Assembly (NCBI GenBank): GCA_001817495.1
Contig: MHIL01000023.1
Coordinates: 1 to 57,335, forward strand
Reading direction: 5' to 3'
DNA: 57,335 bases
DNA from: Candidatus Buchananbacteria bacterium RIFCSPHIGHO2_02_FULL_56_16
GTDB lineage: Bacteria > Patescibacteriota > Patescibacteriia > Buchananbacterales > UBA6539
Both the position numbers and the translations under genes were made by a program. The notes below the pieces were generated by a model. That model saw only the letters and a program-made list of their open reading frames with translations, had not been told where the DNA came from and ran no database searches. Numbering within the stretch: the stretch's first letter is position 1; every line of letters starts with the position of its first letter. Of this stretch, positions 1-57,335 are shown piece by piece.

Positions 1-7903: not shown

Positions 7904-9739
7904 TCAGTTGTTGCCGTGATACTTTCGTTTCGTGTTGACGTACCAATCTTCAATGTTGTTGAAGCGGTCGGCGGGGAGAATAATTCGATGGACGTCGAGC
8001 CCTTTAATTTTTTGATCGGCGACGTAGGTGTAGGTCGGGTTGTAGAGGAAGATGGCCGGCAGGTCGGCAAGGATCGTTTCCTCGAACGTCCGGTACAGCG
8101 GCTGGCGGGCGGCCTCATCGGCGGCTTTGCGCGCATCCTCCAGCGCCTTATCAACGTTGCGGTTGGCGTACAGCGCCAGGTTCAAGCCGGGATCCTGGAC
8201 CTGCGAGGAGTGCCAGAACGGGAAGGGGTCGGGATTTGAGCCGACGATGATGCCGAAGAGCAGCGCCTCGTAGCGGCGCGGCTTGATGACGTCGCGGCTG
8301 ATTCGGCCGCCGCTGATGATCTCGAGTTCAACCTTGACGCCGACCGCCCGCCAGAAATCTGAAACCAGTTCCGCTGCCTTGACGTTCTCCGACTGATCGA
8401 CGGTGGTCAGCTTGACAGTTAAAATCTTTTCTCCCTGCTGGCGGTAGAACGCTTGAGTCGGCTCGCCACGCTTCGCGGGCGAAGCGGGCTGGTCGTCACC
8501 GACCAGCTTCGCAGTATCAGTCGTCGTCGCCTGGCTCGCCGTTGTCGCTTCGGTCGTCGTCGCAGTCTCGGTTTGACGGGCGAGCCAGTCAGCGTACTCT
8601 AGGGGCGTGATTTGCTTCCAGCCGGCCTGATCGAGCAGCGCGCTGGCTTGGGTGGGGTCGTAGGCAATCTTTGGCAGATTGTTTCCGGCGTCGGTCGAGC
8701 CCGGCAGGATCGGTCCGTCAATGATTTCACCTTCGAGCTGGAGCGCCTGGGAGAGAATCGCCGGTTTGTCGATCGCCAGCGCCAGCGCCTGGCGGACGTC
8801 TTTGGTGGCGAGCGACTCGTTCTCTTTTTGGTTGAAAAAAACCGCGGTGTACTGGGGGAGTGCGAGCGAGTACTGGTTGAGGTTCTTGAGTCCCGCCAGG
8901 TCTTTCTTGAGATCTTTGGGCAGAAAGCTCAAGCCCTCGATTGAATTATTTTTTAAGGCTTGGATGCCGGTTTGAAAATCGGGGTAAAACTTGAAGGTGA
9001 GTTTTTCGAGAAAGGGTTTGGATCCGTAGTAGTACGGGTTAGGTACCAGGGTGTACGATCTGATGTTACCGAGCCGGTCTTTGGTCAGCGACTTAAATTG
9101 CCAGGGTCCGGCGCCGACTGGCCGGAGGTTATACTCGGTCAGGTTGGCGTTGACCGGCGGAATTTCACCCCAGATATGTTCAGGCAACAAGCCGAAGGTC
9201 ATCACCTCCAAAAAATCGGGGTACGCTTCCGGCAGGCTGAAGCTGACCGTCCGGTCGTCAATTTTCTTAACCTCGACGCCCCGCAGGCTCACCAGGAGCG
9301 GACTCTTGAAGTCGGGGTCCTGGATGCTCTTGACCGTGAACACGACATCGTCGGCGGTGAGGGGCTGGCCATCGTGCCAGCGCAGGTTTTCCCGCAAGAC
9401 GAAGGTGTAGGTCGTCTGAGCTTCATCAATTTCCCAGCGCTCGGCCAGGTCCGGCGCGAGCTCGAGGCTCTTATCGTAGGCGACCAGACCCGAGAAGATG
9501 AGCCGGGCGAGGTCCGAATCAACGTCGTTGGTTTGCGAGAGGAGGGGATTGGCGTACTGCGGCGCGCCGATCAACCCTTCGGTGTACTCGCCGCCGGCGA
9601 CCGGCACGGGAATAAAGTTCTGCAGGTAGAAGCTACCGGCGATAAAAATCAACGAGCCGACCAGCGCCGCCATCGCTCCTCGAAACAGCCGCCGTTCCTT
9701 GGTTGAGAGGACTTTGGGCAGATGCTTGAGTTGCCGCAA
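7904..9739 (-). CDS. Membrane-anchored ABC-transporter family-5 (peptide/nickel, OppA/DppA-like) solute-binding protein; start codon uncertain
   Basis: It has an N-terminal TM anchor followed by a typical SBP_bac_5 layout (..LRWHDGQPLTADDVVFT.., ..NPYYYG.KP.L..). No permease or ATPase gene is adjacent. Confidence 0.75.
   Translation of the reverse strand: MRQLKHLPKVLSTKERRLFRGAMAALVGSLIFIAGSFYLQNFIPVPVAGGEYTEGLIGAPQYANPLLSQTNDVDSDLARLIFSGLVAYDKSLELAPDLAERWEIDEAQTTYTFVLRENLRWHDGQPLTADDVVFTVKSIQDPDFKSPLLVSLRGVEVKKIDDRTVSFSLPEAYPDFLEVMTFGLLPEHIWGEIPPVNANLTEYNLRPVGAGPWQFKSLTKDRLGNIRSYTLVPNPYYYGSKPFLEKLTFKFYPDFQTGIQALKNNSIEGLSFLPKDLKKDLAGLKNLNQYSLALPQYTAVFFNQKENESLATKDVRQALALAIDKPAILSQALQLEGEIIDGPILPGSTDAGNNLPKIAYDPTQASALLDQAGWKQITPLEYADWLARQTETATTTEATTASQATTTDTAKLVGDDQPASPAKRGEPTQAFYRQQGEKILTVKLTTVDQSENVKAAELVSDFWRAVGVKVELEIISGGRISRDVIKPRRYEALLFGIIVGSNPDPFPFWHSSQVQDPGLNLALYANRNVDKALEDARKAADEAARQPLYRTFEETILADLPAIFLYNPTYTYVADQKIKGLDVHRIILPADRFNNIEDWYVNTKRKYHGNN
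8460..8489. repeat. 30-nt in-frame palindromic element (copy in the solute-binding protein gene)
   Basis: The sequence is ggctcgccacgcttcg-cggg-cgaagcgggc, read as [10 protein letters not shown] inside a Thr/Ala-rich insertion. Confidence 0.85.
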
Positions 9740-9939
9740 CGTCGGCAGCTTACGCGGATTGAGGGCGTGGACCAGCTTGCGGTCGAGCTCATTCTGCTCT
9801 TTGACATCGGTTTTTGTTTCTGACTTCCGCCACGATTTTAATGTAGGCCAAGAGAAGTTGATATGCTTGGTACGTTAATCATCAACCAGTGATGAAACCC
9901 AATCCGGCCCTCGACGCGTCCGGTGCGGTGCGGGGCAGG

Positions 9940-10149
9940 TTAGCTCACCGCGTTGATGAACGCGATGACGAGAAAGATGGCCGAGAGGCCGATGGTGGCG
10001 ATGAAGAGGGTTTTTTCTACCCCTCGTTTGGTGTGGTAGATGTTGCCACTGCCACCAAAAGCAGCGCCGAGTCCGGCGCCCCGATTTTGGAGGAGAATCG
10101 TTGTGACGAGGAGAACCGCGATGATAAGTTGGACAATATCTAACAGCAT
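9940..10149 (-). CDS. secG: Preprotein translocase subunit SecG
   Basis: It is a small two-TM protein with the LLQ..G.GLG.AFGG motif. I prefer the ATG at 10149 over the CTG at 10173. Confidence 0.8.
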   Translation of the reverse strand: MLLDIVQLIIAVLLVTTILLQNRGAGLGAAFGGSGNIYHTKRGVEKTLFIATIGLSAIFLVIAFINAVS

Positions 10150-10209
10150 ACAAGGATGATTACAGGATAGCAAAAAAAAGCTCCGCTGTCAACTCTGTGT
10201 ATTCCCTCC

Positions 10210-10368
10210 TCAATCCTTGCGGCCTTTCCGGGTGATGATGCGCTGGAGCTCAAAGACTCGTTTACCGCTGACACGCATCGGCCGGCGGGTGCGTTTGGTG
10301 CGGCGATCGGCTCGTTTTACCGCGAGCTGTTCGGCGCGTTCTTCGAGCGTCAGTCGGGTGGTTGCCAT
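10210..10368 (-). CDS. Possible 52-aa highly basic small protein, below the ORF-track length cutoff
   Basis: My translation gives ATG..TGA encoding MATTRLTLEERAEQLAVKRADRRTKRTRRPMRVSGKRVFELQRIITRKGRKD. Its third-codon positions are G/C-rich like the neighbouring genes, unlike the overlapping plus-strand ORF 10217-10408. Confidence 0.3.
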   Translation of the reverse strand: MATTRLTLEERAEQLAVKRADRRTKRTRRPMRVSGKRVFELQRIITRKGRKD

Positions 10369-10397
10369 AGGCCGTCAGCGTCTGCTCCCGGTTAATC

Positions 10398-10422
10398 ACT
10401 ATCACTGATAGTATGGTATAAT
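10398..10422 (+). promoter_or_regulatory. Extended -10 promoter (TGgTATAAT) preceded by a 15-bp perfect palindrome with tetO-like half-sites
   Basis: The palindrome actatcaCtgatagt spans 10398-10412. TGgTATAAT spans 10414-10422, 12 nt upstream of the dsbA-like ATG. Confidence 0.4.
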
Positions 10423-10434
10423 GAAAGGGAACCT

Positions 10435-11202
10435 ATGTATAGTCCCGATACCAATCCCGACGTTTCTGAATTACCATTCTTTGAGCGGGGTACGCCGGGT
10501 CGGAAACGCTGGTACCACCGCTGGTGGGGCAAGCTGCTGCTGCTCGCGCTCGCCCTCGGGTTGGTCGTCGCGGTGGCGTTTGGCATCTACGTGCTGCGGG
10601 TGAGCTCCCTGATTCGCAGCGGTCAGCTCGACCCGCAGTCGTTTCTTAACCAGCCGGCGTCCGGCAGCCAGCCGGCGGCTGATCGTTCAAGTCTGGCTAC
10701 CGATGACGACCCGAGCGTGGGGCCGGCCGGCGCCGCGGTCGTTATCGTCGAGTTCAGCGACTTTGAGTGTCCGTATTGCGGCCAAGTCTACCCGGTCGTC
10801 AAGCAGCTGATTCGCGACTACGGTGACCGCGTGCGCTTCATCTACCGCGACTTCCCGCTGGTTGACACTCACCCCCGGGCGCTGCCGGCGGCGCTGGCGG
10901 CCAACTGTGCCTTTGAGCAGGGAAAATTTTGGGAGATGCACGATAAAATTTTTGAGAATCAGGCCGCCCTCGAGGAAGCTGACCTCAAGCGCTACGCCAT
11001 CCAGATTGGTTTGAACAGCGTGGCGTTCGGCGGCTGCTTGAGCTCGGGTAAGTATGTGAAAGAAATTGAAGATGACTACAACGCCGGCATCGAAGCCGGA
11101 GTCGAGGCGACGCCTACATTCTTCGTGAACGGCACACTCGTGCGCGGCGCGGTGCCCTACGAGGCGCTACAGCAGCTGATCGTCGCCGAGCTCAATCGTT
11201 AG
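10435..11202 (+). CDS. Membrane-anchored DsbA-family thiol:disulfide oxidoreductase
   Basis: It has an N-terminal TM segment and a thioredoxin fold with a CPYC active site (FSDFECPYCG). Confidence 0.8.
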   Translation: MYSPDTNPDVSELPFFERGTPGRKRWYHRWWGKLLLLALALGLVVAVAFGIYVLRVSSLIRSGQLDPQSFLNQPASGSQPAADRSSLATDDDPSVGPAGAAVVIVEFSDFECPYCGQVYPVVKQLIRDYGDRVRFIYRDFPLVDTHPRALPAALAANCAFEQGKFWEMHDKIFENQAALEEADLKRYAIQIGLNSVAFGGCLSSGKYVKEIEDDYNAGIEAGVEATPTFFVNGTLVRGAVPYEALQQLIVAELNR

Positions 11203-11211
11203 GTTCGCGCT

Positions 11212-12063
11212 ATGAATCAACCTCGTTTCTATATCCTCTTTCTCCTCCTCGTGGCGTTGTCTGCTGCTGGTCCAGCCGTTGTCTGGGCAGCCGATGGCAG
11301 CTCGGCGCCCAATCTGGCGCCGGAGCTCCAGATCAAGATTGGCGACTTTGGCCAAGCGTCCGATTTTCAGGCCGGCTATGGGGTGGGATCGTGCCCACCC
11401 GAAAAGAGCCAGTATGGGAAATGCCTGGAGGTACCCTGGATCAGCCAGTACATCGGCGCCCTCTACCGCTACGGCGTGGCTTTGGCCGCAGCCTTGGCGA
11501 TGCTGATGATCACCATTGGCGGCGCCATCTGGCTGACCGCCGGCGGCAGTTCAGAACGAGTCTCGACCGCCAAGAGCTTCATCATTTCGGCGATCTCCGG
11601 TCTCATGCTGGCGCTGTTCTCCTACGTTATTCTCTACACCGTCAACCCCCGCCTGGTGGCGCTTGAGCCGTTGAGCGTGCCGGTGGTCAGCGATGTGCCA
11701 GAACCAAAACTAAGTGAAAAAACTACCAGCCAGTACACTCAGGCTAAGTATCACTGCTTATTTAACGGCGAGTGCCTTCAATCGTCAGAGAAGCAGGAAT
11801 GCGAATCCATGGGCGGACAGTTCGTTGACGATAGTAACTACGAGGCGATGTGCGGTATAAGGGAGTCGTGCGCGTGCTACCAATATGAAGTCAATGAAGG
11901 CACTCCTTTAGGCAGGCTGTATACCTGCGGCGAGCATCCTAAAGGCGTGGATTGGTTTCTTTGCAAAGAAAAACCTTTTTCCAAAGTTCGTTGCTTTAAG
12001 CAGCCAGTACTCTGCTCTGATGTTCCTGACACGCGGAATAATATTTACTGGGGTGACCCTTAA
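11212..12063 (+). CDS. T4SS pilin-like (TrbC/VirB2-type) protein with a Cys-rich C-terminal domain
   Basis: It has a signal peptide followed by a two-TM hairpin core (YIGALYRYGVALAAALAMLMITIGGAIWLTAGGSSERVSTAKSFIISAISGLMLALFSYVILYTVNP). The core is nearly identical to that of the next gene. Confidence 0.55.
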   Translation: MNQPRFYILFLLLVALSAAGPAVVWAADGSSAPNLAPELQIKIGDFGQASDFQAGYGVGSCPPEKSQYGKCLEVPWISQYIGALYRYGVALAAALAMLMITIGGAIWLTAGGSSERVSTAKSFIISAISGLMLALFSYVILYTVNPRLVALEPLSVPVVSDVPEPKLSEKTTSQYTQAKYHCLFNGECLQSSEKQECESMGGQFVDDSNYEAMCGIRESCACYQYEVNEGTPLGRLYTCGEHPKGVDWFLCKEKPFSKVRCFKQPVLCSDVPDTRNNIYWGDP

Positions 12064-12067
12064 AACC

Positions 12068-13150
12068 ATGCAAGAAAAATTTTTACCGTTCGTGGGGGTT
12101 GTTACTGTCTTATTCTTTTTATCCCCCGTACTCGTCGGCGCTGCGGACACTCCCCAGCTGAACGTGAAGATTGGTAATACGGGTGCATCGGCGATCTTTA
12201 AGGCCGTCAGCTGCACGGGGGGGTACTGCACCATCGGCTGGATCGGTGACTACATCGGGGCGGTTTACCGCTATGGCGTAGCGTTGGCCGCCGCCCTCGC
12301 GATGCTGATGATCACCATCGGCGGCGCCGTCTGGCTGACCGCCGGCGGCAGCCCCGAGCGGGTCTCGACCGCCAAGAGCTTCATCATCTCGGCGGTGGTG
12401 GGACTGGTGATAGCGCTTTTTTCATACAACATCCTCTACACGGTAAATCCGGCGCTGACCGAGCTTAAGCCGCTGAAGATTCCGGAAGTAGAAAACATCC
12501 GCCTCGCCCAGGCCGGTGACCCGAGCACTGATGCGCTGGTCGGTAAGATTGCGTGTGAGACGTCAACTCGCACCATCTCATATGATTCCGTTGGGTTGCC
12601 GCAGCAAACCCCCGATGTACTGGCTGATGATCTGTCACCGCTGCCAACGCTCGAGGAAACAAATCTTGCGCCGTCTCGGCTGGGAGCGTTAGCGGTTCCT
12701 TCGGGCTGCCGTGATTATAATTTCGATGGCTACGGCGTGGACTCCCGAATTTTGCGGGCGATTGCCTCAACTGAATCTGGTTGTAATCCCAGTGCCCGAG
12801 GTGAAGATGGAGAATGTGGCATGATGCAGATGTTGCCAACGACTGCCGACCGCGATTGTGATTATTTACTTGATCATCCCCAAGAAAGTATTGAACTAGC
12901 CGCTAGGTATATCCAACAGAATGAGGCGTTTCATGAGGGAAACATTTCTCACATTTTGGCTGGCTATAACGGTGGTTACGGCACTACGCCGAGAAATGGT
13001 AAAAGGCCGCCCCTGGCTCCCAGTGTCGATTGTCCTGGCTTCAGAGCTTATGAGTGTTGTATTAATCCTGGTGGTTTAGAAAGCAATCAAGGTTATGTAA
13101 TTCGGGCGATGCGCTACTACCAGGGGGCGCAGGACAACCAGTACCAGTAG
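12068..13150 (+). CDS. T4SS pilin-like core fused to a lytic transglycosylase (SLT, VirB1-like) domain
   Basis: The pilin core is the same as in 11212-12063. The C-terminus carries SLT motifs (IASTESGCNP....GECGMMQM..TTA ... YNGG). I chose the ATG at 12068 to avoid the 44-nt overlap of the ORF-track start. Confidence 0.6.
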   Translation: MQEKFLPFVGVVTVLFFLSPVLVGAADTPQLNVKIGNTGASAIFKAVSCTGGYCTIGWIGDYIGAVYRYGVALAAALAMLMITIGGAVWLTAGGSPERVSTAKSFIISAVVGLVIALFSYNILYTVNPALTELKPLKIPEVENIRLAQAGDPSTDALVGKIACETSTRTISYDSVGLPQQTPDVLADDLSPLPTLEETNLAPSRLGALAVPSGCRDYNFDGYGVDSRILRAIASTESGCNPSARGEDGECGMMQMLPTTADRDCDYLLDHPQESIELAARYIQQNEAFHEGNISHILAGYNGGYGTTPRNGKRPPLAPSVDCPGFRAYECCINPGGLESNQGYVIRAMRYYQGAQDNQYQ

Positions 13151-13197
13151 GTTTTTAAAACCCTGTTTTCAAATGTCATTACAGAGTTAGCAAGTTT

Positions 13198-13261
13198 GTA
13201 GTCAGTAGTCTGTAGTCGGTAGTAAATTGTTAATCCTCTACTGACTACTTACTATAGACTA
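13198..13261. repeat. Intergenic hairpin, word family 1
   Basis: gtagtcagtag (13198-13208) pairs with ctactgactac (13238-13248). Confidence 0.65.
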
Positions 13262-13292
13262 AAAGCTGCAAGCTTTCCATTACTACTTACAT

Positions 13293-13316
13293 CCCGATGC
13301 ACCCCATCGGGTTTTA
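13293..13316 (+). terminator. Rho-independent terminator after the pilin operon
   Basis: The hairpin cccgatg-caccc-catcggg is followed by TTTT. Confidence 0.6.
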
Positions 13317-13326
13317 TCATGTGTGC

Positions 13327-13355
13327 TTGACGGTTTGCCGCAAGCAGTGTATCAT
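13327..13355 (+). promoter_or_regulatory. Candidate sigma70-type promoter for uvrA
   Basis: TTGACG (13327-13332) is separated by 17 nt from TATCAT (13350-13355). Confidence 0.4.
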
Positions 13356-13372
13356 GTATCCGTTTACAACTG

Positions 13373-16222
13373 ATGGTACCCATGGCCAGTAAAACGATAA
13401 AAATTCGCGGCGCGCGCGTCCACAATTTGAAAAACATTGACGTTGAGATTCCCCGCGATAAGCTGGTGGTCATCACGGGTATTTCCGGTTCCGGCAAGTC
13501 GTCACTGGCGTTTGACACCATCTACGCCGAAGGCCAGCGCCGGTACGTGGAGTCACTGTCCACCTACGCCCGGCAATTTTTAGGACTGATGGATAAGCCG
13601 GAGGTCGACTCGATTGAGGGTCTGTCTCCGGCGATTTCAATTGACCAACGGTCGGGTTCGAACAACCCCCGCTCGACGGTTGGTACGATTACCGAAATCT
13701 ATGACCACCTTCGCCTGCTGTTCGCCCGGATCGGCCGCATGCACTGCTACCGCTGCGGCAAGGCGGTGAGCCGCCAGCGCACCAGCGAGATTATCGAGCA
13801 CATTGCCGCGCTCAAGGACCGGGCGAAAACCGTGCTGGCGCCGGTGGTGATGAACCAAAAAGGGGAGCATAAGAAAGTCCTCTCCGAAATCAAGAACGCG
13901 AGTTTTTTACAGGTGCGGATCGACGGTCAGTTTCACCACCTGGCGGATCTGCCGTCGGGCGGACTCGACGCCAAGTCTGCCCACCGGATTGAGGTGGTAG
14001 TTGGTCAGGTTACGGCCCAGCGCGACGCCCTCTCGCGGCTGGTGGAACTCGCGCTCGATCTGGGTAACGGCCAGCTCATCGTTTTGGATACCGCCGGCCG
14101 GGAGAGACAGTTTTCCCAGTACTACCATTGCCCCGACTGCGGCATTGACCTGCCCAACGTTGAACCCCGTAACTTTTCCTTCAACAGCCCGGCCGGCGCT
14201 TGCCCCAAGTGTCTGGGCCTGGGCACGCGCCTCGAGGTTGATTCAAGCCTCGTCATTCCCAACCGTAAGCTGACCCTGGCCCAGGGGGCGATCAAGCCCC
14301 TCGCGCGCAATTTTTCCAACCAGAACCAGTACTGGCAGCTGCTCAAGGCCGTCGCCGCCAGCCACCACATTTTACTCGACGTGCCGGTCGGTGAACTGTC
14401 CGATCAGACGCTGGGGCTGATCTTAAACGGCACCGGCGGCACCACCTACGCGGTCGGCGCGACCAAGGCGACGTTTCCCGGCGTGATTGTGATCCTTGAA
14501 CAAAAGCACCAGGAAACAACCTCGGACTACCTCCGCCAGGAGATCGAGCAGTACATGCGCGTCCTGACCTGTCCCGCCTGCCAGGGCAAACGGCTCAAGC
14601 CTGAATCGCTCTCGGTAACGCTGGGCGGGCGCACCATCGCCGACATCACCGCTCAAACCATTGATCAGGCGGTACTATTTTTTAAAAATTTAAGCAAGCC
14701 CACTACTGCCAGCGACGGGCTGACCAGCCGCGAACAAAAAATCGCCAGCCTGGCGCTCAAAGAGATTGGCGCCCGGCTGGCCTACCTGCAGAACGTAGGC
14801 CTCGGCTACCTCACGCTCGACCGCAGCTCGACGACGCTGGCCGGCGGCGAGGCCCAGCGGATCCGCCTCGCCACCCAGCTGGGGCTGTCGCTCACCGGTA
14901 TCGTCTACATTTTGGATGAACCGTCAATCGGGCTGCACCAGCGCGATAACCAGAAGCTGATTGACACCCTGAAGTACCTGCGCGACCTGGGTAACACCGT
15001 GATCGTGGTTGAGCACGACGAGCTGACCATGGAAGCCGCCGACGAGCTGATTGACATCGGCCCGGGCGCCGGCGAGACGGGCGGCCGGGTGGTGGCCCAG
15101 GGCACGCCGGCAGAAATCAAGAAAGACAAGAAATCGCTGACCGGCAAGTACCTCTCCGGCGCGCTGCGGATCGAGCCGCCCAAACAGTACCGGCCGGGCA
15201 ACGGCCGGGCGCTCGAGGTGCTCGGCGCTTCCGAATTCAACTTAAAAAATGTTGACGTCAAGATTCCGCTGGGCCGGTTCATCTGCCTGACTGGCGTTTC
15301 CGGTTCGGGCAAGTCGACGCTCCTGGTCGATATTCTGGTCAAGGCGCTGGCCCAGAAATTTTACCGCGCCAAGGACCTGCCCGGCGCCCACCGCGAGATT
15401 CGGGGCAGTGAGCACATCGACAAGGTAATCGCCATTGACCAGTCGCCGATCGGCCGCACCCCGCGGTCAAACCCGGCGACCTATACCGGCGTCTTCACCT
15501 ACATCCGCGATTTGTTCGCCCAGACCAAAGAGGCGAAGATCCGCGGCTACAGCGTCGGTAAGTTCAGCTTCAACGCCAAGGAAGGCCGCTGCGAGACCTG
15601 CGGCGGCGAAGGCCTCGTCCGAATCGAGATGCAGTTTCTGCCTGACGTCTACGTGCCGTGCGAAGAGTGCCACGGCAGACGCTACAAGGCGGAGGTACTC
15701 GAGATTCACTACCAGGGCGCGAGCATCGCCGACGTGCTGGCGCTGTCGGTTGGGGAGGCGATGCGTTTCTTCCGCCAGCATCCCAACATTTACCATAAGC
15801 TCAAGACGCTTTACGGCGTGGGCCTGGGCTACGTCAAGCTCGGCCAGCCGGCGACGACGCTCTCCGGCGGCGAGGCCCAGCGGGTGAAGCTGGCCACCGA
15901 GCTCTCTCGCCGCTCAACCGGCAAGACGCTCTACGTGCTTGACGAGCCGACGACCGGCCTGCACTTCGAAGACATCAAGCGCTTGCTCGACGTGCTCAAC
16001 AAGCTGGTTGACAAGGGTAACACGGTTTTGATTATCGAGCATAACCTCGACGTGATTAAGTGCGCCGACTGGGTGATTGACCTGGGGCCGGAAGGCGGTG
16101 AAAAAGGCGGCACGATCGTCGCCCAGGGCACACCCCGGGAGATTACCGCCGCCGCTAAGAGCTACACCGGCAAGTACCTCAAAGCGGTCCTCGAGAAGCA
16201 CGAGAAGGCGGGTAAAAGCTAG
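13373..16222 (+). CDS. uvrA: Excinuclease ABC subunit A
   Basis: It has two ABC ATPase modules (GISGSGKSS and GVSGSGKST Walker A; LSGGEAQR signatures) and zinc-finger cysteines, in 949 aa. Confidence 0.97.
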
Positions 16223-16250
16223 CTTGGAGAGTCGCGGTGAGCGGTGTATA

Positions 16251-16294
16251 ATTAAGTAAAGTAAGAAGTAAGTAAATTAAGTGAGTAAGTAAAA
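16251..16294. repeat. Stop-codon-rich spacer, word family 2 (AAGTAAGTAAATTAAGT)
   Basis: The 15-mer GTAAGTAAATTAAGT at 16268-16282 is also present at 21263-21277 and 50910-50924. Confidence 0.7.
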
Positions 16295-16296
16295 GC

Positions 16297-16352
16297 GGGT
16301 AGGTTGGAGCCTCTGCTCCAACCGAGCCGAGAGCAGAGGCTCTCGGCTACCC
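16297..16352. repeat. Y-shaped two-hairpin element upstream of leuS
   Basis: The outer stem gggtag/ctaccc encloses gttggagc-ctct-gctccaac and ccgagagc-agag-gctctcgg. The second hairpin is shared with 5557-5579. Confidence 0.55.
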
Positions 16353-16382
16353 GTCTGTAGGTACAATCCATCAAACGTATAT

Positions 16383-18899
16383 ATGGCTTCCTACGACCCG
16401 AACATAATTGAACCGAAGTGGCAAACGTACTGGGAGGAAAAGAAGCTGTTCGCCGCCGCCGACCGCTCCTCTAAACCCAAGTACTACTGCTTGATCGAGT
16501 TTCCGTACCCGTCCGGTGAGGGGCTGCACGTCGGCCACCCCCGGCCCTACACCGCGCTGGACGTACTGGCCCGGAAGCGCCGGATGCAGGGCTACAATGT
16601 GCTCTACCCGATTGGGTTTGACGCCTTTGGCTTACCAACGGAAAACTACGCCATCAAGACCGGCGCCCATCCGCAGACCATCACCGAGCGCAACGTCGCC
16701 ACCTTCACGGCCCAGCTCAAGGCGCTGGGCTTGAGTTTTGATTGGGACCGGCAGGTGGTCACCACCGACCCGGCCTACTACCGCTGGACCCAGTGGATTT
16801 TTTTAAAGCTGTTTGAGCACGGCTTGGCCTACAAGGCGAAGATGCCGATCAACTGGTGTCCGTCGTGCAGGATTGGTTTGGCCAATGAAGAGGTCGCGGG
16901 GGGCGCCTGCGAGCGCTGCGGCACCGCGGTCGAGCAGCGCGAGAAGGAGCAGTGGTTGCTCAAGATTACGAGGTACGCTGACCGGCTGGCTGACGACCTC
17001 GCTCCGGTTGACTACCCCGAGCGGATCAAGACCCAGCAGATCAACTGGATCGGCCGCAAAGAGTGGATTGATATTGACTACCCGGTTGTCGGGACTAACG
17101 AATCAGTCGTTGTTTCGACGACGCGGCCCGATACCAACTTCGGCGCCACGTTTGTGGTGCTCGCGCCCGAGCACCCGCTGGTGTCGGCCGAAAAGGGGTT
17201 GATACCCGCGGAACGGCGGAAAGCGGTTGAACAGTATATCGCGGCCGCTCGAAAAAAAACCGACCAGGAGCGCATGGCCGAAGGTCGGAAAAAGACCGGG
17301 GTGTTCGCCGGCTTGTACGGCTTGAACCGATTAAATAACAAGCAGCTGCCGATTTGGATTAGTGATTTTGTGCTCACAACCGTCGGGACGGGCGCGGTCG
17401 TCGGCGTGCCCGGTCACGACCGGCGCGATTTTGAATTCGCTACGGCGTTCGGTTTGCCGGTCATTCGCGTGGTCGTCGGCCGTGACGGCGATACGAGCGA
17501 CCTTACTCGGATTGAGCAGGTGCAAGAAGCAGAAGGAACCATGGTCCATTCGGAGTTTTTAGATGGGCTGGATATCCATCGCGCCACCGCCATCATTATG
17601 GATTACCTGGAAAAGAAAGGCTGGGGCAAACGAGCGACCCGCTATAACCTTCGTGACTGGGTCTTTTCGCGCCAGCGCTACTGGGGCGAGCCGATTCCAT
17701 TGGTGTTTTGCGGGGCATGTCAGGATAAAATCAAAAAGCAAAAATCAAAAAGCAAAAATAAGGAATACAGTCAGGGGGAATTACTCAATCCAGGCTGGAT
17801 TGCGGTACCCGAGAATCAGTTACCAGTCGCGTTGCCCGAGGTGAAAAAGTATGAGCCGACCGATACCGGTGAATCGCCGCTCGCGACCATGACCGGCTGG
17901 GTGACCGTTACCTGCCCGCGCTGCGGCGGACCGGCCCGCCGCGAGACCGACACGATGCCCAACTGGGCCGGCTCGAACTGGTACTTTTTGCGCTACGCTG
18001 ACCCCGCGAACGCTAAGGCGCTGGCCGCGCCTGACCAACTCGCCTACTGGCTGCCGGTCGACTGGTACAACGGCGGTATGGAGCACACGACGCTCCACCT
18101 GCTCTACTCGCGCTTCATCTATAAGTTTCTCTACGACATCAAGGTCGTGCCCGAGTCGTGCGGCAATGAACCGTACCGCAAGCGCACCTCGCACGGTTTG
18201 ATTCTGGGCGAGGGCGGCGAAAAGATGTCGAAGTCGCGGGGTAACGTGGTCAACCCCAGCGAAATTGTCGCTGCCTACGGCGCCGACACCCTGCGGCTCT
18301 ACGAGCTGTTCATGGGGCCGTTCGAGCAGGCAATCCCCTGGGATACCGCTGGGGTGAGGGGCGTGCGGCGATTTTTGGAAAAAGTCTGGGATACGTTCGA
18401 GCGATCCGAGCTGGTTTCGGCCGACCACGAAGACGCCGCCGCCAAAACGCTCCTGCACCGCACCGTCAAGAAAGTGAGCGATGACATCGAAACCCAAGAC
18501 TACAATACGGCCGTGTCGGCGCTGATGATTTTAAGCAATACGCTGGCCGGGCAACCGACCATCAGCCGTTCGACCGCCGAGACGTTCCTGCGGCTGCTCG
18601 CGCCGTTCGCGCCCCACCTGGCCGAAGAGCGCTGGCGGAAGCTGGGTCACCGCCGGTCAATCTTTCAAGCCTCGTGGCCGGCGTTTGATGAAAAGCTGAT
18701 TGTGGCGACCGAGATCACGCTCGTCGTTCAGATCAACGGCAAGGTTCGGGATTCGCTCCACGCGCCCGCCGACATCACCGAGCAGGTGGCGGAGCGAGCC
18801 GCCCGGGCGCGTCCGAAGATCGCCGGCTACCTCGAGGGCAAGCAGGTGAAGAACATCATCTTCGTACCCGGGCGGCTGATTAACTTTGTAGTAGAATAA
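16383..18899 (+). CDS. leuS: Leucine--tRNA ligase
   Basis: It has the HVGH (HIGH) and KMSKS motifs, a CP1 editing domain and Zn-binding cysteines, in 838 aa. Confidence 0.97.
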   Translation: MASYDPNIIEPKWQTYWEEKKLFAAADRSSKPKYYCLIEFPYPSGEGLHVGHPRPYTALDVLARKRRMQGYNVLYPIGFDAFGLPTENYAIKTGAHPQTITERNVATFTAQLKALGLSFDWDRQVVTTDPAYYRWTQWIFLKLFEHGLAYKAKMPINWCPSCRIGLANEEVAGGACERCGTAVEQREKEQWLLKITRYADRLADDLAPVDYPERIKTQQINWIGRKEWIDIDYPVVGTNESVVVSTTRPDTNFGATFVVLAPEHPLVSAEKGLIPAERRKAVEQYIAAARKKTDQERMAEGRKKTGVFAGLYGLNRLNNKQLPIWISDFVLTTVGTGAVVGVPGHDRRDFEFATAFGLPVIRVVVGRDGDTSDLTRIEQVQEAEGTMVHSEFLDGLDIHRATAIIMDYLEKKGWGKRATRYNLRDWVFSRQRYWGEPIPLVFCGACQDKIKKQKSKSKNKEYSQGELLNPGWIAVPENQLPVALPEVKKYEPTDTGESPLATMTGWVTVTCPRCGGPARRETDTMPNWAGSNWYFLRYADPANAKALAAPDQLAYWLPVDWYNGGMEHTTLHLLYSRFIYKFLYDIKVVPESCGNEPYRKRTSHGLILGEGGEKMSKSRGNVVNPSEIVAAYGADTLRLYELFMGPFEQAIPWDTAGVRGVRRFLEKVWDTFERSELVSADHEDAAAKTLLHRTVKKVSDDIETQDYNTAVSALMILSNTLAGQPTISRSTAETFLRLLAPFAPHLAEERWRKLGHRRSIFQASWPAFDEKLIVATEITLVVQINGKVRDSLHAPADITEQVAERAARARPKIAGYLEGKQVKNIIFVPGRLINFVVE

Positions 18900-18913
18900 G
18901 AAATAGCTTTTTA

Positions 18914-18961
18914 GCTTCTTAGCTTTTTAGGGGATGACCCTGCCCTAAAAAGCTAAGAAGC
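18914..18961 (+). terminator. Perfect 19-bp stem hairpin after leuS (word family 3), with no U-tract
   Basis: I checked base by base that gcttcttagctttttaggg (18914-18932) pairs with ccctaaaaagctaagaagc (18943-18961). Confidence 0.5.
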
Positions 18962-18982
18962 CACAAGCTACTTACCTAAACT

Positions 18983-20008
18983 ATGTCCATCGTCGAAATC
19001 ACTGACAAGGCCCGCGAGCCGTGGGACACCTTTGTTAAAGCCTACGCGCCGGACGGCGGCTTGCTGCAGTCGTGGGGCTGGGGCGAGGTTCAGAAGGCGC
19101 TCGGCAATCCCGTCTTTCGGCTGGCGGTGCTCGACGAGCAGGGCCAGTTCCGGGCCGCCCTGCTCCTGGTCCGGCACGAGCTGCACTTTGAGTACAACTA
19201 CCTCTACGCGCCGCGCGGACCGGTGATGGACACGTTGAACGCCCACGAGCTCTCGGAGCTTTTGGGCGCGGTTAAGCGCCGTGCCCGCGAACTCAAGAGC
19301 TTCATGCTTCGGTTCGACCCGCCCTGGCTCGTGGGCGCCGAGCCGGTGTTGGCCGAGAGCGGTTTGCGCAAGAGCGAGGGCGAGCTGCAGCCGAAGTGTA
19401 ACTTCATCATGCCGATCACCGATTCACCCGATGCGCTCCTCGCGGCGATGAAACCGAAAACGCGCTACAACCTCGGCCTGGCCCAGAAGCACGGCGTTAC
19501 CCTTCAGATCAGCGACCAGGAATCTGACCTTGAGGGCTTTTGGCAGCTGCTTAAGCAGACCAGCGCCAGGGATCACTTCCAGCCTCACCCCAAAGAGCAC
19601 TACAAAAAAATGCTCGAGCTTCTAAATCCGGACGGAACGCTGAAACTCTTGCTGGCAATCTACGACCAGCAGATTGTCGCCGCGGCATTGGTTGCTTTTT
19701 TTGGCAAAACGGCGACCTACCTCCACGGAGCATCGGCCGACCTCTACCGCGAGGTGATGGCGCCGTACCTCCTGCACTGGGAGGCGATTTTGGCAGCGAA
19801 GCAGCTTGGCTGCCGCGCCTACGATTTCGGCGGCGTCAACGGCCAAACCTGCCACCACCCGAACTGGGTGGGCATGACGAAGTTCAAAACCGGCTTCGCC
19901 CCCACTCAGGCGCCGGCCGAGTACGTCGGCAGCTTTGAAGCGGTCATAAACCCGCTGGTGTTCGCCGGCTACCGGTTCGTTAAGCAGATTCGAGGCGGGT
20001 ACACGTAG
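18983..20008 (+). CDS. FemAB-family peptidoglycan bridge-forming aminoacyltransferase (FemX-like)
   Basis: The length and N-terminal W..F......GG.LQSW.WGE pattern fit the family, as does the C-terminal YLHGAS...R...APYLLHWEAI..AK..G...YDF.G region typical of FemAB/MurM. Confidence 0.75.
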   Translation: MSIVEITDKAREPWDTFVKAYAPDGGLLQSWGWGEVQKALGNPVFRLAVLDEQGQFRAALLLVRHELHFEYNYLYAPRGPVMDTLNAHELSELLGAVKRRARELKSFMLRFDPPWLVGAEPVLAESGLRKSEGELQPKCNFIMPITDSPDALLAAMKPKTRYNLGLAQKHGVTLQISDQESDLEGFWQLLKQTSARDHFQPHPKEHYKKMLELLNPDGTLKLLLAIYDQQIVAAALVAFFGKTATYLHGASADLYREVMAPYLLHWEAILAAKQLGCRAYDFGGVNGQTCHHPNWVGMTKFKTGFAPTQAPAEYVGSFEAVINPLVFAGYRFVKQIRGGYT

Positions 20009-20039
20009 AGACGAGGCATTGCCTCGTCTCTACGTGTAC
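19999..20039. repeat. 41-nt near-perfect palindrome (20-bp arms) spanning the stop codon of the FemAB gene
   Basis: The arms are gtacacgtagagacgaggca and tgcctcgtctctacgtgtac, separated by one t. The TAG stop at 20006-20008 lies in the left arm. Confidence 0.8.
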
Positions 20040-20057
20040 GTGCCCCTCGCGGTGAAT

Positions 20058-20675
20058 ATGCGCATCCTAAAGCCAAACCGAACTGGCCTTGCTCAAGCCG
20101 TCCGTGTCCTGCGCCGCGGCGGCGTGATCGTTTACCCGACCGACACCGCCTACGGCCTGGGCGGCGTTTTTGATTCGCCGGCGGTGACCAGAAAAATTTT
20201 GCGGATCAAAAACCGGACGGATAAAAAATTTACCCTGGTGGCCTCGAGCCGGCGGCAGGTGGAGCGGTTCTTCCCGTTACATCCGCTGCAAAAAAAGTTG
20301 GCCGGGCACTACTGGCCCGGGCCGCTGTCACTGGTTGTTTCCCGGCGGTTCGCCGTCCGGGTGCCGGCTCACCCCGTTGCCCGCACGCTGTGCCGCCGCG
20401 CCGGCCGGCCGCTGATCGCCAGCTCGGCCAACCGTTCCGGCCAGCCGAGTCCCTACCGGGTAACAACGGTCGTCGCCCAATTCAGAAACCAAAAAGACCA
20501 GCCGGAGCTGATCATTGACGCCGGGCCGCTGCCGCGGCGGAAATCCTCAACTGTGGTTGCCATCCGGGCCGGCCGGCTGAAGCGGCAGCCAACTTCGACG
20601 ATGGTGGCGGTGAAACGGCACCAGCTCGTCATTATTCGTTCTGGCCGTCTGACGCCGCACCTTATTAGGTGGTAA
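20058..20675 (+). CDS. tsaC: L-threonylcarbamoyladenylate synthase (YrdC/Sua5 family)
   Basis: It has the VIVYPTDTAYGLGG and SSANRSG motifs. I prefer the ATG at 20058, because the ORF-track TTG start lies inside the palindrome. Confidence 0.8.
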   Translation: MRILKPNRTGLAQAVRVLRRGGVIVYPTDTAYGLGGVFDSPAVTRKILRIKNRTDKKFTLVASSRRQVERFFPLHPLQKKLAGHYWPGPLSLVVSRRFAVRVPAHPVARTLCRRAGRPLIASSANRSGQPSPYRVTTVVAQFRNQKDQPELIIDAGPLPRRKSSTVVAIRAGRLKRQPTSTMVAVKRHQLVIIRSGRLTPHLIRW

Positions 20676-20683
20676 GAGCGCAG

Positions 20684-21208
20684 CTACTTTTTAGTACCAG
20701 TGCCGATGAATGAGTCGATACCAAAAAATTTTGGATATAAAGATTTTGCGCCACCAAGGATGTAGCGCCCGGGTGCAAAAGGCGGCGGAAACGGCGTATA
20801 GAAAATCAAAGGGCAGATATCCATCGAGGTCGCGCCTTCATAGCCAAATGTTTGAACCTCGCCCCAAGGGAATGGTGGCGGTACTTCTAAGCACCAGCAA
20901 TTACAGATTAGACAACGGCATGGCTCCCCGCCCTGACAGGATCTCCCGCATGATGGTGCGACAAAAGTAATAATGCCGGCAATAGTGACCGGGTACAACG
21001 ATGGAGGGGTAATAGTGACCGGGCGCAATGAAGGTTTGACCACTTGGGTTTGACCACGAAGAAACGGCGACAAAGTGCGACCACTTTTACGCTGGCCAGC
21101 GGCTTGGCCGGCGATGGCCCACACGACAACAATCACCAGTAACAAAATGACTATACCCGCGACCCAGCCCTTAATTCGTTTTTGCATGATATCGGAGAGG
21201 TAGACCAT
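20684..21208 (-). CDS. Hypothetical membrane-anchored Cys/Pro-rich protein; start uncertain (21187, 21208 or 21253)
   Basis: It has a single TM segment followed by a Cys-cluster (CGRSCQGGEPCRCLICNCWC). It is visibly AT-richer than its neighbours, and I recognised no family. Confidence 0.4.
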   Translation of the reverse strand: MVYLSDIMQKRIKGWVAGIVILLLVIVVVWAIAGQAAGQRKSGRTLSPFLRGQTQVVKPSLRPVTITPPSLYPVTIAGIITFVAPSCGRSCQGGEPCRCLICNCWCLEVPPPFPWGEVQTFGYEGATSMDICPLIFYTPFPPPFAPGRYILGGAKSLYPKFFGIDSFIGTGTKK

Positions 21209-21230
21209 AGGCTTAGTATAGGCTGTATCA

Positions 21231-21330
21231 GTGAGTAAGTCAAGATAAGTCAAGTAAGTGAAGTAAGTAAATTAAGTAAATTAAGCTGGCAAGCTGGCAA
21301 GCAAACTTGCTCACTTGTAAATTTACTAGC
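21231..21330. repeat. Stop-codon-rich spacer, word family 2
   Basis: It contains aagtaagtaaattaagt at 21261-21277 and the tandem aagctggc-aagctggc, and forms an imperfect inverted repeat (gtgagtaagt / acttgctcac). Confidence 0.6.
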
Positions 21331-21346
21331 TAACAAACTTCTCATA

Positions 21347-22189
21347 ATGCTCGACCAGATAAAAAAACTCTGTAAAGCCTACGGCATTACCCCCCAGCGC
21401 AGCAAGGGGCAGCATTTTTTAATGGACGCTACAGTCATTGATACCATGGTTGAAACCGCCCGGCTGGATCAGCGCGACACCGTGCTCGAGGTCGGGCCGG
21501 GGCTGGGGATTCTGACCGAAGCGCTGGTTGCCCGTGCCGGTCGCGTCGTCAGCGTCGAGCTCGACCGGAAACTCTTCGGCCTGCTGCAGGCAAAGTTCAT
21601 TGTCAGCCGTAACCTCGAGCTGGTTAACGACGACATTTTGCGCTGCGACTTCGCCGGCCGTCTGGGCGCCGGCTACAAGGTGGTGGCCAACCTTCCCTAC
21701 AACATCACGTCTCGTTTTTTGAAAAACATCCTCACGGCGGCGGTCAAGCCGTTGGTCGCGGTGGTCCTGGTCCAAAAGGAAGTGGCCGAACGAATCTGCG
21801 CGAAGCCAGGTGATTTAAGTCTGCTGGGCATTTCCGTCCAGCTCTACGGCCGGCCGGCCGTGGTTGCCACCGTGGGCCGCCAGCAGTTCTGGCCGATGCC
21901 GGCCGTTGATTCGGCCATCGTGGCAATTCGCGACATCCAGCCGGCGGCAGCCATCGCCGCCCGGCTCAAGCCGGTAACCGAAAAGCAGTTTTGGCAGCTG
22001 GTGCGGATCGGCTTTTCGGCCAAGCGCAAGAAGCTGGTCAATAACCTGGCCGCCGGCCTCAAAGTCAGCGGTACCATTATCGAAACTGCAGCGGCTGAAG
22101 CCGGTCTGACACCCAATGTTCGGGCGCAAAACCTCGCCGTGGCTGATTGGCAGCAGCTTGCAAAAAAGTTGGTTATGTATCTTAATTAA
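21347..22189 (+). CDS. rsmA: 16S rRNA (adenine1518/1519-N6)-dimethyltransferase
   Basis: It has the KGQHFL, VLEVGPGLGILT and ANLPYNITS motifs. Confidence 0.92.
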   Translation: MLDQIKKLCKAYGITPQRSKGQHFLMDATVIDTMVETARLDQRDTVLEVGPGLGILTEALVARAGRVVSVELDRKLFGLLQAKFIVSRNLELVNDDILRCDFAGRLGAGYKVVANLPYNITSRFLKNILTAAVKPLVAVVLVQKEVAERICAKPGDLSLLGISVQLYGRPAVVATVGRQQFWPMPAVDSAIVAIRDIQPAAAIAARLKPVTEKQFWQLVRIGFSAKRKKLVNNLAAGLKVSGTIIETAAAEAGLTPNVRAQNLAVADWQQLAKKLVMYLN

Positions 22190-22204
22190 TTGTTACTTTT
22201 TCGC

Positions 22205-22233
22205 TTGTTTGCTTTTTGAAAATTTAGTATAAT
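22205..22233 (+). promoter_or_regulatory. Candidate promoter of the giant-gene operon
   Basis: TTGTTT (22205-22210) is separated by 17 nt from TATAAT (22228-22233). A structured leader of about 130 nt follows. Confidence 0.4.
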
Positions 22234-22363
22234 ATATTCAATTGACCCCTCGACTAAACTTGGGGTTATCTCGATTGCAATCGAGAGATGAACTGGCTAT
22301 TGCATCTGCCCGCCTCTGGCGGGGAGAGGGTTTGGATGTATCACGCCGCCGCGTCTAATACTT

Positions 22364-23218
22364 TTGAAAAAAATGGCCCAATCAGCCAAAAAATCAACCA
22401 ACTTAACTATCCTGTCTGATATCTACCAAGAGCAAGAGACCGGATCATCGGCGAACCGCGGCGAGCGGTACCCAGTCAGCGAAAAAATTAAGGCGTATTT
22501 TAACGCCCCCCAAACGGTGGAAAAGTGGTTAGCGGGGGCGGTTTTATTTTTCGGCGCCGCTGGCATCATCTTTGGTTTTAACCACTTTAAAAGTTTGATT
22601 GCCAAACCCTTCGACCGTCCGCTGCCCGAAAGCAACACCAGCTTCGCCGCCGCGACCAACCCTGTTGATCAAGACCTGCTTGGCTTACGCCAGAAAGACA
22701 CGGACCAGGACGGCCTCTCGGACTACGACGAGCTCTACGTCTACCAGACCAGCCCCTTTCTCGAGGATTCAGATTCGGATGGTATAGAGGATCAGAAAGA
22801 AATTGCCAGTAATAGCAACCCCAACTGTCCGAAGGGCGCTGATTGCACCGGCGCCGCGGCCGAACGTACCGTGGCTGAAAATACCGCGCCAGCCGCGGCC
22901 GACCTGGACGCCGGCTCGCTTCGGACATTGCTGCAAAACGCCGGCGTATCAGCTGATGTGCTGAACGCCATCAGCGATGAGGAGCTGCTGCGCACCTACC
23001 TCGAGGTAACCGGCGGTACGGTCGCGAGCTCCACCGCCACCACGGCGGGGCCGGCCCAGCCGGCGGGCAGCTCATCGGCCGCTGACCAGATTAGTCAGCT
23101 TACCCCGGCCCAGCTGCGGCAGCTGCTGCAAGAGCAGGGGATTCCGCCGGAAACGTTGCGTCAAGTGAGCGACGAGGAGCTTCTTAAGCTGGTTTCAGAG
23201 ACGCTTCAGGGTTACTAA
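22364..23218 (+). CDS. Membrane-anchored protein with thrombospondin-type-3 Ca-binding repeats and a duplicated C-terminal helical motif
   Basis: It has a TM segment and DTDQDGLSDYDE...DSDSDGIEDQKE repeats. The motif LR.LLQ..G......L..(I/V)SDEELL occurs twice. The start is TTG at 22364 or ATG at 22373, and the gene ends 6 nt before the giant gene. Confidence 0.6.
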   Translation: MKKMAQSAKKSTNLTILSDIYQEQETGSSANRGERYPVSEKIKAYFNAPQTVEKWLAGAVLFFGAAGIIFGFNHFKSLIAKPFDRPLPESNTSFAAATNPVDQDLLGLRQKDTDQDGLSDYDELYVYQTSPFLEDSDSDGIEDQKEIASNSNPNCPKGADCTGAAAERTVAENTAPAAADLDAGSLRTLLQNAGVSADVLNAISDEELLRTYLEVTGGTVASSTATTAGPAQPAGSSSAADQISQLTPAQLRQLLQEQGIPPETLRQVSDEELLKLVSETLQGY

Positions 23219-23224
23219 ACTACC

Positions 23225-26200
23225 ATGATACACCAAGTACACCAAGACAAGCAGCGCGAGGCAAACCGCAGGAGCCGGCCGGTGGCGAGGTTCATCCTGT
23301 CGGGTTGCATGTTGCTGACGCTGGCGCTGGGCTTGGTCGCGCCGGCAATGCTCTACCCGACCCCGGCGGCCGCGGCCGGCATACCGACCTTTGACGCCGC
23401 GAACCTTCGAGCGTGGTTTAGCCAAATCGGCTATAACTTCGCTGAACAAGCTGAACGTCTAGCACAGCAGATCGAGAAGCGGACGGCGGCGATTGCTTTC
23501 AAATCAGCCTTACATTTATTCCTCAACAACCTTGCTTACGATTCGGCGACCTGGCTGGCCGCCGGCGGCAAGGGCCAGACCCCGTACTTTCATACTGATA
23601 GCTGGGGAGCGTACCTGACCAAGGCCGCTGACGGCGCGGCCGGTGATTTTATCAGCAAACTCGGTGAATCGTGGCTTGACGGCTTCAACGTCTGCCAGCC
23701 GGATCTGCCGTTTCGGATTAACGTGGCTCAAGGGTTTCAAGACAATTTTATCCGTCGCCAGCCCGACTGTACCGCCAGCGAACTGGCCCGAGACTGGGAG
23801 CGCTTCGTCCAGCGCGACGACTTTCTTAGCCAGTTCGTCAAGCAATTCAATTCGCAGCAGAACGAGGTTCTCATCGGCTTGACGCTTTGGGACAAGTACT
23901 ATCAAGCCCTCTCGTTTGAAACCAAGACTAAAGAGCAGGATCGAATCGAAGGCCAGGGTTTCCAGCCGGTTACGTCGGCGATATCCGGCAAGATTCTTAC
24001 CCCCGCCAGCCTGACCAAAGCCCAGGCGGATGCCTTGATTAACAATCAGGCCGACGCCGAGAAAATCAGCACCGGCGACATCGTGGCTGACGCCATCAGC
24101 ACGTTTATTAATACCTTAGCCGGCAAGCTGTTTCAGCGGCTGTTCAAGGAAGGACTGGCGAGCCTGCGGGATGATGATGATGCTCGGCGAAGTTTCATTA
24201 GCCGTGATCTCTATACCGGTGAGAGCGGCCGCGACCTGTTCACCGGCCGGCAGGCGGCCGAGGCGCGCTACGTAACGCTGGTTGACGCCGGCATCATTAC
24301 CGGCGGGCCGTACGAACTTTTGCAGCAGCTCGCCACCTGCCGGGATTTGAGCAACCCGGGCCCGGAAGAGTGCGTCATTGACCAAAATTTTCGTTTGGCG
24401 ATTGAGCAAGAGATGACGGTTCGGGAGGCGATTGACGCCGGCTACCTGGACGGCAGCGCGCCGTTCGGCTTTATTTCCCCGGGGGTTGCGCCGCCCTACG
24501 CCGGGGACAAGAAGGGCTACCCCTACCGCAGCCTGCTGATTCTGCGGGCCCACCGGATCATCCCGGTTACTTGGGAGGTGGCCGCTAAAATTATTGATGA
24601 GGGATTTACCGGCAGCGACCGGGTCGTGACGCTGAATGCCTTGATTGCCGAGTATGATAACTCGGACAGCCCCTTCTACCGCCTGATTGACCAATACTGG
24701 GTGCTGAAAGCGCCGGAAGCGTTCTGCAAGGCGGAAGGCTACGGGCCGGTCATCATCAGCGATCAGGTCAGCAACGACGGCCAGCGGATCGTGACGCGCA
24801 GCCAGTACTGCGCCGACTACCAGTCGTGCATTGAGAAAGACAGCAAGGGCAAGTGCATCTACGGCTACTGCACCGAGGAACAGCCAACCTGGAACCTCCA
24901 GGCCGAGAGCTGCCTGCCCGAGTACAGCACCTGCCAGACTTTCGTGAACGGCGGCGGCCAGACGGTTTCCTACCTCCAGAATACCCTTAACTACAACAGC
25001 TGCAGCGCGGACAACGCCGGCTGCCAGTGGTACTGCCAGTCGTACAATGTTCCGAGCGCCACCTGGGCTTGCGTTAATGCCGGCGAGCAGGTGCTGAAAC
25101 CGTGCGCCGCGCCCAGCGGCTGCCCGCTCAACGCCGGCTGCAGCATCGCTGAAGCCGGGACATTCTGCACCGACGCGGTCAGTGGCGCGAACCTGACCAT
25201 CAGCACCGCCTGCAGCCCCAGCACCCAGTGGTGGCAAGCCGATCTCTTCGGAACGGGTGTCGGCGGCTGCCAGGCCGGCGCCAGCTGCACCGTCGAGTAC
25301 CAGGGAGTTCAGTGCGTCCAGACCGGCTGCGAGAGCCGCCAGAACCTGCTGCCCAACCCCGGCTTTGAAACCGCCGCCCCGGCCGGCACCCTGGCCGCGA
25401 AGTGGGGCGGGGATCCGGCCTACTTCGAACGGGTGAGCGGCGGGCAGGAGCGGATCCACCGCGGCCGCAGCAGCGTGCGCTTCTACAATGCCGGCAGTAT
25501 GGCCGGCGTAACGATGCGGTCCGATGAGCTGACCGTACCCCGCGCCGGCGCCTACACCGTGAGCGGCTACGTCTTTGACCGGCTGAATGTCGGGTCAATC
25601 TCGTTCAGCGTTTTGGTAAACGGCGGCGCCGTGGCTGACCCGCCGGTCATGCTGACCCAAACCGCCAAGAATCGCTGGTACCAGGTGAGCTTTGATACGC
25701 CGGCGCTGAACGCGAACGACAGGATCAAGATCGTGGTAATCGTCGCCGGCGAGCAGGTCAGCGGCCTGGCCTGGTTCGACGACTTCAGCCTGACCGAGAG
25801 CTGCCTGGTCAATCCGGTGACCCTGACGCTGGCCGGCGCCATCGCCGAAGATGAGAGCAAGATCCACTTCGACCGCGACGCGAAGCAGTGCAGCGCCGAA
25901 GCTGACGGCTGCTCCCAGTTCTACGCTTCGCCGACCCGGCGGATCAGCAACCTCCTGTTTAGCGTTACCGACCCGAGCTTTGAGCTGTACCAAGACAGTA
26001 CCACCCAGCCCGGGGATCAGGATTTCAAGAACTGGACTGCCGTCAGAGCCGTTGTTAAAGCCAGCAGCGATGCTCACAGCGGCGGAGCCGCGATGCAGCT
26101 GCGAGACGACAGTGGCGGCGCCGAAACCTATGTTTCGCTCACGTTTGATACGGGCGAGCCGCTCAACGAGCGGATGTTCATTGTTTCCTACTACGCGAAA

Positions 26201-29200
26201 ACGGTCAACGCTGATGACTTTCAATGTAACGGCAGCGATGAAAATATAGTCCCGCCAAATCTTCGAGGGGGCTGCCATGAGTGGGACAAGAATTACGCTA
26301 ACTTTGTCCGATCGCCTGACGCCGTCGGCGGCAACATCATGATCAACGGTATCAGTTCAGTTGGGCTCAACGACCAGTGGCAGCGGTTCTCGGCGGTCCT
26401 CGCCATCAACGATCCCGTGTTCGACGCCGCTAAAAAACTGGAAATTATTTTGTACACTATTACTCAAGGTACCGGCTCGATCCTCTACGATGACATCCAG
26501 CTCGAGGAGGTTACCGGCAGCGTCCGGACTGAAGCGGTGCCGTTCCAAGGCTACACCACGCTGACGGAAACCCACCTGCGCAAGGCGCCGGACTACCTTG
26601 GCTGCCAGGGCTTCAGCCTGGAACGGCCCAGCGACTATGTGCTCAACGGCGTGACCGAAGCCAGCTGTATCGGTGACACTCTGGTTTGGCGGCCGGAGAG
26701 CTGCGTTGGCGGCTTCTGCTGCCGCCAGATAGACCCGCCCGAGTGCGCCGGCTACGCCCCGTACTGCCAGGCCGACGAGATCGGCTGCCAGTCGTTTACG
26801 CCGCTCCAGGGCGGGCTGCCCGTTCCCGGTGTCGCCGCTGCCGACGACTACTGCGGCGCTGAATGCGTGGGCTACGACGCGTTCAAGCAGGCGCCGACCT
26901 ACTTTGAGCGGACCCAGTCCATCGAATTCTTCATCCCCAAGACCGCGGAACAGTGCAGCCTGGCCCAGGCCGGCTGCGACGAGTTCACCAACCTCGACGA
27001 GGCAGGGGCCGGCGGCGAAGATCGCGAGTACTACCAGTACCTGCGCCAGTGCACCAAACCCGGCGCGGCCGGGGTGAGCTGCGGCACCTTCTACAGCTGG
27101 CAGGGTTCGGACGACAGCGGCTATCAGCTCTCAACCTACAGTTTAAAGACCGCCGGTGCCAGCCCCAACGAGGTCATCGAGTACAATCCGGCCAGCCCCG
27201 ACGAGGTCGCCTACCCTGACGCCTGGTGCGACAACAAATCCGACGGTGATGGCGACGGTTCACCAGACTGCTGCGACGCCTCTGAAGACTTAACCCAGAA
27301 CCCGTTCTGCCGGGAATTCTTCGACCGCGACGGAGGCGTTCACTACGTCCTGGAACAAAACACGATCACCTGTTCAGATGATTGCCACCCCTACCGAAAG
27401 ACCCGCCTCGGAGAAACCGATGCCGAAGCCCAGGCGAACTGTTCGGCCTCGAACCCGGCCTACACGGGAGCGGCACTGAATCCCGGCTGGCAGGACAACG
27501 CCTGCGTCTACTACGCCATCCCCGATCAGGGTGTCGCCTGCCCGGCCCAAGCCGCGGGCTGCCGCGAGTACCGCGGCAACGCCGGCGGCAACGTCTTCAC
27601 CGCGTTTTACGACAGCTTTGAAGACGGCGACAGCCTCGGCTGGCAGACCGGTCAGATGAGCAGCCTGGCGCTCTCGGTCGGCGGCCACTCGATCAAGAGC
27701 CAGTCGGGCACGCTCCAGACCATGGCCGCCTCGATGGGCGCGGCAACCTGCGACGCTGCCCTGACGGTCTGCGACGGAGCAACGTATCCCTGCTACCAAG
27801 CGGCGACGAACACCTGCCTCGCCCAAGAGCCAACCGGCCAGACCTGCGAGGTCGCGCTTGGGACGACTGATTGCGGCGTGTTTGATGCCGCTTTCGCGAG
27901 CGGCCGTGACTACCTGCTCACCTTCTGGGCCCGGAGCGAATCGGGCAATACGCCGGTTACCATGCAGCTTACCGACAGCGCTGGGGCGACGACAATTGCC
28001 CAAGTCGCGCTGACCGCGAACTGGCAGTACTACACGTTCGGGCCGATCCGCTACGACTGGCCGCGCGGCACCAAGCTGGTTGCCCGGAACGCGAATAGCA
28101 AGGACTTCTTCTTCGACAACGTTACCTTCAAGGAGATTACCGGCTACGTCTACGCCATTAAAAATTCCTGGCAGACGCCAACGAGCTGCGACACCAACCC
28201 GTTCGTCAGCCCGGCGGTGCCCGCGCCGCAGTTTATGCTCGGCTGCCAGCAGTACCGGGATTCCAGTAACCAAATCCACAACCTCAAGTCGTTTTCCAGC
28301 CTCTGCCGCGAAGACGCGGTCGGCTGCGAAGCGCTGCTCGACACCTTTAACTCGGACGACCCGTTCGCGAGTGAGTTTAACACCGCCGACGCCGCCGGCA
28401 CGGTGACGGTACCCCAGGATCGGGTGGTTACCATGGTCAACAGCGCCGAGTTCCGCTGCGACTCGACCCAGGAAGGCTGCCAGCGCCTCGGCCGGCCCAG
28501 CCTCGACCAGAGCGGCGCGGTGGCCGGCTACACCGATGCGTACGTCTTGAACGATCCGGATCAGTACCCAACCACGCTCTGCGGCAGCGGCGAAGTGGGC
28601 TGCGCCGAGTTTCAGACCAACCATGGCTTCTTCTACTTCAAAGCGCCCGGGCTGCAGACCTGCGAGTACCGGCAGATTCCCAACCAGCCGGGCGGCTTTG
28701 GCTGGTTTAAGATCGGTTCCGCCTCGGCCACGCCGGACTGCCCGATTACCCGCTCGCCTTTGGGTATCGTCCACCCGGCGACCGGCTGGACCGGGCTGTG
28801 TCCGGCCGGCGCGGCCAGCTGCACCGAGTTCATTGATCCGGTGAGTAACAATGCGAAGAACTTGATTTTTAACGTGGACTTTAAGCAGGATCTCGACCTT
28901 AACGGCAAACCCGACGGCTGGAGCAGTTTGCTCAGCGCGCTGGAGCAAACGATCACCCTGACGCGCAACACCCTCTACACCGTGGCGATCAGCTCGAACG
29001 GCACCGCGCTGGACAGTTCCGATCTTGAGGTACAGATTACCGGCTGCCCGGGTATCACTTCACCCGACCACTCAATGGTCAGCGCCGGCACGGACGCGCT
29101 CCAGCTGCCGGTCTCCGACTTCAAGGGCGACCGGCTGCGCCGGCCCGACCTGCCGGATGAACGGCAGTACTCGGCCCGGTTCTTCGTGCCGGCGGCGGGC

Positions 29201-32200
29201 GGCGGCACCTGTACGCTGCGGCTCAACCCGGGCGGCGCCTCCTCAATCACCAGCCTCTTGCAGGCGGTGGCCGTACGCGAGAGCGGGGTGGACTACGTGC
29301 TCGCAAGCGACGTTAACAAGACCGGCTGCAACGGCATCGTCAACGAGCTCAACGGCTGCGTCTTGTTTAACGACCGCAGCGGTGTCAACTACAAGATCGG
29401 AGAGACCGACAACTCGTACCTCCGCTTCGACGCCGACATGAGCCGGCCGGGCGTCAACAGCAGCGTGCCGGTGGCAAACTGCGGCGGCGCCTGCGACAGC
29501 AGCACCATTTTGAAGGTTCGTCCGGACCGAACCTGCGGCCAGTGGCTCGACTGCCAGACCAAGGTTAAGTCGGTTGACGCGAGCGGCAACGAGGTTACCT
29601 ACTGCGTCGAGCTCGCGGCTTGCGATGAATTGAACGAGTCCGGCGAGTGCACGAACTTCATCTTATCCGACCGCCAGAAGGTTAACGGCTCGAATGACAA
29701 CACCACGGTTGAGTTCCTTAACCACGATAAAATTGCCTACCTCTCGGGCTACGCCAAAGCCGGTTCAACCCTTGCCGACGCAACGGGTGCGCAGGGGGTG
29801 ATACCCGGCGCGGCGTTTGATGCCGCTAACACCTTCAACGGCTACTACCCGTTCAACCTGATGAGCCAGTTCGGCGAGGTGGCGAAGGTGCCGAACGGCA
29901 GCTTTGAGGACTACCCCGAGGTCGAGTACCCGGTTGGTTGGGCCTGGCAGAACGGCGACGGCCGGCGCTGGGGCAGCCACCTCTTCCGGGTGATCTCGAG
30001 CGTGGTTGAGGCCCAGGACAACGAGGGCATCACGCTGCAGGGCCGGGCGTCGCTTAAGCTGAATGCAGACAACGTCGTCATTTCTGATCCGATTTCAGTT
30101 TTACCCAATACCGACTATACCTTGAGCGCCAGTATTAATACGTTAAACCTTCAGCCGACTGAAGCCGAGGCGATTGTTGATCTGGTTGACGCTTCGGGTA
30201 ACCAGCTCGCCCCGCCCGTCGAGCTCCGGCTCAAAGCGCGGCTGGACTGGACCAGCCTTTCGGTGATCGTTAACCGTACCGCCATTACCGGTACCGAAGT
30301 CAGGGTTCGCCTCCGCAACTTCCATCCCAATACCGCACTGATTGCCGAGTCTTCCTACTTTGATAACATCCAGATGCTGCCTACCCTCGAGGTTCAGGCG
30401 CTGCCGCCGTACACCGGCGAGAAGAATTACGTCAGCCGCTCCTGCCGCGTCTTCCCCCAGCAGGACTCGCTGGCCTGCAGCTACCGCGATACGGCCGGCG
30501 CCATCCAGCAGGGCTGGTCCGGCTACTGTTTGGAGCCAGACCCCCAGCGGTCCGGCGTCTGCCTCCAGTGGTGGCCGGTTGACCTGATCAAGGGCGACGC
30601 CTTCGGCACCTACATTGGCTACAACGGCCGGCTGCCGCTCTACTACTGCATGGAGACGAGCATGTCCACGACGCGGATAGAGTTCCTTAAAGAAGGAGAT
30701 ATGACGATCAGTGGTGACTATAATGACGTAACACCAGAGATTGATAAGAACAATTTGGATAAAGATAAATGTATTACGTATAAGAAGCCAAATGGCGGAA
30801 AACTTGAATTTCCCGATGGGTCGAGCGTTACGTTAACCGGCGGAAATAGATGCGGGTCCGACTGGGTGGTCGGCGTCTGTAAGTATGAGGGAGAAAAAAC
30901 CGCTGATATTGATATTTTTCATAAGAACCTCATTGACCGGATTAGGGTCTTTAGCCTTGCAGATGATGGTGACGTTGCCCACAGCATGGAGGGCTGGCTT
31001 GGTTACTGCTTTAACATGTCCGTGGAGGGTAAGGTCGAGTTTTTTGATGTTGAAGCAACTCCTAAATTTGGAGGTACGGTGCCAGTTACCGCCAGTCCAA
31101 ACCAAACTTGGCTCGCGGCCACTAACGGCAAGGTTTGCTCATACGGGGGTAAAGCAATTTTTGACAAGGAAGGATTACTGGATCAGATGTGGTTTTGGAT
31201 CGCCGATCAATCTAGTAAGTGCACCCATAACTTCGAGTGGCAAATTGGGGTTGATGTTCATCTGAATCGGAACTATTGTACGCTGCTGGCTCAAACCGTG
31301 ACGCCTGTCGGTGAGAACAAAGCCTGGGTGTCACGGGTGGCAGAAGGCAGCTCGTACGACGACCTCGAGTGCACGGTTAATGGCACGAAGCCGCTCTTCT
31401 CGATTAACGGTGCCTGCGCGCCGGGAGTTGACTGCGTGTTCGTCAATAGCGAAAAGACGTACCGTTGCGATACCGATGCGAACTTTGACGGTGTACCGGA
31501 TGGAGCACGCTGCAGCGTCTGCGAGTACAACACCGACTACGCGCCGTTCGGCGCCGCGGTACCCGAGGATCCCTACAATATTACCAACTCGGACAAGCTC
31601 TACTGGCAATTGCCGGACACGGAAAACTTTGAGCCGCCCTACCAGGCGCGTATGGGCCAGGTGCCCTACACCTATGGCACGGCGCCCAGCGCCTACAGCA
31701 CCTACCTCAAGCGCCTGTTCGCCCAGAGCTTCAGCTTCTGGAAATGGCAAGAGATTGGGGATCTGGTTTGCCTAGGCGGAACTAATGACGGAAAGGTCTG
31801 CACTGATAGCAGCCCGCAATGTCCCCAAGGTTCATGCATTGATCGTGGCACCCTTTGTCAAGGTAATACCTCAACGCGAGGGGCGGAGTGCAACGTGGCA
31901 GCGTGTGGTTTTGATAGCGGTGGTGTGAGTATCCCCTGCATAGAAGTTAATGACCTAAGTGAGTGCGAGGGTAGTGCCTGTGATAAAGTTTTCGCTTGTG
32001 ACTTCAACGCTAACGGCAGTTGGGATGTTGGCACAGATAAGCGCTGTTGTCCCGTGTCTGTTGCCGGTGGTCCGGATCCAACTTGTGAACAGAAGTATAG
32101 CTGTTCAGATGATAGTTTGAATGCGGGGCAAGAGTGTACGTTCAATGCTGATGAGTGTCCGGGTGGCACCTGCGCGCAGCAGCGTCAGGGTTTCCAGCCG

Positions 32201-33133
32201 GACTTAAGAGTCACTTGTCCAGCAGGAATTCTCTGCTTGCAGGTCACAGGAACTGATGAGTTCCGCTGCGGCGGCACTTCCGGCGGCGCGCTTTGCAGCC
32301 CTTTCCGCTGGAGTCCGCCTGACCGGTTGTGTGAGACGCTGACTGGTCTGAATGACAATAGCCGGCCGACAACGTTGAATTTCAGTACCGATGCCGACTA
32401 CTGCGCCATCGCGCCGCTGGTTAAAAACATCCTGATTAACGGCCAGAACGGAACCGCTGCGCCGCTCAAAATTATTAACCAGCGCGGTTCCGGCTCGGCG
32501 ACCCTGCTGTTTAACGCGGTGCTTGACGGCAACCAGCTGCCGCTGACCGCCTACCAGGTTGACTGGGGCGATGGCTCCAAGGTGGCGGTGTCCGGCACCA
32601 ACCTGCGCGACCGCTCGAACACCGTGGCGCCTTACAAGCTGACCCACTCCTACAGCTACTACGAAATTTTATCCCAGAATCAGAGCGGCGACCGGATCTA
32701 CTGTTCGGCCGTGCTTGGCGATGTGCCAGCTGGGGTGCTGCCTAAAGGCTTTTGCTCCGGCGGTCCAACGCCCGGCGCCAGCTGCGAGAATTCGACGCAG
32801 TGTTCGCCGGGCGGCGTCTGTAACCTCACTTGGTGCGCGGTCAAGCCGCGGATTCAGATTCAGGACAACTGGGGCTGGTGCAACGGCAGCATTGATCCGG
32901 GCAGCGGCGTGCTCCTGGGGCCGCAGTGGGGCTATCGCGTCGGCAGCGGAGCGCCCAACTGCAGCAGCGACGGCAGCGGCGTCTGTGCCGGAGGTACCGC
33001 GCCCGGTAGTGCATGTACGACGGTAGCGCCGTGCGCTGGCGGCGGGGTCTGCCAGCTCGATAACGCTGACGCCTGGACGACGTTTGGCGGTGCGAGCGCG
33101 AGCGGCTACGTCATTGTCGGGATCAACGATTAG
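23225..33133 (+). CDS. Giant (3302 aa) Cys-rich extracellular protein with an N-terminal signal-anchor; putative adhesin or pilus-tip protein
   Basis: It is a single uninterrupted ORF with genome-typical codon bias. It has an N-terminal TM segment, several jelly-roll/CBM-like domain starts (NLLPNPGFE, VPNGSFEDY), a PKD-like YQVDWGDGS motif, a recurrent GC-x-(E/Q)-(F/Y) motif and C-terminal C-x-GG-x-PG-x-C knots. Confidence 0.85.
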   Translation: MIHQVHQDKQREANRRSRPVARFILSGCMLLTLALGLVAPAMLYPTPAAAAGIPTFDAANLRAWFSQIGYNFAEQAERLAQQIEKRTAAIAFKSALHLFLNNLAYDSATWLAAGGKGQTPYFHTDSWGAYLTKAADGAAGDFISKLGESWLDGFNVCQPDLPFRINVAQGFQDNFIRRQPDCTASELARDWERFVQRDDFLSQFVKQFNSQQNEVLIGLTLWDKYYQALSFETKTKEQDRIEGQGFQPVTSAISGKILTPASLTKAQADALINNQADAEKISTGDIVADAISTFINTLAGKLFQRLFKEGLASLRDDDDARRSFISRDLYTGESGRDLFTGRQAAEARYVTLVDAGIITGGPYELLQQLATCRDLSNPGPEECVIDQNFRLAIEQEMTVREAIDAGYLDGSAPFGFISPGVAPPYAGDKKGYPYRSLLILRAHRIIPVTWEVAAKIIDEGFTGSDRVVTLNALIAEYDNSDSPFYRLIDQYWVLKAPEAFCKAEGYGPVIISDQVSNDGQRIVTRSQYCADYQSCIEKDSKGKCIYGYCTEEQPTWNLQAESCLPEYSTCQTFVNGGGQTVSYLQNTLNYNSCSADNAGCQWYCQSYNVPSATWACVNAGEQVLKPCAAPSGCPLNAGCSIAEAGTFCTDAVSGANLTISTACSPSTQWWQADLFGTGVGGCQAGASCTVEYQGVQCVQTGCESRQNLLPNPGFETAAPAGTLAAKWGGDPAYFERVSGGQERIHRGRSSVRFYNAGSMAGVTMRSDELTVPRAGAYTVSGYVFDRLNVGSISFSVLVNGGAVADPPVMLTQTAKNRWYQVSFDTPALNANDRIKIVVIVAGEQVSGLAWFDDFSLTESCLVNPVTLTLAGAIAEDESKIHFDRDAKQCSAEADGCSQFYASPTRRISNLLFSVTDPSFELYQDSTTQPGDQDFKNWTAVRAVVKASSDAHSGGAAMQLRDDSGGAETYVSLTFDTGEPLNERMFIVSYYAKTVNADDFQCNGSDENIVPPNLRGGCHEWDKNYANFVRSPDAVGGNIMINGISSVGLNDQWQRFSAVLAINDPVFDAAKKLEIILYTITQGTGSILYDDIQLEEVTGSVRTEAVPFQGYTTLTETHLRKAPDYLGCQGFSLERPSDYVLNGVTEASCIGDTLVWRPESCVGGFCCRQIDPPECAGYAPYCQADEIGCQSFTPLQGGLPVPGVAAADDYCGAECVGYDAFKQAPTYFERTQSIEFFIPKTAEQCSLAQAGCDEFTNLDEAGAGGEDREYYQYLRQCTKPGAAGVSCGTFYSWQGSDDSGYQLSTYSLKTAGASPNEVIEYNPASPDEVAYPDAWCDNKSDGDGDGSPDCCDASEDLTQNPFCREFFDRDGGVHYVLEQNTITCSDDCHPYRKTRLGETDAEAQANCSASNPAYTGAALNPGWQDNACVYYAIPDQGVACPAQAAGCREYRGNAGGNVFTAFYDSFEDGDSLGWQTGQMSSLALSVGGHSIKSQSGTLQTMAASMGAATCDAALTVCDGATYPCYQAATNTCLAQEPTGQTCEVALGTTDCGVFDAAFASGRDYLLTFWARSESGNTPVTMQLTDSAGATTIAQVALTANWQYYTFGPIRYDWPRGTKLVARNANSKDFFFDNVTFKEITGYVYAIKNSWQTPTSCDTNPFVSPAVPAPQFMLGCQQYRDSSNQIHNLKSFSSLCREDAVGCEALLDTFNSDDPFASEFNTADAAGTVTVPQDRVVTMVNSAEFRCDSTQEGCQRLGRPSLDQSGAVAGYTDAYVLNDPDQYPTTLCGSGEVGCAEFQTNHGFFYFKAPGLQTCEYRQIPNQPGGFGWFKIGSASATPDCPITRSPLGIVHPATGWTGLCPAGAASCTEFIDPVSNNAKNLIFNVDFKQDLDLNGKPDGWSSLLSALEQTITLTRNTLYTVAISSNGTALDSSDLEVQITGCPGITSPDHSMVSAGTDALQLPVSDFKGDRLRRPDLPDERQYSARFFVPAAGGGTCTLRLNPGGASSITSLLQAVAVRESGVDYVLASDVNKTGCNGIVNELNGCVLFNDRSGVNYKIGETDNSYLRFDADMSRPGVNSSVPVANCGGACDSSTILKVRPDRTCGQWLDCQTKVKSVDASGNEVTYCVELAACDELNESGECTNFILSDRQKVNGSNDNTTVEFLNHDKIAYLSGYAKAGSTLADATGAQGVIPGAAFDAANTFNGYYPFNLMSQFGEVAKVPNGSFEDYPEVEYPVGWAWQNGDGRRWGSHLFRVISSVVEAQDNEGITLQGRASLKLNADNVVISDPISVLPNTDYTLSASINTLNLQPTEAEAIVDLVDASGNQLAPPVELRLKARLDWTSLSVIVNRTAITGTEVRVRLRNFHPNTALIAESSYFDNIQMLPTLEVQALPPYTGEKNYVSRSCRVFPQQDSLACSYRDTAGAIQQGWSGYCLEPDPQRSGVCLQWWPVDLIKGDAFGTYIGYNGRLPLYYCMETSMSTTRIEFLKEGDMTISGDYNDVTPEIDKNNLDKDKCITYKKPNGGKLEFPDGSSVTLTGGNRCGSDWVVGVCKYEGEKTADIDIFHKNLIDRIRVFSLADDGDVAHSMEGWLGYCFNMSVEGKVEFFDVEATPKFGGTVPVTASPNQTWLAATNGKVCSYGGKAIFDKEGLLDQMWFWIADQSSKCTHNFEWQIGVDVHLNRNYCTLLAQTVTPVGENKAWVSRVAEGSSYDDLECTVNGTKPLFSINGACAPGVDCVFVNSEKTYRCDTDANFDGVPDGARCSVCEYNTDYAPFGAAVPEDPYNITNSDKLYWQLPDTENFEPPYQARMGQVPYTYGTAPSAYSTYLKRLFAQSFSFWKWQEIGDLVCLGGTNDGKVCTDSSPQCPQGSCIDRGTLCQGNTSTRGAECNVAACGFDSGGVSIPCIEVNDLSECEGSACDKVFACDFNANGSWDVGTDKRCCPVSVAGGPDPTCEQKYSCSDDSLNAGQECTFNADECPGGTCAQQRQGFQPDLRVTCPAGILCLQVTGTDEFRCGGTSGGALCSPFRWSPPDRLCETLTGLNDNSRPTTLNFSTDADYCAIAPLVKNILINGQNGTAAPLKIINQRGSGSATLLFNAVLDGNQLPLTAYQVDWGDGSKVAVSGTNLRDRSNTVAPYKLTHSYSYYEILSQNQSGDRIYCSAVLGDVPAGVLPKGFCSGGPTPGASCENSTQCSPGGVCNLTWCAVKPRIQIQDNWGWCNGSIDPGSGVLLGPQWGYRVGSGAPNCSSDGSGVCAGGTAPGSACTTVAPCAGGGVCQLDNADAWTTFGGASASGYVIVGIND

Positions 33134-33155
33134 TACGAGCAAGAAGAATTTCTTA

Positions 33156-33640
33156 AGTACCCCGTTCTTGGGGTAAGAGGGGGAACTAAGGTTAAAATGA
33201 TCGGGCCCGCTACGCCAACGCGTTAGCGTGGCGAGGGAGTTACGAGAATAGGTCAAAGCCGTAACCCCTTCTAACTTCCCCTTAACGTAAGGGGAAGGAT
33301 ACTTGGGCAGCGCTTTATGCTTATTCGCAGCATTTGCCTTGACAAGAAGAACATCGTAAGCACCCCCCTCTTGGGTTAAGAGGGGGAGCTAAGGTGAGAT
33401 TAAGTGGGCCCGCTACGCCAACGCGTTAGCGTGGCGAGGGAGTTACGAGTAATGCTGAAGCCTGCCCGCGCGCGGCGCGCAGGCGGGCCGTAACCCCTTC
33501 CCCGCCTCGACTCGCCTTCGGTAAAGCCACGGCGAGGCGGGTAACTTCCCCTTAACGTAAGGGGAAGGATACCAGGTAAGAGCTTTATGCTTATCTGCCT
33601 GAGCGTTGCACGCAGACAGGTTCGCAGCATTCGCATGAGT
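33156..33640. repeat. Two tandem copies of a structured intergenic module of about 200-280 nt (candidate ncRNA or MITE pair)
   Basis: Copy 1 is about 33156-33348 and copy 2 about 33357-33640. They share identical blocks of 44 nt (33203-33246 = 33407-33450) and 31 nt (taacttccccttaacgtaaggggaaggatac). Copy 2 differs by three inserted hairpins. Confidence 0.75.
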
Positions 33641-33678
33641 TCGCATCATTAGCATCGCGTATTGAAAAAAAGATTACG

Positions 33679-36600
33679 ATGAAAACGTGGAGGAACATCC
33701 TGAATCGGCGAACGGTCCTGACGGCGCTGTGTCTTTTCGCGCTTGCCGTTACCGTTTTTACCGTTGCCGTATCCGCGCCACTCGTATTGGCTCAAGAAGA
33801 GCCGCCCCGCCCAACGAGCGACTACGAGCAAGACGATCTTGGGCCGTTAGAGGCCGGGTCCTCCGGCGCTTTCAATACACGGCCAACACCTGTCAAAAAG
33901 GCCGAGGCAGAAGAATCAAATGTCTTTCTCTCAACCTTCGTAAATCTACTGGTCGGAGGATTGGCCAGGATCGTCATCTGGCTCGAGGGGTTTGTCATAA
34001 CTGCTCTGATCGCGATCTTGCTCCTCGTGGTTAAGTATAACAGCTTCGCGACCGCTGGGGCGGTCAGCAACGGCTGGACCTTGGTCCGTGACGTTGCCAA
34101 CCTGTTCTTCGTGGTCGTGCTGCTGGGTATCGCGCTGGCCACGATCCTGCGGGTTGAATCCTACAACTTCAAGAAGCTGCTGCCCAAGCTGATCCTGATG
34201 GCGATTCTGGTCAACTTCAGCAAGGTCATCGCCGGCCTGATCATTGACTTCGCCCAGGTGGTGATGCTCACCTTCGTCGCCGCCTTCGCCGGCGTTTCCG
34301 GCGCCGGCAACATGGTAACTACCCTGCAGATCCAGTCAATTATTACCTACAACTGGTCCAACGCCGCGGAGGCGAGCGCGGCAAACTTCACGGGTACGGC
34401 GCTGCTGATGGCGATCATGCTGCTGATTACCATTGGGGTCCTGCTGGTGATGCTCGTCGTGCTGGTGATGCGCATCGTGATGCTCTGGGTGCTGGTGGTG
34501 CTCTCGCCGCTGGCCTACATCATGGCCGCGTTTCCCCAGGGGCAGCGCTACGCCCAGCAGTGGTGGCAGGAGTTCACCAAGTACGTGATTGTCGGCCCGG
34601 TGCTCGGATTCTTCCTCTGGCTGACCTTCGCCGTCGCCAGCGCCGGGGACATTGCCCAAAAAGAGTTTGGCAGCCAGAAAGGCTTAGCCGCTGCCGGCGC
34701 CGGTGACGCGTTGAGCGCGAAGCTTGCCAAGCAGGCCGGAGTTCAAACGAAAATCGGCCAAACCGACCATCTGCTGTCGTTTATCATCGCCATTGCCATG
34801 CTGATGGGGTCCTTGGTCATTACCCAGCAGATCGGCGTGGCCGGCAGCCAGTTCGCGGGGTCGATGTTTAATAAGATTCGCCAAACCGGGCTCAAGGCGC
34901 TCCTGGCGCCGGGCAGGGCGGTGGGCTGGACCGCGAAGACCGCGGCCAAGGCGCCGTTTCAATTTGTCGGCCGCAAGGTCAATGAGGCAATCGGTGAAGG
35001 CAAATTGCCGGCCTGGGCGAGTCCGGCCGGGATGGTTCGCGGGTGGGGTGCACGGCGGGCAGAATTGTATGATGTATCAAAACGTAAAGCTGCCGCTGCT
35101 GGCCATGAAAAATGGGAACAGCTTTTTACCGGAACATCGTTGCCTCGGGTATCACAAATTGAATTAGCGGAAGAATCTAAGTTCGCTAAAGATTTTGCGG
35201 ACGTATACGATAAAGAACAAATGGCAGCAGAGTGGGTTGGATTAAGGAACGCGCCGCAATCGGCGGAAATTAGGGCTAAAAAAAGAGGCTTGATCAAGGC
35301 TGGCGGCGTAGCGGGTTTTTTGGATGATATAATGGCTCATCCGGAAACGAAAGCACATACTCGCAATTACATCAAGAATTTGTATAAAACGACCAAGGAT
35401 GATCAACTAAAAGCGGCTATGGATGAAAAGGATGAGAAAACCGGCTTAAGTCTAATGGATAATGTAAACGATGATAAGGGTGCATGGTACAACTGGCAAA
35501 CACTCCATTTCTTTTTGCAAGAGTCTCTCGGGAGCGATCAGGCCGGGATGACGACGATGCAAACCCTTGAAGATATTGGCAAAAAAAATGGTCATCCAGA
35601 ATACGGTGGCCATGATACCTATCGATCATCACTCGAAGGCGGCCACGACGAGATGGAAATGGAAAGGATTTATGATCAAAAAGACGCTGCCGGTAAAATT
35701 ATTAGAAAATCTGGTCAAAAACGCATGCAGACTGAACTTTCTAAAATGCAGGGTCGCAGCAGGCTTGGTTTAGCGCCGCATGCATTTATGGCAATGAATA
35801 ATGATGGTACCTACGCTATGGGAATGCCAGAGCGGTTGGCGGCGACAGCTATGTTCGGCGCCCAGGGCGCAAGAATTTTTGAGCACTCTCAAAAGCGAGA
35901 TTGGACCATGGCTATGGGTGGCAGCCCAGATGAAGTGAACTGGGTCGAAGGTCAGGAAACAGAAGTTGCGAATTTTGATAAACCAGATGCATCACTGCGA
36001 AACATAATCAACCACGCCAAAGGTTTTGCTTTTCTTATGCAAAGTGCTGCTAATCCACGAGAGCCAGTCGACGTAATTGTTAAAACGGCGTGGAAAACAA
36101 CTGGTGGAAAAGGTGAGCCCCAGTTTCAGGTTAATGGAAAGGTCTATGGCGCTGATGAATTCTTAAGCGAGTTTGGAGAACAGGCACACGCAACGCCGTC
36201 GCCCGCGCCTACGCCTGGTTCAGCCCCAGCGCCCGGCCCCAGCGCCCCGATGGCTGATATTGACATCGCTAAGCACGAGCGAACCAAGCAGGCGATTGAC
36301 GCCTTTAGCGCTCAAACTGGTTTATCAGCGGCTGATTTTTACCAGTCTCGGTCGTACAAGGCTGATCAGTATACTGCCCAAGGAGATTTTGAGCGTAACG
36401 AGCAGCTGATGGGTGGCTGGCGGCAAGAAATTGGCCGTATCAGGCCGGACGTTGATCAGGCTAACCCCGAGGCGGTCGAGCAGGCGATTCGTGAAGAGCA
36501 GGGTAAAGTTCGGGGTGTGAAGTCGGCTAGCGGCAAAGGTGAAGGTGAGCAGGCCGGCGTTGGGCTTGACTTCTCCGATAAAGACGTCCAGCGCATCTTT

Positions 36601-38430
36601 GGCGTCAATCAGTCACAAGCAGGTGCCTACTACAAACAAGGCGATCTAACCAAGGCACAAAAGACTTTCCTCGGGGATAAATATCATACGCAGTTGTTAA
36701 ATGAAGGGGTTGATGAAAAAACGGCGGTAGAGAGGTGGGCGGCTTTCGACGAGACATTGGACAAGGTTGGTTCCCTCCGGATGACCAATAATAGCGGCTA
36801 TGCCTCACGCCTTGAAACCGGCCGTCATGAACGGGCCCACCCGGAAATTGAGAAGCTTGCTCCAGCCCAGATTGATGAAATCTACAATTCAATTGAGAGC
36901 GACCGCCGACTCCAGATGGAAGCTGAAGTCAAGGCTCGGTGGGGTAACATTAGTCCGCTGGATGCCAAGAAAGAAATTCTGACCCAGGGTTTGGCCAGCT
37001 ACGGCCGTTCAGATGCCCGCGAACCGTTGCAGCTCACTGACGCGGCGGCTCGAGCCATGGCGGCAACCGGTGCCGTTAAGATGAGCAACGCGGCGAAGCA
37101 GCGGCTCGATCAGGCGTACCCTGAGGCTGCCGTGACCAAGGGAGAACTCAAGACGATTGATAAGCAGCGTGCCGCAACGGCCAAAGCCCAGGCGCGTGAC
37201 GCTAAGGCCGCGGCTCAAGCCGAACGCCAAACCGTTAAGGAACGGCAGCGGCAGCTGCAGCAGCGCGAGGCACAAAACGCGCCGGTATACACCCAGGCGA
37301 TCAGCGCTTTGAGTACGCTCAATCCCAGCCAGCTCGGCCAGCTGTGGGGTAAGCTGTCAGCGGCTCAGCAGTCGGCGCTAACGGAGGAGGTACGAGAATC
37401 CTACCCGGCAGCCGCCCGCTCTGTTCCTGTTGGCGATTACAACTTGCAGCTGGCGGCGTTGAGCCGGGCGCTGGCGCGAACGAATCTCGAACCGGCGGCG
37501 AAAGATAGTTTGCATCTCGACGCAACCGTCGTCGAGGCGATAAAGAGCCAGGGAATCGATACGGCATCAGTCGGTACTAAAAATGAGCTTTACCGTCAGG
37601 CGCAGCAAACTCAGGGTACCTACCAGCAGCGCCGCACCGAGTATGAGCAGCTAGCGGCTCGGAAGGCTAACTACGGTGATGCGATGCGGCAGAAACAGGC
37701 GGAAAACAACGCCGAGGTTAAGCAGCGGAATGAAGCGGCCCGCACCGCCGCCAGCCGTGGCGATATGCCAGCCGCCGCAGAGGCAAGAAAGATGGCTGAA
37801 TTCTTACAAAAAGAGAACGCTCGCATTGACCAAGATGTGGCCAAAAAAGGCAAAGAATTTGACGTTGATATTAATAAAGCAAAGTCAAAAATGCAAGCCG
37901 CGTTGGATCAGGTTATGGATTTGGAAACTCGGCGTCGACCCGAACCATCAGTACCGCAAGCCGTCCACCAAGCCTTCTCAACCGTTGCTCACCCGGTCAA
38001 TGAACAAGCCCGCCAGCAGGCGCAGCAGGTTATTGCGCAGGCGCCACCGGCCGAGGTTGTTGCGGCAGCGCAGGAAGCAGTAGATAAAGAAGGTGAAGAG
38101 CTGAAGCGGGCGACAGGCAGTGCTGATAACGGGGCAATCCTTGCGGTATTGACGAGTATTGAGAGTATTTTGGAGGGGGTGAAATCATCACTTGACAAAT
38201 TATCTGGAGACAAGGTTAATAGCGCTGAGCGGTCGCACTTTGATGACCTCATGCGTCAAGTCAGTTTGAGCCGAGGATCGATGGCCGCCGGTGGTCAGCT
38301 CGACCCAGGATCGGTGGCTGGGCTGCTTCGTGATGTCAACAATAATTTAAAGAGCATCTATCGCAAGACTGGTCAAAAAACGGGCAGCATGCCGACGGAA
38401 ATACCACCCAAGACTTCAGGTGAGGAATAA
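33679..38430 (+). CDS. 1583-aa polytopic membrane protein (VirB6/TrbL-like N-terminal region) with a long Ala/Gln/Lys-rich helical C-terminal extension
   Basis: It has a signal peptide and about 6-8 TM segments in aa ~90-400. About 1150 aa of soluble, coiled-coil-like sequence follows. The functional call comes from topology and context only. Confidence 0.45.
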   Translation: MKTWRNILNRRTVLTALCLFALAVTVFTVAVSAPLVLAQEEPPRPTSDYEQDDLGPLEAGSSGAFNTRPTPVKKAEAEESNVFLSTFVNLLVGGLARIVIWLEGFVITALIAILLLVVKYNSFATAGAVSNGWTLVRDVANLFFVVVLLGIALATILRVESYNFKKLLPKLILMAILVNFSKVIAGLIIDFAQVVMLTFVAAFAGVSGAGNMVTTLQIQSIITYNWSNAAEASAANFTGTALLMAIMLLITIGVLLVMLVVLVMRIVMLWVLVVLSPLAYIMAAFPQGQRYAQQWWQEFTKYVIVGPVLGFFLWLTFAVASAGDIAQKEFGSQKGLAAAGAGDALSAKLAKQAGVQTKIGQTDHLLSFIIAIAMLMGSLVITQQIGVAGSQFAGSMFNKIRQTGLKALLAPGRAVGWTAKTAAKAPFQFVGRKVNEAIGEGKLPAWASPAGMVRGWGARRAELYDVSKRKAAAAGHEKWEQLFTGTSLPRVSQIELAEESKFAKDFADVYDKEQMAAEWVGLRNAPQSAEIRAKKRGLIKAGGVAGFLDDIMAHPETKAHTRNYIKNLYKTTKDDQLKAAMDEKDEKTGLSLMDNVNDDKGAWYNWQTLHFFLQESLGSDQAGMTTMQTLEDIGKKNGHPEYGGHDTYRSSLEGGHDEMEMERIYDQKDAAGKIIRKSGQKRMQTELSKMQGRSRLGLAPHAFMAMNNDGTYAMGMPERLAATAMFGAQGARIFEHSQKRDWTMAMGGSPDEVNWVEGQETEVANFDKPDASLRNIINHAKGFAFLMQSAANPREPVDVIVKTAWKTTGGKGEPQFQVNGKVYGADEFLSEFGEQAHATPSPAPTPGSAPAPGPSAPMADIDIAKHERTKQAIDAFSAQTGLSAADFYQSRSYKADQYTAQGDFERNEQLMGGWRQEIGRIRPDVDQANPEAVEQAIREEQGKVRGVKSASGKGEGEQAGVGLDFSDKDVQRIFGVNQSQAGAYYKQGDLTKAQKTFLGDKYHTQLLNEGVDEKTAVERWAAFDETLDKVGSLRMTNNSGYASRLETGRHERAHPEIEKLAPAQIDEIYNSIESDRRLQMEAEVKARWGNISPLDAKKEILTQGLASYGRSDAREPLQLTDAAARAMAATGAVKMSNAAKQRLDQAYPEAAVTKGELKTIDKQRAATAKAQARDAKAAAQAERQTVKERQRQLQQREAQNAPVYTQAISALSTLNPSQLGQLWGKLSAAQQSALTEEVRESYPAAARSVPVGDYNLQLAALSRALARTNLEPAAKDSLHLDATVVEAIKSQGIDTASVGTKNELYRQAQQTQGTYQQRRTEYEQLAARKANYGDAMRQKQAENNAEVKQRNEAARTAASRGDMPAAAEARKMAEFLQKENARIDQDVAKKGKEFDVDINKAKSKMQAALDQVMDLETRRRPEPSVPQAVHQAFSTVAHPVNEQARQQAQQVIAQAPPAEVVAAAQEAVDKEGEELKRATGSADNGAILAVLTSIESILEGVKSSLDKLSGDKVNSAERSHFDDLMRQVSLSRGSMAAGGQLDPGSVAGLLRDVNNNLKSIYRKTGQKTGSMPTEIPPKTSGEE

Positions 38431-38456
38431 TCAGTTACTATATAATGAAATGAGTC

Positions 38457-39707
38457 ATGATTGACAATCGTTTAGAAAAAATAAAAAAAATCACGCCAGA
38501 CCAGTTAGAGACGGCCGATATTTTGGATTTGTTAAAACTTTTAACCAGTGGGTACTTGGACGGTTTTCAAGTTGGCGAAGCCAAGGAACTTTGGTGGGCA
38601 TTAAGTCGGCTGATCACTGGTCTTCAAGCTAAAACCATAAGTCAAAAAACAATGAACCAAGTTAATCGCTTGATGGTTGACTTAGGTTGGTTGGCTTTGC
38701 CTTTTTTACCGGATTCGGCAGTTGAAAATTTATTTAAGGCTGATTTATTAAGAGCCCTTAGCCTTGAAATTGACGTCTTGGCAAAAATAAAAACTTTTTT
38801 TAGTTTTTCTTACGGTAATTTTAATTTACTGGAACAGCAGCGTCGGCTGATGATTAGCGCGCTTAAAATAAATGAAGAATTAATTGGCGATCGGGCAATA
38901 AAAATTTCCGACGTCGGTGAAGAAGTGGCGCCGGCGATTAAAAATTGGTTAAAGGATTATGATCAGTCCAGTAACGTCAATCAGCGCTCAAGGCGCTTAA
39001 ATCTAGTTGAGTATATTAACACTAATAATAATGTTCGTCAGCTGTCAGCTGAGCAAAAGGAAACATTGCGCCGGGTTTTGCAAGTTTATGATTTTGTCCG
39101 ATTTTTAAACCAGCTAGAAAGTGTTAGTGAAACCGGCCACAAAATTCCAGCGGAAAAAGTAACTGTTTTGGACCGAGAGGACCTGGCATCATCACCGGTC
39201 GAAGACGAATCATCTAAAGAGCAGCAAGAAATTTTTCAGGCTTATCAAGGTGATCAAAAACGGGCCAAGGCAATCGACCGCGAGCAGGCAAAGCTGGCCA
39301 AAAAAATCAGCGGCAAGGTTGACCAGCTCCCCGCCATTTTTTACCAGGCGGTTCAGACCAAAAACGTTGCCGCCACCGTCGCCGCGCTGCGGCTGATGGC
39401 CGAAACTGACACGCTGGGAAACTTTTTGCAAACCGATGAGAAGCTCAAGCAATTTTTGAGCCTGACCTGGGAAAAACAGTATGGTAAGGCGACGGCCGAG
39501 GCGTTTAAGCGCAACCCGAATCAGCCGAAGTTCGTCAGGCTATTCTTACAGTACGTTTTGCAGCAGCGGCTGGGTTTGGACAGCAGCGAAGCGGCGCGGC
39601 TGGGGCTGCACATCGGCAATATATTTGTCAAGAGTGGCAAAAAAGAGTATAATAGGCTGGCGTACTTTGACGTGAAGAGCAAGCAGTTTAGGTGGTTTGA
39701 AGGCTAG
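38457..39707 (+). CDS. Hypothetical protein (416 aa), AT-richer than its surroundings
   Basis: It is a long ORF with coherent codon usage and a helical, Lys/Glu-rich sequence. I recognised no motif. Confidence 0.6.
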   Translation: MIDNRLEKIKKITPDQLETADILDLLKLLTSGYLDGFQVGEAKELWWALSRLITGLQAKTISQKTMNQVNRLMVDLGWLALPFLPDSAVENLFKADLLRALSLEIDVLAKIKTFFSFSYGNFNLLEQQRRLMISALKINEELIGDRAIKISDVGEEVAPAIKNWLKDYDQSSNVNQRSRRLNLVEYINTNNNVRQLSAEQKETLRRVLQVYDFVRFLNQLESVSETGHKIPAEKVTVLDREDLASSPVEDESSKEQQEIFQAYQGDQKRAKAIDREQAKLAKKISGKVDQLPAIFYQAVQTKNVAATVAALRLMAETDTLGNFLQTDEKLKQFLSLTWEKQYGKATAEAFKRNPNQPKFVRLFLQYVLQQRLGLDSSEAARLGLHIGNIFVKSGKKEYNRLAYFDVKSKQFRWFEG

Positions 39708-39719
39708 GCCAAGCGTATC

Positions 39720-39754
39720 AGGAATTAGGAATTAGGTTGTAGCTTGTAGTTCTT
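39720..39754. repeat. Left arm of the inverted repeat bracketing the four-helix-bundle gene
   Basis: The reverse complement of aggaattaggaattaggttgtagcttgtagttctt matches 40160-40194, apart from a 7-nt indel and one mismatch. Confidence 0.75.
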
Positions 39755-39798
39755 TAGTAACAATCAACATGGCGCCATTCATTATTAATACTGTTACT

Positions 39799-40161
39799 AT
39801 GGCGCAAGTTGTGAGTTACCGAGATCTCACCGTTTGGCAGCGGTCAATGGAGCTCGTTGTTGCTATTTATACCTTAACTGACCAGTTGCCCGACGCCGAA
39901 AAATATGGGTTAACTGCTCAAATGAGACGTGCCGCTATTTCAATCCCTTCAAACATAGCCGAAGGGAGACGGCGGAGCAGCCGGAAAGATTTTCGTCAGT
40001 TTCTCATTATCGCATACGGTTCAGGTGCAGAACTCGAAACTCAAATTGAAATTGCCAAGAGATTATCATTTATTCAAGCTGAAAATTCTAAAAAGTCAGA
40101 GCTGCTACTTGGGGAAGTGATGAGAATGCTCAATAAATTGCAATCAATTCTGAAAAGCTAA
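39799..40161 (+). CDS. Four-helix-bundle protein of the 23S rRNA intervening-sequence (IVS) protein family
   Basis: It has the hallmark sequence YRDL.VWQ....L...IY.LT..LP..EKYGL..QMRRAA.SI..NIAEG..R.S.K.F..FL.IA.GS..E..T. Confidence 0.85.
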   Translation: MAQVVSYRDLTVWQRSMELVVAIYTLTDQLPDAEKYGLTAQMRRAAISIPSNIAEGRRRSSRKDFRQFLIIAYGSGAELETQIEIAKRLSFIQAENSKKSELLLGEVMRMLNKLQSILKS

Positions 40162-40254
40162 GAACTACAACCTAATTCCTAACTCCTAACTCCTAACTCC
40201 TAACTCCTAACTCCTAACTCCTAACTCCTAACTCCTAACTCCTAACTCCTAACT
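40160..40254. repeat. Right arm of the inverted repeat, followed by a (TAACTCC)x10 perfect heptamer microsatellite just upstream of metK
   Basis: The arm is aagaactacaacctaattcc. Ten perfect TAACTCC units span 40180-40249, followed by a partial unit. The metK ATG is at 40259. Confidence 0.9.
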
Positions 40255-40258
40255 AAAC

Positions 40259-41425
40259 ATGCCCAAACGCTACATCTTCACCTCCGAGTCGGTAACCGAG
40301 GGCCATCCCGACAAAATTTGCGATCAGATTTCTGACGCTATCTTAGATGAATTGATAAAGCAGGATCCCCACTCGCACGCGGGCATCGAGACGCTGGTGA
40401 CTACCGGATTGGTCGTGGTTGCCGGTGAAATCAGAACTAAGGGGTACGTTGATATCGCCGCGGTCGTCCGCAAGACGATCAGAGAAATCGGCTACGATGA
40501 CCACGCCATCGGCTTCCACTGGGAGGATTGCGGGGTGATGGTGGCGATTGACGAGCAGAGCCCGGACATCGCGCAGGGCGTTGACGCCGGTCGCGGTAAG
40601 TTTAAAAAACAGGGCGCCGGCGACCAGGGGTTGATGTTCGGCTACGCGACGCGCGAAACGCCCGAGCTGATGCCGCTGCCGATCATGCTGGCTCATAAGC
40701 TGACCCACCGGCTGGCTCAGCTGCGCAAGAATAAGACGATGCCGTACCTGCGGCCGGACGGCAAAGCCGAAGTGGCGGTCGAGTACCTCGGCGGCAAGCC
40801 GCGGCGGGTTGACACGGTTGTCATCGCCGCCAGCCACGGCGAGCACGTGCACGAGCAGCGGGTGGAGCGCGACGTCATCAATAAGGTGATTAAGCCGATC
40901 TGCAAGCGCTACCTCGACGGCAAGACGCGGTTCTTCGTCAACGCTACCGGCCGGTTCGTCAAGTGCGGCCCGCCTTCGGACGCGGGGCTGACCGGCCGAA
41001 AAATTATCGTTGACACCTACGGCGGCCAGGGCAGCCACGGCGGCGGCGCGTTCTCCGGCAAAGATCCTTCCAAGGTTGACCGGTCGGCGTCATACATGGC
41101 GCGCTATGTCGCCAAGAACATCGTGGCGGCCGGACTGGCCGACCGTTGCGAGCTGCAGGTGGCGTACGTGATTGGCGTCGCCGAACCGATCAGCATTCTG
41201 GTTGACACGTTTGGTACCGGAACGATCAGCGAAGAGCGAATCGTCAGCCTGGTGAAAAAGCACTTTCCGCTGACGCCGCAGGGAATCATAACGCACCTCA
41301 AGCTGCTGCGGCCAATCTACCGCGCCACCGCCGCCTATGGCCACTTCGGCCGGAGCGGATTTAGCTGGGAGCAGACGGACATGGCAGCGAAGTTACGGCG
41401 CGCAGCCGGGTTGAAATCCCAATAA
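40259..41425 (+). CDS. metK: S-adenosylmethionine synthase
   Basis: It has [28 protein letters not shown] and other canonical MAT motifs. Confidence 0.97.
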
Positions 41426-41435
41426 CCAAATTGAA

Positions 41436-41477
41436 AGCTTATAGCTTATAGCTTATAGCTTATAGCTGATAGTTGTT
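41436..41477. repeat. (AGCTTAT)x4 heptamer tandem repeat plus two degenerate units (word family 3)
   Basis: agcttat is repeated at 41436, 41443, 41450 and 41457, followed by agctgat and agttgtt. Confidence 0.85.
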
Positions 41478-41568
41478 AGAGGCTGCGGTACTAAAGCAAC
41501 CTTCTATACCCTAAAAGCTAACAGCTAAAAGCTGATCTATGATTTAGTGCTTAGAATTTATCACTGCT

Positions 41569-42870
41569 ATGGCCGCTGATCAGCCAAATAAAAACGACGA
41601 ATTTTTTCAGCTCCTAGCCGCCGAGCCCGGCGGGCCGGGCGGTACCGCTGTCCGGAATCCGTTTAATGATGACGAGATTGTCTTTCGGGATGAACGCGGC
41701 GAAATTAAGGTGCTCAAGGGAAAACAGGTAACGCCGTTAGCTCGGGCCGGCGTCCAGCGGCGGGAATCAACCGGTCCGGCGGTTGAGCCGGCTTCACCGC
41801 CCCCCGAACCGCTTCCGGCAGCGCCGCCGCCAGCGACCGCCGGCCTGCCGTCGCCGAGCGCGTCGATTGCTCAAGCCGCGACGCGTCACCGGCAGGCTAT
41901 TGCCGACACCGTGGAGTCAATCACCGCCAGCCATCAGCTCAAAAAAACTTTTGCCGAAGCAGCGCTCGAGAAACGATTTAAAAATCTAATCCTCTCGATG
42001 CTGACCGGCGTGCGTAACGCCGTCGAGACGAGGGAGATGCTCACCCGGCCAGTGGCGGAAGGCGGCCTGGAATTTAGCCAGCCGGAAGCGGCAGACGTGC
42101 TGGCGGCTATTGATCAAGCGAACCGTTCAATCACCGGTCAGGCTCACCACCAGCCGCCACCGGCGTTGAGCCTTGAAGGTCAGCAGCTGTTGAGCGATAC
42201 CGCCGCACCGGCTCCGCCCACGCTCACCTTCACCGACCCGCTACGCCCGCGTAGCGTGGCGAGCCCGATCCTCACATCGGCTGTCGCTCCGTCATCCTCG
42301 CCGCTGCCGCCGGTTGCCCCGCCAAATCCGATAGCGCCGCCCCGCCCCGTGAAGGCGTTTCAAGAGCCGCCGGCTCCGGTGGTTGCCGTCCGGCCCAGGC
42401 CAGCGGCCGCTGCCGAGACGCCAATTGGTCGTCAGACGGTTCAACCGGCGGAAGGCTCGCCACGCTTCGGCGGCGAAGCGGGCTCGCCACGCTTCGGTGG
42501 CGAAGCGGGCAGACCGAAGATCGAGGATGTAAAGTTTAAGCCAAAATCAATGGGTCCGGTCGAGGAGATTGGCGCGCTCACGGCGCTCGATTTCCGCCGG
42601 CTCGGCGCCAACCCGAACGAGGCGGGTCTGGCGATTATGGAAAAAATTGAGCAGCTGGAGCAGGAGTCGTTTAGCCAGCGGATCGCGGCGATTAGGGCCT
42701 GGCAGGACAGCCCCGTCTACCGGCTGTACCTCGAGCTCGGCGGCGCGAGCATGGAAGAGAAGAAGCCGGTCGCGACCGTCATCGCCGAACGGCAGGCGGC
42801 GCGCACGCCAACGCTGACCGAACCGGAGTTTGAGGCGATTTCGGATTTAAACCAGAAGCTAAGACATTAG
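41569..42870 (+). CDS. Pro/Ala-rich hypothetical protein (433 aa) carrying three copies of the palindromic element
   Basis: It is a long ORF with a disordered Pro-rich middle and a conserved-looking helical C-terminus. It is bracketed by a perfect 19-bp inverted repeat. Confidence 0.65.
   Translation: MAADQPNKNDEFFQLLAAEPGGPGGTAVRNPFNDDEIVFRDERGEIKVLKGKQVTPLARAGVQRRESTGPAVEPASPPPEPLPAAPPPATAGLPSPSASIAQAATRHRQAIADTVESITASHQLKKTFAEAALEKRFKNLILSMLTGVRNAVETREMLTRPVAEGGLEFSQPEAADVLAAIDQANRSITGQAHHQPPPALSLEGQQLLSDTAAPAPPTLTFTDPLRPRSVASPILTSAVAPSSSPLPPVAPPNPIAPPRPVKAFQEPPAPVVAVRPRPAAAAETPIGRQTVQPAEGSPRFGGEAGSPRFGGEAGRPKIEDVKFKPKSMGPVEEIGALTALDFRRLGANPNEAGLAIMEKIEQLEQESFSQRIAAIRAWQDSPVYRLYLELGGASMEEKKPVATVIAERQAARTPTLTEPEFEAISDLNQKLRH
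42237..42265. repeat. Inverted-orientation copy of the in-frame palindromic element with compensatory stem changes
   Basis: The sequence is cccgctacgcccgcgtagcgtggcgagcc. Its stem is cgctacg/cgtagcg instead of cgcttcg/cgaagcg, and it is read as [10 protein letters not shown]. Confidence 0.8.
42454..42510. repeat. Two tandem copies (27-nt period) of the in-frame palindromic element
   Basis: The sequence is ggctcgccacgcttcg-gcgg-cgaagcgggctcgccacgcttcg-gtgg-cgaagcgggc, read as GSPRFGGEAGSPRFGGEAG. Confidence 0.9.
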
Positions 42871-43094
42871 TTTAGAAATTCTAAGCACTAAATCCTAGAA
42901 CGAGCTGTTAGCTTCATTGAGGAGTTAGGAATTAGCTTTTTAGCTTCCGAGTTGCCGAGACTTACCGTTTCCTCAAAAGCTACAAGCTAAGAAGCTACTT
43001 CCTAAAAATCTAACAGCCGCTAAAAGCTATAAGCTATCTTTGGTCATTTGGATTTATGTAGAGTTGAGAGCTTAGGATTTAGGATTTTGATAAA

Positions 43095-43562
43095 ATGCAG
43101 CAATTCGTCGTCCCCCAATTCATTGACGTTGAAGATAAAATCATCGGTCCGATCACCGTTCGGCAATTTTTGATTTTGCTGGCCGGCGCCGGGGTGTCCT
43201 TTGTCGCCTACAAGCTCTCCGACCTCACCCTCTTTGTCTTTGAGTTCGCGGTCATCTCGCTCATCTTCTTCACCTTCGCGTTCATCAAAATTAACGGCAA
43301 GCCGATTCACTATCTCTTCCTTAACCTCATTCAAACTTCTCGTCGCGCCCGCTTGCGGGTGTGGAAGAAAAAAGTTTTTCATAAGGCCGAGCTGCATAAG
43401 TTGAGTAAAGAAAAAAAAGCCGAGCTGCCGGTGGTGGTTATCGCCAAAAATAAGGTCAAGGCTTCGCGGCTGGCCGAGCTGTCGCTGATCGTTGACACGG
43501 GCGGCATCTACCAGGGCGAGGCGCTCCCGCTGGCTAAGGGCGGCAAGGAGCAGCTGTTATGA
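43095..43562 (+). CDS. PrgI-family (VirB3-like) small T4SS membrane protein
   Basis: It has the N-terminal VPQFIDVEDKIIGPITVRQF motif followed by two TM helices. Its stop overlaps the next start (ATGA). Confidence 0.65.
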   Translation: MQQFVVPQFIDVEDKIIGPITVRQFLILLAGAGVSFVAYKLSDLTLFVFEFAVISLIFFTFAFIKINGKPIHYLFLNLIQTSRRARLRVWKKKVFHKAELHKLSKEKKAELPVVVIAKNKVKASRLAELSLIVDTGGIYQGEALPLAKGGKEQLL

Positions 43563-44236
43563 AATCAAAAAAGTTAGCCGGTAAAAAAGTTCAGGCCTCC
43601 ACCCAGCAGTACCTCGACATCGCGGAGATTAAAGAGGACACGGTGGTGCTCAAAGACGGAACGCTGCGGTCGGTCATCTTGGTCTCGAGCATTAACTTCG
43701 CCCTCAAATCGGAAGACGAACAGAACGCGATTATCGCCGCTTACATCAGCTTTTTGAACTCGCTCGATTTTCCGCTCCAAATTTCTATCCAGTCGCGGGT
43801 GCTGGACGTTGACGGCTACCTCGACCGGCTCAAGAAGCTGGAGAAAGAGCAGACCAATGAGCTGCTCCGCATCCAGACGACCGAGTACCGCCAGTATGTC
43901 TCTGAACTCGTCAAGCTCGGCGACATCATGACCAAGCGGTTCTACGTAGTCGTGCCGTACGATCCGGTTTCCGACAAGCAAAAGTCGTGGCGGAACCGGT
44001 TCACGGAAGTTTTCAGCGCCGCCAGCGACCTTAAGCTGAACCAGGAGCAGTTCCTCAAGCGCCGGCGCGCGCTGTCGCAGCGGGTTGAGCACATCCTTAG
44101 CTACCTGGCGAGCATGAGCCTTAAGGCAGTGGTGCTCGACACCCAGAGCCTGATTGAGCTCTACTACAACACCTACAACCCCGGGCTGTACAAGCGGGAG
44201 AAGCTGGTTGAGGTTAATAAAATTCAAGTTGAGTAG
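43559..44236 (+). CDS. VirB4/TrsE-type N-terminal domain encoded as a separate ORF
   Basis: The STQQYLDIAEIKEDTVVLKDG.LRSV..VSSINF.LKSEDEQ..II..Y..FLNSLDFP.QI pattern resembles the N-terminus of Gram-positive-type VirB4 ATPases. It ends 2 nt before the ATPase ORF, in another frame. Confidence 0.5.
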   Translation: MKSKKLAGKKVQASTQQYLDIAEIKEDTVVLKDGTLRSVILVSSINFALKSEDEQNAIIAAYISFLNSLDFPLQISIQSRVLDVDGYLDRLKKLEKEQTNELLRIQTTEYRQYVSELVKLGDIMTKRFYVVVPYDPVSDKQKSWRNRFTEVFSAASDLKLNQEQFLKRRRALSQRVEHILSYLASMSLKAVVLDTQSLIELYYNTYNPGLYKREKLVEVNKIQVE

Positions 44237-44238
44237 CC

Positions 44239-46158
44239 ATGGCGATTACCCCGCGGACAATCAAAGAGCAAGAGCAGCGCCGCTTGTTGCCGCCCGAGGC
44301 GGCAGTCGCGCCGGCCGAGCAGCGCGAGCGCGAGGCGGGAGCGGCGGCGGCGGAAAAATCAGTCATCGAGGAGGAACGAATCTTCCGCGAGGGCGTGGTT
44401 TCGATCAAAGACCTGATCAGCCCGGCCGCGATGGAGGTCAACCCGCGCTTCATTAAGCTCGGCGAGCGGTTCGCGAGCACGCTGTTCGTCATCAGCTATC
44501 CGCGCTACATCTCGATCGGCTGGTTCGCGCCGATCATCAACCTAAGCGTGGCGCTGGACATCTCGATGTTTTTTTATCCGGTGAAATCCCACATCATCTT
44601 AAAGCAGCTGCGGAAGAAAGCCGGCGCGCTGGAAGCCCAGCTGCTCTCGGACCGGGAGAAGGGCGCGCCGCGCGATCCGGTGCGTGAGACGGCGCTGCGC
44701 GATATTGAGAAGCTGCGCGACGACCTCACCCAGGGTACCGAGCACTTTTTTCAGTTCGGCCTGTACGTCACCGTCTACGCCGACACCAAAGAAGAGCTCG
44801 GCCGGCTGACCGAAGACATTGAGTCACTCTTCGGCTCGCGCCTCGTGTACTCCAAGAAGGTGCTCTACCAGGCGGAGCAGGGATTTAACTCCACCCTGCC
44901 GATGGGCAACGATGAGCTGATGATTGGGTTTAACATGAACTCATCGCCGATCGCCGCTTCATTTCCGTTTATTTCCTCCGAACTAACCTCCGACGACGGC
45001 GTGCTCTACGGCATCAACCGGCACAATAACAGTCTGATCCTCTTCGACCGGTTCTCCCTCCAGAACGCCAACACGGTGGTGTTCGCCACCTCCGGCGCCG
45101 GCAAGAGCTACGCGATCAAGCTCGAGGTGCTCCGGAGCATGATGCTGGGCACCGACGTGCTGGTGATTGACCCGGAGCGCGAGTACAAGCACCTCGCCGA
45201 CGCGGTCGGCGGGACCTACATCAACATTTCGTTGAGTTCAGAGAGCAAGATTAACCCCTTCGACCTGCCGCGGCCTATCGGCGAGCAGCGGACATCTGAT
45301 ATCATCCGGGCGTCGGTCATCACGCTCAAGGGTCTGCTGCGTCTGATGCTGGGCAGCCTCACCCACCAGGAGGACTCGATCATTGACCGGGCGCTCCTGG
45401 AAACGTACGCCAAGAAAGACATTACCTCGGAGTCCGATCTCGCCAAGATCGAACCGCCGATCATGCAGGACTTGCAAGACGTGCTCGAGGGTATGGAGGG
45501 CGCGGCTGATTTGGCGCTGCGCCTTAAGAAGTACACCCAGGGGACGTTCTCCGGCCTGTTCAACAGCCCGACCAACGTTGACGTTAATAACCAGCTCGTG
45601 GTCTTTTCGGTCCGCGACCTCGAGGATGAGCTGCGGCCAATCGCCATCTACACGATTGTCACCTACATCTGGAACGTGGTGCGCTCGAAGCTGAAGAAAC
45701 GCCTCCTGATTATTGACGAAGCCTGGTGGCTGATGCAGAATGAAGATTCGGCCAAGTTCATCTACGCGCTGGTCAAGCGCTGCCGCAAGTACTACCTCGG
45801 CGTGACCAACATTACCCAGGACGTCAATGACTTTCTGCTTTCGCCCTACGGCCACGCCATCGTCAATAACTCGGCGCTCCAGCTCTTGATGCGCCAGTCG
45901 CCGGCGGCGATCGACCTCGTCCAGCAAACCTTTTTGCTGACCGAGGGTGAGAAGTACCTCCTCCTCGAGTGCGGGGTGGGCGAGGGGATTTTTTTCGCCG
46001 GCGAGAAGCACGCCGCGATTAAAGTCGTCGCCTCCTATTCGGAAGACCAGCTGATCACGTCTGATCCGCGCCAGCTCCTGGAAATTGAAGAGGCCAAGCG
46101 GGAGTTTGAGCAGCAGCTGCCAAACCAAGAGCCCGCGGCTGAACCAGCCGCTCCCTAG
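44239..46158 (+). CDS. VirB4-like T4SS ATPase
   Basis: It has Walker A (FATSGAGKSY) and Walker B (RLLIIDEAWWLM). It also has the upstream ISP....V.....KLG.....TLF...YPRY...GW pattern typical of VirB4/TraE. Confidence 0.8.
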   Translation: MAITPRTIKEQEQRRLLPPEAAVAPAEQREREAGAAAAEKSVIEEERIFREGVVSIKDLISPAAMEVNPRFIKLGERFASTLFVISYPRYISIGWFAPIINLSVALDISMFFYPVKSHIILKQLRKKAGALEAQLLSDREKGAPRDPVRETALRDIEKLRDDLTQGTEHFFQFGLYVTVYADTKEELGRLTEDIESLFGSRLVYSKKVLYQAEQGFNSTLPMGNDELMIGFNMNSSPIAASFPFISSELTSDDGVLYGINRHNNSLILFDRFSLQNANTVVFATSGAGKSYAIKLEVLRSMMLGTDVLVIDPEREYKHLADAVGGTYINISLSSESKINPFDLPRPIGEQRTSDIIRASVITLKGLLRLMLGSLTHQEDSIIDRALLETYAKKDITSESDLAKIEPPIMQDLQDVLEGMEGAADLALRLKKYTQGTFSGLFNSPTNVDVNNQLVVFSVRDLEDELRPIAIYTIVTYIWNVVRSKLKKRLLIIDEAWWLMQNEDSAKFIYALVKRCRKYYLGVTNITQDVNDFLLSPYGHAIVNNSALQLLMRQSPAAIDLVQQTFLLTEGEKYLLLECGVGEGIFFAGEKHAAIKVVASYSEDQLITSDPRQLLEIEEAKREFEQQLPNQEPAAEPAAP

Positions 46159-46171
46159 CAGCCAAGTTCTG

Positions 46172-46247
46172 CTGACTACTGACTACTGACTACAGACTAC
46201 AGACTACTTACTACTACTTACTACTACTTACTACTACTTACTACGGT
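46172..46247. repeat. One-armed tandem arrays of family-1 words: (TGACTAC)x3, (AGACTAC)x2, (TTACTACTAC)x3.7
   Basis: I read these directly. The complement 11-mer ctactgactac occurs at 46176 and 46183. Confidence 0.85.
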
Positions 46248-46254
46248 CTAACCT

Positions 46255-46830
46255 ATGACCCGACGAACCAAAACTGTCATCGCCGTTGCCCTCGCACTCT
46301 TGGTATTGCTGATTATTCTTGGCCTGCTGTGGTGGCTCTGGGGCCGGGGACCGGCAACGCCGACCAACGTTAACCAGCCGATTACGGAACCCGAGCGGTT
46401 GCCTCTTGAGATTATCGATAAGCAGCCGTCGCCGGTGAAAGCGCCGGATGTGGAGGCGTCATTAAAGGCGACCGCCTCGACGTTTACCGAACGTTTCGGC
46501 AGCTTCTCGAACCAGGGCAGCTTTGAGAACCTGGAAGACGTCCGGCCGCTCCTGACCGTCAAGATGCGGGGCACGGTCGACGCGCTCATCGCCGACCAAC
46601 GGAGCACGGCCGCGGCGGACGGTCCCTACTACGGCGTTACTACCCAAGCCCTCGTGGTGACCATCACCGGCTACGACGAGTCGCTCGGTCGCGCTGACGT
46701 AACGGTCAATACCCAGCGGGCCGAGTCAAAGGGCACGACCGCCAATCCAAGAGTTTTTTACCAAAAAATAAACCTCAAGCTGGTAAAAACCGGTGATGCT
46801 TGGAAAGTTGACGAAGCGGTCTGGGAGTAG
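46255..46830 (+). CDS. Bitopic membrane protein (191 aa); possible VirB8-like component
   Basis: It has an N-terminal TM helix and an extracytoplasmic alpha+beta domain of about 140 aa. It lies immediately after VirB4. The functional call is purely contextual. Confidence 0.3.
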   Translation: MTRRTKTVIAVALALLVLLIILGLLWWLWGRGPATPTNVNQPITEPERLPLEIIDKQPSPVKAPDVEASLKATASTFTERFGSFSNQGSFENLEDVRPLLTVKMRGTVDALIADQRSTAAADGPYYGVTTQALVVTITGYDESLGRADVTVNTQRAESKGTTANPRVFYQKINLKLVKTGDAWKVDEAVWE

Positions 46831-46860
46831 TAAGTTAGTAAAGTAAGCAAGACAAGGAGG

Positions 46861-46886
46861 TAAGTAAAGTAAGCTTACTTTACTTA
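46861..46886. repeat. Perfect 26-nt palindrome (word family 2)
   Basis: I checked taagtaaagtaagcttactttactta pair by pair. Confidence 0.9.
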
Positions 46887-46960
46887 ATTTACTTACTCGC
46901 TTACACGCTTGTTCAATTAAAGCTCAACGTAGCGCCAGCGTAGATTCGTAACCTGACGCT

Positions 46961-47617
46961 ATGAAAAAATTCATCGAGTTTCTCTCGTCGCTGCTGTTTC
47001 CGATTCAGTGTGTGGGTTGCCGGGCCGCGGATCAATGGCTGTGCGCCCGCTGCGCTCAAACGGTCCGCCTCAACAGTTTCGAGCCGGTCCGTTTTCGTCC
47101 CAGCGGTTCGCAGCTGACCATCAAGGTACTGGTAGCGGCCGACTACTCCCAGCCGCTGCTCCAGCGGTTACTCTCGACCTACAAGTACCGATTCGTGGTT
47201 GACCTCGGCGACCGGCTCGGAGACCTGCTGGTCGATTTTTTAAAAACGGCCAAGGGTCTGCCGGCGATTGATCTGGTTGCGCCGGTGCCGCTCGCCAGCC
47301 GCCGGTTGCGCTGGCGGTCGTTTAACCAGTCGGAGATTCTCGCCCGCCGGGTTGGTCAGGCGTTCAGCTGGCCGGTCGACCCTGGACTGCTCGTTCGCCA
47401 CCATTACCGCCATCCGCAAGTGGGCTTGGATGCCCAACGACGCCGGCAAAACGTCCGGCACGCGTTCCGGGTGGCTGATCCGGCGAGCGTGCGCGGCAAG
47501 CGGGTGCTGCTGGTTGACGACGTGGTGACAACCGGCTCAACATTGACCGAATGCGCCGCCGGACTGTGGGCTGCCGGCGCCCGGGAAGTCTGGGGATTGG
47601 TCATCGCTCACGGTTGA
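46961..47617 (+). CDS. comF: ComF-family protein (phosphoribosyltransferase-type competence protein ComFC)
   Basis: It has an N-terminal CxxC..CxxC zinc finger and a C-terminal PRTase motif (VLLVDDVVTTGSTL). Confidence 0.85.
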   Translation: MKKFIEFLSSLLFPIQCVGCRAADQWLCARCAQTVRLNSFEPVRFRPSGSQLTIKVLVAADYSQPLLQRLLSTYKYRFVVDLGDRLGDLLVDFLKTAKGLPAIDLVAPVPLASRRLRWRSFNQSEILARRVGQAFSWPVDPGLLVRHHYRHPQVGLDAQRRRQNVRHAFRVADPASVRGKRVLLVDDVVTTGSTLTECAAGLWAAGAREVWGLVIAHG

Positions 47618-47734
47618 TGGGCAAGGGTTTACAAAACGGTATTTTTATTGTACGATAGAATAACAAAAGAAGAACCGCCAATCTAATCTAACAACTAAAA
47701 ACCAAAAACTAAAAACTGTTCGCATAGCGAACCT

Positions 47735-47821
47735 GGAGAGGTGGCTGAGTGGCTGAAAGCAACACACTGCTAATGTGTTGAGCCTTCACGGGCTCCGTGG
47801 GTTCGAATCCCACCCTCTCCG
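47735..47821 (+). tRNA. tRNA-Ser (anticodon GCU), class II, no encoded CCA
   Basis: I folded it by hand. The acceptor is GGAGAGG/CCTCTCC, the anticodon stem is ACACA/TGTGT with loop CTGCTAA, the variable arm is 18 nt, and the T arm is GTGGG-TTCGAAT-CCCAC. Confidence 0.9.
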
Positions 47822-48042
47822 TCTTCGCCTCGCCGAAGCTCTGCGAAGCAGAGCGAAGGCGGGCCCTCATCTTTCCTTTCGGCTCGGCTACGACGTGATA
47901 CAATCCGTATGTACTATCTTCGCCTCGCCGAAGCCTCGATGGGTCGGGGACAGAGGTCCGGCTCGAACGTTTGACGAACCGTCAGGATTTAGGGTAAGCT
48001 TCGATTGCAGCTTAGCGTATCCCAACCAAAAAAGAAAAAGGT

Positions 48043-48564
48043 ATGGACGAGCAAAAAACCAAAGATAATAATGACGAGACCGCGGCGCCGGCGGATCACG
48101 GCCAGGTATTTTTCAGCTGGCAGTTTCCCGAATTTCCCCGCTACGAGCGCAGCCGGCGGTGGTACGTCGGGGCGGCGATCAGCGGCGGCCTGCTGCTGCT
48201 CTTTGCTGCCTTCACCAGAAATTTTCTGTTCGCCATTATCACGATCATCGCGGCGCTGACGATCACGCTGATTCACCGGAATCCGCGCCAGATTAGATTT
48301 CAGATCACCGAAGACGGCCTCGTGGTCAATGATACGTTTTTTGACTACGACGCCATTAAAAACTTTTACATCATCTACCAGCCGCCCGAGGTTAAAACGC
48401 TGTACTTCGAGCTCAAGAGTTTTTTCAAACCGCGAATTCCCGCCGCGCTGGAAGACCAAGACCCCGCCAAGATTCGAGCGGTGCTGACGCGGTACCTGAC
48501 CGAAGACTTGGAACGCGAGCACGAGCCCGTCTCTGATCAGTTCTCGCGGCTGTTCAAGCTGTAG
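48043..48564 (+). CDS. Hypothetical two-TM membrane protein (173 aa)
   Basis: It is an ATG-started ORF with genome-typical codon bias, two adjacent TM helices and a soluble C-terminal domain. Confidence 0.6.
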   Translation: MDEQKTKDNNDETAAPADHGQVFFSWQFPEFPRYERSRRWYVGAAISGGLLLLFAAFTRNFLFAIITIIAALTITLIHRNPRQIRFQITEDGLVVNDTFFDYDAIKNFYIIYQPPEVKTLYFELKSFFKPRIPAALEDQDPAKIRAVLTRYLTEDLEREHEPVSDQFSRLFKL

Positions 48565-48652
48565 CCGCGTACTGCCGAGTCCCTGTAGCTTCCGCCAGAG
48601 GCGGACCCGCCTATGGCGGGCAACGGATACTCGCCCGACTCGCCTGATTTAT

Positions 48653-48729
48653 GTCCCCATAGCTCAGCTGGATAGAGCGCAAGCTTGCGGAGCTTGAGGT
48701 CGTAGGTTCAAACCCTACTGGGGACGCCA
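48653..48729 (+). tRNA. tRNA-Arg (anticodon GCG) with encoded CCA
   Basis: I folded it by hand. The acceptor is GTCCCCA/TGGGGAC, the D arm is GCTC..GAGC, the anticodon stem is CAAGC/GCTTG with loop TTGCGGA, and the T arm is GTAGG-TTCAAAC-CCTAC, followed by G-CCA. Confidence 0.85.
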
Positions 48730-48819
48730 GGAATTTTGTTCCGTAAAATTAGTTGTTAGTTTGAAGCTGACTTTTTTTCTAAAAACAAAAATTAAGAGCG
48801 ATCAACTATTCGAGCGGTG

Positions 48820-50883
48820 ATGCGAATTCAGCTCACAACACCGGTTTCCGCTTTAAGCATGGTCGGCAGCACCACGGCCGACCGGCTGAAAAAGTTAGGG
48901 ATCTCAACTGTTCTAGATCTCCTTTTTTATTATCCGTTTCGTTACGAAGATTTGAGCGTCGTCTCACCCATCGGTTCACTCCAACCCTTCTCGACTGCGA
49001 CGGTCAAAGGCCGGATCGAACTTCTAGACAACCGGCGCAGCTGGCGGCGCCGGACGATCCTCACCGAGGGTTTGGTGAGCGACCCGAGCGGATCGGTGAA
49101 GGTGATTTGGTTTAACCAGCCGTTCATCACCAAGGTGCTCACGCCCGGCGATGAGGTGTACCTGGCCGGCAAGGTGGCCGCTGACCAGTACGCCCTTCAG
49201 CTGGTGAACCCGATCTATGAAAAGATCAAGCGGGCTGGCGAGACCGTCCATACGGCGCGAATCATTCCAATCTACCCGCTGACCGAGAAGCTGACCCAAA
49301 AGCAGCTTCGGTGGCTGATGAAGCTGGCACTGTCGGCGGCCGACCAGGTGCGGGACTGGCTGCCTCCGGAAATCCGGACAACGCTATCGCTCCTGACGTT
49401 GCCTCAAGCGCTGCGGCAGGTTCACTTTCCCGACAGTCAGGCCAGCGCCGACGCGGCGACGCGGCGCCTTAAGTTTAATGAGCTTTTCCTGTTTCTGCTT
49501 CAGTCAAAAACCGTCAAGCGCGAGCTGCAGTCAGCCCAGGCGTTGCCGGTTACGTTCGCGGAAACCGCGACCAAGCAGTTCGTTTCGTCCCTGCCGTTTA
49601 CCCTGACCGCGGACCAGCGCCGTGCCGCCTGGCAGATTCTGTGTGACCTCGAGCGGCCAGCACCGATGAACCGGTTGCTCGAGGGGGAAGTCGGCAGCGG
49701 CAAGACGGTCGTTGCCGCCATCGTAATGCTCAACGCCGGCCTTGCCGGGTTGCAGACGGTGCTGATGGCGCCGACTGAAATTCTGGCGCGCCAGCATGCC
49801 ATGACGCTGCAGCAGCTGCTGGCCGGTACCCCGCTCAAAGTGGCGCTGCTTACCCATTCCTACCACCAGCTGGTGACCCGGACCTGCTCACGGGCCGCGC
49901 TCGCGACGGCGATTCGTAACGGCAGCGTCGACGTGGTCATCGGCACCCACGCGCTGATCCAGCAGGACATAAAGTTTCACCGCCTGGCGCTGGCAATTAT
50001 CGACGAGCAGCACCGGTTCGGCGTTGAGCAGCGCAAGCTGCTCCACCAGAAGGGTTCAGCGCCGCACTTTCTCTCGATGACCGCGACCCCGATTCCGCGG
50101 TCGCTCGCGCTCACCCTCTACGGTGACCTCGACCTCTCGGTGATCCGTGAGCTGCCCAAGGAACGCAAGCGAGTCATCACGCGCCTCATCGGCCCGGCGC
50201 AGCGTATGGACTGCTACCAGTTCATCAGCGAGCAGATTGCCTCGGGCCGCCAGGTCTTTGTCGTCTGTCCGTTGATTGACCCTTCCGACAAGCTGGGCGT
50301 GAAGTCCGTTACCGAATCTTTTGAGAAACTAAAGGAGCAGGTGTTCCCGAACCTCAAGATCGCGAAGCTCCACGGCAAGCTAAAGCCGCGAGAGAAGGAA
50401 TCGGTAATGGCTGATTTTGTGGCTAAGAAGAGCGATATTCTAGTGACTACGTCAGTCATTGAGGTTGGCGTTGACGTACCGAACGCTTCGGTAATGCTGA
50501 TTGAAGACGCCGAGCGATTTGGGCTGGCCCAGCTCCACCAGTTTCGCGGCCGGGTTGGCCGGGCTGCTCACCAGTCGTACTGTTTTTTACTGACCGGCAG
50601 CAGCAACCAAAAAACTACCGCCCGGCTGGAAGCGCTGGTAACCGCCCGTGATGGATTTGAGCTGGCTGAGCTTGATCTCAAGTTCCGCGGTCCCGGTGAG
50701 CTGTTCGGCTTGAGCCAGTCGGGCTGGCCGGCGTTTCGAATCGCCAGTCTGTTTGATTATGACTTAGTTGCGTTAGCCCAAGCGAGTGCCGAGAAAATCA
50801 TTACTGCCGACCCGACGCTGCAGCGCCATCCCGAGTTGCGGCAGAAGCTGGACCAGCTGAACCGCGAGGTACATCTTGAGTAA
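48820..50883 (+). CDS. recG: ATP-dependent DNA helicase RecG
   Basis: It has a wedge/OB N-terminus and SF2 helicase motifs (GEVGSGKT, IIDEQHRFG, MTATPIPRS, QLHQFRGRVGR). Confidence 0.95.
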   Translation: MRIQLTTPVSALSMVGSTTADRLKKLGISTVLDLLFYYPFRYEDLSVVSPIGSLQPFSTATVKGRIELLDNRRSWRRRTILTEGLVSDPSGSVKVIWFNQPFITKVLTPGDEVYLAGKVAADQYALQLVNPIYEKIKRAGETVHTARIIPIYPLTEKLTQKQLRWLMKLALSAADQVRDWLPPEIRTTLSLLTLPQALRQVHFPDSQASADAATRRLKFNELFLFLLQSKTVKRELQSAQALPVTFAETATKQFVSSLPFTLTADQRRAAWQILCDLERPAPMNRLLEGEVGSGKTVVAAIVMLNAGLAGLQTVLMAPTEILARQHAMTLQQLLAGTPLKVALLTHSYHQLVTRTCSRAALATAIRNGSVDVVIGTHALIQQDIKFHRLALAIIDEQHRFGVEQRKLLHQKGSAPHFLSMTATPIPRSLALTLYGDLDLSVIRELPKERKRVITRLIGPAQRMDCYQFISEQIASGRQVFVVCPLIDPSDKLGVKSVTESFEKLKEQVFPNLKIAKLHGKLKPREKESVMADFVAKKSDILVTTSVIEVGVDVPNASVMLIEDAERFGLAQLHQFRGRVGRAAHQSYCFLLTGSSNQKTTARLEALVTARDGFELAELDLKFRGPGELFGLSQSGWPAFRIASLFDYDLVALAQASAEKIITADPTLQRHPELRQKLDQLNREVHLE

Positions 50884-50910
50884 AGGCAAAATTAACAGCA
50901 GGTAAGCTGG

Positions 50911-50961
50911 TAAGTAAATTAAGTAAAGTAAGTGGATAGGCTCATGGGCTTAATTTACTTA
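50911..50961. terminator. Hairpin (word family 2) between convergent recG and the L,D-transpeptidase gene
   Basis: The 13-bp stem pairs taagtaaattaag (50911-50923) with cttaatttactta (50949-50961). Confidence 0.5.
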
Positions 50962-50987
50962 TCTTGCTTACTTCACTTACCTACTTC

Positions 50988-51848
50988 TCAGCTTATCTCT
51001 ACCTTCGTTCCCACCTGAGCAAACTGGTACAGCCGCTCCATGTTCGGGTAGGCGACGTTGACGCAGCCATGGCTCATCGGCCGGCCGAAATTATTATGCC
51101 AGTAGGCGCCGTGGATGTAGTAGCGCAGGCGCTTCGTTGTGAAGTGGAGGTTCCACTTGGTGTTGGGGTAGTAAAAATCGTAGCCGGTCCCGCCATAGAC
51201 TTTGGTTGGCACTTTGTCGAGGATGCTAAACTCGCCGGTCGGCGTTGGCATTGACCGGACGCCGGTCGAAACGGCGAAGCGATCAAGCAGAACGCCGTTA
51301 AACGAGTAGGCGAGCTCCTGGCCGGCGAGGCTGACGGTAATGAACTTCTCAATCGTCCCCGCGTCAGCCGAGCGCGGGTCATGGCCCTGGTCAATCTCAT
51401 CGCCATCGCTAAACCCGTCGCCGTCGGTATCGGGGTTGAGAAGATCCAAACCTAATCGAATCTCCCAGCTGTCGGCCGCGCCGTCGGCGTCTGAATCAAT
51501 CGCGTTGAGTTTGGTCGGTTCAGCGTGGCGGGGAGAGTAGCCGTGGTAGACTTCCTGGAAGTCGTCAAACCCGTCGCCGTCGGTGTCGGCCTTGAGCGGA
51601 TCGGTGTGGTACAGCGTTAGCTCTACTTGATCATTAAATCCGTCGCCGTCAGTATCGGCAATTGGTTCGGCTTCGCTCAGGGTCGCCTTGGGTACTGTCG
51701 AACTGGCAATTGGTTCGGCGGCTGACGCCTGGAAACCGAAGGCAACAAAAAAGAGCGCGAGCGACGCGCCGAAGAGTTTAAAAAAGATGTTTTTTTTGAA
51801 ACTAGCTTTTTTCATTTTTGTTTTAATTTGTTTTAAGCCGGGCTGCAC
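50988..51848 (-). CDS. L,D-transpeptidase (YkuD domain) with N-terminal thrombospondin-type-3 Ca-binding repeats
   Basis: It has a signal peptide and four D-x-D-x-DG-x-x-D repeats. The catalytic motif is HG......G...SHGCVN. Confidence 0.85.
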   Translation of the reverse strand: MQPGLKQIKTKMKKASFKKNIFFKLFGASLALFFVAFGFQASAAEPIASSTVPKATLSEAEPIADTDGDGFNDQVELTLYHTDPLKADTDGDGFDDFQEVYHGYSPRHAEPTKLNAIDSDADGAADSWEIRLGLDLLNPDTDGDGFSDGDEIDQGHDPRSADAGTIEKFITVSLAGQELAYSFNGVLLDRFAVSTGVRSMPTPTGEFSILDKVPTKVYGGTGYDFYYPNTKWNLHFTTKRLRYYIHGAYWHNNFGRPMSHGCVNVAYPNMERLYQFAQVGTKVEIS

Positions 51849-51920
51849 TCGTGTTTTTATTGTTCTATAAACAGTATAGCACGTTTATAGCATTTTGTCA
51901 ATTTTCTTTTCCCAAACTAG

Positions 51921-52484
51921 CTAGAGTTTAGAAACGAATTGGTTATCCTTAAGGTAAAACCGCCACGGCTTGGTTTTGTACGCGCCGGCGTACTCGACGC
52001 CGATACGCGGTGCTCTTTTAATTTGACGAGCGCTGATGACAACGCCGCGGTCTTCAATCCAGAGCCGGGCGCGCGGACCGGTTGCCGGCGTTTCGTTGAG
52101 CGTTGTGTCAACGCCAAACGCCTGGCAGAGCTTGCCGGGTCCGTTTGTTTTTTGATTGGGCGGTATGCCGCTGATCGGTTCAACCGCCCGGATCAAGATT
52201 GCTGCCGGGTACCCCGGCGCCTCGGTAACAATATTGAGGCAGTAGTACATGCCGTAGATCAGGTAGATGTACCAGTAGCTACCGGGGCCAAACATTACCG
52301 CCGTACGCTTCGTCCTGCCTCGGCTGGCGTGCGAGGCGAGATCGTGCGGCCCGACGTAGGCTTCAACTTCAACGATCATGCCCACCCGTTGCCGGTGCGC
52401 CGTTTCGGTAACTAAAAACTTTCCCAGCAGCTGGGGGGAAAGTTTGAGCGTCGGCCTTACGTAGAACGGTCGGGTGAGCCTCAT
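51921..52484 (-). CDS. mpg: DNA-3-methyladenine glycosylase (Mpg/AAG family)
   Basis: It has the FY.R....L...LLGK.LV......G.IVEVEAY.G..D.ASH....RT.R...MFGP.G..Y.Y..YG...C.N.V pattern. Confidence 0.85.
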   Translation of the reverse strand: MRLTRPFYVRPTLKLSPQLLGKFLVTETAHRQRVGMIVEVEAYVGPHDLASHASRGRTKRTAVMFGPGSYWYIYLIYGMYYCLNIVTEAPGYPAAILIRAVEPISGIPPNQKTNGPGKLCQAFGVDTTLNETPATGPRARLWIEDRGVVISARQIKRAPRIGVEYAGAYKTKPWRFYLKDNQFVSKL

Positions 52485-52489
52485 CGTTG

Positions 52490-53752
52490 CTACTTGAGCT
52501 GGATCCGGTAGAGCCGGCCGTCGGTCTTGCTGGTGAAGTAGAGGTAGCGCCCGTCGGCTGACGGGATGAGCTGTTCGATGTTGTGGCCGCCTTCCGGGGT
52601 GGCGACGAGAGATTTGAGGCCGGTGGTGAGGTCAATCCGGTAGATATCGGCTGGTGAGCTGTCCATCTCGGCGGCAAAGATGCCCGCGTTTTCCGGCAAA
52701 TTTTTTGGCACGGCGCAGTAGGCGGTCGTATGGTTGCTAAATGTACACTTATCAACCCAGGTGTCGAGGTTGAGCTTGCGCCGGTTTTGGCCAATGTTGT
52801 CGCCCTGGGCCGACACCACCCAAAGCGTCGGCCTGAAGCCGGACTCGCTCGAGTAGACGCTGTAGAGCAGCTGGTCACCACCCGGCGACCACTGGCCGCG
52901 GAAGTCGCGCCCCTCGATGATGGTGGCGGGGAAGTTCTCCTGGTTTTTACCCACGAAGTAGAGCGTCTGCCGGTCGAAGTCCTTATCCTCGCTGTAGAGC
53001 GCCACGACCGTGTCGCTGGGCGACCACAGCGGGTAGACGGAAGCGTCTTTATCGCCGAGGTGCTCAATCTTTTGAGCTTTGGATCCATCGGCGCCGGCGA
53101 TCGAAAGCCAGCGCGACTCTTCGCCGCTGCCCATGCTCTTGAACACCAGCTCGTTGCCGTTAGGCGAAAAGTCAAAATCTTTCCAGTGGGCGGGCAGCGT
53201 TACCTGCTGCTTCGTGGTGAAGTCGTAGAGGATGTTGGCGCCGTCAGGGTACTCGAGGACCGCCTTTCCTTTATCGGGTGACCAGGTAATCTGCTCAACC
53301 TGGAAAAAGATTTTGTCACTCAACGGCGTTGTCCGGCCGTCAGCAGTCACCCGCATGAAGAGGCCGGAGTTTCGATCATAGAACTGCACGCTCGAGCCAT
53401 CTCCGCTCAAGGTCGAGCCGTAGCTCCGGCCGTCGGTCAGCGCCGTGCTCCTGGTCAGCCCGCCGCTCGCGACCGTTGAAGCGGCGGCTGCGGCGGCGGC
53501 TGGTTGCGTCGGCGGGCCCGGCACGCCGGCGTTGACGTTTGCTCCAGGCAGCGTTCCCGGCGCGTTAGCGTTAACGGCAATGTTCGCGTTCTCGTTAGTG
53601 CCCGGTAACGTTCCCGGCGCCTGGTTGGTGGTGGTCGGAGTAGTGATCGGTACGCTCGGCCGCAGCAAAAAGAAGTAGAGGAGGTACGCCAGCAGCAGCA
53701 CCGCGGCGACGAAGCCGATGACGAGGAGGATGCGTTTCCAGTTGAGGGACAT
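52490..53752 (-). CDS. Membrane-anchored TolB-like beta-propeller (PD40/WD40-like repeat) protein
   Basis: It has an N-terminal TM segment and a low-complexity linker. Repeated ..SPDG..(L/V)(V/Y)... blades follow (SPDKGKAV, SPNGNELVF, SPSDTVVA, SPGGDQLLY, SADGRYLYF). Confidence 0.65.
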   Translation of the reverse strand: MSLNWKRILLVIGFVAAVLLLAYLLYFFLLRPSVPITTPTTTNQAPGTLPGTNENANIAVNANAPGTLPGANVNAGVPGPPTQPAAAAAAASTVASGGLTRSTALTDGRSYGSTLSGDGSSVQFYDRNSGLFMRVTADGRTTPLSDKIFFQVEQITWSPDKGKAVLEYPDGANILYDFTTKQQVTLPAHWKDFDFSPNGNELVFKSMGSGEESRWLSIAGADGSKAQKIEHLGDKDASVYPLWSPSDTVVALYSEDKDFDRQTLYFVGKNQENFPATIIEGRDFRGQWSPGGDQLLYSVYSSESGFRPTLWVVSAQGDNIGQNRRKLNLDTWVDKCTFSNHTTAYCAVPKNLPENAGIFAAEMDSSPADIYRIDLTTGLKSLVATPEGGHNIEQLIPSADGRYLYFTSKTDGRLYRIQLK

Positions 53753-53762
53753 AGAATAGCGG

Positions 53763-53842
53763 GGTCAGTAAGTAGTAAGTAGCCGGTAGTCAGTAGGGCT
53801 CCGTTGAGTCTCTACTGACTACTCACTACCGACTACTGACTA
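53763..53842. repeat. Intergenic hairpin, word family 1
   Basis: gtagtcagtag (53786-53796) pairs with ctactgactac (53812-53822). The loop and right arm are homologous to 3275-3312. Confidence 0.7.
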
Positions 53843-54832
53843 AGGGCTGCTGCTAGAGAATCCGCCGATCAAGGCCTTTAATCCTTGCCACATCGCGCCC
53901 ATCACAATCTTAATCGTTTCCAGCGGGTGGATAAAGATGTAGCCGATCGTGCCGACAAACAGAAGCAGCAAAAAGATAACCGTGAAGATAATCAAATCAG
54001 CGAAGATGACCAGCGCTTTTTTCCACCAGGCGATCTTGTACTGGGGATTGATCACCGCCGAGTAGAGCCACTCGCCGTGGGCGACGAAGATGAATACCCA
54101 GGCCGAGAAGAACACCTCGCCGAGCGAGCCGAGCCCGCCGGTAAAGAGCTTGACCGCGTCAACCGCCCGCTGGACGCTCCGGTAGCGGCTGCCGACGGCG
54201 ACCGAAGCGCCGACCTGTTGGCCTCTGGTCGCCCGCCGGACGAGCTGCCGGGCGGCCCGTAACCCGCGGCGAAGCGCTGACTCGTCAGGTTCATCAGGCG
54301 CTGCGTTTGCCTGGTCGGCTCGTTTAGTTTGTCGGTCTTGACGTTGTTTTTCTGCTCCGGTAAATTCTCGATTGGCTGCTCCTTGAGGATCTTTTTTCCG
54401 TTCGTCTAAATTTTTTTGCCCATCCTGTTGCCGTTGCTGTTTTTCTTCATGACTCAAAGGCGTACCCGATCCTCGAACTCCCGCGGCGCCGCCGGGGCCA
54501 TAGACGCGATCATCCGGTGAGCCGCTATGCTTCGACTGGCCGCTGCCCGGCGCGGATTGGGTTGGTGCACCCTGCTTATCTTCTTGAGCGGGTTTATTGC
54601 CCGGCCAGTTCTGTTCCGCCCAGGAAGGCTGCTGGCCGGCGTCAGATTTTTTTGGCGCCTGTTTTTGTTTTGATTTTGGTACCTTGTAACCAAACGTTAA
54701 CTTAATTACGGCTCGGCGACCTTTTGGTCCAATTGGTCCAAAACCGCTCCCGCCCGTCGACGCGCCCTGCTGTTGGCGGGCCTGGTGCTGCTCTCCGCGC
54801 AGGTCTCGCCTCCGTTGTAGGTCGTCAGCCAT
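53840..54832 (-). CDS. Hypothetical protein with a disordered Gln/Lys/Arg-rich N-terminal half and a C-terminal multi-TM domain
   Basis: Its start overlaps the clpC stop (TGATG). I recognised no family. Confidence 0.55.
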   Translation of the reverse strand: MADDLQRRRDLRGEQHQARQQQGASTGGSGFGPIGPKGRRAVIKLTFGYKVPKSKQKQAPKKSDAGQQPSWAEQNWPGNKPAQEDKQGAPTQSAPGSGQSKHSGSPDDRVYGPGGAAGVRGSGTPLSHEEKQQRQQDGQKNLDERKKDPQGAANREFTGAEKQRQDRQTKRADQANAAPDEPDESALRRGLRAARQLVRRATRGQQVGASVAVGSRYRSVQRAVDAVKLFTGGLGSLGEVFFSAWVFIFVAHGEWLYSAVINPQYKIAWWKKALVIFADLIIFTVIFLLLLFVGTIGYIFIHPLETIKIVMGAMWQGLKALIGGFSSSSP

Positions 54833-57335
54833 CAGCGAAAGGTTAGGCTGTCGTGCTCGACGTCAATGGTGATGGTGTCGCACGGCTGGCTCAAGACGAC
54901 GTGGGCGATATGATGTTCAATCAAGTTCTGAATGTTTTGGCGGATTGCTCGCGCCCCGCCCTCGGGTAAGTAACTTTGGGCAGCGAGCAGCCGGGCGACC
55001 GCCGGCGTAGTGGTGACGGTCACACCTTGCGCGTTGAGCCGCTCCACGAGCTCGGCGAGCTGGAGTTCGGCGATGGCGGTCAGGTGCTGGCGCTCGAGCG
55101 GCTGAAAGACGACGATACGATCGAGACGGTTTAGAAATTCGACCGGCAGCTGCTGTTTAAGCTGCTTGAGCACCTGCTGTTCGGCGGCGGCAAAGCTATG
55201 GGTAATCTGTCGGTGTTCAGCTGGCGTTTGGGCGTCAAAGCCCAGCGCGGCCTGTTGCCGAAACTGGTCCGAGCCGATGTTCGAGGTCATGATGACAATG
55301 GTATTTTTGAAATTAATTTTTTTGCCGGTAGCGTCGGTCAGGTGGCCGTCTTCGAGGATTTGAAGCAAGAGGTTAAAGATGTGGGGGTGAGCTTTCTCAA
55401 TCTCGTCGAAGAGAACGACCGAGTAGGGCCGGCGCCGGACGAGGTCGGTGAGCTTCGTGCCCTCGCGGTAGCCGACGTAGCCGGCCGGCGCGCCGATCAG
55501 TTTCGAGATGTTGAAGCTCTCGGCGAACTCGGACATGTCAATTCGAACCAGAGCGTCGGGATTGTTAAAGACGGTCGCGGCCAGCACCTTGGCCAGCTCG
55601 GTTTTACCCACCCCGGACGGCCCCAGGAACATGAATGACCCGACCGGACGGTTGCTGCTGGCGATGCCGGCCCGGGCCCGGCGGATGGATTGCGCCACCG
55701 CAGCGAGCGCTTCAGGCTGGCCGATGATTTTTTTAGCCAAAAGCTGCTCGAGCTTGAGCAGGCGGGCTTTTTCCGTCGCCAGCAGGGTGGCGGTGGGCAC
55801 GCCGGTTACGTGGGCGACGATCGCGGCGACGTCGGCCGCGGTTACGACTGCCAGCGGCTTGCGCTGCTTGGCGGTGCGCTGGGCGCGCAGCGCCGTCAGC
55901 TGCTCGGTAAGCGCTTCAGCCTGCTGCTTGTAGTCCAGCGCGCTCGAGAACTCGCCCCGGTGGACCTTGTCGGCTTTTTTATCGGCCAGCACCCCGAGCG
56001 TGTCTTCTATTTTTTTTATCTCCAAAAAGAGCCGGTCGGTTCCCTGCTTGATCTTGATCGCCGAAGCGGCTTCGTCAATCAGGTCAATGGCTTTGTCGGG
56101 CAGGAAGCGGTCGGTGAGGTAGCGCTCGGAGAGCTCCGCCGCCGCGGCGATGGCATCGTCACCGATGGCAACCTGGTGAAACGTTTCGTAGCCGGGCTTG
56201 ATTCCCTGGAGGATTTGAACGGTTTTTTCGACGTCGGGCTGGTTGACGATGATCGGCTGAAACCGCCGCTCGAGCGCCGCGTCAGGCTCAATGTACTTTT
56301 TGTAATCTTCAAGGGTAGTGGCGCCGATGCAGCGGATTTCGCCGCGGGCCAGGGCGGGTTTTAAGATGTTGGCCGCGTCCATCGAGCCGGCGGCCGAGCC
56401 GGCGCCGATGATGTTGTGCAGCTCATCAATGAACAGGATGATCGAGGGGTCGTTTTTGACTTCGAGCAGGATTTGCCGGAGGCGGTTTTCAAACTCGCCG
56501 CGGAAGCTCGTGCCGGCGACCACGGCGCTGATGTCCAGGGCGTAGATCTTTTTGTCGCTCAAAAACTCCGGAACATGGCCTTCCACGATCTGCTTGGCTA
56601 ACCCTTCGGCGATCGCGGTTTTGCCGACCCCGGGATCACCCAGCAGCACCGGGTTGTTTTTGGTCCGGCGGGACAAGATTTGGATCAGCCGTTCAATCTC
56701 CGCCTCGCGGCCGATGACCGGGTCAATCCGTTTCTGGCTGGCACGGTCGGTCAGGTTGGTGGCAAAAAAGTCCAGGCTCAAGGCCGGGGCAGCTTTTGCC
56801 TCCCGGCCAAAGCCCAACACCGGCCGTTCGCGCTCGCCACGCTTCGCGGGCGAAGCGGGCTCGCCAAAGTCGGGCTCGGCGATGGCGCCCAGCAGGTCGG
56901 GGAACTTCGCCGCGCTGTGCAGCGCCGTGAGGACCTGGCGGCGGAGGGTTTCAGCGTCAACGCTGGTGGCGGTCAGGAAGTCGTTGATTTTTTCGTCGTT
57001 CAGCTCGAGCAGCGCCGCCAGCAGGTGCTCGGTGCCGACGTAGCAGTGGCGGTTGTAACTCGCCGCCAGGACCGACTTTTCCAGCAGCTTCTTGCTCGAG
57101 AGGTTGAGCGTCACCTCGGTCAGGCGCGTGCTCGCTACCGCATCATCTTTGATCGTCTGCTTAAACTTGAGCGAGTCAAAGCGCGCCTGGGCCAGAATCG
57201 CCGCGCCGACGCTGCCGCGCTGCTGGGCCAGGCTGTGGAGGATGTGGCGGGGACTGACGCGCTGGTGGCCTAACGAAACCGCCAGGCCGAACGCGTTTTT
57301 GAGCGTCTGCTTGGAGTGGGCGGTGAACTGTTGGA
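54832..57335 (-). CDS. clpC: ClpC-type AAA+ chaperone ATPase, 5'-truncated by the window edge
   Basis: The frame stays open upstream of the ORF-track GTG, and my translation gives a first Clp_N repeat (..[18 protein letters not shown]..). It has two AAA modules (GDPGVGKT and GPSGVGKTE Walker A) and a short M-domain. Confidence 0.9.
56831..56860. repeat. 30-nt in-frame palindromic element (copy in clpC, in the linker between the N-domain and AAA1)
   Basis: The sequence is cgctcgccacgcttcg-cggg-cgaagcgggc, read as [10 protein letters not shown]. Confidence 0.85.

What the first reader, a model, noticed from the sequence alone, without database searches (positions are those of the whole stretch)
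33156..33640. Duplicated, hairpin-dense intergenic module between the giant gene and the VirB6-like gene, containing expanded relatives of the in-frame element
The 545-nt spacer holds two tandem copies of a module with long identical blocks. One is a 44-nt block gggcccgctacgccaacgcgttagcgtggcgagggagttacgag at 33203 and 33407. Another is the 31-nt perfect hairpin block taacttccccttaacgtaaggggaaggatac, and gctttatgcttat is also shared. Copy 2 differs almost only by three extra self-contained hairpins (about 33454-33488, 33501-33541 and 33593-33616). That is the pattern seen when structured RNAs gain expansion segments, or when small palindromic elements nest into each other. The reverse complement of the 44-nt block, ccctcgccacgct-aacgcgttggcgta-gcgggccc, has the same outer arms (CTCGCCACGCT...GCGGGC) as the coding-region element, with a longer centre. 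This may therefore be the parental or master form. Its position between two very large co-oriented genes also suggests an RNA-level role such as processing, attenuation or a small RNA.
Basis: seen in the sequence. Interest (0 to 1): 0.75.

Follow-up and report, generated by a model that had tools for sequence, protein, structure and literature searches.

The report
Mosaic palindromic repeats between two genes
The 545-base gap between two huge genes of this groundwater Patescibacteria (Buchananbacteria-like) genome holds two copies of a hairpin-rich repeat that also occurs at many unrelated sites in related uncultured bacteria. One small GC-rich palindrome nested inside it is scattered across many Patescibacteria, including in frame inside genes, so this looks like repeat DNA of an apparently undescribed family and not a dedicated regulatory RNA.

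Summary
The spacer 33134-33678 holds two tandem modules (33137-33337 and 33340-33634). They share exact 44-nt and 31-nt blocks, and the second carries three extra hairpins.

The interpretation needs revising in four ways.
1. In the three closest syntenic relatives the same two genes abut (gap 5, 4 and -1 nt). The spacer is therefore a lineage-specific insertion.
2. The whole ~200-nt module recurs at 63-87% identity next to unrelated genes (purC, metG, ribD, tsaD and others) in other metagenomic contigs. It is often tandem, truncated or recombined.
3. The 31-nt core of the 44-nt block is an optional 30-nt insert, present 0-3 times per module. The same core occurs in many Patescibacteria MAGs, both intergenic and in frame in ORFs, and it nests inside other copies of itself.
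4. Two of the three "extra hairpins" behave differently from the third and from each other. Insert 1 recurs at the same module site elsewhere and in frame in a tsaD gene. Insert 2's site holds a different insert in other copies.

The two window copies are only 83% identical, no closer than to copies in other organisms. Rfam, promoter and terminator scans are negative, and covariation is weak.

Best reading: a BIME/BOX/RPE-like mosaic of nested palindromic repeats, probably co-transcribed and tolerated. Its mobilising machinery is unknown. I rate it a new variant of a known kind.

The parts
33134..33678 (+). Whole 545-nt spacer between the giant ORF and the TrbL/VirB6-like ORF. It is a lineage-specific insertion.
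   Evidence: ORF map. The orthologous junction is 5, 4 and -1 nt in L009, L010 and L011, with orthology confirmed by tblastn.
33137..33337 (+). Module copy 1, the short form: head, H1, linker, core, H3, H4, H5.
   Evidence: nhmmer hit to the module profile, E=1.7e-60. Alignments A1 and A2.
33340..33634 (+). Module copy 2, the long form: the same scaffold plus three inserts.
   Evidence: nhmmer E=3.4e-58. Pairwise alignment of the two copies.
33160..33183 (+). Hairpin H1 of copy 1 (CCCCGTTCTT GGGGT AAGAGGGGG). The H1 of copy 2 is at 33363-33386.
   Evidence: In other loci this hairpin carries an optional insert GGCCTGYCCGCCTCTGGCGG.
33205..33235 (+). Core palindromic unit, copy 1 (GCCCGCTACGCCAACGCGTTAGCGTGGCGAG).
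   Evidence: Identical over 31-32 nt to a Buchananbacteria MAG locus, L016. It is an optional 30-nt insert of the module.
33408..33438 (+). Core palindromic unit, copy 2.
   Evidence: Strain L007 carries four SNPs in and next to this unit, two of which extend the stem.
33236..33268 (+). Hairpin H3 of copy 1 (GGAGTTACG ... CGTAACCCC). In copy 2 it spans 33439-33497, with insert 1 in its loop.
33460..33486 (+). Insert 1 of copy 2, a GC-rich hairpin (GCCTGCCCGCGCGCGGCGCGCAGGCGG) in the H3 loop.
   Evidence: The same insert sits at the same site in the modules of L074, L076 and L112. It also occurs alone, in frame, in the tsaD ORF of L048.
33501..33541 (+). Insert 2 of copy 2, a 41-nt hairpin between H3 and H4.
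   Evidence: Unique in sequence. The same site holds a different 34-nt hairpin in L047, L074 and L076.
33272..33302 (+). The copy 2 H4 is at 33542-33572.
   Evidence: A subfamily (L040b, L046, L080) carries compensatory U-A to C-G changes.
33312..33324 (+). Small hairpin H5 (AGC TTTAT GCT) of copy 1. In copy 2 it is at 33582-33594.
   Evidence: Stem sequences differ but still pair in other copies: AAGCC/GGCTT in L112, AAGG/CCTT in L056, GGCT/AGCC in L040 (read).
33595..33620 (+). Insert 3 of copy 2, a weak hairpin after H5.
   Evidence: Seen only in this species.
33621..33653 (+). Short direct repeats TTCGCAGCATTYGC (also at 33324-33337) in the tail before the start codon.
   Evidence: family D3. 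Similar ACGAAT/ATTCG-type short repeats flank modules in L056 and L098.
42456..42510 (-). Two tandem 27-nt in-frame core units of the same family, inside the 433-aa ORF. Further in-frame units are at 4888-4915, 8462-8489, 42236-42263 and 56833-56860.
   Evidence: They encode GSPRFGGEAGSPRFGGEAG, which is absent from the orthologues.
22306..22324 (+). Isolated hairpin CTGCCCGCCTCTGGCGGGG, the same sequence as the optional H1 insert of modules in other loci.

Best explanation
The spacer is a tandem pair of members of a dispersed, mosaic family of nested palindromic DNA repeats. It is not a locus-specific RNA gene.

Anatomy. Each module is a ~150-170-nt scaffold of hairpins (H1, H3, H4, H5) with rough two-fold symmetry. 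Smaller GC-rich palindromic units are optionally inserted at fixed sites in that scaffold. It is present 0-3 times per module. It also occurs independently across many Patescibacteria genomes, in intergenic DNA, in riboswitch loops, inside other copies of itself, and in frame in protein-coding genes as 27- or 30-nt units.

Origin. In this Buchananbacteria-like genome two diverged family members (a short and a long form, 83% identical) occupy a junction of a conserved type-IV-secretion-like gene cluster. In relatives that junction has no spacer.

What is shown: the anatomy, the dispersal, the optional inserts, the nesting, and the lineage-specific presence.

What is inferred:
- The units spread or are amplified by a hairpin-dependent DNA process. 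Candidates are insertion into loops and G-runs, slippage giving tandem units, and recombination between copies. The enzyme is unidentified.
- The array is transcribed through together with the flanking genes in the sense orientation. It has no U-tract terminators and no recognisable promoter.
- Any host effect is a by-product. A block of very stable RNA hairpins (about -76 and -141 kcal/mol) would uncouple the two genes and could act as a 3'-exonuclease barrier or processing site, as REP/BIME and BOX elements do.
For: Lineage-specific insertion. The giant-gene and VirB6-like orthologues abut in L009, L010 and L011, with gaps of 5, 4 and -1 nt. Orthology of the C-terminus was confirmed.

Dispersal of the whole module. 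Megablast and nhmmer find it in L040 (twice), L046/L098, L047 (twice), L048, L056, L074, L076, L080 and L112 (four places). Its neighbours are purB/purC, rsmI/metG, ribD, tsaD, a sigma factor, a subtilase and others. Three contigs end inside modules, as expected of repeats.

Mosaicism.
- Core copy number is 0 (L040 5953-6102, L047 near 1560), 1, 2 (L076) or 3 (L112). An empty and a filled site differ by exactly 30 nt.
- Optional inserts recur at fixed sites in several loci.
- Copies are found truncated and recombined.

The core as an independent element.
- It is identical or nearly identical in MAGs labelled Buchananbacteria, and closely related in others labelled Roizman-, Giovannoni-, Magasanikii-, Nomura- and Moraniibacteria, with 36-47% GC.
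- It lies in frame in ORFs.
- It is nested in the loops of other cores in L053, L069, L075, L079, L081, L087, L057 and L106.
- It forms tandem arrays of variable number in L063, L104, L093 and L066.
- In-ORF copies have lengths of 28 or 31 nt only, whereas 29-, 30- and 32-nt variants are seen only outside long ORFs.

Conservation. The module matches the window at 83-96% nucleotide identity (megablast; 63-87% over whole aligned copies), while UvrA of one module-bearing organism (L046) is only 58% identical in protein sequence to the window's UvrA. The two window copies are no closer to each other (83%) than to foreign copies.

No sign of a dedicated RNA gene or signal. There is no Rfam hit, no promoter- or terminator-like site, and no conserved ORF.

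Read-through is plausible. In L056 a module lies between the terminator of an FMN riboswitch (92 bits) and the ribD start codon.
Against: - No mobilising enzyme was found. There is no Y1/RAYT or other transposase among the window ORFs or among 20 ORFs flanking modules. Only fragments of genomes were available.
- No target-site duplication can be read. The insertion site is a G-run.
- Module arrays are co-oriented with neighbouring genes in about 11-12 of 14 determinable cases (with L056 corrected by eye). Hairpin pairs are 97% preserved. Wobble G-U pairs outnumber A-C mismatches 17 to 3 on the sense strand (which is biased by how the structure was derived). All three are what an RNA-level function would also predict.
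- In about 67 kb of this particular genome only these two modules were found. Dispersal of the full module is therefore documented in other organisms, not in this one.
Confidence: 0.75

Rival explanations
1. The modules are cis-acting structured RNA elements that act on the transcript of neighbouring genes, as processing or stability modules or as an attenuator. They would be selected at the RNA level, and the optional hairpins would be true expansion segments.
For: Sense orientation relative to flanking genes in most arrays. Placement in a 5' UTR downstream of an FMN riboswitch. 97% of stem cells are paired, and a few changes are compensatory or G-U. Folding energies lie well below shuffled controls.
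Against: The element is absent from the orthologous junction in three relatives. Neighbouring genes are functionally unrelated. Copies are truncated, recombined or lack the core. The covariation term is about zero and only 3 of 42 pairs show double changes, two of them from a single event. The antisense strand folds equally well. There is no Rfam family.
Confidence: 0.12
2. Each module is a small RNA gene, and the family is a multi-copy trans-acting sRNA. The spacer would then hold two such genes.
For: A conserved ~200-nt unit, multi-copy, hairpin-rich and consistently oriented.
Against: No promoter-like or terminator-like sites on either strand. Many copies are partial or fused head to tail without boundaries. 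The core copy number varies from 0 to 3. No Rfam match.
Confidence: 0.05
3. One reading: a recent local tandem duplication at this locus, followed by gain of three new hairpins in the second copy.
For: Adjacent copies in the same order and orientation, with exact 44-nt and 31-nt shared blocks.
Against: The copies are only 83% identical overall, the same as their identity to copies in other organisms. Insert 1 is identical in the modules of L074, L076 and L112, and insert 2's site is occupied by another hairpin elsewhere. Short and long forms are therefore pre-existing family variants. Tandem arrays of modules are common in other loci.
Confidence: 0.05
4. An ordinary intergenic control region, made of the terminator of the giant gene plus the promoter and leader of the VirB6-like gene.
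For: Its position between two large genes. Most genes in the window seem to have their own -10-like boxes close to the start codon and lack Shine-Dalgarno sequences.
Against: No sigma-70-like promoter or intrinsic terminator was detected in 32800-34000 on either strand. Relatives need no spacer here. The same sequence sits next to unrelated genes.
Confidence: 0.03

Closest known systems
REP elements and BIMEs (bacterial interspersed mosaic elements) of Enterobacteria and Pseudomonas
   Same: Short (20-40 nt) GC-rich imperfect palindromes that cluster with other short motifs into mosaic arrays. They lie between co-transcribed genes, form RNA hairpins without terminating, and vary in unit number.
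   Different: REPs are extragenic, whereas this core also sits in frame inside ORFs. REPs carry a GTAG or CGTC tag at one end (PMC3733652), which is absent here. REPs are tied to RAYT transposase genes, and none was found in the sequence available. The sequences are unrelated and the phylum is different.
BOX elements of Streptococcus pneumoniae (boxA-(boxB)n-boxC)
   Same: Modular intergenic repeats with a variable number of a short internal subunit, predicted to form stable secondary structure, and with no known transposase. This rests on my own knowledge.
   Different: No sequence relation is known or was tested. BOX subunits are not reported inside ORFs or across phyla. Here several different optional inserts exist.
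Rickettsia palindromic elements (RPEs)
   Same: Palindromic repeats that insert in frame into protein-coding genes as well as into intergenic DNA and RNA genes, adding short peptide segments to variable regions. This rests on my own knowledge.
   Different: RPEs are 100-150 bp and confined to Rickettsia. The in-frame unit here is 27 or 30 nt, self-nesting and tandemly amplifiable.
ERIC/IRU and Correia (NEMIS) elements
   Same: Imperfect palindromes of ~100-150 nt in transcribed intergenic regions. ERIC has longer variants with insertions at fixed internal sites. Correia elements are processed at the RNA level. This rests on my own knowledge.
   Different: Correia elements have defined inverted terminal repeats, a TA duplication, and promoter and IHF sites. 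None of these is shown here.
GC clusters of yeast mitochondrial genomes
   Same: Short GC-rich palindromes that stand out in AT-rich genomes, are mobile, nest, and can sit in frame in a gene (var1). See PMC4478555 for the general phenomenon. The var1 detail rests on my own knowledge.
   Different: An organellar, eukaryotic setting, with unrelated sequences.

Membership tests
REP/BIME | 20-40-nt imperfect palindrome repeated in the genome | tested here: met
   The 28- and 31-nt core occurs 8 times in the 57-kb window.
REP/BIME | Conserved GTAG or CGTC tetranucleotide at one end of the palindrome (PMC3733652) | tested here: not met
   The core ends are GCCCGC... and ...GGCGAG. Neither strand begins with GTAG or CGTC.
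REP/BIME | Strictly extragenic location | tested here: not met
   Cores lie in frame in ORFs in the window and in other genomes.
REP/BIME | Associated RAYT (Y1 HUH transposase) gene in the genome, typically flanked by REPs | tested here: inconclusive
   No Y1_Tnp hit among about 33 window ORFs or among 20 ORFs next to modules. Only about 67 kb of this genome and fragments of others were available.
REP/BIME | Mosaic clusters combining palindromic units with other conserved motifs | tested here: met
   Alignments A1 and A2, together with partial and recombined arrays.
MITE (miniature inverted-repeat transposable element) | Terminal inverted repeats | tested here: inconclusive
   The module has rough two-fold symmetry. 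The H1 side resembles the reverse complement of the H4 side, giving a reverse-strand nhmmer self-hit at E about 2e-5. No sharp termini could be defined.
MITE (miniature inverted-repeat transposable element) | Target-site duplication | tested here: inconclusive
   Comparing an empty with a filled core site shows a gain of exactly 30 nt inside a G-run (AAGT GGGGG AGTTACG versus AAGT GGG...GGG AGTTACG). A 0-3-nt duplication cannot be resolved.
MITE (miniature inverted-repeat transposable element) | Related autonomous IS element with matching ends | not tested
   No whole genome of a module-bearing organism was on hand.
Rickettsia palindromic elements | In-frame insertion into ORFs, adding a peptide segment absent from orthologues | tested here: met
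   GSPRFGGEAGSPRFGGEAG and [11 protein letters not shown] fall in alignment gaps of three orthologues. An 11-residue insert lies in TsaD of L048.
Rickettsia palindromic elements | Unit length of 100-150 bp and one of the RPE consensus sequences | tested here: not met
   The in-frame unit is 27 or 30 nt. The organism is a Patescibacterium.
Curated structured RNA family (Rfam) | Match to a covariance model at the gathering score | tested here: not met
   There was no match in the window or in 12 module-bearing or core-bearing loci. The best E-value in the spacer was 1.4.
Conserved structured RNA (general) | Covariation supporting the helices | tested here: inconclusive
   Only 3 of 42 pairs have double changes, and 13 of 500 shuffles reach that number. 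The RNAalifold covariation term is +0.76. Most pairs never vary.
Intrinsic terminator | GC-rich hairpin followed by a U-tract | tested here: not met
   No sites were found on either strand in 32800-34000.

The most novel reading that the evidence does not exclude
The 27/30-nt GC-rich core is an actively mobile, horizontally spreading hairpin element specific to Patescibacteria. It is mobilised by machinery that is not a RAYT. It inserts into hairpin loops, riboswitch loops and, in frame, into protein linkers. The larger sense-oriented modules built around it have been co-opted as RNA-level stability or processing elements in operons of these tiny genomes.
Probability: 0.2. Interest if true: 0.8.

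Novelty: new variant of a known kind. Interest (0 to 1): 0.55.

Why it matters
Patescibacteria (CPR) genomes are small and tightly packed. As far as my text searches show, they are not known for interspersed repeats.

This work points to a family of self-nesting GC-rich palindromes with several unusual properties:
- It is nearly identical across MAGs labelled as different candidate phyla.
- It is tolerated in frame in housekeeping proteins and inside a riboswitch.
- In one lineage it is built into ~200-nt mosaic modules that pry open operon junctions.

If this holds up, it would give these organisms a new class of genome-plasticity element and a ready marker for recombination, strain typing and assembly breaks. 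It would also pose a concrete question: which enzyme moves it?

For annotation, it warns that hairpin-dense intergenic blocks and odd 9-10-residue inserts in CPR proteins are repeat DNA. They are neither novel RNA genes nor protein motifs.

Tried and rejected
- Rfam at gathering and permissive thresholds, on the window, the spacer and 12 related loci. Only tRNAs and one FMN riboswitch were found.
- Sigma-70 promoter and intrinsic-terminator scans of 32800-34000. None were found.
- Small ORFs in the spacer. None is conserved between the two copies.
- A search for other copies of the non-core pieces in the window and in 10 kb more of the same genome. None were found.
- The idea that L007's five clustered SNPs reflect inversion of the palindrome. 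The positions are not symmetric about one centre, so I rejected it (checked by hand).
- The idea that L112's 2533-aa ORF followed by a module is the orthologue of the window's giant gene. There is no tblastn similarity, so I rejected it.
- The idea that L006 and L007 differ structurally downstream. I rejected it: the small IVP gene and metK are also present in the window.
- Transposase search by Pfam on the window ORFs and on ORFs flanking modules. Nothing was found.
- A DUF559 endonuclease gene flanked by modules in L047. I followed it up, but homologues also sit in the module-free relative L009, so there is no specific link.
- Viral-contig scans. One core hit was found (L120). Two contigs carry diverged module-like pieces (L121, L123) and a third (L122) matches only the H1 hairpin. 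This is too little to call a phage vector.
- Literature searches by topic and by sequence strings. No description of the family was found.
- Strand test by G-U versus A-C counts. The result was 17 to 3, but I judged it biased by the way the structure was derived.
- An exact look-up of the ClpB-like protein to extend the right end of the window. It is not on record.

Full report
**Observation**

The window carries a 3302-aa ORF (23225-33133) and a 1583-aa ORF with a weak TrbL/VirB6 match (33679-38430) on the + strand. They are separated by 545 nt. The repeat finder and pattern searches confirm two tandem units. The 31-nt hairpin block is exact at 33272 and 33542. GCTTTATGCTTAT occurs at 33312 and 33582. 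None of these is expected by chance.

Copy 2 has three extra hairpin-forming inserts, at 33460-33486, 33501-33541 and 33595-33620. The reverse complement of the core shares CTCGCCACGCT...GGCG.AGCGGGC with 28-nt elements inside ORFs at 4888, 8462, 42456, 42483 and 56833, and with a variant at 42236. Both strands of both copies fold far better than shuffles, with z from -3.0 to -5.3. The hairpins are therefore real but give no strand information.

The spacer is identical in six other contigs of the same species, five of them from different samples. A seventh has five clustered SNPs in copy 2. It is not an assembly artefact. One correction is needed: outside the hairpin blocks the copies are only about 80-83% identical.

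**Organism and context**

Homologues of the VirB6-like protein come from Patescibacteria MAGs (Buchanan-, Kerfeld- and Falkowbacteria). The nearest is only 46% identical. Another window protein is encoded on NCBI contig MHIQ01000004.1 of GCA_001817585.1. By accession order and GC label this is probably Candidatus Buchananbacteria bacterium RIFCSPLOWO2_01_FULL_56_15, which is an inference.

The window is chromosomal housekeeping DNA: TrpRS or TyrRS, RNase J, UvrA, LeuRS, KsgA, MetK, RecG and a ClpB-like protein. Around these sits a conserved type-IV-secretion-like cluster: pilin-like genes, a TSP3 protein, the giant protein, VirB6-like, a 416-aa protein, MetK, a 433-aa protein, PrgI, TraC-like and VirB4-like.

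**The spacer is lineage-specific**

Three syntenic relatives keep the same gene order. In them the giant-gene orthologue and the VirB6-like gene are separated by 5 nt, by 4 nt, or overlap by 1 nt. Tblastn shows that the orthologues align to the very C-terminus of the window protein. A conserved regulatory RNA at this junction is therefore excluded. The 545 nt are an insertion.

**The core is a widespread independent element**

A degenerate pattern for the core found it in GTDB genomes labelled Buchananbacteria (identical over 31-32 nt), UBA4787, and Roizman-, Giovannoni-, Magasanikii-, Nomura- and Moraniibacteria. These genomes have 36-47% GC, against which the 70%-GC element stands out. It lies in intergenic DNA and inside long ORFs.

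A metagenome scan added about 80 loci, which show three further behaviours:
- Cores sit inside the loop of another core, in either orientation (L053, L069, L075, L079, L081, L087; L057, L106).
- Head-to-tail arrays with a 30-nt period vary in number between related contigs (L063 and L104 one copy, L093 three, L066 four or more).
- Core-like inserts occur in loops of an FMN riboswitch.

In the window's 433-aa protein the tandem units encode GSPRFGGEAGSPRFGGEAG in a linker that the orthologues lack. In my crude ORF maps all in-ORF family copies are 28 or 31 nt long, meaning units of 27 or 30 nt. The 29-, 30- and 32-nt variants occur only outside long ORFs. That is what selection against frameshifts would produce.

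**The whole module is also a repeat**

Megablast of the metagenome loci against the window showed similarity far beyond the core. An HMM built from the first alignment found full or partial modules in the following loci:
- L040 (two)
- L046/L098 (two)
- L047 (two)
- L048
- L056
- L074
- L076
- L080
- L112 (four places)

The consensus architecture has these parts, in order:
- A head (CAAGAAGAA..TCTTAAGTA).
- H1 (CCCCCCTCTT GGGTT AAGAGGGGG), with an optional insert GGCCTGYCCGCCTCTGGCGG.
- A linker.
- The core, present 0 to 3 times.
- H3 (GGAGTTACG...CGTAACCCC), with an optional loop insert that is exactly the window's insert 1.
- An optional insert site, filled by the window's unique 41-mer or by a different 34-mer in L047, L074 and L076.
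- H5.

Core-less modules (L040 5953-6102, L047 near 1560) differ from filled ones by exactly 30 nt inside a G-run. Insert 1 also occurs alone, in frame, in the tsaD gene of L048. The H1 insert occurs alone at window 22306-22324. Modules are frequently tandem, truncated or recombined, and three contigs end inside them.

Neighbouring genes are unrelated to each other: purB/purC-purE, rsmI/metG, L9, ribD, tsaD, a sigma factor, a subtilase, a VWA protein and a DUF559 nuclease.

UvrA of the L046 organism is 58% identical to the window's UvrA, while its module matches the window at 83-90% nucleotide identity by megablast (71-72% over the whole aligned copy in A2). The two window copies are 83% identical to each other. 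Their identity to copies in L056, L074 and L040 is 76-83%. The short and long forms are therefore pre-existing variants of the family, not a fresh duplication with new expansions.

**Structure tests**

RNAalifold on 12 copies recovers H1, the core hairpin, H3 and H4. The covariation term is +0.76. Only 3 of 42 pairs have double changes, and two of these belong to one H4 subfamily. In total 97% of cells are paired, but most pairs never vary, which says nothing either way. H5 shows different pairing stems in different copies (read), but it aligned too poorly to count.

G-U pairs outnumber A-C mismatches 17 to 3 on the sense strand. However, the structure was predicted on that strand with G-U allowed, so I do not rely on this.

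Module arrays are co-oriented with their neighbours in about 11-12 of 14 determinable cases (with L056 corrected). This is a real bias that the selfish-repeat model does not by itself explain.

In L056 a module lies between the intrinsic terminator of a bona fide FMN riboswitch (92 bits) and the ribD start codon. This implies that sense modules are read through. It also argues against the module carrying its own promoter, which would bypass the riboswitch (inference).

**Negative results**

- There is no Rfam family.
- There are no promoter- or terminator-like sites.
- There is no conserved small ORF.
- No transposase was found in any ORF examined.
- Viral contigs contribute little.
- No paper was found that describes these sequences.
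- In about 67 kb of this species only these two modules exist. Full-module dispersal is therefore shown in other organisms, while core dispersal is shown in this one (8 copies in 57 kb).

**Conclusion**

The finding is a genuine and unusual feature, but it is best described as repeat DNA. It is a tandem pair of members of a mosaic, self-nesting palindromic repeat family, comparable in behaviour to BIMEs, pneumococcal BOX elements and, for the in-frame core, Rickettsia palindromic elements. The pair is inserted into an operon junction of a Buchananbacteria-like genome.

It fails defining features of REP membership: it has no GTAG or CGTC tag and is not strictly extragenic. RPE membership also fails, on size and taxon. 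I therefore class it as a new variant of a known kind.

How the units move is unknown. That the array is co-transcribed and acts, if at all, as an RNA hairpin barrier between the two genes is inference. A selected RNA-level role remains a live minority hypothesis because of the orientation bias.

Noticed in passing
window 4888-4915, 8462-8489, 42236-42263, 42456-42510, 56833-56860: 27-nt palindromic core units lie in frame inside a TPR protein, an SBP_bac_5 solute-binding protein, the 433-aa cluster protein (three units, two of them tandem) and a ClpB-like ATPase. In the 433-aa protein they fall in linker regions absent from the orthologues.
   Followed up: partly
window 3231-3340, 13193-13262, 46176-46242, 53767-53850; also 16243-16290, 21245-21285, 46829-46874, 50910-50932: Many intergenic regions consist of short heptamer-like simple repeats (AGTAGTC/CTACTGA types and GTAAGTAAA types). 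Those of the first group (3231-3340, 13193-13262, 53767-53850) form long inverted arms between genes. This is a second, unrelated kind of intergenic repeat in this genome.
   Followed up: no
window 39708-40258: A GC-poor (~46%) island holds a small gene for a 23S-rRNA-intervening-sequence / bAvd-like four-helix protein (about 39769-40161). It is flanked by inverted heptamer-repeat arms (39720-39750 against 40158-40255, the latter a run of CTAACTC). It sits between the 416-aa gene and metK, a junction that is short in two of the three relatives (61 nt in L010, 8 nt in L011; several small ORFs lie there in L009).
   Followed up: partly
L007 3647-3908 (window 33408, 33419, 33430, 33437, 33460): One strain has five SNPs clustered in 53 nt, in and next to the copy-2 core, while the rest of the spacer and the flanking protein are identical. 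Two of the changes create extra outer base pairs and one breaks an inner pair. This looks like conversion by another family member or quasi-palindrome template switching.
   Followed up: partly
L056 280-960 (minus strand): An FMN riboswitch (Rfam 92 bits) carries core-like palindromes in two of its loops. Its terminator is followed by another GC palindrome (GCCTGCCCGCC...GGCAGGCGGGC), then a full module, and then ribD.
   Followed up: partly
L048 1839-1867: The GC-rich hairpin identical (1 mismatch) to insert 1 of copy 2 lies in frame in tsaD. It adds about 11 residues (RPPTRRARAGG) after the conserved N-terminal motif.
   Followed up: partly
L047 1134-1514; L009 14872-15224 and 16961-17293; L067 5115-5465: Small DUF559 (Vsr-like PD-(D/E)XK endonuclease) genes sit in intergenic gaps. 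One is flanked on both sides by modules. Two (one of them frameshifted) lie inside the T4SS-like cluster of a module-free relative. They may be selfish genes in their own right.
   Followed up: partly
L014/L044 and L016/L116 (Buchananbacteria RIFCSPHIGHO2_01_FULL_44_11): In this 44%-GC genome the same core is embedded in a different, ~120-nt palindromic shell (GTCGCCGACGCTCC...CAAAGCT..AGCTTTG-core-CGACGGAGCG...TCGGCGAGC). The shell is present at two or more loci, one of them next to a tRNA gene. Different lineages wrap the core in different scaffolds.
   Followed up: no
L121 2094-2160, L123 1315-1420 and 3069-3175 (IMG/VR contigs): Diverged pieces of the module (H4-like, H1 and GGAGTTAC) occur in two contigs classified as viral, with 59-61% GC. 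These may be misclassified Patescibacteria DNA or phages carrying the repeats.
   Followed up: partly
window, upstream of most start codons (e.g. 5419-5440, 10410-10434, 38431-38456): Genes lack Shine-Dalgarno sequences. Many have TATAAT-like boxes 7-15 nt upstream of the start codon, which suggests leaderless or very short-leader mRNAs in this organism.
   Followed up: no

Follow-up and report, generated by a model that had tools for sequence, protein, structure and literature searches.

The four-helix-bundle locus beside metK

The window, by which we mean the whole stretch of 57,335 nucleotides analyzed here, comes from Candidatus Buchananbacteria, which belongs to the Candidate Phyla Radiation (CPR). 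It carries a small gene for a four-helix-bundle (4HB) protein in the loop of a long inverted repeat, a unit that we call the cassette. The features of the locus are as follows.

38457..39707, + strand: upstream gene for a 416-aa protein without family, in a T4SS-like row
39625..39653, + strand: promoter-like site (TTGTCA, 17 nt, TATAAT) with 11/12 consensus matches, in the 3' end of the upstream gene
39720..39757, + strand: left (5') stem arm, G/T-rich; (AGGAATT)x2.4 at 39720-39736, then GTTGTAG-CTTGTAG-TTCTTTAG
39772..39805, + strand: leader hairpin of a predicted fold, GCGCCAU (39772-39778) with AUGGCGC (39799-39805)
39799..40161, + strand: 4HB gene, PF05635 / TIGR02436, 120 aa, by profile matches and the motif RRAAISIPSNIAEG
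40150..40187, + strand: right (3') stem arm, C/A-rich, CTGAAAAGCTAAGAACTACAACCTAATTCCTAACTCCT; covers the last three codons of the ORF and its stop
40171..40254, + strand: tandem array (CCTAACT)x12, TRF score 161, 98% matches
40259..41425, + strand: metK (S-adenosylmethionine synthetase), downstream gene, by profile match

The T4SS-like row around the cassette includes a weak TrbL-like match, PrgI and a TraG/VirB4-like ATPase; the initial annotation had placed the cassette between T4SS-associated genes and metK. The cassette is co-oriented with both neighbours and lies about 50-100 nt from each.

The protein belongs to the family named from intervening sequences (IVS) of 23S rRNA, as had been proposed from the sequence of the ORF. 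It matches PF05635 over profile positions 1-106 of 106 (E = 2.6e-39; 134.1 bits, cut-off 33.8) and TIGR02436 (126.9 bits, cut-off 24), and its product name in the NCBI record is 'four helix bundle protein'. Homology to PDB 2GSC (XCC0516) extends over residues 8-114 (E = 2.3e-28), where RRAAISIPSNIAEG aligns with RRAAVSIPSNIAEG of 2GSC and the conserved R-x3-S-x3-N-x2-E(G) is present. The leading G of the published family motif, GxxRxxxSxxxNxxE (PMC3936711), is Q both in the window protein and in XCC0516. We regard 39799 as the conserved start because, in place of the in-frame ATG that precedes it at 39769, relatives have ATA. The protein gave weak matches to the Avd profiles PF22296 and NF033474, but its identity as Avd was rejected, since NF033474 scored 26.5 bits against a cut-off of 80 and neither neighbour matches reverse transcriptase. 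A role as a defence-system component was likewise rejected, as PADLOC returned no match, and the protein carries no known nuclease or transposase motif. XCC0516 and Avd have been described as pentameric four-helix-bundle assemblies, and our best guess, by analogy with them, is that the window protein is also a nucleic-acid-binding pentamer.

The inverted repeat that had been noticed around the ORF, with its right arm overlapping the stop codon, was recovered by repeat search in two registers, 39720-39757 with 40150-40187 (38 nt, 82% complementary) and 39720-39754 with 40160-40194 (35 nt, 83% complementary). In the left arm, a TTGTAGC/TTGTAGT pair follows the AGGAATT units. On the right, the TAA stop of the ORF (40159-40161) is inside the arm, which is prolonged by the CCTAACT array up to 4 nt 5' of the metK start; TAA stops occur in this array in every forward frame, and the opposite strand has TAG stops. 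Most of the right array is without pairing partner, because at 84 nt it is far longer than the left one. Besides those at 39720-39736 and 40171-40254, TRF detected period-7 arrays in many other window spacers. No direct repeats bracket the arms, and neither a transposase nor a recombinase was seen at the cassette. In agreement with the initial annotation, there is no rRNA in the 57-kb window, where Rfam found three tRNAs only; the cassette itself has no Rfam match, either at gathering score or at E <= 1. The unit had also been described as richer in AT than the flanking genes, which holds against metK (43% GC in the 4HB ORF vs 61%) but not against the upstream gene (44%); the window as a whole has 58%.

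As a control for chance, we took a gapped local score between the upstream spacer and the reverse complement of the downstream spacer. The score is 41, while mononucleotide shuffles gave 13.6 +/- 2.4 with a maximum of 24. Comparison of spacers with one another is a harder null, because the window spacers are built of heptamer-like words, and here the pair flanking the 4HB ORF ranks only 10th of the 231 spacer pairs within the window, with another adjacent pair scoring higher (54). At a score of 28 or more, 2 of 35 window genes are bracketed. Most window spacers hold hairpins with short loops and arms of heptamer words (GTAGTCA, GTAAGTA and AGCTTTT families), without any ORF. The two spacers beside the 4HB gene differ from them in having no partner arm of their own (self-scores of 24 and 9 vs 32-74 for other repeat-bearing spacers) and pair with each other. 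The arm word AGGAATTAGG, with one mismatch at most, has 17 matches in the window where 2.3 would be expected; 13 lie within the cassette arms. Arms of this style are thus widespread in the genome, but the sequence of these particular arms is almost confined to the cassette. The alternative raised together with the initial annotation, of ordinary spacer words present at every intergenic region, is not borne out for this arm word.

Heptamer arrays around PF05635 genes in other bacteria

To see the locus in the context of its family, we surveyed 80 fetched loci with relatives of the protein (46-68% identity) from species-representative genomes. They cover CPR groups, Bacteroidota, Clostridia, Acidobacteriota, Planctomycetota, Gammaproteobacteria and others, and cultured isolates are included. 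The inverted-repeat score compared 150 nt upstream of each gene with the reverse complement of the region -25..+150 around its stop. For the 4HB genes (n = 79) the median was 33, with 66% at 30 or more and 30% at 40 or more; one third of the family members score below 30. For control genes of the same loci (n = 364) the median was 17, with 3% at 30 or more (Mann-Whitney p = 6.6e-37), and none of the shuffles reached 30. Among the few control genes with high scores, one is a second 4HB paralog. Relatives of the gene do carry flanking inverted repeats, and the proposal of an IVS-like unit of stem and ORF, outside rRNA and in a protein-coding gene row, is supported for the window locus and extends to much of the family.

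With few exceptions the arms consist of tandem repeats with a unit of about 7 nt, in some cases 8 nt, whose sequence varies by locus (GGTGGAC, TTTCTGG, TCGTATG, AGTTCAC, TTAGTGG and others). Of 81 loci, TRF found 65 with arrays upstream of the gene and 67 with arrays downstream, 55 having them on both sides; the periods were 7/14/21 and 8/16, and array density was 6.0 per kb beside the 4HB gene vs 0.76 per kb elsewhere in the loci (about eightfold). The median left arm extends from -57 to -18 relative to the ATG and the median right arm from +2 to +42 past the stop. G makes up 30% of the upstream arrays and C 11%, whereas the downstream arrays have 10% G and 30% C; therefore the gene sits in one split hairpin, not between two. 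A universal heptamer was looked for and rejected, since the commonest unit, of the AGGAATT type, was found in only 6 of 82 loci. An asymmetry of array length between left and right was rejected as well (median 31 nt on each side). Arm 9-mers show a small excess in the rest of the same locus, 3.8 vs 2.7 per kb.

With regard to the genomic setting, all 81 loci examined lie among predicted ORFs, 72 of them with ORFs on both sides. The statement that such genes are classically found in 23S IVS is thus right historically but does not describe these loci. Both neighbours are co-oriented with the gene in 58 of 72 cases (81%), against 252 of 409 (62%) for other genes (Fisher p = 0.002), and the median spacers beside 4HB genes are about 50 nt. 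In our full-text literature search, PF05635 was not linked with flanking heptamer arrays, apart from the Coxiella IVS, and the rule that the PF05635 gene is nested in inverted heptamer arrays across the family appears to be undescribed. The same packaging in many phyla suggests a self-contained stem-plus-gene cassette that would be excised at the RNA level.

Xanthomonas offered a prediction that we set beforehand, namely that the gene of XCC0516, the structural archetype of the family, is flanked by arrays of the heptamer GGGAATC. Repeats of this heptamer occur in Xanthomonas at about 186 sites, including 70 convergent pairs (Rehm et al., PMC4692102). In X. campestris and the X. citri group, the gene of an 86%-identical XCC0516 ortholog is placed between accB and accC, with GGGAATCGGGAGTGGAGAATCGGGAATCGG upstream and CCCATTCCCCATTCTCGACTCCCTATTCCC downstream, just 5' of the accC ATG. 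The prediction held. By hand alignment GGGAATCGGGAGTGGAGAATCGGGAATCGG and CCCATTCCCCATTCTCGACTCCCTATTCCC are complementary at 26 of 30 positions, and the repeat search recovered weaker ungapped registers, in L105 only. From our reading of the frame, the annotated GTG start of XCC0516 is apparently within the left array. The literature search found no link between the gene context of XCC0516 and the GGGAATC repeats of PMC4692102.

History of the slot and candidate RNA processing

The slot has the order large TrbL-like gene, 416-437-aa gene, 4HB gene, metK, hypothetical gene and PrgI, and two further lineages, L017 and L114, have a 4HB gene at the same place (70% and 71% identity), so that the gene is retained here in three lineages. 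Between L017 and the window, the flanking hypothetical proteins are 34-36% identical (36% for the upstream 416-aa protein) and MetK is 82% identical. For the 4HB ORF and its L017 ortholog, dN is 0.19 and dS is at least 1.4 (saturated), giving a dN/dS of about 0.14; therefore the ORF is an old one, inherited vertically and subject to purifying selection. The arms of the slot orthologs differ in sequence and are complementary within each locus, and by eye they share a core of GTAGCTT, one variable base, then TAG.

Two relatives have an orthologous upstream protein and no 4HB gene in the slot. In L099 (94% for the upstream protein) the right arm is still present, with 2 heptamers only, and an unrelated structured repeat replaces the left part of the cassette; clean excision boundaries, which the initial annotation had suggested looking for in relatives, were thus rejected. 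L100 (48% for the upstream protein) has a small GIY-YIG gene instead. Outside this slot, an arm core AGGAATTAGGNNGTAG is found directly upstream of 4HB genes at CorA|CysRS in another organism (L106-L113) and upstream of a 4HB gene in a Selenomonadales MAG (L083), and nowhere away from 4HB slots in 124 fetched loci (about 1 Mb). Identical proteins (P0002, P0031, P0055, P0009) have the same neighbours in every case. The copy number of CCTAACT is equal (11 full units) in every complete read-through assembly of the population, and an array copy-number polymorphism was rejected, because in L001 and L107-L110 the array only looks different in length owing to N gaps in the scaffolds. A 48-nt difference between L011 and L012 is suggested by gene coordinates alone.

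A transposable element, either IS or MITE, was considered and does not fit, since there is no target-site duplication, no transposase and no identical copies in different contexts. Neither a transposition event nor a target duplication or recombinase was found at the slot or in the relatives examined. Concerning the phrase 'transposed or retained' in the initial annotation, these comparisons favour long retention at the slot, as in L017 and L114, with loss in a near relative; no recent movement was seen. As read from these loci, the cassette is gained and lost over long times, and its arms go with the gene.

At the RNA level, the MFE fold of 39712-40205 has a 34-bp stem that encloses the whole ORF, with 39720-39757 pairing to 40150-40187 and four 1x1 mismatches (-141.9 kcal/mol, z -3.9, 0 of 100 shuffles as good). 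No terminator-like site is present in 39300-40500. This fact, together with the co-orientation and the spacing of about 50-100 nt, makes it most likely that the cassette is transcribed with its host row, and such co-transcription is plausible. A promoter consensus scan found 2 sites vs 1.2 expected, so they are promoter-like by consensus alone. A transcript from the site at 39625..39653 would include both arms and the ORF. The leader hairpin pairs the whole start codon and is predicted in the window, L017 and L011 (z -2.7 to -3.6); a conserved box AATCAACAT[A/G]GCGCCA before it occurs only in the subclade of the window, L011/L019, L017 and L025. These predictions give hints of translational control in this subclade. 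On the other hand, a strand-specific RNA signature was not borne out: among 52 arm pairs, mismatches were of the G.U type in 44 cases, of the A.C type in 56 and other in 131. With no excess of G.U, pairing at the DNA level fits as well as pairing in RNA. The stem also need not serve the gene, because short-loop hairpins of the same style sit in other spacers without an ORF.

Our preferred reading, which we hold at somewhat better than even odds (about 0.55), is an IVS-type cassette between cistrons, that is, a selected PF05635 gene in the loop of an inverted-heptamer stem that would be cut by RNase III. A transcript of the host row, from the T4SS-like genes to metK, would carry the cassette, and the arms would pair in it to give the predicted 34-bp duplex. 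RNase III would then cut this duplex, as in the 23S IVS with the same gene; by this analogy the cassette is probably processed by RNase III. Cleavage would set the small mRNA free and break the host RNA where this does no harm, either in the gap between two cistrons or at an rRNA helix tip. A harmless cut of this kind would explain why the family is found in both places. Slippage probably lets the arrays lengthen and shorten, with the arms staying complementary.

Three other explanations have to be weighed against this reading. It is unlikely, in our estimate, that the 4HB gene and its leader entered the loop of a pre-existing REP- or terminator-like hairpin of heptamer words at the DNA level, with a stem that serves the host. 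The many short-loop hairpins of the window spacers are consistent with this idea, as are the two 4HB-flanking spacers that pair only mutually, the right arm retained in ORF-less L099 and the GIY-YIG gene of L100, which points to a slot tolerating different inserts; rRNA IVSs likewise sit at helix tips. Such an insertion does not readily account for arrays that follow the 4HB gene across many phyla (66% vs 3% of other genes), for the recurrence of AGGAATTAGGNNGTAG at other 4HB slots and nowhere else, or for an arm word largely confined to the cassette, and there was no sign of a recombinase, a target duplication or a clean empty site. Chance, in the sense that similar low-complexity words occur in both orientations in all spacers, would fit the modest rank of the pair within the window and the higher score of another adjacent pair. 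We consider it highly improbable, as few window genes are bracketed, the family contrast is strong, the Xanthomonas prediction held, and the arms are polarised around the gene, G-rich and then C-rich.

Rather unlikely as well is a cognate protein-repeat system analogous to REPIN-RAYT, in which a 4HB pentamer would bind the arrays beside its own gene, either for autoregulation or with this gene serving as a 'master copy', and would act in trans on the dispersed hairpins. The Xanthomonas arms are indeed the genome's own dispersed repeat, L093 has two 4HB paralogs on a single contig with a different heptamer at each, the arm motif recurs across phyla despite the saturated dS of the ORF, and the homologs XCC0516 and Avd are pentameric by description. 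Moreover, arrays of 7n period away from the gene number 6.8 per 50 kb in loci with a 4HB gene vs 1 in a single 50-kb stretch of E. coli, which is a weak control. These points are offset by the variety of heptamers over the loci, by the only slight enrichment of arm 9-mers in the same locus, by other hairpin families of the window (GTAGTCA, GTAAGTA) that are unlike the cassette arms, and by a protein without nuclease or transposase motif and without PADLOC match.

Relation to known repeats and intervening sequences

The function of rRNA intervening sequences and of the S23p ORFs in them is still described as unclear, decades after they were discovered (PMC4990558), and the excess of heptanucleotide repeats in some bacteria as without known role (PMC4692102). 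Our comparison ties the two questions, since the heptamer stem belongs to the gene wherever it is located. It also explains a small gene wedged in operons, as at cmr3|cmr2, accB|accC and NIF3|ruvA and beside metK. Xanthomonas, which is cultured and genetically tractable and has a solved protein structure, makes the question directly testable.

Dispersed heptanucleotide tandem repeats include the STRR sequences of cyanobacteria. Others are GGGAATC in Xanthomonas and GGGGAYT in Nostoc (PMC4692102) and TAACTGA in Beggiatoaceae (PMC4679880). Like the cassette arms, dispersed heptamer repeats lie between genes as arrays of 7-nt units, and they often form convergent inverted pairs in which the G-rich strand comes first. 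Both papers treat the arrays as orphan repeats, and a four-helix-bundle gene is mentioned in neither. One may speculate, and we find it distinctly doubtful, that PF05635 proteins are the missing partner of the heptanucleotide repeats in cyanobacteria, of the Xanthomonas GGGAATC repeat and of the CPR hairpins, binding or maintaining their duplexes; the array-flanked gene would then be the master unit and the rRNA IVS the same unit landed in rRNA. If this were true, gene and arrays would form a widespread, RNase III-excised, intron-like cassette for any highly transcribed RNA.

In REPIN-RAYT systems, a single gene is flanked by inverted repeat copies that are also dispersed genome-wide as spacer hairpins. 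RAYT is a HUH tyrosine transposase, whereas the 4HB protein has no such motif, and REPs are fixed palindromes, whereas the cassette arms are tandem heptamers. Avd of diversity-generating retroelements has a related four-helix-bundle fold, but it adjoins a reverse transcriptase, while the cassette adjoins the 416-aa protein without family and metK. The gene of XCC0516 in X. campestris lies, as judged from the ortholog, between two co-oriented housekeeping genes and within inverted heptamer arrays; its heptamer is of the GGGAATC type, unlike that of the cassette.

Finally, the 23S IVS with an S23p ORF, known from Leptospira and Coxiella burnetii, shares its protein family with the cassette. In the Coxiella IVS, a terminal stem of 28 bp is combined with 2-3 GACAGAT heptamers in tandem ahead of the S23p ATG; the copy number of GACAGAT varies between strains, and RNase III cuts in vitro within the stem, where the first repeat begins (Warrier et al., PMC4990558). 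The authors regard S23p as probably not expressed after processing, and the ORF is reported as decaying (PMC4990558). IVS and cassette are alike in having an ORF in the loop of a stem of about 28-34 bp from terminal inverted repeats, in carrying heptamers directly before the start (GACAGAT in Coxiella, AGGAATT and TTGTAGY in the cassette) and in a total size of about 430-540 nt. They differ in the host, which is helix 25 or 45 of 23S rRNA for the IVS vs a protein-coding gene row for the cassette, in the cleavage by RNase III, seen in vitro for Coxiella and inferred for the cassette, and in the ORF, which is under purifying selection in the cassette vs reported decay in Coxiella. Judged by its sequence, the cassette, which is not in rRNA, falls outside the literal definition of an rRNA IVS and shares every testable sequence feature of one.

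Heptamer hairpins and bracketed genes in the window

Hairpins whose arms consist of tandem heptamer-like words (GTAGTCA, GTAAGTA and AGCTTTT families) occur in most spacers of the window, with the G-rich arm first and with short loops, and no T-run was found 3' of these spacer hairpins. The spacer at 46159-46254 carries a C-type array alone, without a partner nearby.

Hairpin-bearing spacers of the window
3218-3372
13151-13372
16223-16382
18900-18982
21254-21346
46831-46960
50884-50987
53753-53839

Among the 35 window genes scored, only one is bracketed besides the four-helix-bundle (4HB) gene, namely the second gene downstream of it, which is GC-rich, belongs to no family and encodes a 433-aa proline-rich protein (41569-42870). 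It is enclosed by an inverted repeat of 24 nt (41536-41559 / 42876-42899, 96% complementary), one arm lying just 5' of the ATG and the other just 3' of the stop codon, and AGCTTAT arrays are located outside this repeat (41433-41472 / 43019-43038). The ortholog of this gene (34% identity) in L017, a locus with a 4HB ortholog in the same slot, is without such a bracketing inverted repeat. The 433-aa gene also contains 2.1 tandem copies of a 27-nt unit (96% matches), and this repeat forms an inverted pair (31 nt, 87% complementary; window 42237-42267 and 42454-42510) with a segment lying some 200 nt upstream of it.

Leader box and arrays at other 4HB loci

Downstream of a conserved leader box, AATCAACAT[A/G]GCGCCA, about 20 nt of AT-rich sequence lead to ATGGCGCAA. 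GCGCCA is predicted to pair with UGGCGC and would thus sequester the start codon. The box is limited to one subclade of the 4HB family, in which the proteins begin with MAQ.

Leader region
39766-39805, window
2964-3008, L017
2964-3008, L011 (another fetched locus)
L025, a further fetched locus

At L106 (CorA, 4HB gene, CysRS), both arms are duplicated (1400-1500 and 1860-1950): the upstream unit AGGAATTAGGTGGTAGGGATAAAAA is present twice and the downstream unit of 43 nt two or three times. The arm words are about the same as those of the window, despite that the ORFs are only 66% identical and dS is saturated. In the scaffolded assemblies of the same locus (L107-L110), the downstream spacer contains runs of N, presumably because of duplicated repeats of the L106 type. 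L093 harbors two 4HB paralogs 1.7 kb apart (2915-3265 and 4995-5363), each with its own distinct flanking heptamer array, of the GTGATTG/GAAATTG type for one and the CAAGATG/CAAGAAT type for the other.

The slot upstream of metK and a structured repeat

In L100, a relative with 48% identity, the slot between a 418-aa gene and metK is occupied by a 98-aa ORF (4841-5137), which we read by eye from its sequence as GIY-YIG-type, and which is surrounded by other repeats (TTGTCATCC... units, twice). The slot upstream of metK seems to collect small insert genes. In L099, a near relative, the slot missing the 4HB gene is filled by a structured repeat (3535-3690) of a kind (about 150-270 nt) that is also present in the window as two tandem copies (33150-33660), 5' of the TrbL-like gene. 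Its cores are CCCC.TCTTGGGGTAAGAGGGGG, GGGAGTTACGA...GCCGTAACCCC and CTTCCCCTTAACGTAAGGGGAAG. The repeat from the window or L099 gave no match in Rfam and may represent either a MITE or a small RNA. Immediately upstream of the window copies and the TrbL-like gene lies a 3302-aa ORF (23225-33133), for which Pfam gave no match at E <= 0.001.

The start codon of XCC0516

The protein of PDB 2GSC, XCC0516, the structural archetype of the 4HB family, has 128 aa and requires 11 residues ahead of ERLD. By our reading of the frame, the start that matches 2GSC at the Xanthomonas campestris locus (L101, 1431-1500) would be a GTG within the GGGAATC-type array. Gene callers choose an ATG that lies 57 nt downstream of this GTG, which leaves a protein of 109 aa.

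What the first reader, a model, noticed from the sequence alone, without database searches (positions are those of the whole stretch)
42237..42510. A 30-nt hairpin element inserted in frame in unrelated genes (RPE-like); three copies in one gene, one inverted with compensatory stem changes
The sequence (G/C)GCTCGCCACGCTTCG-NNGG-CGAAGCGGGC occurs at 4886, 8460, 42454, 42481 and 56831, with invariant arms and only the 4-nt loop varying (TTGG, CGGG, GCGG, GTGG, CGGG). It folds as 7 bp + A.G mismatch + 3 bp. An inverted copy at 42237-42265 has cgctAcg/cgtAgcg instead of cgctTcg/cgAagcg, a compensatory double change that keeps the stem. The element is 30 nt long (27-nt period in tandem), a multiple of 3, and I verified it has no stop codon in any of the six frames. 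It is translated in three different frames: [10 protein letters not shown] in three minus-strand genes, GSPRFGGEAG twice, and PLRPRSVAS once. The hosts are a glycosyltransferase, a solute-binding protein, ClpC and a Pro-rich protein. Conservation at the nucleotide and structure level rather than the peptide level points to a mobile or templated palindromic element that colonises coding sequence. The known analogue is Rickettsia palindromic elements, and I am not aware of this being described for this kind of genome.
Basis: seen in the sequence. Interest (0 to 1): 0.85.

Follow-up and report, generated by a model that had tools for sequence, protein, structure and literature searches.

The report
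Mobile 27-base hairpin inside genes
A 27-base DNA hairpin repeat in an ultra-small groundwater bacterium sits inside essential genes without breaking them, adding nine amino acids to flexible loops. It is present or absent between near-identical strains, resembles known bacterial REP repeats, and occurs almost letter for letter in unrelated bacteria and a phage.

Summary
Six copies of (G)CTCGCCACGCTTCG-NNNN-CGAAGCGGG(C) lie in the window, against 0 expected by chance, and all are inside four genes of a Candidatus Buchananbacteria (CPR/Patescibacteria) genome.

The unit is 27 nt, not 30. It is gained or lost cleanly. Near-identical strains lack exactly 9 aa in ClpC and in the TPR membrane protein. 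A pheT allele that is 100% identical over 2.4 kb lacks exactly 54 nt, which is two nested copies, and there is no target duplication.

Arms are almost invariant and the 4-nt loop is hypervariable. Copies occur in coding DNA (four reading frames) and in intergenic DNA. Coding inserts fall in disordered linkers.

The same 27-mer, with one stem change, is inserted in frame in purD of an alphaproteobacterial MAG and in a phage ORF.

It is best read as a REP-like mobile hairpin, close to the intragenic REPs and RPE-4/6 already described in other phyla. It lacks the GTAG/CGTC tag. The genome's own REP transposase (RAYT) is flanked by a different, classical GTAG REP, so the mobilising enzyme is unidentified.

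I found no description of it in CPR. The verdict is a new variant of a known kind, of moderate-to-high interest.

The parts
4888..4914 (+). 27-nt hairpin copy (loop TTGG). It is read on the minus strand as PASPTKRGE, inside the 681-aa TPR-containing membrane protein gene (3373-5418, -).
   Evidence: Cluster member P0131 (about 95% identical) lacks exactly PASPTKRGE.
8462..8488 (+). 27-nt hairpin copy (loop CGGG). It is read on the minus strand as PASPAKRGE, inside the SBP_bac_5 solute-binding protein gene (7904-9739, -).
   Evidence: The insert lies in a segment of about 50 aa that has no counterpart in AppA 1xoc.
42237..42263 (-). Inverted variant copy (CGCTACG-CGGG-CGTAGCG). It is read as (D)PLRPRSVAS inside the Pro-rich 433-aa gene (41569-42870, +).
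   Evidence: The stem is kept by a paired T>A / A>T change. The 3' arm plus flank resembles the proteobacterial variant.
42456..42509 (+). Two head-to-tail 27-nt copies (loops GCGG and GTGG), read as GSPRFGGEAG twice in the same Pro-rich gene.
   Evidence: The period is 27 nt. All full-length cluster members keep both copies.
56833..56859 (+). 27-nt hairpin copy (loop CGGG). It is read on the minus strand as PASPAKRGE, in the ClpC gene (54832 to beyond the window end, -).
   Evidence: The ClpC fragment P0126 from a more than 90% identical relative reads FGERER instead of FGE[PASPAKRGE]RER. Orthologues at 64% identity or less lack it. The insert lies in the pLDDT<50 linker 149-190 of the model.

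Best explanation
The repeat is a 27-nt, non-autonomous, REP-like mobile hairpin. It has an unpaired 5' (G)CTC followed by a stem of 3 bp, a bulged A and 7 bp, with a free 4-nt loop. It is carried by a Candidatus Buchananbacteria genome.

Shown here:
- It is dispersed at roughly one copy per 10 kb.
- It occurs in both coding and intergenic DNA.
- It is present or absent as an exact 27-nt unit, or as a 54-nt nested pair, between otherwise identical or near-identical alleles, with no target-site duplication.
- Because its length is 9 codons and its GC-rich arms carry no stop codon, any insertion leaves the host frame intact.
- The copies that persist sit in disordered linkers and variable loops, where nine extra residues are tolerated.

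Inferred:
- It moves as single-stranded DNA by a seamless cut-and-rejoin reaction of the HUH/Y1 (RAYT or IS200/IS605-like) type, acting in trans.
- That enzyme recognises the arms and the bulge but not the loop. This would explain invariant arms with a hypervariable loop, clean excision, tandem and nested copies, and boundaries at G|CT.
- Which enzyme does this is unknown.
- The near-identical 27-mer in Alphaproteobacteria and in a phage contig implies horizontal spread.
For: - Six copies in the window against 0 in shuffles.
- The window belongs to the MAG with locus tags A3J59_. Other contigs of the same MAG (Ga0155437; the RAYT is 100% identical to A3J59_00810) carry further copies. These lie in PNPase, a 583-aa protein, PheT (nested), a UvrD/PD-(D/E)XK helicase (two copies, one decayed) and two intergenic sites.
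- Empty alleles at protein level: P0126 for ClpC and P0131 for the TPR protein each lack exactly 9 aa.
- Empty allele at DNA level: pheT in L068 is 100% identical over 2.4 kb to L059/L065 except for a clean 54-nt absence. The empty site reads GGCGG|CCGCG, with a boundary ambiguity of 3 nt or less.
- A paralogous empty site exists in the composite repeat of a 46%-GC relative (...tcttG|CTgaaaac).
- Arms are essentially invariant and the loops differ. In the unbiased window there are 5 exact copies and 1 variant. Only about 3 decayed copies were found in 555 kb of fetched DNA.
- In CPR-type sites the 5' flank is G in 25 of 27. The 3' flank starts with C in 19 of 27, and with CT in 13.
- The hairpin folds as described.
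- Inserts lie in disordered or variable segments.
- An alphaproteobacterial PurD carries exactly 9 extra aa (TRYASEAWR) relative to PDB 3mjf.
- A phage-like contig has the element in frame in a 150-aa ORF.
- The same genome runs a REP/RAYT system. Its GTAG REPs are likewise inserted in frame and vary in copy number, by 66 and 111 nt, inside 100%-identical RAYT alleles.
- Published RAYT biochemistry: cleavage at C^T on either side of a REP, dependence on a stem bulge, and a loop that can be irrelevant (PMC3333891, PMC8266576).
Against: - No mobilising enzyme is linked to the element. The only RAYT found in this genome and its relatives is flanked and interrupted by a different, GTAG-tagged REP.
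- No RAYT lies next to any copy in about 64 fetched loci, and no transposase is in the window.
- The element lacks GTAG/CGTC. Under the IS608 guide model, a GCTC guide would not predict CT cleavage.
- Presence/absence could reflect precise loss rather than new insertion.
- Most related loci were fetched with an exact-match pattern, so arm invariance outside the window is partly ascertainment.
- The unit boundaries are ambiguous by 1-3 nt, and by 7 nt at ClpC.
- Translation of the inserts is inferred from intact frames and was not observed.
Confidence: 0.72

Rival explanations
1. The element is a host-beneficial structural hairpin (transcription terminator, mRNA-stability element or protein-binding site). 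It would be spread by recombination and kept by selection, rather than being a selfish mobile element.
For: Some intergenic copies are followed by T-rich runs (L006, L008, L046). In the 46%-GC relative the hairpin is a fixed side-branch of a long intergenic stem structure of about 115 nt (dG -36.5, z -10.5). REPs in other bacteria have such roles (PMC3733652). The arms are strongly conserved.
Against: In this genome 12 of 14 assignable copies lie inside genes, where a terminator would be harmful. Copies occur in either orientation relative to transcription. Strains differ by presence or absence with no other change. Most intergenic copies are followed by CTGAAAAC rather than a T run.
Confidence: 0.12
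2. Insertions are ancient, and today's polymorphism is only loss. The palindromes would be deleted precisely by replication slippage or hairpin processing, and the element would no longer be mobile.
For: Palindromes are deletion-prone (general knowledge). The pheT empty allele differs from the filled one by both nested copies at once, which is one deletion step against two insertion steps. There is microhomology of up to 3 nt at the junctions.
Against: Old insertions should have diverged arms, yet arms are identical across copies and across genomes of 46-58% GC. Nested and tandem copies with different loops imply repeated insertion. Filled and empty pheT alleles are otherwise identical over 2.4 kb, which points to a fast process. 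Slippage between 1-3-nt repeats would rarely be exact at every site.
Confidence: 0.1
3. It is an ancestral or convergently selected peptide motif, for example a protease or sorting signal, encoded by similar DNA.
For: PASPAKRGE recurs in three proteins and GSPRFGGEAG in several.
Against: The same DNA is read in four different frames and also lies in intergenic DNA. Identity is at the nucleotide level. Near-identical alleles and all ClpC orthologues at 64% identity or less lack it.
Confidence: 0.02
4. It is a sequencing, library or assembly artefact, such as an adaptor or a chimera.
For: One short contig (L058) joins the flanks of two different copies through the repeat. This shows that assemblers can mis-join at the element.
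Against: The element is always a 27-nt in-frame unit inside conserved genes. It is found in independent projects and assemblers, including NCBI MAGs, JGI, ENA MEGAHIT contigs and IMG/VR. It carries natural variation in the loop.
Confidence: 0.02

Closest known systems
REP / REPIN elements with their RAYT (TnpA_REP) transposase, including the intragenic REPs catalogued by Di Nocera et al. 2013 (PMC3733652)
   Same: Both are imperfect palindromes of 20-40 nt with an unpaired 5' tag, a conserved stem irregularity and a short loop. Both are dispersed in many copies, sometimes in tandem or combined with other repeats. Single units have been reported inside ORFs, adding roughly 10 aa, often in repair or replication genes and tRNA synthetases. 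Here the hosts include a UvrD-type helicase and PheT. A bona fide RAYT and GTAG REPs coexist in the same genome.
   Different: The 5' tag is (G)CTC, not GTAG or CGTC. No RAYT is flanked by this element, because the genome's RAYT has another cognate REP. Most copies in this genome are intragenic. A single hairpin, not a doublet, is the unit that comes and goes. The host is a CPR bacterium, for which the paper library returned no REP/RAYT report. The same unit occurs in another phylum and in a phage.
Rickettsia palindromic elements (RPE)
   Same: Both are palindromic repeats inserted in frame in unrelated protein-coding genes of a reduced genome, in several frames, and tolerated in surface or linker regions. 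According to PMC3733652, RPE-4 and RPE-6 are short CGTC-type REPs.
   Different: RPE-1 is about 100-150 bp (my own knowledge). RPEs are confined to Rickettsia. No sequence similarity was tested. The element here is 27 nt, lacks the CGTC tag and the AT-start stem described for CGTC REPs, and shows strain-level presence/absence.
IS200/IS605-family transposition (TnpA Y1 HUH) and its non-autonomous derivatives
   Same: Both show seamless insertion and excision without target duplication, dependence on an imperfect hairpin rather than on terminal inverted repeats, and a loose sequence preference at the junction (here G|CT).
   Different: Those elements have two different subterminal hairpins and defined tetra- or pentanucleotide targets, whereas this one is a single hairpin. 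No TnpA is associated with it. This is a working analogy only.
MITEs (for example Correia/NEMIS, Nezha)
   Same: Both are short, non-autonomous, dispersed and able to sit in or next to genes.
   Different: MITEs are typically 100-400 bp with terminal inverted repeats and a target-site duplication. Here the unit is 27 nt and no duplication is seen.

Membership tests
REP (repetitive extragenic palindrome) / REPIN-RAYT system | Short (20-40 nt) imperfect palindrome forming a stem-loop, repeated many times in the genome | tested here: met
   The unit is 27 nt with a stem of 7 bp, a bulged A and 3 bp. There are 6 copies in 57 kb and at least 8 more on other contigs of the same MAG.
REP (repetitive extragenic palindrome) / REPIN-RAYT system | Conserved unpaired GTAG (or CGTC) tetranucleotide at one end of the palindrome | tested here: not met
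   The unpaired 5' end is (G)GCTC in all CPR-type copies. GTAG occurs only inside the stem of the variant.
REP (repetitive extragenic palindrome) / REPIN-RAYT system | A single-copy RAYT gene flanked by the same REP (a REPtron) | tested here: not met
   The RAYT of this genome (NF047646, 98.9 bits; identical to A3J59_00810) and its relatives lie between pheS and pheT. They are flanked and interrupted by GGGTAG-N3GGAGC-cTCT-GCTCCN3 REPs, not by this hairpin. tblastn finds no RAYT near any other copy. The whole genome could not be scanned.
REP (repetitive extragenic palindrome) / REPIN-RAYT system | Predominantly extragenic location | tested here: not met
   12 of 14 assignable copies in this genome are intragenic. 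In the 46%-GC relative most copies are intergenic.
REP (repetitive extragenic palindrome) / REPIN-RAYT system | Cleavage and strand transfer by a Y1 HUH enzyme at C^T next to the hairpin | not testable with these tools
   The only data are compatible junctions. The unit starts with CT, and 13 of 27 CPR-type sites are followed by CT.
Rickettsia palindromic elements (RPE) | In-frame insertion of a palindromic repeat in unrelated ORFs, compatible with protein function | tested here: met
   Protein function itself was not assayed.
Rickettsia palindromic elements (RPE) | Sequence or length class of a described RPE family (RPE-1 about 100-150 bp; RPE-4/6 are CGTC REPs with AT-start stems of 8-9 bp and a CCA tail) | tested here: not met
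   The unit is 27 nt with a GC-only lower stem, no CGTC tag and no CCA tail (compared with PMC3733652 section 6). No direct sequence comparison with RPEs was possible.
MITE | Terminal inverted repeats plus a target-site duplication | tested here: not met
   The empty versus filled pheT alleles show no duplication beyond an ambiguity of 3 nt or less.

The most novel reading that the evidence does not exclude
A single 27-nt hairpin is itself the transposing unit. It is moved seamlessly by a still-unidentified trans-acting single-strand DNA enzyme that is not the genome's GTAG-specific RAYT. It is exchanged between CPR bacteria, Alphaproteobacteria and phages with its arms intact. This would make it one of the smallest horizontally shared mobile DNAs known, and a routine source of 9-residue loop insertions in essential proteins of streamlined genomes.
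Probability: 0.25. Interest if true: 0.8.

Novelty: new variant of a known kind. Interest (0 to 1): 0.62.

Why it matters
CPR/Patescibacteria genomes are about 1 Mb in size, streamlined, and usually regarded as poor in repeats (my own knowledge). Here one such genome carries two hairpin repeat families that show strain-level presence/absence. One has a recognisable RAYT and one does not. Both are written in frame into essential genes, including clpC, pheT, pnp, a repair helicase and the RAYT gene itself.

The finding gives a clean natural system in which a single REP-like hairpin, rather than a REPIN doublet, can be seen to come and go between otherwise identical alleles. REP mobility has otherwise been hard to observe directly. 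It shows how selfish hairpins generate loop insertions in conserved proteins. It also raises a concrete question about how an almost identical 27-mer comes to be in CPR bacteria, Alphaproteobacteria and a phage.

On the practical side, the repeat causes assembly mis-joins and allele-length differences in MAGs.

Tried and rejected
- Rfam: nothing beyond three tRNAs in the window. Around the element in related loci there were only chance-level sub-threshold hits.
- Literature search for the sequence itself and for REP/RAYT in CPR: no relevant paper.
- BLAST of the 73-nt proteobacterial composite against PLSDB plasmids: one weak partial hit in Sphingobium, which was not informative.
- DNA for the protein-level empty alleles P0126 and P0131: not on record. 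The DNA-level empty site came from pheT instead.
- Whether the variable loop derives from the target site: rejected, because the loops are not present in the empty sites.
- 16S rRNA or CRISPR-repeat origin of the arms: considered from memory only, with no convincing similarity, and not pursued.
- RAYT association: contexts of four RAYT homologues all show the other, GTAG-type REP.
- Stop-free frames as a signature of selection: rejected, because chance alone gives 55-64%.
- The multiple alignment of whole loci mis-aligned the left end of L068. Only the 54-nt pheT indel there is real.

Full report
**Observation**

The pattern GCTCGCCACGCTTCG-NNNN-CGAAGCGGGC occurs on the + strand at 4887, 8461, 42455, 42482 and 56832. 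A three-mismatch variant (CGCTACG...CGTAGCG) lies on the - strand at 42236-42264. No match was found in 100 dinucleotide-preserving shuffles. A looser search for the stem alone found nothing further in the window.

All six copies lie inside long ORFs:
- a 681-aa protein with C-terminal TPR repeats (3373-5418, -);
- an SBP_bac_5 solute-binding protein (7904-9739, -);
- a Pro-rich 433-aa protein with no Pfam hit (41569-42870, +), which holds three copies;
- ClpC (54832 to the window end, -).

As single-stranded DNA the unit folds into 7 bp, a bulged A and 3 bp, with GGCTC unpaired at the 5' end. The last pair uses the first flanking base.

**Source organism**

Exact protein look-ups place the window on a 61.7-kb contig of a Candidatus Buchananbacteria MAG from the Rifle aquifer data, with locus tags A3J59_. 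The nearest ClpC relatives, at 64% identity or less, are Buchananbacteria and other Patescibacteria.

**The element is a 27-nt unit that comes and goes**

- Within 90%-identity protein clusters, a ClpC fragment (P0126) reads ...EPDFGERER... where the window has ...EPDFGE[PASPAKRGE]RER....
- A version of the TPR protein about 95% identical (P0131) reads WRDPPADRRW where the window has WRDP[PASPTKRGE]PANRRW. Each difference is exactly 9 aa.
- ClpC orthologues of other CPR bacteria also lack the segment, which falls in the length-variable linker after the N-domain.
- At the DNA level, other contigs of the same MAG were recovered. They carry a RAYT protein 100% identical to A3J59_00810.
- In pheT, four assemblies carry two nested copies: an inner 27-mer inserted between the 5' arm and the loop of an outer copy.
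- A fifth assembly (L068) is 100% identical over the whole 2.4-kb gene but lacks exactly those 54 nt.
- The empty site reads CTGGCCGGCGG|CCGCGTCGCG. The junction can be shifted by at most 3 nt, so there is no target-site duplication.
- A paralogous empty site was also found for the composite intergenic repeat of a 46%-GC relative (...cttatcttG|CTgaaaac...).
- The tandem pair in the window has a 27-nt period.

**Census**

One scan of representative genomes found 29 loci. One scan of metagenomes with the perfect-stem pattern found 35 loci. Collapsing duplicates gives 43 distinct sites.

In the window's own genome, copies lie in:
- the four window genes;
- the PNPase C-terminal tail;
- a 583-aa hypothetical protein;
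- PheT (nested pair);
- a UvrD/PD-(D/E)XK helicase (one intact copy and one decayed copy);
- two intergenic sites.

That is 12 intragenic copies against 2 intergenic copies among those I could assign.

Four of the six possible frames are used in real genes: PASxxKRGE, GSPRFxxEAG, PLRxRSVAS and, in purD, TRYASEAWR.

Arms are almost invariant, while the loop takes at least 15 different sequences. The window, which is an unbiased sample, has five exact copies and one variant. Only about three decayed copies were seen in 555 kb of fetched DNA. The fetched loci were selected by exact match, so this is partly ascertainment.

CPR-type sites have G immediately 5' in 25 of 27 cases. They have C immediately 3' in 19 of 27, and CT in 13.

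**Where the inserts sit in proteins**

- The ClpC insert (residues 165-173 of the 840-aa protein) lies in the only long low-confidence coil of an AlphaFold model (residues 149-190, pLDDT<50).
- The SBP insert lies in an extra Thr/Ala-rich segment of about 50 aa that has no counterpart in AppA 1xoc.
- The PheT insert falls between the Pfam matches for the B3_4 and B5 domains.
- Three copies lie in a Pro-rich low-complexity region.

This pattern is what purifying selection on random in-frame insertions would leave.

**The stop-free claim**

The five canonical copies have no stop codon in any frame. The variant contains TAG. However, 55-64% of composition-matched random 27-mers or hairpins are equally stop-free, and 212 of 256 possible loops keep all frames open. 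The property is a consequence of GC-richness and is not evidence of selection. What matters is the length of nine codons.

**Beyond CPR**

The same 27-mer with one stem change (CGCTTCG-CTGG-CGTAGCG, giving a T.T mismatch) occurs in several places:
- It is present in many copies in two 'Proteobacteria bacterium' MAGs and in other alphaproteobacterial MAGs. There it is usually embedded in a longer conserved repeat.
- It is a solo unit in purD of an alphaproteobacterial MAG. PurD there reads GAP[TRYASEAWR]VVIKADG and has exactly nine residues more than solved PurD 3mjf.
- It is also a solo, in-frame unit (GSPRFAGVAG) in a 150-aa ORF of an IMG/VR contig, next to an uncharacterised 316-aa ORF (possibly a terminase, judged by eye only).

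The window's inverted variant shares its 3' arm and the next bases (CGTAGCGGGTCGG) with the proteobacterial form. A 23-position exact match is not expected by chance in these collections (my estimate is about 0.02 matches in 596 Gb). The families are therefore related, by descent or by transfer.

**What moves it**

A contig of the same genome encodes a REP-associated tyrosine transposase (NCBIfam NF047646, 98.9 bits against a cut-off of 80; Pfam Y1_Tnp) between pheS and pheT. This synteny is conserved in other Buchananbacteria.

Its flanks, and its own coding sequence, hold a different and classical REP: GGGTAG-N3GGAGC-cTCT-GCTCCN3. RAYT alleles that are otherwise 100% identical differ by 22 aa and 37 aa of such units. 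That REP occurs in the window as two intergenic inverted doublets (5552-5615 and 16296-16356).

So the lineage has a REP/RAYT system that shows copy-number polymorphism and writes hairpins in frame into genes. But the finding's hairpin is not that RAYT's evident cognate:
- it has no GTAG;
- no RAYT lies next to any copy;
- the window encodes no transposase.

Published work on TnpA_REP shows cleavage at C^T on either side of a REP, dependence on GTAG and on a stem bulge, and in E. coli a loop with only a structural role (PMC3333891, PMC8266576).

The features seen here are what an HUH/Y1-type single-strand reaction would produce. They are seamless gain and loss, a conserved bulge, a free loop, G|CT junctions, tandem copies and insertion into another copy's loop. 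I therefore take this as the most likely mechanism. It is inference, and the enzyme is unidentified.

**Comparison with what is known**

Di Nocera et al. 2013 (PMC3733652) catalogued GTAG and CGTC REPs in eight phyla. They reported REPs wholly inside ORFs, notably in Opitutus terrae and Rickettsia conorii (where RPE-4 and RPE-6 are CGTC REPs), and often in repair genes and tRNA synthetases. The phenomenon is therefore known.

What differs here:
- the (G)CTC tag;
- the absence of a cognate RAYT;
- a single 27-nt hairpin as the polymorphic unit;
- a majority of intragenic copies;
- the CPR host;
- the near-identity across phyla and in a phage.

Searches of the paper library found neither the sequence nor any REP/RAYT report for CPR. 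Rfam has no matching family.

**Verdict**

The element is a REP-like mobile hairpin and a new variant of a known kind. The mechanism is plausibly HUH-type but unproven. Interest is moderate to high. This is less because of in-frame tolerance, which has precedent, than because of the directly visible turnover of a single hairpin in a streamlined CPR genome and its cross-phylum distribution.

Noticed in passing
window 5552-5615 and 16296-16356: Two intergenic inverted doublets of a classical GTAG-tagged REP (GGGTAG-N3GGAGC-cTCT-GCTCCN3; DNA fold z -5.5 and -8.5). These are REPIN-like and differ from the finding's hairpin. They are the cognate repeats of the genome's RAYT.
   Followed up: yes
L059 5757-6416 (same MAG as the window; equals A3J59_00810), also L065-L068: A RAYT gene sits between pheS and pheT. 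It is flanked by GTAG REPs and interrupted in frame by them. Otherwise identical alleles differ by 22 aa and 37 aa of REP units (P0137 against P0138-P0140). The pheS-RAYT-pheT synteny is conserved in other Buchananbacteria.
   Followed up: yes
window 3231-3340, 13193-13262, 53767-53850; also 16243-16290, 21245-21285, 39720-39750, 40144-40275, 46175-46242, 46834-46856, 50910-50932: Many intergenic regions are built from low-complexity heptamer-like repeats (AGTAGTC, GTAAGTA, CTAACTC). Several are arranged as inverted partners that fold into stems of roughly 15-25 bp (z -3 to -4.3). A 46%-GC relative has an analogous (AAGCAAGATAAG)n / (CTTATCTTGCTT)n hairpin of about 115 nt (z -10.5), which carries the 27-mer as a side branch. 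Their function is unknown. They may be lineage-specific terminators or another repeat family.
   Followed up: partly
L058 (1207-nt metagenome contig): The left flank equals that of the L057/L063 copy and the right flank equals that of the window copy at 4888. This is probably an assembly mis-join through the repeat, or less likely a recombinant.
   Followed up: no
window 20003-20035: A perfect 29-nt palindrome (ACGTAGAGACGAGGC-ATT-GCCTCGTCTCTACGT), GTAG-tagged on both strands, lies exactly between the FemAB-like gene (18983-20008) and the Sua5/YrdC gene (20019-20675).
   Followed up: no
window 23225-33133 and 33679-38430: Two giant ORFs (3302 aa and 1583 aa) have no Pfam match. The first contains internal repeats of about 200 nt (24796-25232, 26764-26984).
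   Followed up: no
window 38000-40300: A low-GC stretch (0.46 against about 0.57) holds a 416-aa ORF with no Pfam hit and a 23S rRNA intervening-sequence protein gene (39769-40161). It is followed by a (CTAACTC)n array directly upstream of metK.
   Followed up: no
window 41569-46158: The Pro-rich host gene, which carries three hairpin copies, lies directly upstream of PrgI-like and VirB4/TraG-like ATPase genes. This is a type IV secretion or pilus-like cluster. A T4SS-pilin/SLT gene pair with a 248-nt internal direct repeat lies at 11212-13150.
   Followed up: no
L075 (IMGVR_UViG_3300009285_009708) 1554-1580: A 2.1-kb viral contig (48.5% GC) carries the proteobacterial variant of the 27-mer in frame in a 150-aa ORF that has CxxC motifs. 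It lies downstream of an uncharacterised 316-aa ORF that looks terminase-like by eye. This was not tested.
   Followed up: partly

Follow-up and report, generated by a model that had tools for sequence, protein, structure and literature searches.

To our knowledge, the in-frame colonization of genes by palindromic repeats is known essentially only from the Rickettsia palindromic elements (RPEs), which are much larger than the repeat described here. In fungal mitochondria, GC clusters and the byps of Magnusiomyces are mobile, GC-rich hairpin inserts of 27 to 55 nt that reside in the genes of a compact, AT-richer genome; the byps interrupt the reading frame, and the ribosome skips them. The RPEs of Rickettsia measure about 100 to 150 bp, encode tens of residues, and comprise ten families (PMC10969869). 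Classical MITEs, among them Correia, ERIC, RUP, and SPRITE, are 100 to 400 bp long and are associated with terminal inverted repeats, target-site duplications, and a parent IS (PMC10969869). In REPs, the tetranucleotide GTAG is conserved on the 5' side of the hairpin foot (PMC3479197).

Here, we analyzed a 57,335-nt stretch of DNA (the window) from Candidatus Buchananbacteria, which belong to the ultra-small Patescibacteria (CPR), in which a sequence-only reading had noticed a palindrome within the gene for ClpC and proposed that it was foreign and had colonized the gene in frame. This palindrome is probably one copy of a dispersed, nonautonomous, REP-like hairpin of these bacteria, which may have spread with help of the HUH/Y1 type.

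Results

A palindromic unit in the ClpC linker

The ClpC gene occupies positions 54832 to 57335 on the minus strand and runs past the end of the window, with its N-terminal 7 codons lying outside. The full protein (P0001, 840 aa) was searched for Pfam domains and aligned to Bacillus subtilis ClpC (3J3S) and Mycobacterium tuberculosis ClpC1 (8A8U). It has the architecture of ClpC, with two Clp_N repeats and two AAA+ modules (AAA, AAA_lid_9, AAA_2, and ClpB_D2-small). The palindrome, at 56831 to 56860, was confirmed, and it lies where the sequence-only reading had put it, past the Clp_N repeats and ahead of the first AAA module, in the linker joining the N-domain to AAA1. As written, on the plus strand, the element is antisense to the gene.

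The palindrome is a GC-rich imperfect hairpin that reads, in order, cGCTCGCCA, CGCTTCG, CGGG, CGAAGCG, and GGC. Its core (56840 to 56857) consists of two arms (56840 to 56846 and 56851 to 56857) that are 100% complementary and enclose a 4-nt loop (56847 to 56850); an inverted-repeat search lists arms of 8 nt. In both RNA and DNA folds, the stem is extended by pairing of GCC (56836 to 56838) with GGC (56858 to 56860), leaving a bulged A at 56839, and the RNA fold of the mRNA strand has an energy of -22.7 kcal/mol (z = -2.4). The repeated unit itself spans 27 nt (56833 to 56859, plus strand), its ends being inferred from the invariant block of the alignment of copies, a 27-nt tandem period, the empty site of gene A, and a nested copy in contig L072, all described below. 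The unit is codon-aligned on the coding (minus) strand and encodes P166 to E174, PASPAKRGE. The earlier attribution of a 21-residue segment to the element thus holds for these approximately nine residues and fails for the remainder.

Directly after the unit, its first 7 nt (CTCGCCA, 56833 to 56839) occur again at 56860 to 56866 on the plus strand, in agreement with the earlier remark that the first arm restarts there. Counting the G in front, the junction repeat is 8 nt long; at other copies, junction identity amounts to only 0 to 4 nt, as judged from flanks read by eye. The second CTCGCCA is either an element-like native target sequence or what is left of a second copy in tandem.

In an AlphaFold2 model of P0001 (mean pLDDT, 83.5), residues 149 to 189 have a pLDDT below 50 and no secondary structure; they could not be aligned to B. 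subtilis ClpC, whose linker has 15 residues, and among 118 CPR ClpCs neither the length nor the sequence of the linker is constant. The linker, predicted to be disordered and hypervariable in these alignments, is a permissive site. The counterexample that the sequence-only reading had named, a homologous linker shared by ClpC orthologues with no indel, was not encountered, since orthologues differ in both linker length and sequence. The peptide PASPAKRGE was present in near-identical strains and in one 89%-identical relative and was absent from the other approximately 300 ClpC homologues retrieved, by which the ClpC copy is judged to be lineage-specific. An exact empty ClpC site could not be aligned: every CPR ClpC has a hypervariable linker, and among insert-free orthologues even the closest shares only 62% identity. 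A further suggestion, that the insert might vary among strains, was not borne out in the assemblies examined: within the 90% ClpC cluster, the insert is present in every member that extends into the linker, and all copies of the element were present in five other assemblies, which are at least 99.8% identical and near-clonal.

Close to ClpC, immediately past the end of the window, there is an Avd-like (PF05635) gene, and a paralogue is found at about 39.8 to 40.15 kb. A diversity-generating retroelement was considered and rejected: the neighboring 388-aa ORF encodes MetK rather than a reverse transcriptase, and no TR/VR pair was found.

Eight copies of the unit in the window

The consensus unit, CTCGCCACGCTWCG-NNNN-CGWAGCGGG, is 27 nt long, which equals nine codons, and none of its six frames contains a stop codon. 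With up to three mismatches allowed, the window contains 12 strand-matches to the 18-nt core of the unit, where 0.30 would be expected; none of 100 shuffles gave that many. Eight copies of the unit are present; with eight copies in 57 kb, chance is excluded and the repeat is real. Six of the eight fall within long ORFs that are backed by Pfam hits or orthologues, and the other two are intergenic.

Besides the ClpC copy, coding copies occur in three genes. Gene A (3373 to 5418, minus strand), which encodes a membrane domain and TPR repeats, contains a copy at 4888 to 4914 (plus strand) that is read as PASPTKRGE. The copy in gene B (7904 to 9739, minus strand), a solute-binding protein of the SBP_bac_5 family, lies at 8462 to 8488 (plus strand) in a variable low-complexity segment and gives PASPAKRGE. 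Gene C (41569 to 42870, plus strand) holds three: one of a CGCTACG/CGTAGCG subtype at 42237 to 42263 (minus strand), read as PLRPRSVAS, and a head-to-tail dimer at 42456 to 42509 (plus strand), whose halves (42456 to 42482 with loop GCGG and 42483 to 42509 with loop GTGG) each encode GSPRFGGEA. Gene C also provides the sole inverted pair of copies, 188 nt apart. The two intergenic copies are diverged and identical to each other. The first, CTCGCCACGCTAACGCGTTGGCGTAGCGGGC, at 33205 to 33237 (minus strand), has a longer stem and a covariance-model score of 25.8 bits; the second, 203 nt away at 33408 to 33440 (minus strand), lies within a duplicated multi-hairpin intergenic block.

Three reading frames are thus used in the window (PASPAKRGE-type three times, GSPRFGGEA twice, and PLRPRSVAS once). 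Since the coding copies use three frames and two copies are intergenic, the repetition is one of DNA sequence rather than of a protein motif. The converse reading, in which PASPAKRGE is a selected peptide of the ClpC linker, serving as an adaptor, protease, or modification site with the palindrome incidental, could draw on the recurrence of this frame in three window proteins and in several from related genomes. However, the same nucleotides are also read in three other frames and occur between genes, their identity is near 100% even at synonymous positions, and the motif is absent from ClpCs outside the lineage. The multiframe and intergenic copies effectively refute this reading, to which we give almost no credence. 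Translational bypass of the unit was likewise rejected, because its length is a multiple of three and it is stop-free in the frames used.

A precise insertion in gene A

All 13 gene A orthologues examined (P0129, 89% identical, and P0130 to P0141, 72 to 47% identical) lack exactly the nine residues of the unit, and the 72%-identical relative is empty at the DNA level as well. Comparison with these orthologues demonstrates a precise 27-nt, nine-codon insertion at 4888 to 4914. P0129, the closest empty sequence, is a read-derived protein with no accompanying DNA and with other oddities, so it is chiefly the more distant orthologues, which agree with one another, that establish the empty state of gene A. 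Read-derived ClpC fragments of the 90% cluster stem from the runs SRR3989338 and SRR3989344, which are probably also the origin of P0129 and of P0185, another 89%-identical relative. ClpC had been put forward as the cleanest test case; its linker is too variable for an empty site to be aligned, and gene A takes this role instead. The main claim of the sequence-only reading, that a foreign palindrome colonized ClpC in frame, is supported by the seven further copies in the window, by the insertion in gene A, and by the absence of the peptide from the ClpC homologues retrieved, other than the near-identical strains and the one 89%-identical relative. That a dispersed repeat has inserted into ClpC in frame is, in our view, very likely.

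Copies in related contigs

A pattern search with exact stretches of 22 to 24 bases retrieved 13 genome loci and 69 metagenome loci, and the same 26 nt were found in genomes of 42 to 69% GC. In other core genes, contigs of related Buchananbacteria carry in-frame copies in PheT, PNPase, ValS, MetG, L17, Dcd, and a cupredoxin, and two in-frame copies in a UvrD/PD-(D/E)XK helicase, so that more than 10 in-frame copies are added to the six of the window. In PheT (L072), a 27-nt copy is inserted into the loop of another copy. Most coding copies in these contigs lie between or after Pfam domains and a few form extra length within a domain match; overall, the copies found so far are mostly placed between domains, in tails, or in variable segments. 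Frame use is skewed, with 18 of 22 copies in the two frames that give Gly/Pro/Ser/charged peptides (chi-square P = 2e-4). Subtypes of the element are discrete and differ between genomes.

Near-identical copies were also present in one viral contig, in contigs of 63 to 69% GC with an alanine racemase gene, and in a TonB-encoding contig of 43% GC. Within the 63 to 69% GC contigs, the element sits inside a larger mosaic repeat; these contigs had no match in the plasmid collection searched. The distribution hints at spread across phyla, perhaps among CPR episymbionts, phages, and hosts.

Some short metagenome contigs end or change partner at the repeat (L069), as would happen if the copies were artifacts of assembly or sequencing. 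Such an origin is scarcely conceivable, given that independent assemblies from NCBI and ENA, as well as read-derived proteins, have the identical ClpC sequence and that the frame is preserved at every coding copy. An 86-nt difference between the window and L084 was discarded as a run of N in the L084 scaffold.

Hairpin conservation

The element folds into a 10-bp stem with one bulged A and a variable 4-nt loop, preceded by a conserved 5' tail. In the loops of the six canonical window copies, 6 of the 24 positions vary; the stems show two paired changes. Covariation was limited to one type of compensatory pair and was no better than in shuffles, in an alignment biased by the exact-pattern searches. 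An Rfam scan of the window at the gathering threshold returned three tRNAs only, and scanning the intergenic copies by E-value gave no hit. Separate GTAG-type REPs are located at 5561 to 5618 and 16297 to 16355 in the window.

Near-invariant stems and tails with variable loops in the canonical window copies could indicate that the hairpin is a selected cis-element, such as a DNA- or RNA-binding site, a signal for RNase processing or for stability, a terminator module, or an interdomain translational pause. A covariance-model search with filters off yielded no decayed copies, and this, together with the constancy of the 26 nt across genomes of such different GC content, points in the same direction, as do the T-rich tracts that follow some copies in AT-rich relatives, in the manner of a terminator, and the many coding copies placed exactly at domain boundaries. 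However, copies occur in either orientation, in unrelated genes, tails, and domains, and their placement with respect to gene starts and ends follows no common rule; the gene A relatives all do without a copy; no Rfam family matches; and purifying selection acting on random insertions would also yield placement at domain boundaries. A selected cis-element is, in our assessment, an unlikely explanation.

Proposed mechanism

The head-to-tail dimer with its 27-nt period and the nested copy in PheT are signs of mobility. For the REP-like hairpin favored here, new copies would arise by copy-and-paste of the folded, single-stranded hairpin, with insertion at a minimal G^C/T site and no target-site duplication, and a trans-acting HUH/Y1 tyrosine transposase of the RAYT or IS200/IS605 type would be the likely catalyst. 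Because it is nine codons long and stop-free, a unit that lies within a gene can be transcribed and translated along with it, which lengthens the protein by nine residues. Selection would have removed those copies that landed in essential structure, giving rise to the observed distribution.

No consistent target-site duplication was found in the flanks read by eye, and no transposase genes were found in the window. A related genome contains the only RAYT gene found (L072:5757-6416), which matches NCBIfam NF047646 with 98.9 bits (cutoff, 80) as well as Pfam Y1_Tnp. This gene is flanked, and invaded in frame, by another REP family, of the GTAG type; the nearest copies of the 27-nt element are 1.3 and 2.3 kb away. 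Since the RAYT is flanked by this different family, we only infer which enzyme mobilized the element, and a mechanism of the HUH/RAYT type is proposed tentatively, as plausible but short of probable.

The junctions also bear on whether any transposase is needed. Templated repair, gene conversion, or replication template-switching could have spread the repeat, with the 8-nt repeat at ClpC (G plus CTCGCCA) as the microhomology used; the tandem dimer in gene C is arranged in the same way, GGC is often common to junctions when these are read by eye, and no transposase is tied to this family. However, most junctions share 0 to 4 nt, with 0 to 1 nt at the nested PheT copy and at the copy at 42237 to 42263, and the insertion of always exactly 27 nt, with sharp ends and discrete subtypes, is better fitted by enzymatic excision and insertion. 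Spread of the element by such transposase-free routes is quite improbable.

Discussion

A stop-free hairpin of 27 nt and nine codons, lodged in the linkers of essential CPR proteins (ClpC, aminoacyl-tRNA synthetases, PNPase, and helicases), is perhaps the smallest gene-dwelling mobile element, possibly driven across phyla by a RAYT-like enzyme, although we hold this view with reserve. On this view, insertion in frame would be how the element persists in gene-dense CPR genomes, which offer little room between genes. A CPR version of only 27 nt would show that reduced, gene-dense genomes select repeats that the ribosome can pass. The positions of its copies would form a natural map of where essential proteins tolerate insertions, and the hairpin would be a very small substrate for the study of hairpin-guided (HUH) transposition. 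On the practical side, such repeats break metagenome assemblies, and lineage-specific indels of nine residues can mislead marker-gene alignment and phylogeny.

Comparison with known systems

The element resembles MITEs in being nonautonomous, structured, dispersed, and at times intragenic; unlike them, it is a single hairpin with no terminal inverted repeats, target-site duplication, or parent IS. It differs from the byps in that its length is a multiple of three and it is stop-free, so bypass is neither needed nor indicated. The likeness to REPs and REPINs is more extensive (PMC3116915, PMC3479197): a GC-rich imperfect palindrome of about 30 nt with an unpaired stem base and a variable loop, a conserved short tail 5' of the hairpin foot, dispersal in many copies, absence of terminal inverted repeats and of consistent target duplication, coexistence with other hairpin-repeat families, and a RAYT in the lineage. 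In contrast to REPs, however, the canonical unit has CTC rather than GTAG 5' of the foot, GTAG being found only within stems of the CGTAGCG subtype, and six of the eight window copies lie in ORFs, whereas REPs are extragenic. Its copies are singletons, head-to-tail, or nested, not the inverted doublets of REPINs, and the RAYT that was found adjoins the other, GTAG-type family and not the 27-nt element. With RPEs, the element shares the placement of a palindromic repeat in frame in unrelated housekeeping genes, the function-compatible peptides, and the additional intergenic copies (PMC10969869); it is set apart from them, by description, in its 27 nt and nine residues and its CPR host, and presumably also in its sequence. 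The element is thus REP-like in architecture and RPE-like in behavior and fits neither definition.

A palindromic element within the clpC gene

The minus-strand ORF running from position 54832 to the window end encodes ClpC. It is 100% identical both to P0001, a full-length ClpC of 840 aa, and to OGY51144.1, a partial GenBank record of a Candidatus Buchananbacteria MAG, and it carries the Pfam domains Clp_N, AAA, AAA_lid_9, AAA_2, and ClpB_D2-small. On the plus strand, positions 56831-56860 read cGCTCGCCA-CGCTTCG-CGGG-CGAAGCG-GGC, in which two fully complementary arms (56840-56846 and 56851-56857) enclose a 4-nt loop and GCC/GGC pairing lengthens the stem, with an A bulged out. Folding of the mRNA strand returned exactly this hairpin (-22.7 kcal/mol; z = -2.4), and its 18-nt core, with up to three mismatches, gave 12 strand-matches where the window would be expected to yield 0.3. 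The palindrome noticed in the sequence-only reading is therefore real rather than a chance arrangement. An assembly artefact was excluded as its source.

Pattern, nhmmer, and covariance-model searches found eight copies of the element in the window. Plus-strand copies lie in clpC (56833-56859; encoding PASPAKRGE), in gene A (4888-4914; PASPTKRGE), which encodes a membrane protein with TPRs, and in gene B (8462-8488; PASPAKRGE), which encodes an SBP_bac_5 protein. Gene C holds a minus-strand copy (42237-42263; PLRPRSVAS) and a plus-strand head-to-tail dimer (42456-42482 and 42483-42509; GSPRFGGEA in each), and two diverged minus-strand copies (33205-33237 and 33408-33440) are intergenic and encode no peptide. 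Three reading frames are thus used alongside untranslated copies, and a protein-level motif is therefore excluded. The invariant block, CTCGCCACGCTWCG-NNNN-CGWAGCGGG, spans 27 nt and contains no stop codon in any of the six frames. Copies differ in their loops, not their stems, and no decayed copies were recovered by the covariance-model search even with filters off.

Several other repeats surround these copies. The intergenic region at 33134-33678, between ORFs of 3302 and 1583 aa, consists of two tandem units of ~203 nt, each with several different GC-rich hairpins (ccttccccttacgttaaggggaag; ccccctcttaacccaagagggggg) and one diverged element copy. Gene C, a Pro-rich protein gene with three element copies and no assigned function, is enclosed entirely by a 24-nt inverted repeat (41536-41559 and 42876-42899; 96% complementary), and AGCTTAT heptamers repeat at 41436-41470. 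The 3302-aa ORF, the 1583-aa ORF, which has a weak TrbL/VirB6 match, PrgI (43095-43562), and a TraG/VirB4-type ATPase (44239-46158) make up a type IV secretion-like cluster (23225-46158) of a kind typical of the CPR.

Insertion of a discrete 27-nt unit

Gene A provides an empty site. In the 89%-identical homologue P0129 the stretch is ...YLRWRDP-PADRRWQW..., where the window has ...YLRWRDP-PASPTKRGE-PANRRWQW...; 12 further aligned orthologues (72-47% identity) also lack the nine residues, and the 72%-identical relative is empty in its DNA as well. The gene C dimer has a period of 27 nt. In PheT of the related Buchananbacteria contig L072 (Ga0155437_134; 4420-4480), a 27-nt copy sits within the 4-nt loop of an older one (GGCTCGCCgCGCTTCG-[27 nt]-GTGG-CGAAGCGGGC), both being translated to give GPLRHPASLPKRGERSAASR. 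The dimer and the nested copy argue for a discrete, mobile 27-nt unit. A selected function of the hairpin in cis would account for the invariant stems and the lack of decayed copies. The scattered orientations and positions of the copies are hard to square with such a function, as are orthologues that do without the element.

Inspection of the flanks by eye showed that the unit is preceded by G and followed by C or T, with no consistent target duplication. As the sequence-only reading had pointed out, the first arm of the clpC element restarts right behind it on the plus strand, where CTCGCCA (56860-56866) repeats its first 7 bases. With the preceding G this makes an 8-nt repeat, compared with 0-4 nt read by eye at other copies, and the junction is arranged like the one at which the tandem copies of gene C meet. 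A native site that happened to resemble the element's 5' end may have attracted the insertion, or the repeat may be what is left of a second copy. The junction suggests spread by microhomology, yet most other junctions give no such hint.

The ClpC linker as an insertion site

The element is codon-aligned on the clpC coding strand and encodes PASPAKRGE (P166-E174). Of the 21-residue segment initially attributed to the element, only these nine residues belong to it; the remainder is native linker. Alignment with Bacillus subtilis ClpC (3J3S) covers residues 6-147 and 191-319, leaving residues 148-190 as an unaligned linker, which is 15 residues long in B. subtilis. In an AlphaFold2 model (mean pLDDT, 83.5), residues 149-189 score below 50 and have no secondary structure. 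Across 118 CPR ClpC orthologues the linker is variable in length as well as sequence, and that of the window ClpC is ~9-12 residues longer than in its nearest relatives, at only 62% identity; this difference is consistent with a 27-nt insertion. Given this variability and distance, no exact empty site could be aligned among the CPR orthologues, whereas gene A has a clean one, so that ClpC is not the cleanest test case it had been taken for. In-frame colonization of ClpC by a foreign palindromic element is nevertheless supported by the dispersed repeat, the empty gene A site, and the homologues without the peptide: element-encoded peptides were absent from ~300 other ClpC homologues retrieved.

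The exception is P0185, an 89%-identical N-terminal ClpC fragment with an identical PASPAKRGE. If P0185 and the empty gene A homologue come from one organism, the ClpC insertion would predate that in gene A. No polymorphism at the ClpC site was seen among the near-clonal assemblies compared, and the insertion appears fixed. Elsewhere, at ~10193-10201, the window differs from contig L085, in assemblies otherwise 99.9% identical, by an intergenic indel of ~30 nt; the extra L085 segment is CAGTTAAACACTCTGGTATTCCCTCTG-like and includes a short duplication.

Distribution beyond the window

When one genome per species was scanned with an exact pattern, 13 loci were found, nine of them in another Buchananbacteria genome (46% GC), where the GC-rich element hairpin is set within AT-rich intergenic heptamer-repeat hairpins of the GTAAG/CTTAC kind. 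A metagenome scan found 69 loci with 76 copies. Related Buchananbacteria contigs (42-57% GC) carry in-frame copies in PheT (between the B3_4 and B5 domains), a UvrD/PD-(D/E)XK helicase-nuclease (two copies), the PNPase C-terminal tail, ValS, MetG, the ribosomal protein L17 tail, Dcd, and a cupredoxin. Two frames rich in Gly, Pro, Ser, and charged residues account for 18 of 22 copies (P = 2e-4), a bias that could reflect selection on the encoded peptide, a G^C target acting together with codon usage, or both.

Another group of contigs (63-69% GC), without matches in the plasmid collection, carries a T.T-mismatch subtype (CGCTTCG/CGTAGCG) inside a larger mosaic of hairpin modules. The subtype forms one module of this BIME-like mosaic on L053 (4414-5730), L027, and ~25 other contigs. 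An alanine racemase of this group contains one copy in frame, and the 43% GC contig L039 has a similar one in a TonB protein (640-1407). MAG mis-binning may explain records titled as non-Patescibacteria. The viral contig L089 (IMG/VR UViG_3300009285_009708) has an in-frame copy, GSPRFAGVAG, in a small Cys-rich ORF (1186-1656), a possible vehicle for horizontal spread.

AT-rich heptamer hairpins, possibly terminators or RNase III sites, also occur in the window: a long intergenic one of the GTAAG/CTTAC type (50902-50989) is 84% conserved in L072 (8035-8121). In a region of reduced GC (46%) that includes positions 39720-39757, 40150-40187, and 40172-40255, 38-nt inverted repeats built from simple heptamer repeats (AGGAATT.../CTAACTC, about ten times) enclose a small gene. 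The enclosed gene has 73% DNA identity to a PF05635 (23S_rRNA_IVP/Avd-like) gene just upstream of peptidase M48-ClpC, past the window end.

Candidate mobilization machinery and relation to known repeats

The window encodes no transposase genes. Searches of 756 kb of DNA with IS608 TnpA and Escherichia coli RAYT sequences, checked against the PDB, found one Y1 transposase, between pheS and pheT on L072 (5757-6416, minus strand). It scores 98.9 bits against the NCBIfam equivalog cut-off of 80 for REP-associated tyrosine transposase and also matches Pfam Y1_Tnp. Its gene is both flanked and invaded in frame by a different family, canonical GTAG-type REPs (AGAGCAGAGGCTCTCGTCTACCCACC), seen as repeated RQEQRLLSTH and HEGSSEPPLRDG peptides between the HUH motif and the catalytic Tyr. 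The same family is intergenic in the window (5561-5618 and 16297-16355), as canonical doublets such as GGGTAG-GTTGGAGCCTCTGCTCCAAC...GAGAGCAGAGGCTCTC-GGCTACCC that are distinct from the ClpC element. A REP-RAYT system therefore clearly operates in the lineage, and the L072 RAYT or another HUH enzyme would be a candidate mover of the 27-mer.

Literature searches on in-frame palindromic elements in Patescibacteria or the Candidate Phyla Radiation turned up no such repeat. Among known repeats, the element shares with REPs (PMC3479197) a length of ~30 nt, an imperfect bulged stem, a variable loop, a conserved 5' tail, and the lack of both terminal inverted repeats and target duplication; however, it is without GTAG and mostly intragenic. 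It behaves like the Rickettsia palindromic elements (PMC10969869) in colonizing housekeeping genes in frame but is too short to qualify as one, and so lacks defining features of each class.
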